Below, piece after piece: positions 1-64,000 of a DNA stretch of 64,000 nucleotides. This DNA comes from Zootoca vivipara (lineage: Eukaryota), in assembly GCF_963506605.1 (NCBI RefSeq), contig NC_083288.1, positions 53,258,001-53,322,000 on the forward strand, in the 5' to 3' direction. Position numbers and translations under genes: made by a program. Numbering within the stretch: the first letter of the stretch is position 1; each line of letters begins with the position of its first letter. The notes beneath the pieces were generated by a model. The model was given only the letters and a program-made list of their open reading frames with translations. It did no database searches and was not told the origin of the DNA.

Positions 1-2504
1 CGGCTGTGAGTCAGGCGGCGGGGAGAGGCAGAAAGGGAGAAAATGGACGAGCAGAAACAGCCGCCCACTGGCACAGCTCTCTCCACAGGCCCTGCCCACG
101 CCATGCGCCAGGAGGAGGAGGAGGAAGCTCCCTGCGGCATCAGCAGCCGCCCTCACCTGGAAACCAGAACTAAGCCTGCTTGTGACACAGAGGAAAATCA
201 ATCAAAAAAGCCTCAACTTGCAGGTGACACAGCAACTGCTCATGAAAAGCAGCACAGCAGCACCCACCCCCCAAAAACAGTGACCCAAGGGAGGGGCTGT
301 CTGAAACTGGTGGTGACCAACACCCCCACCCACCCACCCACCCACCGCAACCCTTCAGATCCTGCGAAATGGGCACATTTTCCCCGGCAGATCTCCAGCC
401 GTGCACAACCTCCAGGGTGAGGGTCAGGCAGCACCTCTGAGCCCCAGAGCAAGAGTGGGGCATGGGGCGGGGCGGGGGGGAGACCATAGCCGTTGCGCCC
501 AGGACACCCACTCGTGGGCTTCCCATTGGGGCATCTGCAAGGAACAGGATGCTGGACTGGGTGGACCCCCCTCCCTCCACACTTTGGTCTGATCCAGCTG
601 CTGAACTCCTCCTATTTATTTATTGTTGACTTGTTGCATTTATACGCCACCTTTCTCTCCATGGAGCTCAAGACAGCTTACAAGGTTCTCTGCCCTCCTC
701 AAGGAATCCCAGCAACAACCCTGTGAGGTAGGCTAGACCAAGAGGGGCAGTGACTGGCTCACAAGGTCACAACCAGGGAGTGCCATGGCAGCTCTAGTGG
801 GGATTTGAACCCTGGTCTTAAGCCTGATGTTGCTCCCTCCCGATTTGGCCAAGAGGCACATTTTAGGGTGGTCTTCCTCTGCGGCAGCTCAGGGTCTCCT
901 GTTCCCCTGCCAATGCCCAGCTCCTCCCTCTCTTCTACTCTCCCCCCACTGCACACTGCCAGGGTCTCCCTCGCCCTGCTTCCTGGTGTTAACTGCAGGG
1001 GGGTGAGCGGGGGGCGGGGTGGGAGAAGCGCTGCCCCAGTGCTCTGCTCAGAGATTTCCCCGTCTGCCTTTTAATTACAAATCACCTGCTGGTTGCCGGC
1101 TTGTAATCAGGTTAGGCAAAGACCCCTAAGCCGATTTGTGGGGATGGCGAAGGAGCCAGCTCCTGCTGACAAGCTGCAGGTCTGAGCCAGGGGGTGGCTT
1201 CTCTCCGCTCTTGGTGTGGCAAGGCACACATGCACGCACACACACCCCTCCCAGAGGTGCTGGGCGAAGTTGGCTCTGGTGGGGAGAAGGGGTGCCGCCC
1301 CCCCCTCAAGGGGGTTATAACATCCACAGCGCAGGATGAGCAGTGACTGTCAGAGGATGGAAAGCAGCAGGGAGGCTGGAGGGGAAGAGGGTGGCATTTA
1401 GGTCTCTCATCTCCATGTGTAAACATCCCAGAAGCCCACCTAGCACTGAGAACGTAAGGCAAGCTGACTGGATCAGGCCATAGGCTCATCTTGGCCAGCA
1501 TCCTCTGTTCTTACAGTGGCCAACCTGAGGCCTCGACTGGGAATCCCACAAGAAGGATGGCAGCACAAGAGCCACTCTCCCTCCTTCTCGTGGTTTCCAG
1601 CAACTGGAACACTGAAGCATCAACTGCACGGCCTTCATCAGGGCCAGGGGGGGCCATCGAAAGCCCTCTGCTCCTCCATGGTTTTGTTCTCTTTTAAAGC
1701 CATGAAGGTTGGCAGCCATCGCTGCCTCCTGCGGCAGCAAGTTCCACAGTTAAACTACATGAAGAGGTATTCCTTTTCCTATGCCACCAGCGCTGCCCAT
1801 GTTCTGCATCCACCTCAGAGAGGATCACGAGAAGCTTCCTCTACAGAACTGGACAGGCGGGCAGCTCACCTTAAGGCCTACCTGGTGCCTTCCAGGTGCT
1901 CTGCACCACAAGTCCCATCAGCCGCCACCCAGCAGGGCTGGCAAAGGCTGCTTTAAGATAAGCTGTCCAGCCCTGGCAACCCCAGAGATAATCACAGGGC
2001 TGCAGAGCTGGAAGGGACCTCCGGGGGCTGTCTAGGCCACCCCTCTGCAATGCAGGAATGAAGAATACCTGGCAGGTGGCCACCCGACCCCTGCTCAAAA
2101 ACCTACAAGGAAGGAGAGCCCCCCCCTAAGGGAGCCACAGCTTCATACCCAGCCTGGCTTGGACCCAGCAGCCTCAGGCCAGGCCAGCATCCTCTTTAAC
2201 ATCCGCACCAAGTGACGGGGCCTGTTCCCCGTGCTCAGACACATTGGAGGGAAGCTGCAGGCTGAGCAAGAGACTGCGCCAAGAGCCCCCCCCCCACCGA
2301 AGAGGCAGAGAGGCGGCTCCCACCCAGCTGCCTCCTCAGTCTCCATGGCAGCCTTCCTGAATTAGATGCAGCTTTGCCTGCTTCCCTGCCTGCCTCCAGC
2401 TCAGCCTGTTCCGATGGATCGCAGGGAGGAGGAGGAGTGGCCCCCAGGCAGCCCCTCTTGGACCTACCACCACCAGACAGACCCTTGGTCTTGGTCCATC
2501 TCGG

Positions 2505-2655
2505 ACAGTGCTGCCTACACTGACTGGCAACAGTGGCTGTCCTGGGTCTCAGGCAGAGGGGAGTCTCTCCCAGCCCTACCTGCAGATGCCGTCAGGGATT
2601 GAACCTGCGACCACCTGCATTCAAAGCAGGTGCTCTGCCATTGAGCTACAGCCCC
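2505..2655 (-). mobile_element. tRNA-derived SINE (GGGGCTGTAGCTCA head family)
   Basis: A box TAGCTCAATGG and B box GGTTCAATCCC; body shared with copies at about 3770-3945 (+), 25490-25595 and 49455-49555. Confidence 0.75.
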
Positions 2656-3291
2656 TCCTGTTCTGCCAGGGCACAAGCTCATGTCCAACCCCAACCCCAC
2701 CCCGAAAGGGGTGTCATTTGCTGCGTTAACCGACAGAAGCCCTGGCAGGTGCGGCCCCTGGCCCTCAGTTCCAGGCTCTAGGCGCAAGGAGAGCACCTAG
2801 GTCGCATCGCGAGCCCCACACCACACTTTGGACAAACGGCACGCTTCCCACGGGTGCCATTATTTCACAGAGTGTCACCTTCTGGGTTCCTGCAAGCGTG
2901 AATGTGGGTCCATCCCCCGAGATTAGGCAACGAGAAAAGGGAGAAGAGGAATAAGAAGGCGGGGGGGGGGGAGAGCAGTGCATGCAGGAGAGAAATTGGA
3001 GCAGCCTGGCCTACGATCAACAGCTTTGCCAACAAGACGCCAACCCACCCTCCTTCTCCTGTGCCACATCCAATCCAGCTCCACACAGGGGTAGGGTGGG
3101 GATTTCTCCCAGAAGCCTCTGCAATTCTCCAGCCCTCCACCCCATTTCCTGCCAGCAGACAGGAAAGTCCTAGGTTCCCTGGCACCTAACAGACATTTGA
3201 CTATAGGAACATAAGGAGAGAGCCTGCAGGCCCAGGCCAAAAAGGGCCTGTCTAGTCCAGCATCCTGTTCTCACAGTGGCCATCCATGGGA

Positions 3292-3420
3292 TCATAGAAT
3301 TGTAGCGAGGGAAGCAATCCCAAGGATCCTCTAGTCTAACCCCTTGCAATCCTGCCTTGGGTGGGCTCAAACCACCAACCTTCTGGTTAACAGCCAGAGA
3401 CACTGACCCATTGCGCCACA
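3292..3420 (-). mobile_element. SINE-like chimera with a tRNA-Asn-derived head and a CR1 3' tail
   Basis: Minus strand reads TGTGGCGCAATGGGTCAGTGTCTCTGGCTGTTAACCAGAAGGTTGGTGGTTTGAGCCCACCCAAGG (tRNA-Asn(GUU)-like), then ATTGCAAGGGGTTAGACTAGAGG...ATTCTATGAT. Confidence 0.75.
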
Positions 3421-3596
3421 ATGTGGGGCACCCACAGATGGAAATGAACACAAGAACACTCTCCCCTCCTGTGGCTTCCAGCAACTGGCATTATGAGTAT
3501 TTTGCCACTGCCTGGCACTGGACTAGACTGGCAACTGAAAATCTAACCCTGACATTGGGCTTGGGAGGGGGAGGAGAAAAGGCATTTGTGGGAAGA

Positions 3597-3737
3597 GCCA
3601 TACGGTAGCTCAGTGATACAGCATGAGACTCTGAAGTTTAGGCGGCAAGTTCGAGCCCCACAATGGGCAAAAGATTCCTGCATTGCAGGGGGTTGGAATA
3701 GATGACCCTCAGGGTCACTACCCACTCTATGATTCTA
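3597..3737 (+). mobile_element. SINE with a tRNA-Lys-derived head and a CR1 3' tail
   Basis: TAGCTCAGT..AGCATGAGACTCT..GTTCGAGCCCCAC (A/B boxes, tRNA-Lys(CUU)-like) joined to CCTGCATTGCAGGGGGTTGG..TAGATGACC..CTATGATTCTA. A partial second copy lies at about 58122-58240 (-). Confidence 0.8.
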
Positions 3738-4979
3738 AAAACAGATTAAAACCTGCATGAGCTTTCTAAACATCTTCTTTGCGTGCAGGATGTCCCAGGA
3801 CCAATACCCAGAGGCATGGCCAGGCAGGCCTGGAAAAGATTCTCTGCCTGAAACTCTGGCCAGCCGCTGTTGCCAGTCAGTGTAGGCAATGCTGAGCTGG
3901 ATGGAGAAAGGGTCTGACTCGGTTTTAAGGCCGCTTCCTGTGTTCCTCTCTGGACCAGGAACTTGGGAGGACACAACCCCTGCAGTCTGGTCATGCCACT
4001 CCCCACGACACTCCCACCAACGGATTCTGCAGCCCACTAGCCGGAAACTCCCTTAGCTTCAGACAGTACAGAAAACGAAGGGCTCCAACCATCTCTCCCC
4101 CCCCCTTCTGAGGTGCATCCCCACCCCCACCCACCGGCACAAGGAGTTGAGGATTTTAAAGCCAAGGTTGGATGGCCACCTGTCAGGGATGCTTTAGCTG
4201 AGGTTCCTGCATTGCAGGGGGTTGGACTGGGTGACCCTAGGATTCTATTATTCTTTCCTAAAGCATAGCTGTTGGCTGGATGCAGGCAAAAGGCAACTTG
4301 TTCCCAGTTTCATATGGTCCAGAGGAACACACGGCAGGAGGCCTCCCTACAGGGCTGTTGGCTCAGTGCCCGAGTCACAGACTTTGCCCTCCCCTCCTCC
4401 TCCCCTGTGGGCCTCTAGGAAGGACTTTGCCTCCTGCTTGGCACTGGCGGCAGGACGTTCCTCCTGGCCTTTCCGGGCATCCCCTCTGCAAAGAGAAAGC
4501 CCTTTGGAGAAAGCCCTTGAAGGAAGCGAGCTCCGTTGCTGCAGCAGCACTCTCTTCCCTCACCACCACCAAGCCAGGGCGTGACATTTCCACAGCGGTC
4601 TCCGCGGCAGGAGGTAGCCAGGCGCCAGGCCCCTCCCCAGACAGGCACTTGCACTCCCTATTAATTCATTGCACAGACGTCCCCGGGGGACACTTGAAGG
4701 CGAACTGCAGTGGCGGAGCTCGTGACCCTGGAGGGAAGAGGGGGCTGGATAGTTACACCACCACCTCCAATTCCCCCACAGGATGTACCACCTCAGCTTC
4801 CAGGACACAGAAAAAGCACAGCCACTGGTCTAAAAAGAAAACACCCACCAAGCACAAGGGGGACATATGATTCCTTTGAGGATGCGCTGAACCCAGCTTG
4901 TCCTTGCCTCCAAGAGAGGGTGGCAAGGACACCTCTGAGACCTGTGAGTGTTTATCCATGCGCACAGCAACACCTAAGG

Positions 4980-5116
4980 CAGGCACCCCCAAACTCGTCC
5001 CCTCCAGATGTTTTGGGACTACAACTCCCATCATCCTTAGCTAACAACACCAGTGGTCAGGGATGATGGGGATTGTAGTCCCCAAACATCTGGCGGGCTG
5101 AGTTTGAGGGTGCCTG
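4980..5116. mobile_element. About 135-bp hAT (Buster/Charlie-type) MITE
   Basis: TIR CAGGCACCCCCAAACT; palindromic body with GGACTACAACTCCCATCA; perfect TSD ACCTAAGG. Confidence 0.9.
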
Positions 5117-8100
5117 ACCTAAGGTGTCAGGTGCTGAGCTTGGGCCCACTGTGGCCTGGACGCGGCAGCCACAGCCCAGGATTCTTAGAGTCCCACGCTG
5201 GGTGAAGAGTCCTGCATTGCAGAGGGTTGGACTAGATGACACTCAAGGTCCCTTCCAACCCCACAAGTCTGTGATCTGGTGTGCGATTCACAGCCAGAGG
5301 ACAATGCCAAACTCTGCCAACGCACCGATTCACGCCATCCAATTCCTGCACAGTCCCTTTGCCCTCCAAAGTTTCGCCAGACAGTGCATGGATAAACTCA
5401 GGAGGGGAGCAGAGAAGGGTGGGGGGCAACCCTGGCTGGGCACCTGGACCAGCAGGAGGAGGAATCACCCCTTCCCAGTGACTTTGCGGGACTTTTCAGA
5501 CCTGAGGCAGCCCAAACTCTCCTCCCGGTCAAGGTGCCTCCTAGGCAGAGTGACAAGCTGGGAGGAAGCCCTAAGGTGCAGACGAGAGCAGCAGGAAGAG
5601 CTTCCCTTTTCTTAGAATCAAAGAACTGCAGAGCTGGAAGTGACCCAAAGGGGCATCTAGACCAACCCCTTTCAGCAAAGACAGCTGTGAGGAGAGAACC
5701 TCAAATAAACCTAGCCCAGCATCCTGTTCCCACAGTGGCCGGCCAGGTGCCCCAATGGGAAGCCTTATCACTCATGAATTTGTCTCAGTTTGAGATGGAG
5801 GTGGGTGGGATTAAAATATCTGCAGTACCGGTATTTACATGCCCATCATGAGAGCCGGCATGGCATAGAGGTAGAGGGTCGGGAGAGAACCTAGGAGAGA
5901 ACAGCCTGGATCAAATCCCCCCCCCCACTCAGCCATGAAGCTCGCCGGGTGCGACCTTCTGGGCCAGTCACTGCTTCCTCTTAGCCTAGCCTACCTGACA
6001 GGGTTGTTGTGGGGATTAAATGAGGAAGGGGAAGGACCATATTTTTCCTGGGAGAAAAAGGTGAAATATAAATGAAATAAATAAATATGTAAAATGGACC
6101 TACAAGCATTATCAGACTGAGTCAGCAAGAATCTCCAGGATCAGCATTTTTACAGTGAGGCGGAAGACTCACCCCCAACCTCATTTTCTTCACCTCTGAG
6201 AAGGCTTTTATTGGGGGGGGGGGGTAGGACTAGGCCGGTGTGTGTTTTGGGGTGGGTATTTTTCTTCTTTTCATCTGGAAGGCATCATTGAAGGCATTAG
6301 GATGGCAAAGGAGTCCACTGGGGAGTCTTCTCTTAAATCTTTTTTCTTCCCCTTTTCCGGGATGGGGGTGAAGAGAAGCGGTACGGGCTCCCTCGCTTGT
6401 AGCCCAGCCAGCCTGCTTGCAAAATGCTTATTCAACCAGAGCCACTGGGAGAGGAAAAGCAGGTTGGGGCAGGTCCGCCTTGAGCAAAGAGAGCAGCCCC
6501 ACCCTGGAGAGAAAGAAGGAAGGAAGGAGCAGGGCCACTTCATCTCATGCAAGAGGAGGAGGGCTGAGAGACAGCAGAGCGGGCTGCTCAGAATTCGCCC
6601 TCCAGCCCCACGTGGAAGGGGGACCAAGGAGCCCAACCCCTTCTTAGAGCAAAAGAAGAGCCTGCTGGAACAGGCCAAAGGGGGCCTGTGGGGAACCCCC
6701 AAGCAGGATTCAAACACAAGAGATCTCATCGCTCCTGTGGTTTCCAGCAACTGGCTTTCAGAAACAGCTGTGGAAGCAGAGCAGAGCCTCACTCATGGCT
6801 TACAGTCATCCATAAATAGCCCTTGTCTTTTCATGAATTTGCTCAGTCTTTTCAAGCCATAAAGGTTCTTGGCCACCCCTGGCTCCTGTGGGAGGGAGTT
6901 CCACAGCTTAACACTGCACTGCATGAAGGACCTCACTGTCAGGGTGCCTAGACACCATGTCAGGTTCAGCTTGCACCTGTTGGGTTTGGGGGGGGGGAGC
7001 TCAAGGTTTGCATTTCAGGAAGCAATGCAGCCAAACTGCACACACTGCAGGGACACTGGAGGAGAGAGAGGACAGAGGGACGGGCTGAAATGTCTTCCCG
7101 ATTTTGGCAGCCAACCCAAGACTTCTCTGTTGAGCCTTCCAGAAGTTCAGGGGGGCTTGCTGCTCCTCTCTAACATGGTGGCCTCACTGGTGGACAGAAT
7201 CATAGAAATGTAGAGTTGGAAAGGACCCCTGAGGGTAATCTACCGGTAGCCCAACCCCCTGCAACGCAGGGATCACAGCTACGGAACCCCTGACAGGCGA
7301 CCACCCAACCTCTGTTTAAAAGCCCCCCAGTGAAGGAGAGCCCCCTACCACCAGAGGGAGTCTGCTCTGTGGTCAAAGGGAAGTTCTTCCTAATGTTTAC
7401 TGTACTCAGAATCTCCTTCCTTGTCGTTTGAATCCATCAACCTCCAGAGCCACCCTGCATTCCCCCAAACACACCAGAGGCGCTCTGCGTCACCACGGGG
7501 GCTTGCTCTTTCTCTCTCTATCCCCCACCCAACACACAAAATGCGATTGCTGAGAAAATGCAGAAGAGGACCTGAGAGGACACCACCCACCCAAATGCTG
7601 CCTCCACCCCCTTTGGGGGGGGGTGGCGTTCGCCCATGGAAGGGCCTCTCTCCCAAATCCTGCAAGTTTGGGAAAAAGCGGGGTGCATCTCAAGCGGCAG
7701 GTGAAGAGCCACTCTGGGTGAGGGAGACACTCCTTCCTTCCCCTCTCCCTCTCTCTCACCCCCCCCAAAAGCGACTGTGGATTCTCCTGCCTTTCCACCC
7801 TCCCTGCAGGAGCACTCACATGAGACAGAACCAGGAGCTGGAGACAGATTTGCTGGGGGGGGGGAACAGAGCTGAAACTGGAGCTCTGGTTCCCCTGCCT
7901 GCCTGCCAAGACGGTCTTGGGGTGCCTGTTCTTTGCAACTCGAGAGGAAGGCAACTATTGCGGGGCCAGTGACAATCTGCCTTGCTCCGAGTGTGTGCTG
8001 CCTGGTTCAAGGACGGCGAGAAAGAGAGAGGGGGGGAATATATAAAAGCATGAAAGGGAGGATTGTAATTCAATCAAGGCTAACATGCTGCAGTCAACAA

Positions 8101-8195
8101 GTTCTCCCTAGCAACAAGAAAGCATGGCGGCGGCATCAAGGCAGCCCTGCACAGAGATCCCTTTTCAAGCGCGGAGGCCATGCAAAGGGAACACA

Positions 8196-8198
<3 letters not shown>

Positions 8199-8238
<40 letters not shown>
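8199..8238. repeat. (CA)n microsatellite
   Basis: About 20 CA units. Confidence 0.95.
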
Positions 8239-8240
<2 letters not shown>

Positions 8241-10167
8241 TCTGCCACAGGCTTGTGCATCTCAGATAAGAGCCAGGAACCAGCATAGTGGGGCAAAGGG
8301 GAGAGAGGCAACCGAGAGAGAAAATATTAGATCCTTCAGAGAAATCCAGAGCCGGAAGGGGGAAAGGGCCAGGCAGGAGCCAAACACCTTCGCCAAGGCG
8401 GGCACACAAGCACACCCCTGCAGAGACATTGCAGGGGGCTGGGCTGGGCGACCCTCTGGCCCCTTCCAACGCTGCAGTTCTGTGATGCAAAGACCCCTGC
8501 CTCACCCCGAGGCACAGCCAGAGAGCAGGTGTGCTGCAAGGGAGGCTGCCAAGTGATGATGGGCTGGGTGTCAGGAGAGCAAAAGAGAAGGCAGGGGGCC
8601 TGGTGGGTCCTCAGAGGGGGGACGACGACCCGGGGCCAAGAGGGGCAGGTTGGCTTCCACACACTCATTGCGGGAGCCCAGGCACAAAAGAGCAAGCTGC
8701 CTTCCGCTGGGCTGGGCTGCTTGGCCTCCTTCTCAGGAAGCAGGCCTCTTCAAGCGCCAACTCCAAAGCAAGGTCTTTGCTGTTTCTCCTAGATGCACAC
8801 AAATGCCACCACAAGAGTGAGGAGGAAGGGAAGCCCTGGGAGCTTCCCTGTGGCAGAACTGCAATGGAGGTGCCGGCTTAAGGGACCAAGCCTCGTAGGC
8901 AGGCAGAAGCCCCCAGCCCACTTGGAAAGGCCTGCACCAGGCTGCTCCCCTCCTCGTCCTTGACACTGCCAAAAGAGGAAATTTAATTTCTGCTGTGGTA
9001 GAAGGGCCTCTGGCCGAGTGGGTTTTCTGCTGATGGGTCGATTCTGCAAGGCTGTCACCCGCCAAAGCTCCAGTCTCACATGTCACCTGTTTCAAAGACG
9101 TTCTTCCTCACTCCCACCCAGCAATTCCTGCTCAGGCAAGGGCACCGTGGCCCCTCGAGCTGGATCACCAAATCTCTGCCACAGCAGATCCCCCACACAA
9201 ACGCACGCTGTGCCTTCAGGAGTGTGGTGCTGAACACCTCCAGGGGAGAGGGTGAAGGCCTGCGCTCACCCCTGCCAGCCTCCCTCCCCACAACAAAAGC
9301 AGGTGCCATGGCCAGGCTCTGTTCCTGCCCACTCCCTCCAAGCGAGAGGCCTTCCCCTCCCTTGTGAAAACCAACCTGCCTAACTGGCCTTCTCCTCGCC
9401 CCGGGAGCTGCGATGGCATCTCCTCTGGCTGCTGCCCAGCTGCCGGCCACACCTCAGGGCAGAAGGGCTCCTTGACCCACTTTCACTGCAGGGAGCGCTA
9501 AGGTGCATTCAATGGTATCTTCTGGGACATAAATTAAACCCAAAGTGCAGGAAACCACCTTCAGCCCTCCAGTTATTAAATGGGGGACTTTCAAGGAAGC
9601 AGAGCAAGGCTCTAGACCTCACTGTGGCAGACAAAAACTGGAAAGCTGGCAGGCGGTTTTTGCTGAGAGTGCCTGAGAGAGCAAAAATGCTATGTGTGAG
9701 GTCTCCAGAGGTGAGCAGGAATTTATGGCTGGCGACTGCCATTGGGCTTCGCTTGACTGAGGTGGGGGGCTGCCATGCTTAACCAGCAGCAGTTGCCCTC
9801 CATCCAGAATAGTGGTAATTGCAGGCTGGCTCCTACTCATTGCAGTATCCGCCTGAGAATCACCCCTCACCAGAACAGAGTGTGGGGTTTTCTTGGGGGG
9901 GGAGTGGGGTGCTCTACGGTGCTCATCAAATGCTGCTAGCTCCTTGAGAGAAGGGTCCCAGTTGCAAAAGCTACCCTGCCTGACACACATGCCTTATACC
10001 ACAAAAATGCACTCCGCTATCACAAAAACTGCCACGTCCAGCTACTCGCTCCTCTGCTCAGCAATGTCAGTCCTAAAATTCTATACCCTGCAGAGGGAAA
10101 CCAGGTGGAACCTTCTTCTTCCACGGTGTGTGGAATTCCTGAACACTTGCAGACAGACTGCCTAACC

Positions 10168-10303
10168 CAGGCACCCCCAAACTTCGGCCCTCCAGATGTT
10201 TTGGACTACAATTTCCATCATCCCTGACCACTGGTCCTCTTAGCTAGGGATCATGGGAGTTGTAGGCCAAAACATCTAGAGGGCCGCAGTTTGGGGATGC
10301 CTG
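10168..10303. mobile_element. About 135-bp hAT MITE (same family)
   Basis: TIRs CAGGCACCCCCAAACT / AGTTTGGGGATGCCTG; perfect TSD GCCTAACC. Confidence 0.9.
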
Positions 10304-10984
10304 GCCTAACCCTTCCCCAACCATTTCTTCTCCTGAAAGAGAATTACTTAGTTTCTCAACAACAACAAAAACCTTCCTGTTTTGCAATGAGAGCAGGCTA
10401 TGCTGGACAATTGCTCATTTTGCATCTCGAAAGAGGGAGTCTAAAAGGCTGAGTGGACTAGAAACTTCAAAAGCAAAGAGAAACGTGTCCCTTTTAAGGA
10501 GCCTTAATTCTCTTGGATCAGGTTTTTGTTTAATTCCAAGTTCCAGGCTGCCTGTTGAGATTTTGTACATGAGAGGCCCTTAGCCTGACAGGAGGGTGGG
10601 CCAAATGAGGAGCAGTAAGCTTAAATAGCTTTGAATTTTCTGCCTCTTGGTTTCCAGCTCAATAGCTGATTGTTGTCCTGTTGGCCCAGAGGTTCATAAG
10701 CCACAAAGAACAGATGGAGATATTGTTATTGTGCCAACTTAGGTTGGTACAGGAGTGTGCAAGCTTTTGAGTTTCACAGATCTCTTCAAGCAGGGGGGAA
10801 AACTTGATTCTTTTCTGTACAGTGAGAACTTGTGAAACTGGGAAGTTCGCACATTCTGACAGGAAGTGGAAGTTACTACGATAAGCTATTTCTCGATCCT
10901 CGTTTCAAGAAAACCACTCCTATCCTTTCCTTCGTCCACATATCCTTCTGGGATGGATCCTGGCAAGATTCTGACAAGACAGGC

Positions 10985-11345
10985 TCCTGAAAGATTCAGG
11001 AGAGATAAAACAAAGTCCTTCTTCAAGCAGCGCATAGTTAAACTGTGGAACTCCCTCCTGCAGGAGGAAGGGATGGCCGCCAACTTGGATGGCTTTAAAA
11101 GAGGACTGGGCAAATTCATGGAGGAAGAGAGAGCCGCTGATGGCTACCAGCCATGCCAGCTGTGCTCTGCCACCACAGCCAGAGACAGAGTGCGCCTCTC
11201 TGAATATCACTTGCTGGGAATCGCAAGTGGGGAGAGCGCTGCTGTTGTGCTGAGATTTTGCTTGTGGGCTTCCCATGATGGCCACTGTGGGAACAGGATG
11301 TTGGATTAGACGGTGCTCGATCCAGCAGAGACGTTCTTATGTTTC
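10985..11345 (+). mobile_element. Older CR1 3' fragment
   Basis: Encodes FRRDKTKSFFKQRIVKLWNSL...LDGFKRGLGKFM, plus a 3' UTR shared with many degraded copies in the window (e.g. about 1450-1760, 6650-6930, 35140-35420, 36840-37180). Confidence 0.8.
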
Positions 11346-13443
11346 CACAGTGGGAAAACATGGCATCAGCTGAGGCGAGGGAGGGCCGTGCTCCCCATCC
11401 ATCAGGACACGGCTTGTGCAACCTCCCTGAGGTGATGATTCCAGATACTGAGAGGCTCCCTCCCTGAATGAAAGGGAAAGACAGGCTGCATTCCAAAGGG
11501 CTCCCTCGGCTCCCGATTCTGCTGACAGCGCACAGATGAAAGCAGCCCATCCTGCTACTGCACGGCCCTTCCTAAGAAGTGACGCGTGCGTGTGAGCCTG
11601 TGAGGAAAACAACTTGGGGAGGAGGCAACAGGTGGAAAACTCCACCTCGTAAACCCCACAGTGGCAAATCCAGCCCTGCACATCACCAGCCGTGACTCAC
11701 CAAGTTCCCTTTTAGCTGCAAGAAACAGGAGCCGCAAGCACACTCTCACACACAAACAAAAAAGCCCACTGCTACAGTCAGCAAGAGGGCAAACAGGCCT
11801 CAGGCCGGCACCCCTCCCATGTGCCATCTGCAAGGGGGGGGGCGTTTTAGGCAAAACCATCAGAGGCACCAGTCGCAGCATGAAGGTTAAAAGGAAAGGA
11901 GGAGGAAAGTTACTTCTCCCATCGCTGTATCCCCAGAGTCACCTTGCAAGCAATGACAGTACAGTAAAATCTTCTTCTGTGCAGGCTTCCTCTTTTAAAG
12001 GGTCATTTTGCAAAGCGTTACAAAGAGCCTGCTGATCAGGTTATTAGTATTTATACGTGAGCGGTTATGTATGGCACTAAACAGGGCTTTATAAGCAAGA
12101 GGCAGATCCCTGCAACAAGGAGCTTCCAATATCAATCATTTTCACTGCTGTGGGAGGCAACAGAGGAAGGAAAGGGAGAGGTGATCCCAGTCTCTCCTGT
12201 CCCCTCCAGTTTCTGAGCAAGGAGCTCACAGAGGAAAGCATGAAGACCCGAACTGAGCTGTGGGGACCCCAGGGGCTCCGGAACACCAAAAGGCACACTT
12301 TTAAAAGAGGGCCTGAAATATAGCAAGGCAACACTTATCCAAAAACTCTCAGGACTCTTCCTGGTAACCGAATAACCAGGGTGATACTCTACTGGGATAA
12401 AGTGAGATGGTGGAAGAGAACCTCAGCAAATTCAGGTGGCAAGAGTTATTACGGATGACGAATATTCATAGAGCAAGTTAGATTGCGCAGGCTAGCTAAC
12501 AACCATGGAACCAACCCAGTCGAAGGTGGGGAGCTGCCTGCCAGGTTAAGGGTTAAACAAGCATTTAAAAATCAGCAGGAAGGAGATTGCAGGGCCCAGA
12601 CAGAAGTCTTTATAAACACAGAACCTTGAAAGCGCAAGGGAGGAAATGGTGGGGCGGGAGAGGCAGAGGGGGGGAAAGGTCTGCCTACCCATTAGCACAA
12701 TCCGGCTTTTTAAATCAAAGCACACGCTTGTGCTCTCCCCCCCCCCCGCCCCAAAATATGTGTGTGTGTTCCGATTGGGAGTCAGAAAGCAACATACGCA
12801 GAGAGAAGGTAGGTCTCGCCCCACCCCCTGCTTTGCTCACCCCACCATCCCTTTGCTGGGGGGACTGGCTCTTCCTAATCTCCCCCCCCCCAAGCAGCTG
12901 ATCTAGCGAGCGGGGGACGGACTGAGAGAGGAAAAGAGACGGCAACCGCCACCCACAAATATCGACTGCAGCAACCAGGAGGGAAGACGGAGCAGCGGAG
13001 CGGGGCTGCGTAGTGTGCGTGGTGGGGGTGGGGAGGCGGCAGAAGAAGAAGAAGAGAGAACGAAGAGGCGAACCCGCCCCCTCCCCCCCCGGTGCTGCAG
13101 GTTGCCAGAGGAGGGGGGAAACACGGCAGGGCTCGCCCCTCTCTGCAGCAAAGGCTCCTCGCAGCCGCCGCCGTCCCCGCCAGGCCCCCTCCTAGCGCGC
13201 CCGTCAACCCAACCCACGGACTGCACCGGAGGGGGGCGTCACAGCTGCAGCCCCCGCCTCCCCTTCCTGCTGGCATGCTCACCCCTCCCAGCCCCACGGA
13301 AGATTTTTTTGGGCGGGGGTTAGTCTGTGCCATGGGAGGGAGGAGCGGGTGGAGCCCCCTCCTCACCATTCCTGTTCCCTTCGCTTCTCCTCCCCTCCCG
13401 CCCCCTGACCTTTGACCCCCCCTCTCTGCCCCCCCCCGCTCAC

Positions 13444-13500
13444 CCTGAGGGCGGAGAGGTCGATGTCGTCGAGGCTCCGGGCGGGGGCCGGGTCGGCCAT
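13444..13500 (-). CDS. MINK1: MINK1 (misshapen-like kinase 1, MAP4K6) coding exon 1; gene continues off the left edge through a >13.4 kb intron 1
   Basis: ATG at 13500 in GCC-ATG-G context. 57 nt encode MADPAPARSLDDIDLSALR, then a GTGAG donor at 13443. This matches the MINK1/TNIK/MAP4K4 N-terminus; the PAPARSLDDID variant and position next to PLD2 point to MINK1. Exon 2 (DPAGIFELVE...) not found in 1-13443. Confidence 0.93.
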
Positions 13501-14029
13501 GGCGGGCGGCGGTGCTCGTCCCCTCCTCAGTGCGGCTGCTGCCCCATCTTCTTCCTCCTCTTCCTCCTCTTCGCTGCTCCTTCCGCCGCTTCCTTCCTCC
13601 CTCGCCTCGCTCTTCCCCCTCACAGACGGACGGACTGACTGACAGGCGCCAGGGAGGGAAAAGCAGCGCCGCACTGCGCAGGCGCGGGGGGCCGAGTGGG
13701 CGGGGGCTGTCCTGCTCCGCGCAGGCGCGCTGAAGGCGGCGCCCCGCGGAAGGCACAGCGCACGCGCGGCGGCGGGGAGAGGCGGCTCCCGCGCAAGCGC
13801 CCGGAGGACACGGAAGAGGGGAGCGTGGGGAGGGCGAAGAGGCTGGGAGCGGCGGAAGTCACGACGCGGAGAGGCCCTTCGCGGCGCAGGCGCAGAGGGT
13901 GTTCCGCCCCGCCTTCATGAGCGTGTGCGGAGGGTAGAGGGTGGCGGAAGGAATGTGGCCAAAAGGACGTGCAAACACGTACGGGAGGCGGGGACTTGCA
14001 CATAGTAGAATACTTTAAAAATTCCTTCA

Positions 14030-14097
14030 GTAGCACCTTAAAGACCAACTAAGTTTTTATTTTGGTATGAGCTTTCGTGTGCATGCACACTTGCTTC
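14030..14097. mobile_element. Short Penelope-like terminal fragment
   Basis: TAGCACCTTAAAGACCAACTAAG...GAGCTTTCGTGTGCATGCACACTT resembles squamate Penelope ends; recalled, not searched. Confidence 0.45.
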
Positions 14098-14935
14098 TGT
14101 AGTATGCTCGATGGATGTGTGGCGGAAGTCGGAGGGTCGACGCTAGTGCTCCGAGGCGCATGCTCCGTGGAGCGGCGCGGAGAGCCGGCTTTTCCCGCCT
14201 TTTTTCTAGCGGCTGTTTTTCGTGAGGTGAAAAAGCCCCACAGATTCGTCGTGTGAAGAAACTCAAGGACAAAACACCTGATGCGCCCAGACATCCCTGT
14301 CGAGATCTATATTTCCACAGAAAACACCTTCTAATGCTATCTAAAACAATTAAAACTGCCACTCTCATTTTAATGCATCAATTGGATTACTTCGTGTAAT
14401 CTTAACCATCCCGCTTCATAGGCGGCTTCTTAGTGCTTCAGAAATAACCACAGCATCATCACAATCAACACGGCCCAAAATAAAGGTTGTATTTATTGTT
14501 ATTTTACTTCATTAAATTAATACGCCGCTTCATTATTACTATTTATTAAATTGGATTGTTTTTTAAAAAACAAAACCAAAAGAGGTTTGCCAAAAGAAGA
14601 CGACAATAAAATCATTAATAAAAGCAAAAATAAAATAAAATAAAACTACAGGTGCCCCAGCATTTTGGATATCTGGCCAGGCTGGTTTAAACTTTAAATA
14701 AAGATGGGCCCCTGTTGCTGCTCTGAGGGAGGCGAAGCAGATTCAGCGCCTGGGACTGGCAGCTATGTTTTAAATATCAGGCCGTTTGTCAATGCTTTTA
14801 AATATAGAGAGCCAAACTAAGACCTGGGAGAGATCAGGGTTCAAGGGGCAACAGGACATTGTGTTGTGTTGCATTGTGTTACAGATCCTCTTCTCAAATG
14901 TAGGCAATGGACACGATCCGGATCATCGGTCTTAG

Positions 14936-15069
14936 AGGGTTGCCATATTTTGAAGAGCAAAGAAGAAGACGCGACGGCAGCCGTTCCAAGCAAATAAATA
15001 CAATTTGTCTCAAATTTCACCCCTGAAAAAGAGGAGCTGTCCTGCGAAAAGAGGACACATGGCCACCCT
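14936..15069. mobile_element. Short hAT-like element
   Basis: Imperfect TIRs AGGGTTGCCAT ... ATGGCCACCCT with AGAGGAC-type subterminal motifs. Confidence 0.55.
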
Positions 15070-15171
15070 GCCACTGGACTATGGGGCGAAGAAACCTTGT
15101 TGTCATAGGAATGGCCAGAGCCATTTCTCCTCCTCCCCCCCCAATAGCCATTTCCTCTCCTCCCCCCCCCC

Positions 15172-16890
15172 ATGGCTCCCATCGCTTATTTTTCTCGAAC
15201 GTTGTCGGCGGCTGAAAGGAACTATGCTCAAATTGACCGGGAGGCTCTGGCGTTGGTCGCAGGAGTAAAAAAGTTTCATGACTATGTTTATGGGCGGCCG
15301 ATTGAGCTTGTGACTGACCACAAGCCATTGCTGGGGTTGTTTGCGCCAGATCGGCAGACACCCCAGATTTTGTCGGCCTGCATGTTGCGGTGGGCTGTGT
15401 TCTTGTCAGCTTACACATATGAACTTGTGCACCGAGCGGGTAAGGCCCTGGGCCATGCAGATGCCCTCAGTCGGTTGCCATTTCCGGAGCCGGCTGAAGA
15501 CCCCTCGCCTGCGTATGGTGTTATGTTATTGGAAGATCTACCACAACCCCCTGTGAGTGTGGTGGATGTGGCTGCATTTTCAGCTAAAGATCGCACTTTG
15601 GTGCGTGTTTTGGACTGGGTGTGGAGGGGGTGGCCAGAGGGCAAAGTCCCAGAGGAATTCCGGCCGTACAAGTCCCGACGAGATGAACTGTCAGCTCATA
15701 AAGGGCGTCTACTGTGGGGAAGCCGGGTTGTGGTCCCCCCCAAGCTGCAACAGCGAGTGTTGGAAGCACTGCATGAGGGTCATCCGGGAATAGTGAGAAT
15801 GAAGGCATTGGCTCGCAGCTACATGTGGTGGCCAAAAATGGATGAGGCCATCGAAGAATGGGTGCGGAAATGTCAGCCATGCCAAGAATCAAGGCCAGCA
15901 ATGCCTCAAGCCCCAGTGCAACCATGGGAAGTTACCAAGGAGCCATGGTCACGGTTACACATAGACTTTGCGGGGCCCTTTCAGGGCCAAACATTCCTGA
16001 TTGTGGTAGATTCACACTCTAAATGGTTGGAGGTCATACCAGTGACCCGCATGACCTCAGGGGTTGTTATACGGAACCTGCGAGCTTTGTTTGTGACCCA
16101 CGGACTGCCCAACACTCTTGTGTCAGATAATGGAGCACAGTTTACATCAACCGAGTTCAAGGATTTTATGGACATTAATGGAATCCGCCATGTTACCTCG
16201 GCCCCATTCCACCCATCTACAAATGGTCAAGCGGAAAGGATGGTGCGCACCACTAAGGACGCACTGCGGCGGATAGTTTACGGTGATTGGCACCAGTGAC
16301 TCTCATCCTTTTTACTATCACAGCATGTAACACCACATTCAACCACTGGGAGGAGCCCAGCAGAGTTATTAATGAGGAGGTGCCTAACAACCCGTTTAGA
16401 TAGACTGCACCCGGATCGTGCGGCGGATCAGCGGCAGTCACAGGAGGCTACCAAGGCACCTCGGATTTTCCAACAGGGGGATCCTGTCTACACTAAGAAC
16501 TATGGGTCCGGCCCTGTGCGGATTCCGGCTACAGTTTCTAGGCCGACCGGTCCTGTATTGTATGAGGTCGAGGTAGAAGGCGCAGGTAGTCTTCGCCATC
16601 ATGTCGACCAACTTCGACAGCAGTGGCCCATCCGGGAGGATGAATCAGCCATAAGGGAAATGGAGCAATTGCCGGAGCAGGTCAGCAGAGAACCCGTAAT
16701 CACCTGTCCCCCTGAGGCAGTTGAAGTCCAAGTGGAAGACAGCAAGGCCAGGCCAGTAGGAGCGGAGAGTGGAACTGAGCCACGGCTTGACATTGAAGAG
16801 ACTCAGGCAGGGGACAGTCCCTAGGAGCCCGAGCTCAGACGGTCCCAGAGGGTGCAAACCCGTCCACAATATTTGGGAGACTTTGACTGT
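15172..16890 (+). pseudogene. Gypsy pol fragment (RNase H + integrase) with two in-frame stops
   Basis: ORFs 15172-16299 and 16372-16824 are in the same frame (offset 1200). The TGA at 16297 is plausibly a CGA>TGA CpG decay (inference). Confidence 0.85.
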
Positions 16891-16998
16891 GGGGTTGTAC
16901 GGGGGGATGGGAATCAGATGTTTCATTGTGTGTGTCACGCTCGATGTTGTTGTTGTTTTTATTCTCAACCGGGGTGTCCTTGGCTAAGAGGGGAGGGG

Positions 16999-17226
16999 TG
17001 TTGTGTATTGAATAGCAGGCACAACACAGGAGCAGAGTAGCCAGGAAGGAGTTAAGGCTAGGAGTGACTGTCTTAGTTAGTTTAATTAGTTTCACCTGGA
17101 GTTTGTAGTCTGGCCCAGTTGGCTACATATATATAGCAGTAGGCTGGGAGTTGGTCTTTGTCTTTTACTTGTCTGCTGTGAATAAAGAGATTGTCACAAC
17201 CCCATTGCCTGGACTTATATGTAACA
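16999..17226 (+). repeat. Gypsy 3' LTR (228 bp)
   Basis: Starts TGTT immediately after the PPT and ends AACA (terminal inverted repeat); TATATATA at 17128-17135; AATAAA at 17181-17186. Confidence 0.85.
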
Positions 17227-18102
17227 ATTTTATTTCGATTTCCAATTTTTTACAAACTGACTTCCAGTTAAACAGTTCCACCTCCACCGTGTTTCCCTTC
17301 AAAGCTTTTTCTACTGTGTTATATGCCAATTTCTCGTCTTTACGGAGCACAAGTTACACCAGATTTGAAACGGCCCAAGATGTCTGCAGCCGTCTGTGAG
17401 ACTCTCTGGATCCCACTGGGAGAAATGGCGACAGAAAGTCTTAGGGCGCTTTCAGGACTAATGGAATCTTTATTATTGCTTTAAAACGGAGACTCTTCTT
17501 AAGGCACCAAGGACGCAGCACTGCTCGTTTCTTGCTGCAACGGAGTCATGTTTTGCACGGTTCCTGCTGTTTCCCGCTGCAGCGGCAGCCGAACCGGTTT
17601 CACACCCAACTTGAGGCGCCGGCTTTAAATGGAAAGTGGTTCCGAAACAAGGGAGGTTGAGAGAAGGGGGGGTCGCTAGGCCTACTCCGCCAAGCTATGG
17701 GGTGCAAAAAAAAATGGTGGGGTGCTCCGTTCCAACCTCCTGGAAGCTTTTGGATATTTGGAAAATGAGACAGGACCTTCCTCACTTAGGAATACAAAAT
17801 TAGTGCCGGTGGAAGAGAAGCATTTGGTGGCTGTAAACCAGGTTGGCGAAAGCCCTTAAACTAATTCATGTCTCCTGGGGGGGGGGTGCAATGGCAGAAG
17901 TTACCCTAGAGGGTGGTGTCCCGTCACCCAGCTCTGGCCAAAGGCAGAAAAGTTGTTCCTTGTCCAGAAAAGCTGGATCTGCAAATGCACCCAAGTCAGT
18001 CTAAGGGGGAGAGAGGTTCACAGGTCGCACACAGAGTGCAAATGCTCTCTTCTCTGTGTGTCTCCTCCTGTTTTTCCCTCGGGGCTCCCCCCTTCTGCTG
18101 TG

Positions 18103-21100
18103 TCAAGTCCACACCTCCACGGGGATCATGCCCTCCTTGCTGTTGAGAGGGGGCAGAAGATACTCCTCGGCCAGGAACTCCAGAGGAAAGTGGACCAGGT
18201 GGCCTTGCACCTTCTGCAGGTGGTCCCGGGCCAGGATGGGGCTCTCAGAGGCCAGGCTCTTCTTGCTGACGTGATCCTGCAGGTCCTTCCGGGACTTCAC
18301 GGCGTCGGTGGGGAGGCAGGAGAAGACCTGGCGGAGAGGAGGAATTGCGGGGGGAAAGAGAACAGAATGCCCAACATTAAGGCGCAGGCCCAAAACACCT
18401 GTTGGAGTCCGGGTGCTGTCCCCAAGGAAGATCCTGGTCCAAGGGAAAGCTATGGGGCAGCAATGGGGAACCTAAAACCCTCCTTCCCAGGAAGATTTTA
18501 AGCAGAGGTCGAGTGGGTGGCTCTCCAGGATGCTTCCGTCGCGATTCCCACATTGCCGGGGGCTGCACTGGATGACCCCTTGGGGGTCCGCTACACACCT
18601 TGTCATAGATGCTGGTGTTGGACGAAGCTGTGGCTTGCCAGACATCCCAGAAGAAGCGATCGCTGAGCGGGTCTTGAATGTCCAGGTCAGAGGCCACCCC
18701 CAAAACGCATCTGCCAGGGGGGTAGGAAAAAGGGGTTTTGCCCAGGTCAGTGACACATGAAACCGCTTCAGCCCTGGGCAGACTATTTGTTCTCCGCTCT
18801 GACTGGCAGCGACACACCAAGGAGGGTTTAATTTAGAGAAGAGGCGACACGGTGGCAGCCGATAAAGAGAGGCAAGGCAGGGAGAAAGGGGAGAGAGGAC
18901 AGTTTTGCTCCCTCTTGTCAAAATAGCAGCAGAAGTTGTGGGCAACAAAAGAGGGTGGACGTTGGGAGATGCAGAAAGATAAAATAAAGTCCTTCTTCAC
19001 GTAGCCCCTCATTGAACTATGGAACTCTCCCCTGCAGGAGGCAGCAAAGGCCACCGACCAGGATGGCTTTCAGAGAAGATTGGGACCCCGAGTTCCTTCC
19101 CACCTGCACTGCTGTCCAGCCAGACTCCCGCAATGGGGTGGGGTGGGGTGTCTCTAGGCCCTGATCCTCGACTCGGTTCCTCCCTTACCCCTAGAAGACA
19201 ACCCTGCTGGCACCCACCTGAAGCAGTCGAGGCGCAGGCTCAGGGCAAACTTCCCCGCCTGGTACTCCTGCCCACCCATGACGGACGGCACCAGATCTGT
19301 GTCCTCGACCAGGACGGCCAGCTCACTGTCCCTCTTCCCCAGAAGACTCCGGTCGTTGATGTTGGCAGAGCCTTGGGGCAGGAGAAAGCAGGGAAGCATT
19401 AAGGGAAGGGGGGCAGCCCGCGCTGGATGCTGCGAGTGACCTCCTGCGGGGAGAGGCGTTCCCAGGGGCCCCCTCCTCACCGATGATGACGCGCCGGTCA
19501 TCCGCAATGAGCATCTTGCTGTGGATGTAGACCAGCTCCGTCAGGAGTTTTCCCTGCAGCTCTCCGTGGGTCCTCAGCCCGCAGAAGGAGATGTAGCTCT
19601 TCCAGTCGTCCCCCACTTTTCGAGGAAAGGGGGGGAGAGGTGGGTGTTAGCGGGACAGCGTTGCGCCTGGCCTGTGGGGGCTTCCCTTTCTGATTTCAGG
19701 GGGGGGGACTCTGGAGCTTGCAAAGAGTGCAGAGACAGGAGCGCTTCAGAGCATGTGTAAAGCGCCTTTCCCCTCGGCACTGTGGAAGCTGATTCGTGAA
19801 TTGCAGGGGGTTGGAATAGATGACCCTCGGGGTGCCACCCAACTCTACGATTCTGTGACTTTGCCCAAATATACCTGGGATTGTAGGAGAGGGATTTTTT
19901 GCTAGGGGCAGCACAGCACAGCCCCACAGCGGAACCACAAGCCCCCTCTGCGTCCCCCTTAGGGGTCCTTCCGACTCTACGGCAGCCTCAGGCGAAGAGT
20001 TTTGAGGTCCCCCAGTGAGTTTGGGGCTGGGAGGGGGGCAGAAGAAAGCTTATCTTGCCACCCCCCTCCCTCACACTTACTGACTGCCTTGAGCCGGCTG
20101 ACGATGGATGCCTCCCCACGGCAGAGTGTCCTGGGAAAGAAGCCGGGGGAATTAGACAGCGGAGTCACTTAGATTGTCCCCCCCCAAATTCACCCCCTTC
20201 CCCACCACCCTGTTGCCCCCCCCCTGCTCCTCAGCTCTAGCTATCAACCCAAAGCACCCTGTTGAGAATGCAGAATGTGGACAGACCCTCCCAGCCTGTC
20301 TTGGGGACCCTCCTTGACACCCTGAGATAGGGTGGGGTGCAGAGCAAGAACCTTGTGAAACAACATCTTTGGGAAAATGGGGAATGCCTGGGGGTGTGTG
20401 GGGGGAAGAATCTACAGTGCAATTGCACCTTACGCAAGGGTTTTAGCATGCAAGCTCTTTTCAAGTGGACCTGGTTTGGGGGGGGGAGTTTTTAAGCTCT
20501 CTCCCTTTCTTGGGGGGCAAGGCCTGCTCAGTGCGCTGGGTCTGGGGAGCTCTGAAAGATCTTGTGGGGACCTGCGATGCTTGCACGAAATCTCATGGAA
20601 ATCTGAGAAGCTGGTGTGAGATCTCACAGGGATCTGGGAAGCTTGCACAAGATCTCAGGGGGGATCTGCTTTGCCTAGAACTGGCACACTGAGCAGGCTG
20701 TGTCTTTAGTTGCCTTCCACACTCACACCCACCCATCCTGCAACTGCTTCCCCCCCCCCCCAGCCCCGTTTTCCAAACTCACTGGTAGGTAAAGTGCAGA
20801 ATGGCCTGGATAGAGTTTCCTCCGCCCTGGGCGATGTCTCCCTCAAAGCCAGGCAGCAGCGGGAGCAGGACAAAGACCCGGAATGGCTTCTTCTCACTGC
20901 AAGTGCGGGGAAAACCTCACCGGGGTTAGTGGCTGTGGCCCCCAGAAGCACTTCCTGGCTCCCAAGTCCCCTGCCTCTGTGATTGCTTGGTTTTTTGTTT
21001 CCCCCCCATTGTTAAAATTGTTCCCCCCCCCCAATACCAAAACCATTATTGCAGAAGTGAATATCAATTAGGGAAAAAGAGGAAGCCAGCAACAACAGTC

Positions 21101-24100
21101 CTTGTACAAAAAACAATAAAACCAGCAATACTTTAAAACACGCAAAGTTCAAGTACTGAATGCTGGTTAAAATTCACAATGGCTTTCTAAGCACCCAGAC
21201 AGGCTTGTTGAAGCAATAATGTTTTTCAGCAGGCGTCAAAAAGTGTACAGCTGAAGGCTGACATCAATCGGCAGGGAGTTCCAGAGTGTAGCGGCTGCCA
21301 CGCTATAAGCACAAATTATACCTGCTCCCACCATGGATTCAGATGACATTGCAGGGGGTTGGATTAGATTACCCTGGGGGTCCCTTCCAACTCTCTACAA
21401 TGGTACCTTGGTTTGCAAACGCCGAAAACCCGGAAGTAAGTGTTTTCGGAGGTTTTTCAGAATCCAAATGCCCAATGTGGCTGTCAGCTATTGTTTCCAG
21501 GGCGCCTGCACCAATCAGAACCTGTGCCTTGATTTTCGAACATTTTGTAAGTCCAACGGACTTCTGGAACGGATTAAGTTTGGCGTTTTTGATTTTGCTA
21601 TTTATTTTGCATTTTTGTTTTTGAGGCTTTTTCAGTTAATTTGTGGAACCCAGTTCAGCTACTGATTGATTGTGTGACTGTGGAAATGGATAAAAGCCAA
21701 ACAATTACTATCATCAGTGCAGGTAAGCAAAAAAATATATTAATTTTATCATCTTCAATGCTGTCTTATTTATTTTATAGTACAGTGCATTGATTATTGC
21801 TTTCATTTTATGGATAAATGGTCTTGTTAGATAGTAAAATTCATATTAAATTGCTGTTTTAGGGGTTGTTTTTAAAAGTCTGGAACGGATTAATCTGTTT
21901 TGCATTGCTTCCTATGGGAAAGCGGGCCTTTGTTTTGGAACAGACTTCCAGAACGGATTAAGTTTGAGAACCAAGGTACCACTGTAATCAAAACAAAGGA
22001 CTCCAATAATCAGATCCACATTCCATTTTTCTTAATTAATTTAACCCTTCTTCAGCTGATCCTATTTTCACTTTTTTTTTTCTTTAAAAGTGAAACGATT
22101 TTATAGCTAGTGGGAACCGATCTATCAGATCTCTAGCCATATATAAAAGGAATAATCAATGCACACTTTTTTGCCAGGCCGGCATTGGTGTTTTGATTTT
22201 ATGGGAGCGCCTCCGAGCCGAGTTAAGGAAGGCGGCAACTTGAACCTGGAGGCCTGGAGTGTGCAGTGCAGCCCTGGAAAGGGAAGCAGTTTGCCCCACT
22301 GAGCATGCGCAGAGTGCTTACCCCGCCCCCTGCTAATGAACCATTGCAGCCAATCTCAATTTGGGCCCAAACAGTGGCTGACGGGACAGACCTGTGGGCA
22401 AGCAGCACTCGGTCAACAATGGCATCTCCCACGGTGTTGATCACCGAACGCCCGTCTGCGCAGCTTATGAAGAACTGGTTCTGGGACAGGAAGAAAAGAG
22501 GGTGCATGGGTGAGGGAGGAGAGAGAGGGGGGGGGGTATGTGCTGCAAAAGAAATCAATAGACACCCCCTGCCTTTTCCTCCCCAAACCAGGGCTCCCCT
22601 TAAGCTGCCTGGGGACATGTGTTGCATTTAAAAAAAAGCAGCACTCTGCCCTTCCTCAGAGACCCTCTTGCCCATCGTTCTTCACTTTTTGTGATTAATC
22701 ATCTGCCACCTTAAAAGCAGTTCAAAGTGAAGAGAGTTCCTGGCTTGCATATAGAACAAATAAGACAAAGCGATATGGTATTGAGAAGCTTCCCAAGCAG
22801 CTGTTTTAAAAACAGCTTCCTAGCCCTTACATCTGTAAATCCTGGTTGACAGTTTGTAAGCAATGCTTGCTGAACGTTTAGAAGCTTCTGGAGAAGCAGC
22901 TGAGCAGAATTTCTGGGAGCTAAAAGCAGGACTTCCTTCACCCTGCCAAAGCTCCTTACCCAACAAATTAAGTTACCAGTATACAAAACAGCCCACATTG
23001 TGCAAAATATGTGAAAATTAGCAAATCCGCACAATTTGGATTTGTCAGAGAATTCTACTTTTCTTGGCTTCCCACTATTTAGCGGGAAGAAATTCCAATG
23101 AAAATCCTCGTTATTACATATTTTTTGCATGGCTGTTTATTTGTATATATTTTAAAATATTATATATGGGTGTTTTATGATGGCCTATATTTGTAATGCC
23201 TGATAAAGGCTTGGCGAAGTAAAATAAAATAAAATAAAATAAAAGCAGCTCAAAGCGACTCGCAATCATGACAGAGTCTTCTACTGCCCCACCCACAAAT
23301 TTGACTTCGCTCCCCGACTCCCATTTTCCCCATCCTTCTCCTTTGGGAAGAGGAAGAGTGTCCCAAACAGACTCAGGGTCTCAGTCTCACCCCCACCCTA
23401 CCCCATGCAGCTTCTCCCCCCTTCCCCTCACCTGTCCCAAGACCTACCTCAATGTACAGGTAATGCTGGCTCTCCTTGATGACGCTCAGGTAGGCGTTGT
23501 AGATCGAGTGTTCGTGGAGGCCGGCCGACCAGCGGTCCACAGAGCGCAATACCTGCAAGAAACGGAGGGAGGCAAAAAAAGCTGCTTTCGTTCAGCTTTG
23601 GTTCCTACAGCCACAGAACGACAGCCCTGCGAGGCGGGGCAGGCCAAGCTGGAGAAGGTGCAAGAAAGAGCCCGGCTGGTCTGGGGCTTCTCCTTGCGAC
23701 CCTCCCTGTCTGCCCTCACCTTCCCACGCACCCCTCACAATTCCCAGACATTCTGTGTCTGAAAACCAAAAACAGGTATTGCCGGGGTTGGACTAAATGA
23801 CCCTGGGACCCCTTCCAACTCTACGAAAAACCAAGCTCAACAAAATCCTAGAGGGCTTTGAGAATATCTTGCTGGATCAGGCCCGTCTGGTCTAGAATCC
23901 TGTCCCTGCGGTTGCCAACCAGGTGCCCATGATGGGAAGTCTGCTAGCAGGATCAGAGTGCCACCCAGCCTCTCACCTGAACGTTGGTGGTCTGTGCCCC
24001 CAGCACAACGAACGGGACCTGCAGGGGTGTCGCTCGAGGGGACTTGGGGAGCAGGTAGGGGTAGTCTTGCCCTTTGTATTTGGGCTTCATGGTCTGGGGG

Positions 24101-27100
24101 GGAAGAAAAGCAGGAGGGAGGGGTGAGACACCCCCCAAAGGCATCTTTGCCCAGCAGAGGAGGCCATGGAGTCCCGGATCTGCTGCACTCAGACAGTCTT
24201 AACCGTGGAATTTTATTTATTTGCAAGGGGGGTTTATTGGCTGAGGGGCAGAAGAGATATTTGTCGGCTCTGCTAGCATATCTGGGGGTGGTGGGGTGAT
24301 GTTCAGCTCCACCATCTCTACACCCCCTTCCTCTCAACATGCACCTCCAAACACCTGAAGGGCTGCCCCACGGAAGACAGAGGATCCAAATTGCAAGAAG
24401 GGAGATTCCGAATGAGCCGCAGGGGGAAATTTTGGAGAGGAAGAGCTGCTGCACAGCGGAAAGGGCTCCTTTGAAAGGGGAGGGACTCTCCTTCTTTGGA
24501 AATTTCTCAATGGAGGTGGGATGTTTACCTGCCAGGAATTCTTAACTGCGATTCCTGCATTGCAGGGGGCTTGGACTGGATGACCCTGGGGGGGGGGTCC
24601 CTCCCCACCCTACAATTCTGCGATTCTCTACTGTTCTGCGATTCCACGACTCACCTTGGTGAAGTTCCATCGCTGGATGAAATGCCGCGCAACGTCCCGT
24701 GCGGCCAGGCCGTGAACGGCCACCCCAACGTCCCTCCACGGCATCCGCGGAGTCTGGCACCTGTCAATGAAATCTGACCCACACCGGGCGTTAGCCCCCC
24801 AGGCAGCATGATTGGGGAGGTGCTGGGGCCCTGGAAGCCCCCACCATCAGGCTCCCTTGGGCCTGATCCAGCAGCCAGGCCTAAGGGGCATTGCAAAGTG
24901 GAGACACTGCAGAGGCTGGAAAAACGACCTCCTCCATCCTCTGGGGGCTTCCCCACATACCAGACCCAGTGATGGACCATGGGGCTTTGTTTTGGGGGGA
25001 AGGGAATATGCATGGCATAGCTGGATAGGGAGAAAATTTCTTCCCTCTCTCCTAACACTGGACATCCAACGAAGATGAATGTTGGAAGTTTTTGTTTGAA
25101 AAGGCATTCATAACACAGCACACAGTTGAACTATGGAACTCCTTGCCTCAGGACAAATTCCTGGAGGAGGAGAAGGCTACCAGTTGCTGGAAGCTGCAGG
25201 AGGGGGCTCATATCCTGCTTGGGGGGGGGGGGGGTTACTGGCACTAGGACTAGATGGGCCTGATCCTGCAGACACTTCTTACGCCTAGAAGCTGAGGGAG
25301 GGGTAACTTTCCAAAACGTAAAAGCAAATAAAATTCTTTTTTTGGGGGGTGCACCAGTACAGCTGCCCCCACCACCTTGCAACTTTGGGGGGGGGGCGCT
25401 GGTGTGTGGGTGCTTGCTTCTCCCCAGAGAACAGCCATCCCTCTGGGTCTGCACCCCTGGTTCCCTACTCAAAGCGAAGGGCCACCGTAGTTTTGCTGTT
25501 AAGACAAGAGCACCCACTTTGGAGGCGCAAGGTCTCGGGTTCAATTCCTGACAGCCCCTCCAGCAGGTCAGGCTGGGAGAGGCCCCCTGCCTAAACCCCT
25601 TCCCCTCCAGCACCCTCACCCACCTTCGAAGGGCTTGTCCAGCTGCACCCAGTCCTTGGCAATGAGGTTGCTGTAGTCCTTGCCCAGCCAGAGGCGCTGG
25701 TTGGAAGCCAGGTCAACGGGGGCTTCGTCCCCCCCTGGAAGGGCAGCCCCTCCGCCCTGAGAGAGAGAGGTGGTCAGCGGGAGGAGCAGGCGGCTACCAG
25801 CGTCCCTGTGGGGAGGGAGTGGGGCGAAAGAGGGAAAGGGAAAGCAACAAGAGGAGGAGAAGAGGAGGAACGAGTCAGAAACAGATGAGAGGGAGAAAGA
25901 GGAAAGCAAAAGGGGGCGATGGAAGCGTTCCTGGGCTCGGCGGCCACTAGGTGGCGCCCATTTGCCTGCTCTGAACCCGCTTGCCAGCCATTGGCCGAGC
26001 GTGGCTGTGATGTCACGGAATGTAGACGAATCAGAACAGCAGTTGCAGAGGAAAGCAAGAGGGAAAAGACCATTTGGTGCTTGACCAACGCATTTGGGGG
26101 CTCAGGGAGAGCCAAGAGCAGAGAGGAAGCAATTGAAGGGGGGAAATGAGACTGGGGATCTGGGGGCCAAAGAGGGAGCAACCTTCTGCCGCCCGGAAAA
26201 GGGGGGAACCAAGGAGAGGGACCCCCCCCCAATGCTACCTTGGGGGCCCGGCAGTCATCTCCCTCCAGGTCCGCCAGGCGGTACTCATGGGTGTCCCAGC
26301 GCCCATAGGCCAGATCCAGGCCGCCCAGGAAGGCCACAGACTGGTCCACCACCACCAGTTTCTCATGGTGGGCCCACAGGAAGACGATGGAGGAGACGTG
26401 GTCAGGGTGGCGCATCACCTGCGGGTGGGGGGAGAGACGTTTTGGGGTGGCTCAGTCTTGTGTGTGGGGCTGGCTCTGTGAGCCCACCCAGCCACCCTCC
26501 TGCTCTGAGCCCTGAGGCAGGGTGGTGTAGTGGTTAGAGAGTTGGACCTGGGAGACACACCCTCGGCCGTGAAGCTGTCTGGGGGTGGCCAGGGTTAGAA
26601 TAGTAGGATTGTAGAGTTGGAAGGGGCCCGAGGGTCATCTAGTCCAACCCCCTTCAATGCAGGAATCCCAGCCAGAGCATCCATGACAGATGACCATCCA
26701 ACTTCTGCTTTAAAATCTCCAAGTTGTAACTTGAAGCCATGAGTTCAAGTCCTGCCCTCCGGAGCAGCAGGAAACAAGCTTGCTCCCTCTTCCATGAGAT
26801 ACTGTGTTTCTCCGAAAATAAGACACCATCTTATATTGGTTTTCAAGAGGAGGTCCAGAGCTGTTCGACAGTGGAATTTGCTACCAAGGAGTGTGGTGGA
26901 GTCTCCTTCTTTGGAGGTCTTTAAGCAGAGGCTTGACAGGCATATGTCAAGAATGCTTTGATGGTGTTTCCTGCTTGGCAGGGGGTTGGACTGGATGGCC
27001 CTTGTGGTCTCTTCCAACTCTATGATTCTATATTTATTTTTCCTCAAAAAAACACACTATGGCTTATTGTCAGGGGACGTCTTATTTTTCTCCTCCTCCT

Positions 27101-30100
27101 CCTCCTCCTCCTCCTCCTCCTGCCGTGGCTGGCATTGCTGCTGCGCCTATCACTATGTCTTATTTTCGGGGTATGGCTTATATTCCTTGAATGCTTAAAA
27201 ATTCTGCTATGGTTTATTTTATGACTACGTCTTAAAATAGGGGAAACTTAAAATAGGGGTATTTGAGGATGGCTCTCATATCTCCTCCCAGTCTCCTCTT
27301 TTCCAGGCTAAGCATACCCAGCTCCTTCAACCATTCCTCATCAGGCTTGGTTTCCAGATCATCTTCATCGTTGTGTGGATTTAATGAGGACTAGGAACCA
27401 GGGTTCAAATCCCCCTCGGCCCTCAAGCTGACCAGGTCTGACCTTGAAGACCTGCCACTGGGAACTGCCCAGTTTGGCATAAACAGGGCTGTGGGGCTAC
27501 TTGGGACACAGAGCGACAACAGCGGGAAGACGGCAAAAGTGGGAGTTCCCTTACCTTGATGTTGGGGTGCAGCAGCATGAGGGCCCGTTTGCTGTAGTCG
27601 CTGTTGATGCCTAAGGCCAACCCCACCTCCTTGAAGAGCAGCACAGAGATGCGCACCCCCTGCTCCTGAAAGGATCCAAGAACGGCAGAGTTGAGAGGGA
27701 CCCCCAGCGGTCATCTAGCCCAACCCCCTGCGAAGCAAGAAGCACAGCTCAAGAGGCAAGGAGGAAAGATGGAGGGGGTGCAGAAAGACATCAGCAGCCG
27801 TGATGCGGGGGGGGGGGAGGAACGAAGGCGCCCCCACCCAACCCCAAACCTCAGGCAGGCGGCTGCTCACCGCTTTGTGTTTCAAGAGGAGGTCCAGCCT
27901 CCAATCGTCCGACTGCGCCGGGCGCTTCATGTAGATCTCCGGGCTGAGCCTGGGAATCACAGAATAATCATGGAGTTCAAAGGGACCCCCGAGGCTCATC
28001 TAGTCCAGCCCCCTGCAATGCAGGGAGCAAAGAGAGTGGAGCTGGGGGGGGGGGCTCCGTCCCACATTTAGCCTGTCTGCATTGGTTGCATTTTAAAAGC
28101 AAGAGCCCCCCCCCCCCGATCGTTTACCCCAGTTGCCTATTCAATTGGGATTAGCCTAGAAGCTGAACTGTGACCTCAAGGGTGGAATACAAATTTAACA
28201 AATAATATCAGGTGCTGCCCTCTGGCTGGGCACAGAGGTTTCGCACCCAAGTCCCCCACAGGCTGGCCTTGCGGAAAGAAGAGCAGGGAGGGGATCAGGG
28301 CGTCCATTTCTGGCACCCCTATTTTTGGACCAGGAATATCTTTTTTTTTTTTTGAAAAAGGAGAGAACATATTTATTATGAGGATTTATTACATTTGTAT
28401 ACCACCCATAGATCTCCGAGGGTGGGGGTTTCCACAACTTCAAAAATATATGGAGATGGGGGGGCACTTTGGGAAGCTAGGCAGCTCAGCCACCGTCCTC
28501 CTCTCCCCACCTCCAAGGCCGGGCGGCCCCCTCCCCAAGACCCCGGCACTGACCACCAGTCCGTGATGAAGATCTCCTCTTTCGCCTGCGCCACAGCCTC
28601 AGCCACCGCGGCAAAATATCCAGCGCCGTTTACAAACCTGGAGATGGGTCGCAGAGAAAGAGAAGGGTGAGGGACTGGCAGGGGGGGGGGAGAGAGAGGG
28701 GGACACTGGGGTCTGAGGACCCACCTGCCCAGACCACAGCCCCCAGTGCTCACCAGCGGGCAGGGGTCTCCTTGCGAAGGGGCACAAAGCCCCCGTGGCG
28801 ATGCAGCCGCAGGAAGTCTCTGCCCTTGCCCTCGGCGAGTTCGGTGATCTCCTGGCACCACCAGCAGGCCTGCCGGTAGCTGCTGCACTTCAGGACGAGA
28901 GACCTGGTTCGGGGAGGGCAGCGTAAGAGTCCAGTGGCCAGGCCAGGCCCAAAGGGGCCCAAGGAGGACCAGCGTCCGGTCCTTGCAGGGGCCCCTGATC
29001 TCGGAATCGAGATAGACTGCCTCCAGACCTGGAGCCATCTTTAAATATCTCGTGGAAGACAGAGCAAGCTTGTCTTCCCCTGCTCTGGAAGGTAGGACTC
29101 GAACCCATGGCTTCAAGTTGCGAGAAAGGAGATTCCGACTAAATATTATAAGGAATTTTCTGACAGTAAGAGTTGCTCAACTGTGGAACAGTCTCTCCCT
29201 CCTTGGAGTTTTTAGAATGGAGGTTTGGGTGGCCATCTGGTACGGATGCTTTAACTGATATTTATTGTTGTTGTTGTTGTTGTTATTCTGTTGGGAGCCA
29301 CCCAGAGTGGCTGGGGAAACCCAGGCAGATGGGCGGGGTATAAATAATAAATTTTATTATTATTATTCCTGCATTGCAGGGGGTTGGGCTAGATGACCCA
29401 TGGGGTCCCTTCAAACTCTACGATTCTGAGATTCTCCCATCCTCCTTCTCTTCATTCCTGGGAGGGGCAGGGCAGAAAATGCTCTTCCCCCTCGAGTCTC
29501 TTGAGTCAAGAGAGGCAGGTAAACAGCCAAGCCCTTCCACTCTCTTGAGCGATTTCTTCATCTTGGCTCAGAATCCGCCTCTCGGATGGGACCCTCACTT
29601 CAGGCGCCCTCCCCAATCTCCCCTGGCCGCGGGGACCCAGGCGTCCTGACCTGCAGGTGTTGTCGATGCGGACGCCGTGCTTGGTCTCGGTGGGCTTCTT
29701 GCCCACCTGGATGTTGAAGCCGGTGTCGAAGAGCAGCACGAAGGAGATGGCGCCCGACTCGGGCTTCAGGTAGAGGAGGAAGGAGTCTTTCACCACCAGC
29801 CACCTAGAAAGGGGTCCCAGAGGTGTAAAGGGGGGGCGAGAGAGAAGCACCCACACCACCCACCCCTCTCCCCACAGCAGGACCCTTGGGAGACTCACCT
29901 CTTCGACCAGCGGTAGCAGAACTGATGGCGCCCGGCGCAGTTGAGGCCCTGCAAGCGGTGGCCTCCAGACCGTTTCAGGATCATGCCCTCCCTGGAGAAA
30001 GAGGGGGAAGGCAGCGAGAGTTGCGGATCAGGGGCCACCCCACCTGTAGGGATCTGCGCCTAGCTTTCCGTGCTGGGTGCATGCAGAGGAAATGCAAAAT

Positions 30101-32110
30101 GTGGTCCAGAGCAGGGGACCCGCTTTAAAGTTTAAATAACTGCAGAGCTGAAAGGGGCTCTCTGGGGGTCATCCAGCCCAACCCCTGCCTTTCAGAGACC
30201 AAAGCCAATCGGGAAGGCAACTTTCTATCTATCCCTTGAGGATATCCCTCCCACAGCATGGCCAATGGCCAGGGTTGGAGATGTCCCACAATGTTGCTGG
30301 GGTTGGGCTAGATGACCCCCCAGGGTCCCTTCTATAATGTCTGGAGGAGAAATCCCGCTGGCTACCCTTGTCTGAAGGGTTGGGGGAGAGGAGAAAGGGG
30401 TCCTTTGCTCCCGGAAGAGGGGGGGGGAGAAATCACAGAACTGCAGAGTTGGGACCTTGAGAGCCATCTAGTCGCCGCTCCATAATCCTTGCTTTAAAAC
30501 CTTCAAGGATGGAGAGACCACCACCTTGGGAGGGAGGCCGTTCCCCCATCTGATGCAGGCTTCCTCAAACTCGGCCCTCCAGGTGTTTTTGGTCTACATC
30601 TCCCATGATCCCTACCTTGCAGGTCAGGCTCAAAGCATCTGGAGAGCTTTGTTTGAGGAGGCCTGATCTAATGGCTCCCATTGCCAGAAGCTTAGTCGAA
30701 ATTGGTTCTTAACTCTCTTAAAAGTTACACCTTTCAAGTGGTATATTTACTATATTTGAATTACGGGCGGTTTCATGCTTTGAGGTGGCTGCTCCCTTCT
30801 GCACGTTAATTTTATAAGCTTCCCAAAAGCCGTTTCGCCACCTAAGCGCCAAATATCCATTGGTATAGAACGCTCACAAACAGCTGGGCATCTGGATGCC
30901 AGAGGAGCCCCCAAACCTCTCCCCTGCCAGGGGTCCTTGCAGGCACTGGAGGGAAGGCTCTCCTGCCCCCTCGCAGGATCATGCCAAGGGGGCAGGCAGA
31001 AACACACACACACAGACACATAGCCAGGACCCCACTTCACTCACAGCCCTTTCGGTCCCAGGTCCGGGATGAAGGAGAGCGGACTCACATCTAGGAACTC
31101 TGCCTGCCCGAGAGGAGAGAGAAAAAAGCACCAGTCAGCGCCGGGAATCGCATTGCAGGGGGTTGGGCTAGATGACCCACCAGGGCCCTTCCGCCTGCGC
31201 ATTTCTAGGAAGAAGGCGGCTGGCGTATCGGGGGAATGCGCAGCTCAGGGAGGCGAGCAGAGGGAAAGGGAGCCCAGGGGAAGGGCCCCTCTGCCCCCCC
31301 AAGAGAAAATAGGACACCCTCCCTCCTGGCACGAGAAAAGGGGTGGCAGAGAAAAGGGGCATCACCATGGCATGGTAGTCGCGGTAGACGTTCATCTCCA
31401 GCAAAGTGTTGAGGTAATTCTCCAGCTGCTTCTGCAAGGAACAAGCGAGAAGACCCATTGCCTTGGGTTGTTGGGGATATCGCAACCCCAGCTCGCCGTG
31501 TGTCCCCGCTTAGCAGCCAGGCCAATGCTTTCCTCCTCTTCCTTTCCGCTGTTTGCAAACTAAGGGCCTTGGCGTTAATTGAAAAGCTCTCAAACGCATT
31601 GAAGGGCATTGTGCTGCGACTCCCGGAGCTGCCCAGCAGGTGGCGCTGCTGCTTTGCTTTCCTGTTCCACCGAACACGCTTCTTTCTCTCCGCTCCTCCT
31701 TCCTTGCCCCACATGCACCCAGACCCATGCCGTAGCCACAAACCTGTTTGCTGGATGGGCGCCGGGACACCTCCCCCCCGTGGGGCAAAGAGGGCAACCC
31801 CAGGACTGTTCCGTCGGACCGAGAACCCAGTGCGGCAAACCTGGGCGGGAGAGAGAGAGAGGCGACAAATGATGCTCTAGAACATAAAGGGAACACCTGC
31901 TGGATGAGGTCAGTGGCCCAGCAGCATCCTGTTCTCATAGGGGTCAAGCAGGTGCCCATTGTGGGGAACCGGCAAGCAGGATTCAAACACAAGAGCTGCT
32001 CTCCCCTCCTGCGGTTTCCAAGAACTGGGATTCAGCAGCATTTCCTGCTGTGGCAGAGCGTAGCCCCAGGGACTGGCAGCCATTGCTAACCCTCTCCTCC
32101 TCCTCCTCCT

Positions 32111-32147
<37 letters not shown>

Positions 32148-35100
32148 AGAATCTGCCTCATCCTCTTGGAAGCCATCCCAGTTGGAGGCCTCCTGTGGCA
32201 AGGAGTTCCACAGTTTAACTCAGCTCAACCTCCTCAGCTGCTTGACGAAGGACTCTGGGGCTTCCGGAGGGATGTCGCCCCTGCTCAGCATCCCCTCGGT
32301 TCTCCTTGGAAGAAGGAAAGCCCCTCTGGCAAGGGGAAAGTTTGCTTATTGTATAATAATATAAAGGAGGTCCAGTCCTTTTTGAAAGCCATCCAGTTTG
32401 GGGGCCAACTCTGCCTCCTGCACTTTAGTCCTTCCAGGCTGTGACACCTCACAATTTAATTTTATAATTACTCTTTCTTTCTTTTGTTTCAAAATTAATA
32501 GCAACAATAAATATTTATGCATGCAATTAAACAACCACAACTGTGGAATCCGCAGCAGGTTAGGCGTTTCCCAAAAACCGTTTTGACACGCCCAACACCC
32601 GAGACAAATCCTGAGCTCGAGTCTCTGACATCCTCCTCATGCGACTGAATATCCCTGCTGAAAAACACCTGTGGCCGTTTTGGCCCCACCTGGCTTCTCC
32701 GCTTGGGCTACTGGGAAAGATCACTTGGCTACCAAGTCCAGCCACAATGGGCTTGGACACACAAACAGAGACAGCAGATCCACCAACAGATGGACAAAGC
32801 CTCTTACCAACTGCGGTTGGTTCGACAGCTATGGCCGTTCCTGGACAGGGAAAGCGTGGTTCCTAAAATCCCAAAAATTGTAGAGTTGGAAGGGATCCGA
32901 GGGTCATCTAGTCCAACCCCCTGCAATGTGTTGGTGGCTTCAAGGCTGGACCACTGCAATGCACTCCCTTGCCCTTGATCCGGAAACTGCAGTTGGTGCA
33001 GGATGCGGACCCCACCAGCCAGAATTGGCACTCTATCTATCTACCTATAAATGTAAACTGGGCATGTGTCCACTTTTCTCCAAAACCGCTTGACCGATTA
33101 CGTTCAAATTTTGACACAACATCCAAAGCGAATATGAGAGTGACCATATACAGGTTGCGTAGATAAATGTCACACCTGGGCCATGTAAAACCCCCAAACC
33201 CCCGTGTTCCAGAACTCACAAATCACTCTCAAGTGCATGCTGGGAGCACAGGAGATGTTGCAAAACAGCGCCCTCTAGTGACGGCTACACTGGTACTGCA
33301 CCTAGGAAAGCTTCCCTTTCCACAGCATCTCGGCTTGGCTTTCCAGACTGGGCTGAGTGGAGGTGGGGACTCGCCTGGGTGGGGGATGGGGGGAGGAGGG
33401 GGCGGGATAGGTCATGGGTCGGGACAGGGTGGGGCCAATCACAGGGATGAGCTGGGGGTGGGGGAGGAGGGGCCGGGATGGATCATGGGTCGGGACAGGG
33501 TATCCCCAGCCACATGGATAAGCCAGGGGTGGGGGGAAGAGGGGGCGGCATACCTCATGGGTCAGGACAGGGTGGGGACAACCACAGGGATGGGCTGGAG
33601 GTGGGGGGAGGAGGGGACGGGATAACTCATGGGTCAGAAGAGGGTGGGGGGAGTCACAGGGATGAGCCTGTGTAAACAGAACACGCATAAAACATTTCAG
33701 CAAAATGAAGGGGGGCTCTGAAGGTGAGGGGAGTCTGAAGTGGGACTCCGAGGGTCCATTTAACAGGCTGAGCCACAGCAACGCGTGGCCGGGCCAGCTA
33801 GTAAATTCAATAAATAAATAAAGACTACAGGCGCTACACAATACCAGTTCTGCATTTGTAATAACTTGTGTGGCAGCGCCTGACCTTTGGGACTCCCTGC
33901 CACCTGAGACCCAGCAGGTGCCTGCCCTGTTCTTTTCCCCCTGCGCCTGCTAAAAAACATCCCTTGTTTACACAAGCCTGCCCAGACATGCAGACTGCCA
34001 GGGTACATTTTAATCTGCTTTTCCTTTATTGCTGATTTTATCTTTTGAATGCTGCTATTACTGATAACCTTATCGTTTTGTAAACTGCTCCGAGGGTTTA
34101 GGGCAGTGTTTCTCAACCAGTGTGCCTCCAGATGTTTTGGGACTACAACTCCCATCATCCCTAGCTAGCAAGACCAGTGGTCAGGAATGATGGGAGTTGT
34201 AGTCCCAAAACATCTGGAGGCACACTGGTTGAGAAACACTGGTTTAGGGGGAAAAAACAACAAGTGAGCGAGCGCAGTGTGTGTTTTATGGAATAAATAG
34301 ATAAACAAAATTAAAAACCCTTCAAATAGATAAATAAAATTAAGAACCCTTTGCCTGTGCAGATTCTCTCCTCACCGTGTCAGAGGGAGGAAACTCATCA
34401 AGATCCGGTGCCTCATGAGATCCCTGTGTAACTCCTGGAAGTGCTTGAATTTCTTCTTCATTGTCCAGGTGAACTCGCCGTGCGTCAGGCGCAAGGAGTA
34501 TACCGTGTTTGGCCGCACCTGCCCAGGAGAGAGAAGCAGGTGAACCCTTTGTGGTGGCCCGACAAATTCTTCTCCCCCCCCCAACCCTGGGGGTTGGACT
34601 AGATGGCCGTTGGAGGTCTCATCCTCTTTTAAAGCCATCCAAGATGGTGTCCATCACTGCCTCCTGTGGCAGGGAGTTCCGCAGTTTAGCTCTGCGCCGC
34701 ATGAAAAAGGACTTCCTTTTATCTATCCCAGTTCCTCCCAACATTCAGCTTCATCAGATGACCAGGAGTTTGGGTATCCCGAGAGAGAAGGAGGGAAACT
34801 TTTCTCTGTCTGCCAGAGCACCTCTAGAGGAGACCCTCGTGCTTTCTGAGTCAAGGGCCAAATTGCCGGCGAGGTGTCTGTGTGTGTGAGAGAGAGATGG
34901 ATCGCTGCTGTAAGGTTACGGAGGAATTGTGAAACGCCTTGGCCAACCAGCTCAGGGCACCTTGAGAAAAGCGGATATTGAGCTGCAAGACGTCTTGTGA
35001 AATCAGGGGATTATAGTCTCCAGAGGAAAGACAGGGGAGGGACACAGAAAAGGTGCTTGGTGAGGCCAAAGAATAAAAAGGAGAAGAGAAAGGGGGAGTG

Positions 35101-38003
35101 CAAAAGAAAACGGCAATTCTCGCTCACGAACCATCACCCAGTGAAGCTGAACAGTGGGAGATTCAGGACACGCAAAAGAAAATCCTTCTCTTGGATAATC
35201 TACGGAACTCCCTCCCACAGGAGGCAGGGATGGAGAGCTTGAGAAATGGATCGGACAAATGAATGGAGGAAAGGGCTCTCTGTGGTGCGGCTCGGCTTCC
35301 ACAGACGGAAGCAGTGATTCTTCTGAATGTGGGGTTGCAGGAAACCACAGGAAGGAAGAGTGTTCTTCTTGCACTCGGGTCCCGTGAGGGACATCTGGCT
35401 GGCCCCCGTGAGAACAGGAGGCTGGACTAGGCCCCCCCCCATTGGCCTCATGCAGCCTGGCTCTCCTGATGCCCCTCTGGAGGCTTCACCTGGGGCAAAA
35501 AACCCAGCTAGGCCCCCCCTCCAGCTATGGCACTAGCCTTCCCGTTTGCCCTCCCCTTTTCACACACACCCAATTCCGAGACATTCTGTGTTCGGAAACC
35601 CAAAACAGGTGGCGATGATGGGGTTGGACTAAATGACCCTTGGAGGCCCTTCCGACTCCACGATTCTACAAAAAAGCCAGGCTCAAGCTCCTAGAAGGGC
35701 TTCGAGAATATCTTGCTGGATCAGGCCAAAGGGGCCTGTCTGGTCCAGCAACCTGTTCTCGGGCATGGAGGCAAACCTGCAAGCAGAACACAAGCCCCAT
35801 AGCCGCTCTCCCCTCCCTCCTGCAACGGGTCAAATCCGCACCAAGCAGAAAGGGGGCTTCCTTCTCATCCGCCTCCACCACCAAGAAGGTTCAGCTTCTC
35901 CTTCCTCTTTCCCTTGCAATCCCCTTTATTTAGTGGCGCATCCAGACCCGGCCGGTTTGTTGTCTGCAAAACAAGCCGCCTCTGCTCAGTGTCATGAGGA
36001 GCCAGAAGAGGAGGAAGAGGAAGAGGAGGAAGAAGAGGAGGAGGAGGAAGAAGAAGAAGAGGAGGAGGAGGAGCAGGAGGAAGAGGCCTCCCTCACCCTC
36101 CTCAAAGGAGACCCAGTGGCCTGGCAGAGAGGCAGAGCCTGCTGGCAAAGGGCACCCGTTGAACTCCCTGTCCATTGAGGAGCTCAGGAAGGGAGAAGCC
36201 ACAGCTATCTAGGCAATTCAAACATACGTGATATGAGACAGCTAAGGAAAATGAGTAAACAAACAAACATCAGGAAAGGATGGGTGGGAAGTCCAGAAGA
36301 AACTATGTATACAGTATATATTTTATATATATTTAAAAAAACCTGTATATGATGACAAACACAATAAAAATCACTTTTTAAAAAATGGGGGAAGCAACGG
36401 CTGGTGGCAGCAGGAGTAGAAGGGGAAAGGTCTGGGTGCAGGTTGCAGGATCAGGCCAGAGATCCGGGCAAAGCGCCCCCAAAATGGCCAATAGCCACGG
36501 CAGGCAAAGGATTTTGACATGGTCATTTTTTGGGGGGAGGGAATCTGCACAGCTGTTTCTGTTTGGCTGAGAGACGACCAGTCAATGAAAGACACGGAAT
36601 TATGAAGGCAGGAGAAAGAAGATTCCACCTAAACATTAGGAAGAACTTCCTGACAGTAAGAGCTGTTTGGCAGTGGAATTTGCTGCCAAGGAGTGTGGTG
36701 GAGTCTCCTTCTTTGGAGGTCTTTAAGCAGAGGCTTGACAGGCATATGTCAAGAATGCTTTGATGGTGTTTCCTGCTTGGCAGGGGGTTGGACTGGATGG
36801 CCCTTGTGGTCTCTTCCAACTCTATGATTCTATGATTCTAGGAAGAGCCTTGCAGGGTCTGGCCCATGGCCCCTCTTGGCCAGCATTCTCACAGGGGCCA
36901 GCCAAGGGCCTGTGATGGGAAAACGGCAAGCAGGATTGAAGCCCAAGAGCCCCTCTCCCCTCCTAGGGTTTCCAGAAACGGGTATTGAGAAGCATCTCTG
37001 CTTCCAAAAGAGGAGGCAGGGCAGAGCCATCCTGGCTAGGTCTCATCCTCTTTTAAAGCCACCCAGGTTGGTGGCCACCCCTGCCTCCAGTGGGAGGGAG
37101 TTCCACCGTCTAACTCCGCACGGTGTGAAGAAGTCCTTCCTTTCTCCTTCTGCCCCAAATCCTCCAACATTCAGCTTCCTCAATGCCCACAAGCCTCTCG
37201 GTGCGGACTGATTAAGAAATCTGTGCAGCGCTTTGTTTTGTTGAGAAACAGCTTGTCAACAAAAGGTACACCTCATTTGCGTAACGGACATGGACGGGGC
37301 AAGGGAGGGACGGCCTATTTGCATACGATTTGCATGGGAGATGCCCACGGCTCATCCGCATGGCACCTGCTTTAGAAACATAGCATTGTAGAGTTGGAAG
37401 GTACCCCCAAGGGTCATCTAGTCCAACCCCCTGCAATTCAGGAATCTCAGCTAAAGCATCTGTGACAGGGGGTCACCCAATTACTGCTTAAAAACCTGAG
37501 TGTCACCTCCCGAGGGAGACCATTTACACGCAGGGGAGTGTAATCTGAGGACCTGGGAGAGACCCGGGTTCAGATCCCCCGACTTGACCAAAAAGCTCTC
37601 ATTGGACTCACCTCTCAGCCTGACCCACCTCACAGGGTTGTTGCTGGGATTCCTTGAGGACTAGGACCTTGGACAGAGGTCCCACCGGGTGTGAGCTTGG
37701 GGGCCAGTCACTGCCTCTCAGTCTAAGCTACTTAGTACCATAGTTAAAGCACTCACAAATTCCTAAAAGGGATTGGGGACTGGAGCAACAGTGTGGGGTA
37801 GTGGTTAGAGTGTCGGATGAGTTCCTTGGAGAGAACAGGGTTCAAATCCCTGCACACCTGGGGCCACGTCCCTGCCTCTCAGCCTGAGGGTTGTTGCAGG
37901 GATTAAATGAGGAATGGGGAATTAAACTGGGTATAGGCCACCTTGAGCTCCTGGGAGAAAAAGGTGGGATATCAATAATAACAATAATAACTATTATTAT
38001 TAC

Positions 38004-38048
<45 letters not shown>

Positions 38049-39232
38049 ACCCCGCCCATCTGGCTGGGTTTCCCCAGCCACTCTGGGCGGCTTCCAGAAG
38101 GAACTTGGCTTCTCGCAGGGAGAATAAGCAAGCAAAGAGATAAAATAAGGCTACATGGCCAACTCCTGGCTCAGTGGTCAGGGAGCGTTTCACAGAACCG
38201 TAGAAGTGTAGAGCTGGAAGGGACCCAAAGGTCATCTAGTCCAACCCCCTGCATTGGGGGAATCCTATTTGCGCTAGAATCCTGTTCACGGGTTTCCCAC
38301 TGAGGCACCTGGTTGGCCGCTGTGAGGACAGGGTGCGGGGCTAGCTGGGCCCCCCTTGGGCCTGATCCTGCTGCTGCTGCTGCTGCTGCTGCTCTCTTGG
38401 TGCTTGAGAAAGGTCGGGGGTTTTTTTTTTGCTAACTGGGTATTTGCTCCTTCCCTCCCTCTCCTGATTCTCTTTGTCTCAACCACCACAGGTGTAACCT
38501 GAGACTCACAGGACACCAAAGCCCAGCTCTGACTTGTCTGCTCAGGGCTGCAGGATCCTCCCTGGAGCAGAACCGGGAGGGGGAGGGGGAGGCAGTGGTA
38601 TCATCCCCCCTCCCAAAAGCCAAAGGTTGGCTGGCTGGTAAACCATAGGGATGTTGTGCTGTTTTTTTCCATTCCCACCCCCCACTCCCAAGGGAAAAAA
38701 ATAAAATAAAAGATATATGAAACTCTGCAGCTGATGTTCTGAATTAGGAAGTCCAGCTTGCCTTTGGAAAATATATATCATTTGACTGAGTCTGTTAATT
38801 TAATTGCTTTGATTCCTGCCTTGCAGGGGGTTGGCCTAGATGAGCCTTGGGGTGCCCCTTCCGCCCCCACGCACCCCCCCCACTTCTCCCCTAGCCCCCT
38901 GCTCTTACCTTGGAACCGCTGGCATATCTCTCGGCGCTCTCCACCCGCACAGTGACGGGGACCCCCCTAAGGAAAAGGGGTCCCTGAGAGCGGAGTGGCT
39001 TCCGCTCGTAGACGGCCAGAAAGGGGCTGAGGTCACCTGGGGAGCAAGGGAGGCAGGGACAGTTAGGGAACCCCAAACTCCTGCCCCTGCTAACCCATAA
39101 CCTACAGAAAGCGGGGTGCATCATCAACTGACCTGGCGCCTCGTCCCGGCGGAGACCATCTCTCTCGTCCGCTTCCTGGTCCGAGTCGTCCAGGCTCTCC
39201 CCGCCGGGGTGGGGTCGCTCCAAGGTCAGCAT
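18103..39232 (-). CDS. PLD2: Phospholipase D2, complete, 24 coding exons, 2796 nt / 931 aa
   Basis: Exons in gene order (minus strand): 39133-39232, 38909-39036, 34376-34518, 31744-31840, 31366-31431, 31045-31103, 29899-29991, 29651-29803, 28754-28903, 28554-28637, 27871-27949, 27555-27665, 26239-26418, 25624-25756, 24655-24773, 23977-24093, 23448-23552, 22392-22480, 20783-20896, 20081-20130, 19481-19615, 19218-19371, 18599-18710, 18103-18327. All introns GT-AG with consistent phase. Motifs: PX ([21 protein letters not shown]), PH ([11 protein letters not shown]), HKD1 (HHEKLVVVD), PRMPWRD...[17 protein letters not shown]2 (HSKMLIAD...IGSANIN), C-terminal EVWT. No PLD1 loop insert. Confidence 0.97.
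20556..20670. repeat. Degenerate 31-bp tandem repeat (about 3.5 units)
   Basis: AGATCTCACAGGGATCTGGGAAGCTTGCAC-like units. Confidence 0.6.
21398..21984. mobile_element. Non-autonomous Tc1/mariner (Tigger/pogo-like) element
   Basis: TA|CAATGGTACCTTGGTT ... AACCAAGGTACCACTG|TA: about 16-bp TIRs with TA target duplication; internal repeated GGAACGGATTAA; no transposase. Confidence 0.88.
25941..25959 (+). promoter_or_regulatory. CTCF core motif
   Basis: CGGCCACTAGGTGGCGCCC, a near-perfect match to the YGGCCASYAGRKGGCRSY consensus; motif only, binding untested. Confidence 0.65.
26866..27030 (+). mobile_element. CR1 3' fragment
   Basis: Near-identical to 36660-36830. Confidence 0.88.
29035..29260 (+). 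mobile_element. CR1 3' fragment
   Basis: Encodes [31 protein letters not shown]. Confidence 0.8.
30556..30665. mobile_element. Degraded hAT MITE (same family)
   Basis: CAGGCTTCCTCAAAC ... GTTTGAGGAGGCCTG; TSD ATCTGATG / ATCTAATG. Confidence 0.75.
31630..31648 (+). promoter_or_regulatory. CTCF core motif
   Basis: TGCCCAGCAGGTGGCGCTG; motif only. Confidence 0.55.
33036..33801 (+). mobile_element. Non-autonomous Helitron with an internal G-rich minisatellite
   Basis: A|TCTATCTACC 5' end; 3' hairpin GCCACAGCAACGCGTGGC followed 7 nt later by CTAG|T; no TSD. About four copies of a 70-72-bp unit (TCATGGGTC starting near 33413, 33483, 33555, 33627). Confidence 0.85.
34104..34241. mobile_element. 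138-bp hAT MITE with a different TIR but the same internal core
   Basis: TIRs CAGTGTTTCTCAACCAGTGTG; near-perfect hairpin; perfect TSD GTTTAGGG. Confidence 0.92.
36006..36086 (+). repeat. (GAR)n polypurine tract
   Basis: About 80 nt of mixed GAG/GAA in a PLD2 intron. Confidence 0.9.
36608..36840 (+). mobile_element. CR1 3' fragment
   Basis: Encodes [24 protein letters not shown]; ends TCTATGATTCTATGATTCTA; nearly identical to the 3' ends of the copies at 26866 and 53967. Confidence 0.92.
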
Positions 39233-41484
39233 GGGGCCGTCCTGCTGGGGTGCGGGAGGAGGAGCAAAAAGAACCCAGGAGTCCGAGCCCTCATGCCAGC
39301 CCTAATGGCTCTCGGCCGGAGAAGAAGGTAGCCTTCTCCCGTCTCCAAGCACTTCGGCACAGGAAACTCTCTCTCTCCCCCTCTCTCTCCTTGATTCTGC
39401 TGGAAATTTTTGCGCACAGGCAGGCAGTTCCTGCCCCACCCTGCCTTGTCCGCCTGACTCACGCTCTGGGAAAGGGGGGCCATCCCACCCTCTCGCTGGT
39501 CCCAGGCGGGTCTGGATGCCGGACAGACGTGTTGGGCAGGAAGGGCAGGCTGGCTGGATGTCCAAGGATCCCCGCAGGGTGAGGCCAAAGGGGGTCCCCA
39601 TCTTGGCCCAGCCTCCTGCCCTCACAGGCAGCTAAACGTCCCAAAGGACCCAGCAATCGAGATAGACTGCCTCTGCACCAGGAGGGTCTATTAAGGACAG
39701 CAGAAAGGACGTGCCGCTGGAAGAGGCCAAAGGGGGTCCTCACCTTAGCCTGGCACCCTAGAATACCCCAAAGGGAAGCCCCCCCCCAGGCAGGATCCGA
39801 GCGCAAGAGGAACGCTATCCCCTCTGGCATTCGGAAGCATTTCCTGCTTCCAACTTAGCTCCCCAACAGGCAGCCCCCTTCCTCCTCCTCCAGGAATTTG
39901 TCCCATCCTCCTGCGGCAGTGAGTTCCGCAGTTCAACTCTGCGTTGTGCCAGGGACCCCGGGAGTGCTGCTGCCAGTCTGTGCAGACATTATGGGGTGAA
40001 ATGGGCCTGATGCAAGGCAACTCTCTCCGATGCCAGAGGACTCTGCAAATTGGTGGGTAGGATACTAGGGGGAGAGGCACAGTATCATCTGCGTAACATC
40101 TGGACAGGCTCCTTTTGGGAGGGACAGGCTTTTCTCTTGGGGGCTGCTCTCCGCCTGGAGGAGGGGCACTTGTGGGGCTGCGTGGGGGCAGTGGGGAGTG
40201 AGCTCCAGTGGTTTGCCAGCTCCTGGTTCTTGGTTCACCAAGTCACAGTGGACTATGTCTTGGGCTCCTGTGAGAGTGCAGGTAAATCAGGCCCTTCAAA
40301 CACCAGTATTTCAGGATTCGCACTGGCTGCCTAAGACAAGGCGCTGGTGTGAGTTCATAAACCTCTATATGACAGAGGCAGAGTGGTGTAGTGGTAAGTG
40401 TCAGACAACGGTAGGACCAGGGAGAGACGAGGGTTCAAATCCCCCTCCTCGGCAACCGTGAAGCTCCCTGGCGGTGAGTTTGGGGGCGAGTCCCTGCCTT
40501 CTCTCTCAGTCTGACCTACCCAACAGGGCTGTTGTAGGGGATCCCCTGAGGTGCGGGGTGGAGAACCACGCTCCTTGGAGAAGGAAGGTGGGATAACGCA
40601 ATTAATTTGTCCTTTAATTAATGACTTGGGACCCAAATCTGCAAAGGAATGCTTCTCCCAATGATGCCCCCCCCCCGAAATCCTCTTGGAGAAGGACAAA
40701 TACTGTAATAGGCCCCAAATCCTTTCGCTGCAGTAAAGAGGCTGTTTTAATTCTCTAGGAGCGGCGCAACGGTTTGGGTGTTTTGCGGGAAGATTGTTTT
40801 GGGGTTTGGTTTTGCGGCCCTGCTAAACTCCCACCGCCCAGGAATTATATGGGGTGAAGGGCAGCCGGGAGGAGCAGCCCCTTGGAGGGGGAAAGAGGAA
40901 TGTCAGGGGAGAGAGTCTCAACTCTGCATGGCGTCTGCTCTCACCCTCTCTGTAAGAATCATAGAATTGTAGCGTTGGGACCCCTGAGGGTCATCTAGTC
41001 CAACCCCCTGTGATGCCGGAACCTAGCTTGATCTTCTGCCCCCCCCTCCAAATTGGGAGCTCAGCTGGGCAACCTCGGGAGCGTGCAAGCCCAGCCGAAA
41101 TGCCACTTGCCTGGCACCCACCACCTGGCACCGCACCCTCCAAGCGACACATCCCCATACTGGAAGGTTAAAAGAGGATCCCCACCCCCCGACCTGAAAT
41201 GAAACTGGGAATCCCAGAATTACGGGAGCCCCTTGCCTGGAGGATGCAGGTTGCTTCCAGGCCCAGAAATGGGGGGAACTGGAGATTCTTCCATTTCAGG
41301 GAGGGTTGGACTAGATGACCCCTGGGGGACCCTTCCAGCTCTACCATTCTAAGACTCTGTGGCCTCGGAAAGGGATGGACTTTCTCTTTCATTGGAGGTT
41401 TTTTAAGAGAGTTTGGGTGGCCACCTGTCAGGGGTTCTTTTGCTGAGGTTCCTGGGGGTGGGGGTAGCGTGGACTAACATGTAC

Positions 41485-41620
41485 GTCAACAGGTAGATCG
41501 TGATCTTCCGGTAGATCACTGGATCCCCCCCCAAAAAACTGAACCCCCCCAAAAGGGGGTAGATCACTTCCAGTTTTTAACTCTGTGTAGATCACAGTCT
41601 CTTGGGAGTTGGCCACCCCT
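41485..41620. mobile_element. Partial hAT-like element with four GTAGATC subterminal repeats
   Basis: GTAGATC occurs four times and the segment ends GAGTTGGCCACCCCT; it interrupts a CR1-tail copy. Confidence 0.5.
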
Positions 41621-42594
41621 AGATGACCTCTGGGAGTCCCTGCCAGAGAGCGAAAAGCCACCTGCCTCTCCCCAAGAAAAGAGAAACACCTGACTTGAAC
41701 CACTCTGGATCATAGGCCCCCAAAAGCAGGAAACTGAAAGAGATCTCTTAGGCATGTTGGAGGATTCCCAAGCCCTGACTCTGCAAGTCCAGTTGTGAAA
41801 CTTCAGTAAGGTCCAACAGAAATGGAGCCCGGGACTTCCAAAACCTCAGCTGCTTCTATCCTATTTGCAGGGGCTTGGACTAGATGACCGCTGGGGGTCC
41901 CTTCCGACTCTACAGTTCTATGATTCCTGCAATAATGACTCAGAGTTATGCTCTTAGTCTACTTGGAAGGAGGCAGCGAGGGTGGTCCGCTTCGAGCTGC
42001 AGGAGCAGCTACCTAGGTGCCCTGGGGCTCTAACTATAGAGGCAGTGTGGTGCAGTGGTTAGAACTAGCCTCTGGGAGAGTAAAATCCCCACTCAGCGGC
42101 CATGGTGCACGGGGGGGGGGGAAGAGGGGGAGTTGGGGGGCCAGTCCCTGCCTCTTTCAATCTAACCTACCGCGCAGGGTTGTGGTTCTGGGGATTAAAT
42201 GGGGGGGGGGTGGCAACACGGATTCCTCCTTGAGATATAAACGCAATAGATCCATAAATGAATGAATAGCACTTTCCGGAGCTGAGAGACCCCCGCCCAG
42301 GAGTCCAGGGATGCATCAAAATACTCAGGACCCCCCCGCCCCCCCAAAAGCAGCAGGGGGCTTTGGCCCTCAGTCAGGAGGTCGACACGTGTCTCTGAGC
42401 GGTGCGGGGAGGACGCACAAAAACCCTGCAAAGTGGGCGAAACCAGACCCGGAGCCGCTCGGGCTCTCGGCGGCTGAGAACCCCGGGACTTAGTGCGAGG
42501 GGCCCCGGATCCGTCCCCTCCCTCCCTTCCTCCCAACCTTGCTTGAGCCCCGGCACCTATCCGCTCGCTGCCGCCGCCGCGCCCACATTCCTGG

Positions 42595-42597
<3 letters not shown>

Positions 42598-42628
<31 letters not shown>
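42598..42628. repeat. (AG)n microsatellite
   Basis: About 15 AG units. Confidence 0.9.
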
Positions 42629-42630
<2 letters not shown>

Positions 42631-43025
42631 CCAGGCGTCCGGGCCCCTGTCCCAAGCGCGGTGCTCCCCACACACCCGGCCTCAGTTTCCGAGGAGGAGG
42701 AGGAGGAAGTACCGCCCTAATCCCCCCCCCCCAACCCCGCTTGCCAAATTCCTCTCCGAGTAGCGGAGATTTTGACTCATCCCGAGTCATAAGGAGGGGG
42801 GGGGGCAAGAGAAAGGGGAGGGGCCTCGGGATTTTCCTGGGTGGGGAAGGGGGTCTTTCCGAAGCAAGAGCCCTTCTGACCTGGAGGGAGGAGGGCAAGC
42901 ACCCTGGACCTCCTGGGATTTTCCGTGGGGTGGGGAGGGAGGGAGGAAGGACCTCGTGGAAATTTCCAGGTGGGGGAGGGAGGCCAGGTGGGGGGTCTGT
43001 CTGTCTCCCGCTTCCCGCGGCTCAC

Positions 43026-43260
43026 CTGGGGCGGAGGGACCTGCAGGGACCGGCGGGGGGCGAGCAGGGCGCCGTCGCTGCTGCTGCAGCTGCTGGGAAA
43101 CCGGCCCGGCGGTGGGAGCGGGGAGGGAGCTGGGGGCCGTCCCGGGGAGGAAGGAGGGCCGTCCCAGCCCCGCCCAGCCGCCTGCCGCCCAGAGGGCCCC
43201 GAGCCATGTGCAGAGGGTCGGCGGCGCCGTCCCTGCCCTTCCGCCCGACCCCGGCCAGGC
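43026..43260 (-). other. PLD2: Putative non-coding first exon of PLD2
   Basis: CAG|GTGAG donor at 43026/43025 inside a CpG island. The ATG exon begins with an acceptor at 39242, so an upstream exon is required. The 5' end is approximate. Confidence 0.55.
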
Positions 43261-44406
43261 CGAGGTCGGGCTGCGGGGCAGGATTAGGTCCCCCACTTCC
43301 CTCGCGAAATAGGGGTGCTGGTGCTGAGGCCTCTTGAGCATGCACAGAGCGCCTTCGCTTCCCGGAACCAGAGACGCGCTTTTCTGCTCTCGGAACGGCA
43401 GAGTTGGACGGGACGCCGGAGGGTCATCTAGCGCAACCCCGGCCGGCGGGGCCATTTTGGGGCACTTTTGCTTTTTATTTTGAAATCCCACCCACCACCC
43501 CCATGAAAAAAGGAGGGACCGATTTGTTTTATTAGACGCTTACCAAGGTCTCCTCCTGCACACACACACACACACGCACGCGCACCCCACACCTGTTTTT
43601 CCCGAGTTTGTGGCAGAACTAGAGAGCTGGAAGGGTCCCCCGGGGTCATCCAGCGCAACCCCGCGCAATGCAACGGGCGGCGTTCCTCGTTTTGTCCTGC
43701 CGCTGCCTAGATGGCGGATCCTCTCTCTGCCCCCCTCCCGCCCCCGAAAAACACTGCTTTTCTCCTTGGATGCTTAGAAGGGGCGTCTCGCGCCTTTGGG
43801 GGGCTCCCAGCCGCCCTGCGCGCTCCCAGGTGCGTCGGGGGTGCTGGAGAGGAGCAGGTTCATTTGGGGTGCTTCCCCACCCCCCACCCCCGCAGGCTCC
43901 AGCTGGTCGGAGTGAGTGAGTTAGGGAGGCGGTACCGGGCGCTGTTTGCCAAAGGAGGCGGGGAGGGGGGCGGCTCCCCTGGCCTGGCCCACCCAGGGCG
44001 AGAAATTCCCCGTCTTGACACTCCGGGAGCCCGAGAGAGGCGCGGGCAGGTAAGCGGGGACCCTGGGGAGACCCCACACCAGGGCCAAAGGGAAAGAAAC
44101 CTTGGGGGGGGGTCTCTACTTTGAGGTAGGGGTGGGGAGAAAGAGGCCAGCAGCGGGGCAGAGCCCTGAAGGCAGAACCCCGCCCTTTGCAAATGTGAAA
44201 GGGGCTTTGTAAAAAATTTTGGGGGGAGACAGATGCTTTGATGTTCTCTCTGTGCTCCCCACCCAAAGCCCCCTACCTTATTCTCCTCTGCAATCCTCAG
44301 TGTTTGCAGGGGTGTGACAATGGTGGGCAGGGAGGGCAACCCCCCCCCAGGTTCCACATGCCCCCCCACCTCTCACGTCTCTCTGTCTGCCTCAGGATCC
44401 GACAAG

Positions 44407-44930
44407 ATGGGGTCAAAGTTCCGCAGCTGTTTCCCCCGGGGCAGGCGCTCCAGGCGCCACAGCAAGAAGGAGAAGGAGCCCCCCGCAGGTAAGGAGGGTG
44501 TCCCAGGCCCCCCAAGTCCCTTGTACTCCTCTTGGGCGACGTCTTCCTGACCTAGGTGCAGTCCACCCCCCACGGCAGGGTTGTGGAGATCTCCATCCCA
44601 GGTGTTTCCCCCCTCAGTGGTCCTTGGGTGCCTTTTTGGAGAATCACCAAATTGTAGAGTTGGGACCCCAGGTGGTCATCCAGACCAACCCCGTGAAGAG
44701 CAGGGACTGCAAACTCTTTTTGAGCCTCTCCTCCTCCTTCTCCACCTGCAGCAGCAGCAGCTTCCTCCTCCTCCTCCTCCGACACCCCCGAAGCTGCAGC
44801 ATCTCGGACACGCTCCACGCCGTCCACCAGCAGCGAGACAGACTCCCAGAGTGGACGGGCCTACTTCAGCGGAAAGGCCAGGGTCTCCTTCCGCCACCAG
44901 CTGGACTCCGAGAGGGAAGCGACCAGCTGA
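44407..44930 (+). CDS. C17orf114: C17orf114 orthologue, small protein of about 86 aa; two coding exons 44407-44488 and 44752-44930
   Basis: Acceptor at 44394-95, ATG 44407 (AAG-ATG-G), donor G|GTAAG at 44489; acceptor after a pyrimidine tract at 44750-51; TGA 44928-30; AATAAA 45324. Product MGSKFRSCFPRGRRSRRHSKKEKEPPA-AAAASSSSSSDTPEAAASRTRSTPSTSSETDSQSGRAYFSGKARVSFRHQLDSEREATS. The AYFSxKARxSFRHQL block and the N-terminal MGxK..CFP match human C17orf114 as I recall it, which also lies between PSMB6 and PLD2 on the opposite strand. Confidence 0.85.
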
Positions 44931-46048
44931 GCTCCCATCTTCAGAGGATCACTCCCCCCACCCCAGCAGGTGTCCCTGGAGCAGGCAGGCGGAGCTAGGG
45001 CCCCACAGGAGACTGCTGGCGATAAAGAGTGGGGGGTCGGTCCAGGTCCCCCACTTCCCCCCCCAGCAAACTCGTTGACAGCAGAGTGCAGCCTGCGTGT
45101 TGGAAGCTACTTGGATGAGAAGAGGCGGCTTGGCTGCTTCCCCAACCCCCCCCCCCAACACGGAAGATGGGGAGGTCAAATAAGGGGTCAGACGCAAGCC
45201 AGGATTTGGGCAGCGACCCCAAACTGGAGCGGACTAGTTGTGGGGCTCAGATGGGTGTAACCAGAAGTAGAGAGGTTTGCAGGCTTGGGTCCCGATCCAG
45301 AGCCCCAGCAGCAATTATGGAGCAATAAAAAAGTGTTACTCCCCCATCCTCGTTTCAGATGCTTATTTTTTTTTTTTTGAATCAGGGTTGGGCTAGATGA
45401 CCCATGGTGCCCCCTTCCAAGACTCCGAGAGTCAAGCTCCCGCTGCCGTCCCTCCTGTACTTCTCAAACCAGGCCCGGCTTACAAGGGGTAGGTGGGGTG
45501 TGTGTGTCTGGGGCTCCAAACAGAGGGAGGGGGCAGGCCCCAATTCTTTTTGCCACGTTGAGCTGCTGGGCAGGGGGGCCAGCCAGTGTGGCGAGCTGCT
45601 TGCGTGTCAACGCCTCTCCTCCGGCGCTGGCGCTGGGCCCAGCCCGCCCGCCCGGTCCAAGCAGAAGGCAGGCTGGAGCAGGAAAGAGGGAAGGGCCGAG
45701 TGCGAAACCAGACACCCCACCCACCAAAACAGGCAGGCGGCGGAGAAGAAAACACGTCGGGCCGTTAAAAGTGAACATTAAAGGACGGCAGGCCCCAAAA
45801 TTGTGGTTCAAGGGCCTGTGTTTTCTGCATTGCGTCTTCACCCCCCCAAAAAAGGGGAGTTTGGGAGTGGGCAGCCTGGGCAGGCCGGCGGCACCTTCCT
45901 CCTAGGCTGGGCGTAACCCCTTATCTCACCAGGGTAATCACAGCCTGGGAACAATTGCGGGCAGGATGGAGAAACCTCAGGCAGGAGCAGAGGGAGGGAG
46001 GCAGGCAGGCCTGCGGAGTCAGCCACCCTCACAGGGGACGGCAGGCAC

Positions 46049-46066
46049 CAGCGCCCTCTGCTGGCA
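46049..46066 (-). promoter_or_regulatory. CTCF core motif between the convergent C17orf114 and PSMB6 3' ends
   Basis: Minus strand TGCCAGCAGAGGGCGCTG; motif only. Confidence 0.6.
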
Positions 46067-46109
46067 CATGGGAGGGCACAGGGAGAGCAGGGCGCTGTGC
46101 TCTTAAGAG

Positions 46110-46485
46110 CAGGGGTCCCCAGACTACGGCCCGGGGGCCGGATGCGGCCCAATTAGCATGCCAATCCGGCCCACGACGACCCCCGCCGCCCGCCGCTGCC
46201 GCCCGCTCTTACGGTGCGCAGCGCGGCAGCGCTCTTCCGGGTTGGGAAAAAAGCGCCGAAAATCCTTTGTGCGCATGCGTATGGGCCTCTCCCGACCCGG
46301 AAGAAGTCATTTCTAGTGCACTTCCGGGTCGGGGGAGGCCCACGCGCATGCGCACAACGGATTTTCAGCGCTTTTCCCACCCTGGAAGCGCGCCGCCGCG
46401 CCAGTAAGCGCCCCCACCCGCCGGCCCGCCGCGCGATCGGCGCGGTGGGAACCGGCCCAAACACCGGTAAGTCTGGGGACCCCTG
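46110..46485. mobile_element. Non-autonomous hAT element (376 bp) with an internal 180-bp palindrome
   Basis: TIRs CAGGGGTCCCCAGACT ... AGTCTGGGGACCCCTG; perfect 8-bp TSD CTTAAGAG at 46102-46109 and 46486-46493. Confidence 0.92.
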
Positions 46486-47239
46486 CTTAAGAGGGTTCCT
46501 GTGCCAGGAGCCTCAAAGGGACAGAGAAAGGTCCAGGAATTCATAAAGACGTGAGGCAGGGATCAAGGCCCATCAAGTCCAACATCCTGTTCTCACAAAG
46601 CCATCCAGGTTGGTGGCCGCCCCTGCCTCCTGTGGGAGGGAGTTCCACAGTTTAACTATGCCACAAAACTACGAGTCCCGGGCAGATCAAACCGGAGAGT
46701 CAGTGGGGTGAGGTCCTGGAAGAGACCAGGGTTCATATCTGGCGCCCCCCGGCAGATGGACGGGGCACAAATAATAAAAACTATTATTATTAATCCTCCC
46801 CCCCCCGCTGGGCCCTGAAGCTGCCTGGGTGCCAGTAACAATGCCTCTCGGCCCAACCTACCTCGCAGGCTCGTCGTGGGGATGGTTATATATTTATTTC
46901 TACCCTGCCTTCCCCCCAACAAGACTCGAGGCAGCTTGAAAACGCTGAAAATATAGAAAACGTGTGCATTATTGAAGGAGCAGAGAGCGAGCCACGTACG
47001 CTACCTTGAGCTCCTTGCAGGTAAAAAGTGGGATATAAACGCAACGATGATTCTGACCCCCGATTCTTTCCCAATAAAACCTGGGCATTGAGAGGAACCA
47101 TCAAAGGCGCTTTGTTTTCGACTCCCACATTTTAATGCCGCATCAAACCAATCTGACAGCAGAACAAAATATAGACTCCCCGAACCCCCCCGCTTCCTGC
47201 CAAAGGCCCGGCGCGTCTCCCCACCCCACCTGCCGCTTT

Positions 47240-52519
<5,280 letters not shown>

Positions 52520-53966
52520 CTTGGATCTGAGCTACGACACTGTCGCGAAACAGCCGAGCCATCGCGCGGGGCGCGCTTTGCGGGAGAATCGCGCACGTAG
52601 AGCTGCGAGCAGGGAAGGAGGGGCGGGATCTGCGGCCACTTTCCGGGTTCCGTAGCGCTTCCCCCTTCTCGCAGGGATGGGGTTTTCTCACGCCGCAGAG
52701 CTGTAAGTTGTAGAAGGGACGCCTGCGCCGATTTTCCGGGTTTTATTTATTCTCTCGTTTTACGTATTATAATGGTGTACCTCGGGGAGGATCATAGCAT
52801 AAACATGCACAAAGCATATAATAAAAACACGAGCGAAAGCGAAGCAACACGCGCTTCCAGAAAGGCACCCTAAAAGCAAAGGCTGTTTATAAGTCTATAT
52901 TTTATTGCACAGCTGCTGCTCCCAAAGGAGAAATTCAGAATTTCATTTTTCCTTCTCTTTGCACCCAGCCTTGAATGGGCACCCCCCAAAAAAACCCGCT
53001 GGCAGCCCAGAAAGGGCTTCCCCTGCTCTTCCTTCTCCTGTCCGGGGTCGCTTCTCCTCTGCTGCCTCTTGGGCCGGGATCCCTCCGCAGCTCCATCCGA
53101 ACTCCAGCAGCGGGGAGGGTGGGCCTGCACCGCAGGGTTGTTGTAAACCCCAGTGCTGATGGGCATCGCCATTCCAATTAGTATGCGTGCAACGTGTTCT
53201 GTGGTCGACTATGCGATGCGGGTCTTAACTGGGTCCCCCAACGTTTTATTCAAGTTGGCCCCCCTGATGGTACAACACGGCAGGGCTGTCGTTCGCTGTC
53301 CGCTCATCTTGCCTCCTGACACGCATTTTATTAAGAGCGCACGAAGCTGCAGGACTCGCTCCCAGCCCCCTCCAACCTTCAATTGGGGGGGTGACTCTTT
53401 GTATCGAGATTTGCACTCCCTCTCCCTTTTGCAGGAGGACCCCACTTTGAGCAGCAGTTCCCCACCCCCAACTGAAAATGGCATCTCGGAGGAAGTTTTA
53501 GGAAATCGGGCGCATCACTCTTCACTTTCCTACTTCTGAGGTTCACCCTGGCCTCCTCCCGACCATAGACCTTTTCTCATGAAGTCCTAGAAGAGCATTT
53601 CCTTACGTTTCCCCCTCCCTTTGAGGCTATTTCCTGTTTTCGTCACGGAAGGGCGGAAGTGGGCGCTAGAGCTGCCCGTACGAGGCAAGAGGCGGCTTTC
53701 TGCGCAGGCTCCGCTCGGAGTAAACGGCTTGAGATGACCCCATTCATTTCATTGGGTCTACTCTGAGTAAACAATAGTTGCATACCAGCCCTGGAAGGGC
53801 ACCAGGTTGTGGGGAAGAGTCCAGCAGACCCTTTGCTTGGAAATTAAACAAAGGGTGTGCTGGTTTCTCTTTAAGGTTTCCAGACTCAGAAGAGAGCAGG
53901 GCAATTAAAGGCACAGAAGTCCTGTCCTCTATTGAGTCTGGCAACCCTAGGAGATGATGTTCCAAC

Positions 53967-54795
53967 TCATAGAATCATAGAGTTGGAAGAGACCACAAGG
54001 GCCATCCAGTCCAACCCCCTGCCAAGCAGGAAACACCATCAAAGCATTCTTGACATATGTCTGTCAAGCCTCTGCTTAAAGACCTCCAAAGAGGGAGACC
54101 CCACCACCACACTCCTTGGTAGCAAATTCCACTGCCGAACAGCTCTTACTGTCAGAAAGTTCTTCCTAATGTTGAGGTGGAATCTTCTTTCTTGTAGTTT
54201 GAATCCATTGCTCCGTTTCCGCTTCTCTGGAGCAGCTTTCTCCCTCCTCCATATGACATCCTTTCATATATTTGAACATGGCTATCATATCACCCCTTAA
54301 CCTTCTCTTCTCCAGGCTAAACATACCCAGCTCCCTAAGCCGTTCCTCATAAGGCATCGTTTCCAGGCCTTTGACCATTTTGGTTGCCCTCTTCTGGACA
54401 CATTCCAGCTTGTCAGTATCCTTCTTGAACTGGGGTGCCCAGAACTGGACACAGTACTCCAGGTGAGGTCTGACCAGAGCAGAATACAGTGGTACTATTA
54501 CTTCCCTAGATCTAGATGCTATACTCCTATTGATGCAGCCCAGAATTGCATTGGCTTTTTTAGCTGCTGCATCACACTGCTGACTCATGTCAAGTTTGTG
54601 GTCTACCAGGACTCCTAGATCCTTTTCACATGTACTGCTCTCAAGCCAGGTGTCTCCCATCCTATATTTGTGCCTTTCATTTTTTTTGCCCAAGTGTAGT
54701 ACTTTACATTTCTCCTTGTTAAAATTCATCTTGTTTGCTTTGGCCCAGTTGTCTAATCTGTTAAGGTCATTTTGAAGTGTGATCCTGTCCTCTGG
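53967..54795 (-). mobile_element. 5'-truncated CR1 LINE (ORF2 RT C-terminus + 3' UTR)
   Basis: ORF 54166-54843 encodes [47 protein letters not shown]; terminal (ATTCTATG)-type repeat at 53967. Confidence 0.95.
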
Positions 54796-55379
54796 ATCTT
54801 GTTTGCTTTCCTGATAATTAAAACAACTCTGAGCGCTGCACAACAGCCCTGCAATGTAGGCCAGTGCAATTTTTCATGGAGTGGGAGGAATCCTGAAGGT
54901 CCTCTAGTCCAGCCCCTGCAAGGCAGGAGTCGCAACAAACAGGTTCCCATCCAATTTGAAACTCGGCTGCACCCTGCTTAGCTTTGCAAGTGTACCAGCA
55001 GCTTTAGTGCTCCTCCACCACAGTCCAATTGACTTTAAAACCCTGCTTTAAAATGGAGGGGTGGGATTCATCCCTGCACCCCTGTCCCTTGCCCTTGTTG
55101 CCAGGGGCTGCATAACCTCCAACACCTTGAGGACCAAAATCAGGACTCGTATTTTTATGGCCAGAGTTTTTGTGTGAAAGGGGGAAAAAATACTCGTCTT
55201 TGTTCCGGCGCTCTGACGCAACTCACCAAACTCGTGCCAGAGCACTAGAATGAAAAAGGAGTGTGTTTCGGTCCAGACCAAAAACGCTGGACGTTCTGGG
55301 ATCACGTCAGAAGCTGAGTTTGGCTTCTGTAATTCCAGAATGTCCCGCTTAAAATGGGGCAGTTGAGTGGTGGTCAGAA

Positions 55380-55660
55380 TCTCCTTTCTTGCAATTTGAA
55401 GCCCTGAGTTCGAGCCTTACCCCCCAGAGCAGGAGAAAACAAGCTTGCTCCATCCTCCATGGGATAGTCATTTGAGATATTTAAAGATGGCTATCATCAT
55501 CTCTCCTTTCAGTCTCCTCTTTTCCAGGCTAAACATCCCCAGCTCCTTCAACCGTTCCTCATCAGGCTTGGCTTCCAGACCCTTGATCATCTTGGTTGCC
55601 CTCCTCTGCACCCGTTCCTGCTTGTCAGTCTCCTTAAACTGTGGCACCCAGACCAGACAC
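55380..55660 (-). mobile_element. CR1 ORF2 fragment
   Basis: Encodes ERVQRRATKMIKGLE...[14 protein letters not shown]. Confidence 0.85.
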
Positions 55661-55897
55661 CAGATTCTGGGTGGGGTCCGACACGAACCAGCCTTTAACC
55701 CCCCCCCTCCAAAAAAGACACCTGTGCCATGGCTACCTGCCTGGGTAGTTCCTGGAGTGGAGAGCATTGCTGAGCTGGCTTGCCCCCCTCCCTCTCCCCA
55801 GAGGTTAAGAGAGGGGAGGAATTATTCAATGGCCGCTTTAATAATACAGTAGCAAAAAATGTACACCCCCAAAGAGAGAGACCCAACCCAAGGGCTG

Positions 55898-58800
55898 TCA
55901 AGGGTCCCCCCGAGAGCCACACCCCCCGCGTGGCATGAAGAGGAAGAGTCCCAGAAGGACAGAGAGGGCAACGAGCAGAGCCACAGCAAGGACTACGTAG
56001 ACGCCCGTGGTGACGGCGAAGGCGAAGAGGAAGATGGTGCGCTGGCAGAAGGTGGGGTGGCCGGCTGGGTCGTAGTTGGGGGGGTAGATGGTGTAGACCC
56101 ACACGTTGCCTGTTGGAAGGGGGGAGAATGGGAGGCAGGGTTAAAATGGGGCGGGGAGGCGCAGACAGGCACCCAGCTCAAGGACACGTAGGAAAGTCAG
56201 ACCTCAATACAAATCACAGAATTGTAGAGCCTGAAGGGACCCCCAAGGGCCATCTAGACCAACCCCCTGGTAAGGCGGGAAAAGAAGGGCCTTTCCCAGC
56301 CTCTCTGCCTCCACCCCTGGAGGTTTTGGTGGGGGGTGAACAAGGGACTTGGATAGGGGTCCCCTCGCTGACCTGCAGCTCTTCCCCAGATCCTTTTCTG
56401 CAGTGCTGCCCCCCCTCCCCCAGCCCAGGCATCTGCAAATACGATGGCACCAAGACGAAGCCCCTTGCGCCCCTTTCAGGCAGGGAAGCACCCGCCTGCC
56501 TGTCCACCCGAGGCAAACCCACAATTCATTTGTGGGAGTTCCATCGAACCCCCTTTTGAAGACCCCTGTTTCGAATGGTTCATGGAGTCAGAAGGGGGTA
56601 CCCAAAGGCCATCCATCCCAACCCGGCAGGAAGCGGGAAGCGCAGCATAGGCATCCTTAGACACAAACCCCTGCTTAGAAACCTCCAGGGAAGGAGAGAT
56701 GGAAAGGCCCGGGCTCCCTTTTATGGGGAGAGGGCAGGTTTCCGCCCCACCACCGTGCCAGGTTTGTGGGGAAGAGGCAGGCGGGGAGACTCACCTGCCA
56801 GGAACCAGATGCAGAGGAAGAGGCAGCAGGCGGCCCGGAAGCGCTGGGCCCAGGGGTTGGGCCGGTCCGTGCCATCCCCACAGGGCAGGCAGCTGAGGAG
56901 CAGCAGCAGAAGGACAACCGCACTCAGGACGATCAGGTAGATGGGGATGAGAGGCTGCTGGGGGCACTGGCCGAGGTAGACTGCTCCTGCAGGTGGAGGC
57001 ACAGCGGGAGAGGCTCAGCACCCAGGAACTCCGGACTCTTCCTCTTCCTCCTGGCCACAGATGTGGGACCCTTCCCCCCACTGCCACTGCCGCTTCCCAG
57101 TGCTCAGAGTTGGAAGGGACCCCCGAGGGACCCCCAGTCCAAGGAATCGCAGCTGCCGACTGCCCTTCGGCTGCAGCCCACTGCCAGGGTGGGGAGCCAG
57201 AAGGAGGCGCCCCACCCCAAACGGCAACCCCAAGAGGCAGCGTGGCTTAGTGGTTGGAGTGCCTGACTAGGGCCTGGGAGAGACCAGGGTTCAAATCCCT
57301 CTGCTCAACCACGTAGCTCGCTAGGTGTGACATTGGGGGTGAGGGTGGGGTCTGCCTCGCAGGGTCGTTGTGGGGATTAAACGAGGAGGGTAGAGAACCT
57401 CGTATCCCATCTTGAGCATAAATAAAACAAATACAATCCTATCTTGGCAGCAGCAGCAGCAGGAGGAGGAAGACTCACACTCGACTCCAGGATGTTTGCC
57501 AAAGAATCAGAGTTGTGGGAAGAGCTAGAAGCCATGCAGGCCACATGCAAAACTCCAACCAACTAACTGAACAGCCACCGATCAGGGATTTTTCCGTTTG
57601 GGATTCCTTTATTGCAGGGGGTTGGACTAGATGACCCCTGGGGCTCCCTCCCTAGCCTGGCCATAGACCAGGCAGTGAGTGTTTCTGGATGAGCCTCTTA
57701 AAATGGCACCGGGCCACTGCCCAGAGCTTCCTTGAGCTGAGCTGGAGCTGGGTGCGAAACACCTCCCTCGCTTTGAGCTCAAAGTTTCCCTGCTCTTATC
57801 GCTTTCAAGGCCGTTTCCTGCGGTTGCATCTGTATTTGCAATTCTGAGTTGTCAGAGATTGCAAGATAGCTATTGATTTCCTGATGAATTAGTTACCGCA
57901 CATCGGTGGTAGGGGAAGGCTTCTGCATGCTGCGGAAAAATAATACAAACTGTGGAAAAAACAACCATATATCTATACCCGTGCATAAAATCTGTTTAAA
58001 ACATTACAGATAATAAAAAACAGCATAGCACCAGCCTTTTCTTTAAAAGCAGCCTGTTCCCCAAAGCCTGTTGGAACAAGGAAATCTACAGTCATGCTTC
58101 TCCAGGGAGAGAGTGGCCAAATCATGGAACTGCAGAACTGGAAGGGACCCCCGAGGGTCATCCAGCCCAACCCCCGCCTGCAATGCAGGAATCTTTTGCC
58201 CAAGGTGGGACTCGAACCCACGGCCCCGAGACAGAGAGCAGTTAGAGGTATAAACACTTTGTGCTGCAAATTCCCTTGCCCTGCAATACTCTCTTGCTGA
58301 ATCGGACCGGGTTAATATCGCCTTCCTTAGTGGGTCGTGCAAGCAGCTATTCAGAATACAGTAATTTCTAGAACCAAAGGGGGAGGCAGGGGCTCTAAAA
58401 AAAGACTTGGGGAATCACTGCTCTAGTCAGTAGCAATGCATTAGCAGGTTAATTCACTGGTGCAGAGACAGGCAGGCAGGCAGAGATCGAGTCTCTGCAA
58501 AAGGAGAACATTGCACATTATTTTAACTGACTCACCTACAACAATGCCAGCGATGGTCGGGGCAGCGAACAGGATCTTCGCCAGAACTGAAAGGAAGCAA
58601 AAATTATGAAATAAGATATCTGCAGTATCACCATTAATGGTGATAAAAATTTTTTGAAACGGCTTTGAAGCAACAAGATCCAAATTAGAAACAGAATTGT
58701 TAGCTGACGAAAGAAAAACACTCTCAGAAATGTATAAACTATTGTTAGAATGGCATGCCAAGTGAAAATGGTCATGATCAGATGGGCGCTAGATATTAGA

Positions 58801-60076
58801 TATAATATTCAATTAGAGGCTTGGGGAAAGTTATGGCAAGGAAGGAATTGACCTCACTGCCTGCGCCACATTCAAAGAGAATATTATGAAAATGATGTAT
58901 AGATGGTATTTAACACCAGCAAAACTACCGTAGCTGAAATGTATAAATTTAAAAATAAGGATTGTTGGAAATGTAAAGAAAAAGAAGGGATTTTTTTTTT
59001 ATCACATGTGGTGGAAAGCTTATCCTGGGATATGATACATAATGAGTTAAAGAAAATGTATAAAAGTACGTTTGTTAAGAAACCAGAAGCATTTTTCCTA
59101 GGAATAATAGGGGAAGAGATTCCCAAAAAAGATCAAAGATTGTTTAGGCATGCAACAGCAACAGGACAGACGAAGATGAACATTGGCAGGACTCAATTAA
59201 GAAGGCTTGTAATGTTCAGATATATACCTTTTTACATATTGGTTATAAGCATGATATTTGGTCGAATTTAAAGTAAGGAGGAAGATGTATAAATGCCAAG
59301 AGATAAAAAACGATTAAGGAAACCATGAGTTGGGATGGGAGGAGGCCGGCAGTTCATTTGAACAAATATTACGAATATGCGATTGTGTTTTAATAATATA
59401 AAATGGAAAACGAACAAATTATTTTAAGAAAAATTAAAAATGAAGGGGGAAAAACCACCACCATCATCATTGCTACAGAGGCTCTGCATGACCTGCAATT
59501 CCCACACTATTAATTACTATTAATTATTAAATTTATTAGCCTTTTTCTTCCTGTTGTTCCGGCAAAGCAACTCAAAGCAGCTTACAATAATTTTATGCAA
59601 AAGAATATGTACATTAGAAAATGTGGCAGCTGGGGGGGGGGGGGGAGGGAGCAGGAACTTAAAACACATTTTTATTCTTTCAAAGCTAATTAATACACCA
59701 CAGCCAGGCCAGAGTCAAAGGCCAAAGACCCGATGGGGAAAAAGGGGATGTTTTTGCCTGGCGAGCTCCTCTGGGGAGAGACTTCCTCAAGTGGGGAGCC
59801 ACCCCTGAAAAGGCCCCGTTCTCGTGCTGCGCCCTCCAGACCTCCTGTGGATGCAGGGAGCAGGGACCAGGGAGAAGGACCTTGGATGAAGGTCGCAGCT
59901 CATAGACGCATCGCAGGGGGTGGGCTAGATGACCCCTGGGTGTCCCTTCCAACTCAACAATGGTCAAAGTTGGGAAGGGAAGACTCACCCATCAGGACGG
60001 AGTGGACCGTGGACTCCTCTGTGGCCGCCAAGAGGGCCGACTGGCTGCCCTCCAGCAGTGGTCCCCCCTCAGACAT
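55898..60076 (-). CDS. TMEM272-like multi-pass membrane protein, 4 coding exons, 543 nt / 180 aa
   Basis: Exons 59989-60076, 58536-58586, 56795-56986, 55898-56109; three phase-1 GT-AG introns; ACC-ATG start; ATTAAA (-) at about 55837. Family motifs G.vYL..CP.QPLIPIYLIV, LFL.IWFLAGNVWVY.IY.P and C...IFLFA as in TMEM272; about four hydrophobic segments. Treated as a paralogue, so no symbol is given. Confidence 0.88.
58600..59440 (+). mobile_element. Degraded L1/Tx1-type LINE ORF2 3' fragment in the first coding intron of the TMEM272-like gene
   Basis: AT-rich; encodes fragments KMMYRWYLTP and CWKCKEKEG..H.W (L1 C-terminal zinc knuckle) with frameshifts. Confidence 0.75.
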
Positions 60077-60777
60077 GGTGCCAACAGAAGCTGTGAGCCT
60101 AGAAAAAAACAACAACCCCAAGCTTTAAGTACCCTTTGCTTCTCTCTTAGGGGCTGCTGGGACCAGGTGTGGCCTGGCCTCACCTGCACCTGGGAAAGAG
60201 CTGATTGCGCTGTTGCCCTTGCAGGATGAGGCCCTGACGTCCTGCCTGCATTCAAGGGAAGGGAGGGGCAGGTGAGCCTGGTATTCCCAGGTGCCGGCCC
60301 TGGGGCCAAATGCGCGCCCCGCCCTGGAGTGGGGCTCATGGGTGCCGGGGGGAGCTTGGTCAGGGGCGTGCACTCTGCACATGCTCAGATGGCACCTGGT
60401 CTTCCTAAGAATATAAGGAGACCCTTGAGCTGGATCTGGTCAAATGGCCTCTCTAGTCCAGAATCCTGTTCTCACAGGGGCCAGCCGGGTGTCCGTTAGG
60501 GGAAACCTAAAAGCAGGGCACGAGCAACTCTCTCCTGCAGTTTACGACAACTGGGATTCAGACTCCATTGATTGCCCTCTCCTCCTCTGTGCATTTGTCT
60601 ATTCCTCTATTAAAGCCATCCAGATTGGTGGCTGTTGCTGCCTCCTGTGGGAGTGAGTTCCGTAGGCTATGTGCCACGTGGAGGGCTTGATTTTATCTGC
60701 ACTGCATCTTCCCACATTCAGCTTCCTGGGATGTTCATGAGTTCCCGTGTTAGCCAGGTGCTGCCGCTATCCAAACA

Positions 60778-61012
60778 CAATAATAATAATAATAATAATA
60801 ATTAATTTATTATTTATACCCCACCCATCTGGCTGGGTTTCCTCAACCACTCTGAGCGGCTTCGGACAAAATATTAAAATGCAATAGTCCTTCAGATAGG
60901 ATAAGCTTCCCTAAACAGGGCTGCCTTCAGATGTCTTCTAAAAGTCTGGTAGGTGTTTTTTCCTTTGGCATCTGGTGGGAGGACGGTTCCACAGGGCGGG
61001 CGCCACCACCGA
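60778..61012 (-). mobile_element. L2-type LINE 3' fragment
   Basis: Homologous to 47668-48050; shorter tail-only copies at about 29290-29368 and 38005-38095. Confidence 0.8.
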
Positions 61013-61540
61013 GTGCGAGTTCCTTCAGCCGCGGGGCGAATGCACTCTGCACATGCACAGGTGGCACTCAGTCTTCCTAATGCACCCTAGGCGTGCACAA
61101 CACAGACCCCGGGCCCTTGTTCCAGGCCAAGCTCTGTGGTGGGTGGGGGGCTCCTGCTGTCCTGGCAAGCTTTTTGGGGTGGGCCTCTGGGCTCCTTGAC
61201 CCTGACCTCCCCTCTTTCCACACCCAGGGAGAGGGACCGGTTCCCTGCAGAGGATTGGCAGGCCCAGTCTAAGGTGCACCATAGACCTGGCTGGCTCCCA
61301 CTTGGACGGCTCCCACTTGGGCTAGGACCTGGGGGAGAGCAGGGTTCAAATCCCACCCCCTCAGCAGCTCCTGGGGTGATCTTGGTGGGTGGTTGCTGAC
61401 TCTCGGCCTACCCTACCTCGCAGGGTTGTTGTGAGCGTAAACGGGAGAGCTGGGGAACCACGTGGGCCACTTTGGGGGGAACTGGTGGGGTGCAAACGTG
61501 TTAAATAAATCATACGATTGTAGGGTTGGAATGTCTAGTC

Positions 61541-61676
61541 CAGGCATCCCCAAACGTCGGCCCTCCAGATGTTTTGGCCTACAATTCCCATGATCCCTCG
61601 CTAACAGGACCAGTGGTCGGGGAAGATGGGAATTGTAGTCCAAAACATCTGGAGGGCCGAAGTTTGGGGATGCCTG
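61541..61676. mobile_element. About 136-bp hAT MITE nested inside a CR1-tail repeat
   Basis: TIRs CAGGCATCCCCAAAC; TSD GTCTAGTC / GTCTAATC; the two flanks rejoin as a CR1-tail copy. Confidence 0.88.
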
Positions 61677-64000
61677 GTCTAATCCAACCCCTTGCAATGC
61701 AGGAATGTAAGTAAATAAAGGTGTGTTTGGGCCTACATAAGCCGAGAACACCCCTTGGGTTCCCCTCAACCCTTTCCAGGAGGGGACGGCAGGGGCCCTC
61801 TTGACCCACCTCTAATGAACAACGGATGCTTGACTTTAGAGTCCTGCCTTGAAGGGGGTTGGGCTAGATGACCCTCAGGGGTCCCTTCCAACTCGACAGT
61901 TCTACGCTCTCATGGAGTCTAAGCAATCAGTGCTGCCTCTGTGTTTCAAAAAAACAGTGCCAGAAGAAAGTCTTGCAGGAGCACTTGGTGCCAAGTGCTG
62001 GATTACCGGTAATAATAATATATATTATTAATTTATTATTATTATGGATTTCTCTGCAGAGGTGCCGGGGCTCAGCTCTGCCGTGATGAGGAAGACAAAA
62101 GGGCTGCCATTGCGAGGGGGCGCTTCCCCAGTCCCTCACAAACGGGGGCTGGGTGCGATGGCTCAGTGGTGAGGGGAAAGGCACTCTGCGTGCGCTCAGG
62201 GGCCCCAGCAACTCCTTCCTGCGTTCTGGGTCTCTTGCTTGCTCCCAACCATCTTCTTCCCACTTTCTGCTGTCAGGGGCTTAAAGGCGGCTGCTTCTTC
62301 CCTCCCTCCACCCACCCAAAATGTGGCTCCCCTCCACATTTTGCAAGTCCTCACCCCGGTCCAGAGTCAGGCTGCAACGGAATGATACTCTTGGCGTGCT
62401 CAGAGGAACTCCCGCCGCAATTACCCCTTCCTCGGTTGTGGCTGAGGCCTGCCATTTAGCCCCCCCTACCCCCCAGGACCCCCTCCCTGGGCCCTCCTTG
62501 CACCCTGAGCTCAGCGCCCAAGCTCTGCGGTGGGACTCAGGAAATCCTCTATTTTGCTGCCCTAGTGCAAACTGGAGGCAGGAGCAAGGAGGGAAGAGGA
62601 CGGGGGGCAGGAAATCTTGGGGGGGGGGGGTTGAGCTGGGAGATGTGGCCCCAGGGCCCTTCCCTGGGGTCAGGGTGAGGCAGCTGGGTGTTCAAAAAAG
62701 GGGGATCCCTTTAAATAGGGGGCCTCCCACGCCTCCTTCCTTCCCTCCTGGCCCTGCCCAGCCAGCCTAGACCCCCCCTCAGGAGACCCAAAAGTGTGCC
62801 CCCCAAGCCCGCACTGCAGTGTTAGTGTGGCCCCCCAGGGCCGAGGGAAGGGGTCTGCCTCTCTCTCTCTCTCTTTTTTTTTACCTGAGTCTGGGGAAGC
62901 TGTGCACGAAGGACCTCGCAGCCCAGGGACCCCGATTTTGTGGGGAAACCTCACCCTTTATCTGCCACACGCAGAAGAACAGCTGATTCCCCACTTCCTG
63001 CCTTGCCCGGGGGGGGGGAGGGGGAGAAACCAAGGCCTGGCTGGGGGGGGGGGCGTTGGGTGGGGCAGGGGACCCTGGTGACGGAGAGGACGACCCATGA
63101 CCTCTTCCTGGGCCCAGCCCAGCCCTCTTATCATCCACCTTTGCTTGGGCTCTATCTCGAAGAAGCTGGAAAGAAGCAGGTGACGCAAGGGAGAAGAAAG
63201 GACTCGGAGGCGGGGGGAACGGTTTATTGTAGCTGCTCTGATTCGGAAGGCAGAGATAGAGACAGAGGGCAAAGGTGCTCCTCTCGCTTCTAGGCAGGAA
63301 ATGCACCTAAAGAATCACAAAAATCATCATGTTGGGACCTCCGGGGGTCATCCAGCCCAACCCCCTGCAATGCAGGAATCTCAGCTAAAAATATATAGAT
63401 ATATCACGGGATCGTAGAGGGGGAGGTCGGTGGGGGAGCCGCACGAGCAGGAAGCCAGCGAGGGATCAGTGGTAGGTTTCCTAGAAGGGAAAGACAAAAA
63501 CAAGGCAGAGCGTGAATGTGGGGTGGAGGAAGGGGCTCTTTTGTGGGGAGGAGGAGGGCAGGCCTCCCCCCCCCACTCTTCCCTTGCCAACGCTGGCTTT
63601 GCAGACTGGGCCCAGTCCAGCTCAGCGGCACAGGCCCAGAGGGGTGGGGGGCTGGCTGTCCCTTCGAAGGACCGCAGGGGCACCCCACTCTAGCTGGCCA
63701 ATGGGGGCTCAAGCCACAGCTACGGGTCTTAGAATTGCGGAGATGGCAGGTACCCCCAAGGGTCATCTAGACCAACCCCCCTGAAAGGCAGGAATCGCGG
63801 ACTCTACCCCACCCTCATTTTAGGCTCTCCATCTCGCCGCTGGGACATGTTTGCTTCTGGTTAGGGCAGCAGCAGGAGTTGGAAGCAAGGAGGGCACCCA
63901 GGAAGACCCCCAGGAAAGAACGAGTCCCCCCCCCAGACATGCCCCATTGCTGCCTCCTCCTCCAGAGAAAGGGGGCTGCAGGAGGTGCTTGTGCGTCTCC

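Follow-up and report, generated by a model that had tools for sequence, protein, structure and literature searches.

The C17orf114 microprotein of Zootoca vivipara: a predicted membrane-anchored docking protein and likely detached tail of a C2orf72-like, predicted pseudo-GTPase

The C17orf114 locus and its transcript

The window, i.e. the whole stretch of 64,000 nucleotides that was analysed, carries C17orf114 on the plus strand, and the coordinates of its features are collected in Table 1. The spliced open reading frame (44407-44488 and 44752-44930, 261 nt) encodes 86 aa with the three-part anatomy described in the earlier note. Both the reading frame and the name of the gene were confirmed, as the product is 100% identical to the Zootoca vivipara RefSeq model XP_034991802.1 and 90% identical to the Podarcis 'C17orf114 homolog', and the joints of the frame were found in RNA. 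The coding joint 44488>44752 (GT..AG) is covered by 20 raw reads in run X24 and by none in runs X22 and X23, and it is also present in an assembled RNA contig of run X2; the spliced transcript on which the earlier proposal depended was thus seen. The 5' joint 44049>44396 (GT..AG) is covered by six reads in X24, one read in X23 and the X2 contig. This contig spans 44002-45344, and its 3' end lies just past the AATAAA signal at 45324. All expression data come from the one contig and from three raw runs, which belong to one study and were sampled to about 6% each. The ATG at 44407 is the earliest in the transcript as seen, has A at -3 and G at +4, and is preceded by an in-frame stop.

Table 1. 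Features of the C17orf114 locus and its neighbours (positions within the window).
Feature	Position	Strand	Remarks
PLD2 coding exons seen	~19400..39246	-	predicted start codon 39232
CpG-rich spacer, PLD2/C17orf114	43001..44000		GC 0.71/0.64; CpG o/e 0.75/0.66
Candidate non-coding PLD2 first exon	43026..43250	-	GT donor after 43026; low minus-strand depth in X23, X24
C17orf114 non-coding exon 1	44002..44049	+	contig and GT..AG joint; no ATG; 5' end is the contig limit
C17orf114 exon 2	44396..44488	+	codons 1-27 after an 11-nt leader; both ends in phase 1; RNA joints
Residues 1-23, M-G-x-K-x-x-x-C-F-P and polybasic run	44407..44475	+	predicted S-acyl/basic membrane anchor; Cys8 codon 44428-44430
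C17orf114 exon 3	44752..45344	+	codons 28-86, stop 44928-44930, 3' UTR, AATAAA 45324; RNA joints
Ser/Thr cluster R46-S55 (R-x-x-S-T-x-S-x-x-S)	44805..44834	+	kept outside mammals; predicted phosphorylation cluster
Block Y65-D79, Y-F-S-x-K-A-R-[VL]-S-F-R-H-[QE]-[LM]-D	44862..44906	+	15 residues; predicted docking motif
R71-V72-S73-F74, RVxF-like core	44880..44891	+	S73 also fits [RK]-x-S-hydrophobic-[RK]
T85, penultimate residue	44922..44924	+	candidate C-terminal mode III 14-3-3-type site
Proteasome beta subunit, last exons	47240-47713	-	convergent with C17orf114

Four tandem CAG acceptors at 44749-44760 preserve the frame (83-86 aa), and only the first is used in the reads here; Podarcis models include isoforms of 86 and 85 aa. 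The 115-aa RefSeq isoform X1 requires sequence of intron 1 and was rejected, as the depth at 44187-44303 is zero in all four runs. Two linker variants between individuals were observed, a silent C>A change at 44780 in X24 and a G>A change at 44781 (Asp>Asn) in X2.

PLD2 and other neighbours

The minus-strand gene to the left was recognised as PLD2 by two HKD motifs, a PX domain scoring above the Pfam cut-off and CT..AC joints. PLD2 and C17orf114 are divergent, with start codons about 5.2 kb apart (39232 vs 44407). The proteasome beta-type exons to the right are presumably those of PSMB6, and we take the human gene order to place C17orf114 between PSMB6 and PLD2; the order in the window fits this arrangement.

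The head-to-head arrangement claimed earlier stands as a divergent layout with a CpG-rich spacer. A distance of less than 1 kb between the 5' ends is unsupported: reads are present on the candidate PLD2 exon ending at 43026, but no joint at that position was found among the joints listed. The proposed co-regulation is not supported, since the joint reads of the two genes, although few, are out of step in the same three runs (3, 5 and 4 for PLD2 and 0, 0 and 20 for C17orf114 in X22, X23 and X24, respectively). The link to PLD2 is probably one of neighbourhood only. Phosphatidic acid inhibits PP1 according to part of a review (PMC6351798), and nothing that we found ties this inhibition to C17orf114.

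In the cyprinid Leuciscus, one gene model (P0320) has an L6/TM4SF gene fused upstream of the C17orf114 reading frame. The fusion probably arose in annotation; it shows which gene lies next to C17orf114 locally and suggests that the upstream neighbour is a different one there.

The C17orf114 family

The two profile searches for C17orf114 yielded 92 and 72 matches. The homologues come from squamates, turtles, alligator, amphibians, ray-finned fish, rays, sharks and mammals; no bird occurs among the named rows, many rows being without names. The alignment used below has 112 rows, made up of 87 of the 92 matches of the first search and 25 from other searches. Of the 92, three were dropped as isoform duplicates and two as read-through models; fragments and long fusions were also excluded. 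As frogs and teleosts are over-represented, the 112 rows are not independent.

Four features are conserved: the N-terminal M-G-x-K-x-[L]-x-C-F-P with its basic run, the block Y65-D79, a Thr in the penultimate position and, except in mammals, a Ser/Thr cluster in the linker. The disordered character of the linker was upheld, and within its cluster R46 is found in 72, S49 in 81, T50 in 80, S52 in 84 and S55 in 83 of the 112 rows. The penultimate Thr is present in 111/112 rows despite tail lengths of 9-13 residues. A definition of the mode III 14-3-3 site is given in part of PMC2860806; the penultimate Thr fits such a site, from which we infer putative 14-3-3 binding. A C-terminal PDZ motif was rejected as a general feature, the last residue being S, N, T, G, D or A in 29/112 rows and position -2 of such a motif Ala in 52.

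Teleosts also carry a second, faster-evolving copy (zebrafish si:ch211-237l4.6; P0285, P0088, P0261, P0262, P0264 and others). Its core reads KARISYRH, KARVVYRH or KACVALRH, with K, R and H fixed.

Pfam gave no family for the window exons, XP_034991802.1 or the homologue P0279, and only scattered weak matches over the 112 members. Sequence searches of the PDB gave no matches with alignment A2 and one chance match with alignment A6, and the Atlas had no usable match to the bovine protein.

The N-terminal Cys/basic motif

The N-terminus combines Cys8 (106/112 rows), Phe9 (101/112), Gly2 (104/112) and Pro10 (97/112) with a basic run, 10 of the first 25 residues being K or R, and the Cys/basic character given to it in the earlier note is supported. 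Aromatic residues after Cys-Phe-Pro are present in most fish and amphibians and absent in lizards, and Gly2 is absent from one turtle row.

The PROSITE-type rule for myristoylation requires Gly2 and a small residue at position 6, and exceptions to it exist. Its consensus was found in only 6 of the 96 rows with a clear start, all with a mammalian-type start; residue 6 is Leu in 79 rows and Arg in Zootoca vivipara, which argues against the myristoylation suggested before. Since so few rows agree with the rule, S-acylation of Cys8 together with the charge of the basic run is the likelier general membrane anchor, as far as can be predicted from sequence.

The C-terminal block Y65-D79

The conservation of the C-terminal block was confirmed and, for the block as a whole, exceeds chance. 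K69, R75 and H76 are invariant (112/112), followed by A70 (111), S67 and S73 (108 each), Y65 and R71 (106 each) and F74 (98). Hydrophobic or aromatic residues alternate with polar or basic ones in the manner of a strand, and the hydrophobic moment in four sequences was 0.62-0.76 at 170 degrees vs 0.22-0.44 at 100 degrees. The block is single-copy, its one match in the genome being the locus itself.

Within the block, the lizard KARVSF agrees with the loose RVxF rule [RK]x0-1[VI]{P}[FW] through R71-V72-S73-F74, for which the chance background in six-frame reading frames of the window is 0.09-0.18 per 86 aa. The alignment of orthologues proposed earlier kept Gly2, Cys8 and an R[VL]SF-like core (93/112 rows with Leu allowed), but strict RVxF only in 57/112, and so the canonical motif did not hold as a conserved feature; without the nine rows of the divergent teleost copy, the counts are 57/103 and 93/103. 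The Val position is occupied by V in 65, L in 41, I in 4 and M in 2 rows, and the Phe position by F in 98, L in 8, Y in 5 and C in 1 (n = 112). Every one of the 15 mammal-type rows has Leu in place of Val, as do two sharks, a gecko and many teleosts; the change has hence recurred in several lineages, and the KARLSF given in the earlier note was recovered among the mammalian matches. Leu stands at both anchors in four rows, three of them named cyprinids (KARLSLRH), and His replaces the core Arg in sturgeon and bamboo shark. The residue before the core Arg is Ala in 111/112 rows, and K or R two positions before Val was found in 0/112.

The Leu and His variation within the core, set beside the invariant K69, R75 and H76, points to selection on a 15-residue motif in which the RVxF-like core is contained and of which it is not the explanation.

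Relation to C2orf72

Gene models that end in C17orf114 and have a long upstream part were found in horn shark (357 aa), two bichirs (513 and 535 aa) and tarpon (636 aa), and the record of the horn shark form is named 'C2orf72 homolog'. Their upstream parts are homologous, with 28-33% identity and E values of 1e-13 to 1e-20 between lineages. A search of the lizard genome with the shark long form gave one significant locus among 12 listed, C5:4826233 (E 3.9e-5). The gene at this locus matches DUF4630 (PF15443) with 25.9 bits vs a cut-off of 25, and, based on this family and on the name of the shark record, we call it C2orf72. Moreover, hhalign of the lizard C2orf72 against the long forms gave P 88% and E 2.9e-6.

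The next predicted exon of the lizard C2orf72 encodes FLQCIPWARRSRRK, and the C17orf114 family HMM matched it with E 6e-5 in 30 kb. The HMM trimmed to the microprotein matched this Cys/basic exon with E 0.005, whereas the best controls were E 2.3 on the opposite strand and E 0.34 elsewhere in the window. The exon is of phase 1 at both ends, the same as C17orf114 exon 2. The lizard C2orf72 thus consists of a large domain, the Cys/basic exon, in which the motif is internal, and a short last exon, in which no counterpart of the Y65-D79 block is visible.

The neighbourhoods of the two loci are also alike. Genes of the nicotinic-receptor family lie on C13 about 100 kb from C17orf114, and a pair of them is found on C5 at 1.2 Mb from C2orf72, as expected of duplicated blocks; we take these neighbours to be CHRNE and CHRND/CHRNG. 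Arrestin, tried as a second pair of paralogues, gave no match on C13 or C5 among the 10 listed.

No remnant of a DUF4630-type domain was found in the window (six frames, stops read through), Pfam DUF4630 does not match the long fish forms, the extension of a gecko model is without a Pfam match, and the pointers to DUF4630 in the Atlas, with scores below 0.9, serve as a lead only. The long forms are gene models, which can fuse neighbours, as in the Leuciscus case. However, a fusion that occurs in three lineages and copies the layout of the paralogue is best read, despite possible artefacts, as the ancestral gene. C17orf114 is then likely a C-terminal tail that became detached from a C2orf72-like protein, a predicted pseudo-GTPase.

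Predicted fold of the C2orf72 domain

The model of the lizard C2orf72 domain, built from five sequences, has a pLDDT of 65 and a pTM of 0.67. In a structure search, ARL10B (Z 11.3, rmsd 3.3, 154 aligned residues) came first among 48,161 chains, and 49 of the 50 rows listed were GTPases or entries containing a GTPase, a few of them presumably so; the exception was a TIR domain (Z 8.8). Foldseek with the same model placed an Arf-like protein first and also listed Toc34 and CENP-M, all of them weak matches; neither for the lizard C2orf72 nor for the shark long-form model did a match reach E <= 0.001. The latter model, of low confidence (pLDDT 41), had only generic alpha/beta matches, the best with Z 7.6. 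The P-loop pattern GxxxxGK[ST] (G1) and the G4 pattern [NT]KxD are absent in all five domains. The C2orf72 domain is accordingly predicted to have a GTPase fold without a P-loop, like CENP-M-type pseudo-GTPases and Arf-like G domains in fold, and the lizard microprotein differs from these in being entirely without the domain.

Small GTPases carry Cys/basic anchors in the variable tail after the G domain. With a GTPase-like fold of the lost domain, C17orf114 would correspond to such a tail following a G domain, and it may resemble the tails of the RGK family.

Proposed mechanism and possible partners

C17orf114 may be read as a Cys/basic membrane tether derived from the tail of a pseudo-GTPase and carrying a phospho-switched docking strand, a reading to which we give a probability of roughly 55%. 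S-acylated Cys8 and the basic run would hold the protein on acidic membranes, the 15-residue strand would dock one partner protein, phosphorylation of Ser73 by a PKC-type kinase would end the docking, and the C-terminus with phosphorylated T85 would form a 14-3-3-type site. The pattern [RK]-x-S-hydrophobic-[RK], which is a PKC-type phosphorylation consensus, is found at S73 in 103/112 rows.

PP1 is the best named partner, and its putative binding through a weak, non-canonical RVxF is a tentative proposal, less likely than not in any form. KARVSF lies within a disordered chain and within its sole conserved block, and the core with Leu allowed is widespread. In the RVxF interactors represented by NIPP1 peptides in part of PMC10698503, R-V-S-F likewise lies in a disordered region with a phosphorylatable residue at x, and phosphorylation inside the motif lowers PP1 binding. 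The same sections state that Val>Leu substantially weakens binding and that PP1 prefers a basic residue directly before the core. In C17orf114, by contrast, Val and Phe vary while the flanking K, A, R and H stay, and there is no basic residue before the core; the NIPP1 reference peptide shown there also has none, and its absence here thus leaves PP1 binding possible. Part of PMC4794898 puts chance matches to the short RVxF rule at about 25% of proteins and gives an extended consensus requiring two basic residues before the core, with which the Ala of C17orf114 disagrees. Residues 55-86 modelled in complex with the catalytic domain of an animal PP1, which shares 94-95% identity with pieces of vertebrate PP1, scored 0.23 and 0.19 vs a mark of 0.34; made without alignments or controls, the model is evidence neither way. 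It is rather doubtful that the freed tail of a pseudo-GTPase, having lost the G domain, would serve as a lipid-anchored, PKC-switched module that brings PP1 to membranes by an extended non-canonical RVxF.

The model of the earlier note, a myristoylated PP1 subunit with a canonical RVxF, co-regulated with PLD2 in a module of phosphatidic acid and PP1, we consider unlikely. The inhibition of PP1 by phosphatidic acid, the divergent layout and the CpG-rich spacer speak for it, as does the RVxF-like core, but it is opposed by the recurrent Leu, by KARLSLRH in cyprinids and His in sturgeon and bamboo shark, by the near-universal Ala, by the rarity of the myristoylation consensus and the internal position of the Cys/basic motif in C2orf72, by the discordant joint reads and by the TM4SF gene upstream in the cyprinid model.

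An improbable alternative is that the block is a degenerate CRIB-like strand pairing with a small GTPase or a C2orf72-type domain, in a small acylated effector of the architecture known from the CDC42SE/SPEC proteins. This would account for the invariant His and suits an origin beside a GTPase-fold domain. CRIB spacing is matched by S67 and F74-x-H76, joined by a second His in the 15 mammal-type rows, and the profile score of 15.2 against five lizard CRIB sequences beat 100/100 column shuffles. However, the comparison was picked after the fact, the hhalign probability is 33% over eight columns, and the CRIB core I-S-x-P-x2-4-F-x-H-x-x-H-V is poorly represented (Pro 0/112, second His 15/112, F-x-H 98/112). 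Moreover, a Pfam search of the 112 members at E <= 10 gave 30 families, and PBD is not one of the 25 that were shown.

The least probable is a MARCKS-like electrostatic switch, in which the Phe/basic block would bind phosphatidic acid, PIP2 or calmodulin and PKC would release it without a structured protein dock: the PKC-type site, the aromatic/basic alternation and the second, N-terminal basic patch agree with it, but the block has just 3-5 basic residues, and charge would not require the Ala, His and Thr to be invariant or the Asp to be nearly so.

Comparison with known systems and significance

The closest working analogy to the tether with a docking strand is calcimembrin (C16orf74), which may serve as a precedent for a lipid-anchored, phosphatase-docking microprotein. 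As described in part of PMC12612047, it is a disordered microprotein with N-terminal Gly and Cys and a phosphorylation-sensitive phosphatase-docking motif; unlike for C17orf114, myristoylation and S-acylation have been demonstrated for it, and the phosphatase that it binds, via PxIxIT/LxVP, is calcineurin. It is doubtful whether C17orf114 is myristoylated outside mammals, and its docking partner is putative; the likeness is put forward as an analogy. C2orf72 (DUF4630, PF15443), in turn, has the domain in common with the long fish forms, the Cys/basic exon of the same phase and a similar neighbourhood; it differs in keeping the large domain and in a last exon without trace of Y65-D79.

In the literature, searched mostly as open-access main texts, C17orf114 was found only as a gene-list mention (PMC12318406), with no functional paper; the zebrafish copy is named in at least two papers, in one of which (PMC5752677) it is an entry in an expression table. 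By title and beginning of abstract, papers on RVxF microproteins and on a bidirectional PLD2 promoter gave nothing on C17orf114. C2orf72 is named in 44 papers; that which mentions it most often among those listed (10.1101/2024.11.05.622056) calls it uncharacterised and, in its accessible part, does not use 'GTPase'. In the literature searched, no pairing of C2orf72 or DUF4630 with 'pseudoGTPase' and no assignment of C2orf72 to the GTPase fold were found.

C17orf114 is a real gene, annotated across every jawed vertebrate group sampled and yet functionally unstudied. The anatomy given in the earlier note is right and its mechanism partly supported; the paralogy with C2orf72, the predicted pseudo-GTPase ancestor, a motif larger than RVxF and the penultimate Thr are new beyond it. 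Two unstudied genes, C17orf114 and C2orf72, thereby become one testable family. Its likely history would represent a route to microproteins in which a folded domain is lost and the anchor and tail are retained, unlike birth from non-coding DNA. Three residues unchanged from sharks to mammals within a 15-residue motif point to a single ancient partner. If that partner is PP1, the tolerance of Leu at both anchors would widen the rules by which PP1 interactors are predicted. If the reading with PP1 is true, C17orf114 would be the PP1 counterpart of calcimembrin, and the C2orf72 family a previously unrecognised vertebrate pseudo-GTPase.

Other RNA signals in the window

Run X22 has unbroken plus-strand reads over 43134-44069, upstream of the first exon as seen, and none on the C17orf114 coding exons; either the first exon is longer than seen, or a separate promoter-upstream transcript overlaps the candidate PLD2 exon. 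Exon 3 and the 3' UTR (44772-45356) are covered in run X24 by many first mates on the plus strand, which reflects antisense RNA or imperfect strand labelling. Very deep, part-matching reads with loose ends at 46100-46350, 36600-36840, 37400-37460, 38000-38100 and 41500-41600 mark interspersed repeats rather than local expression.
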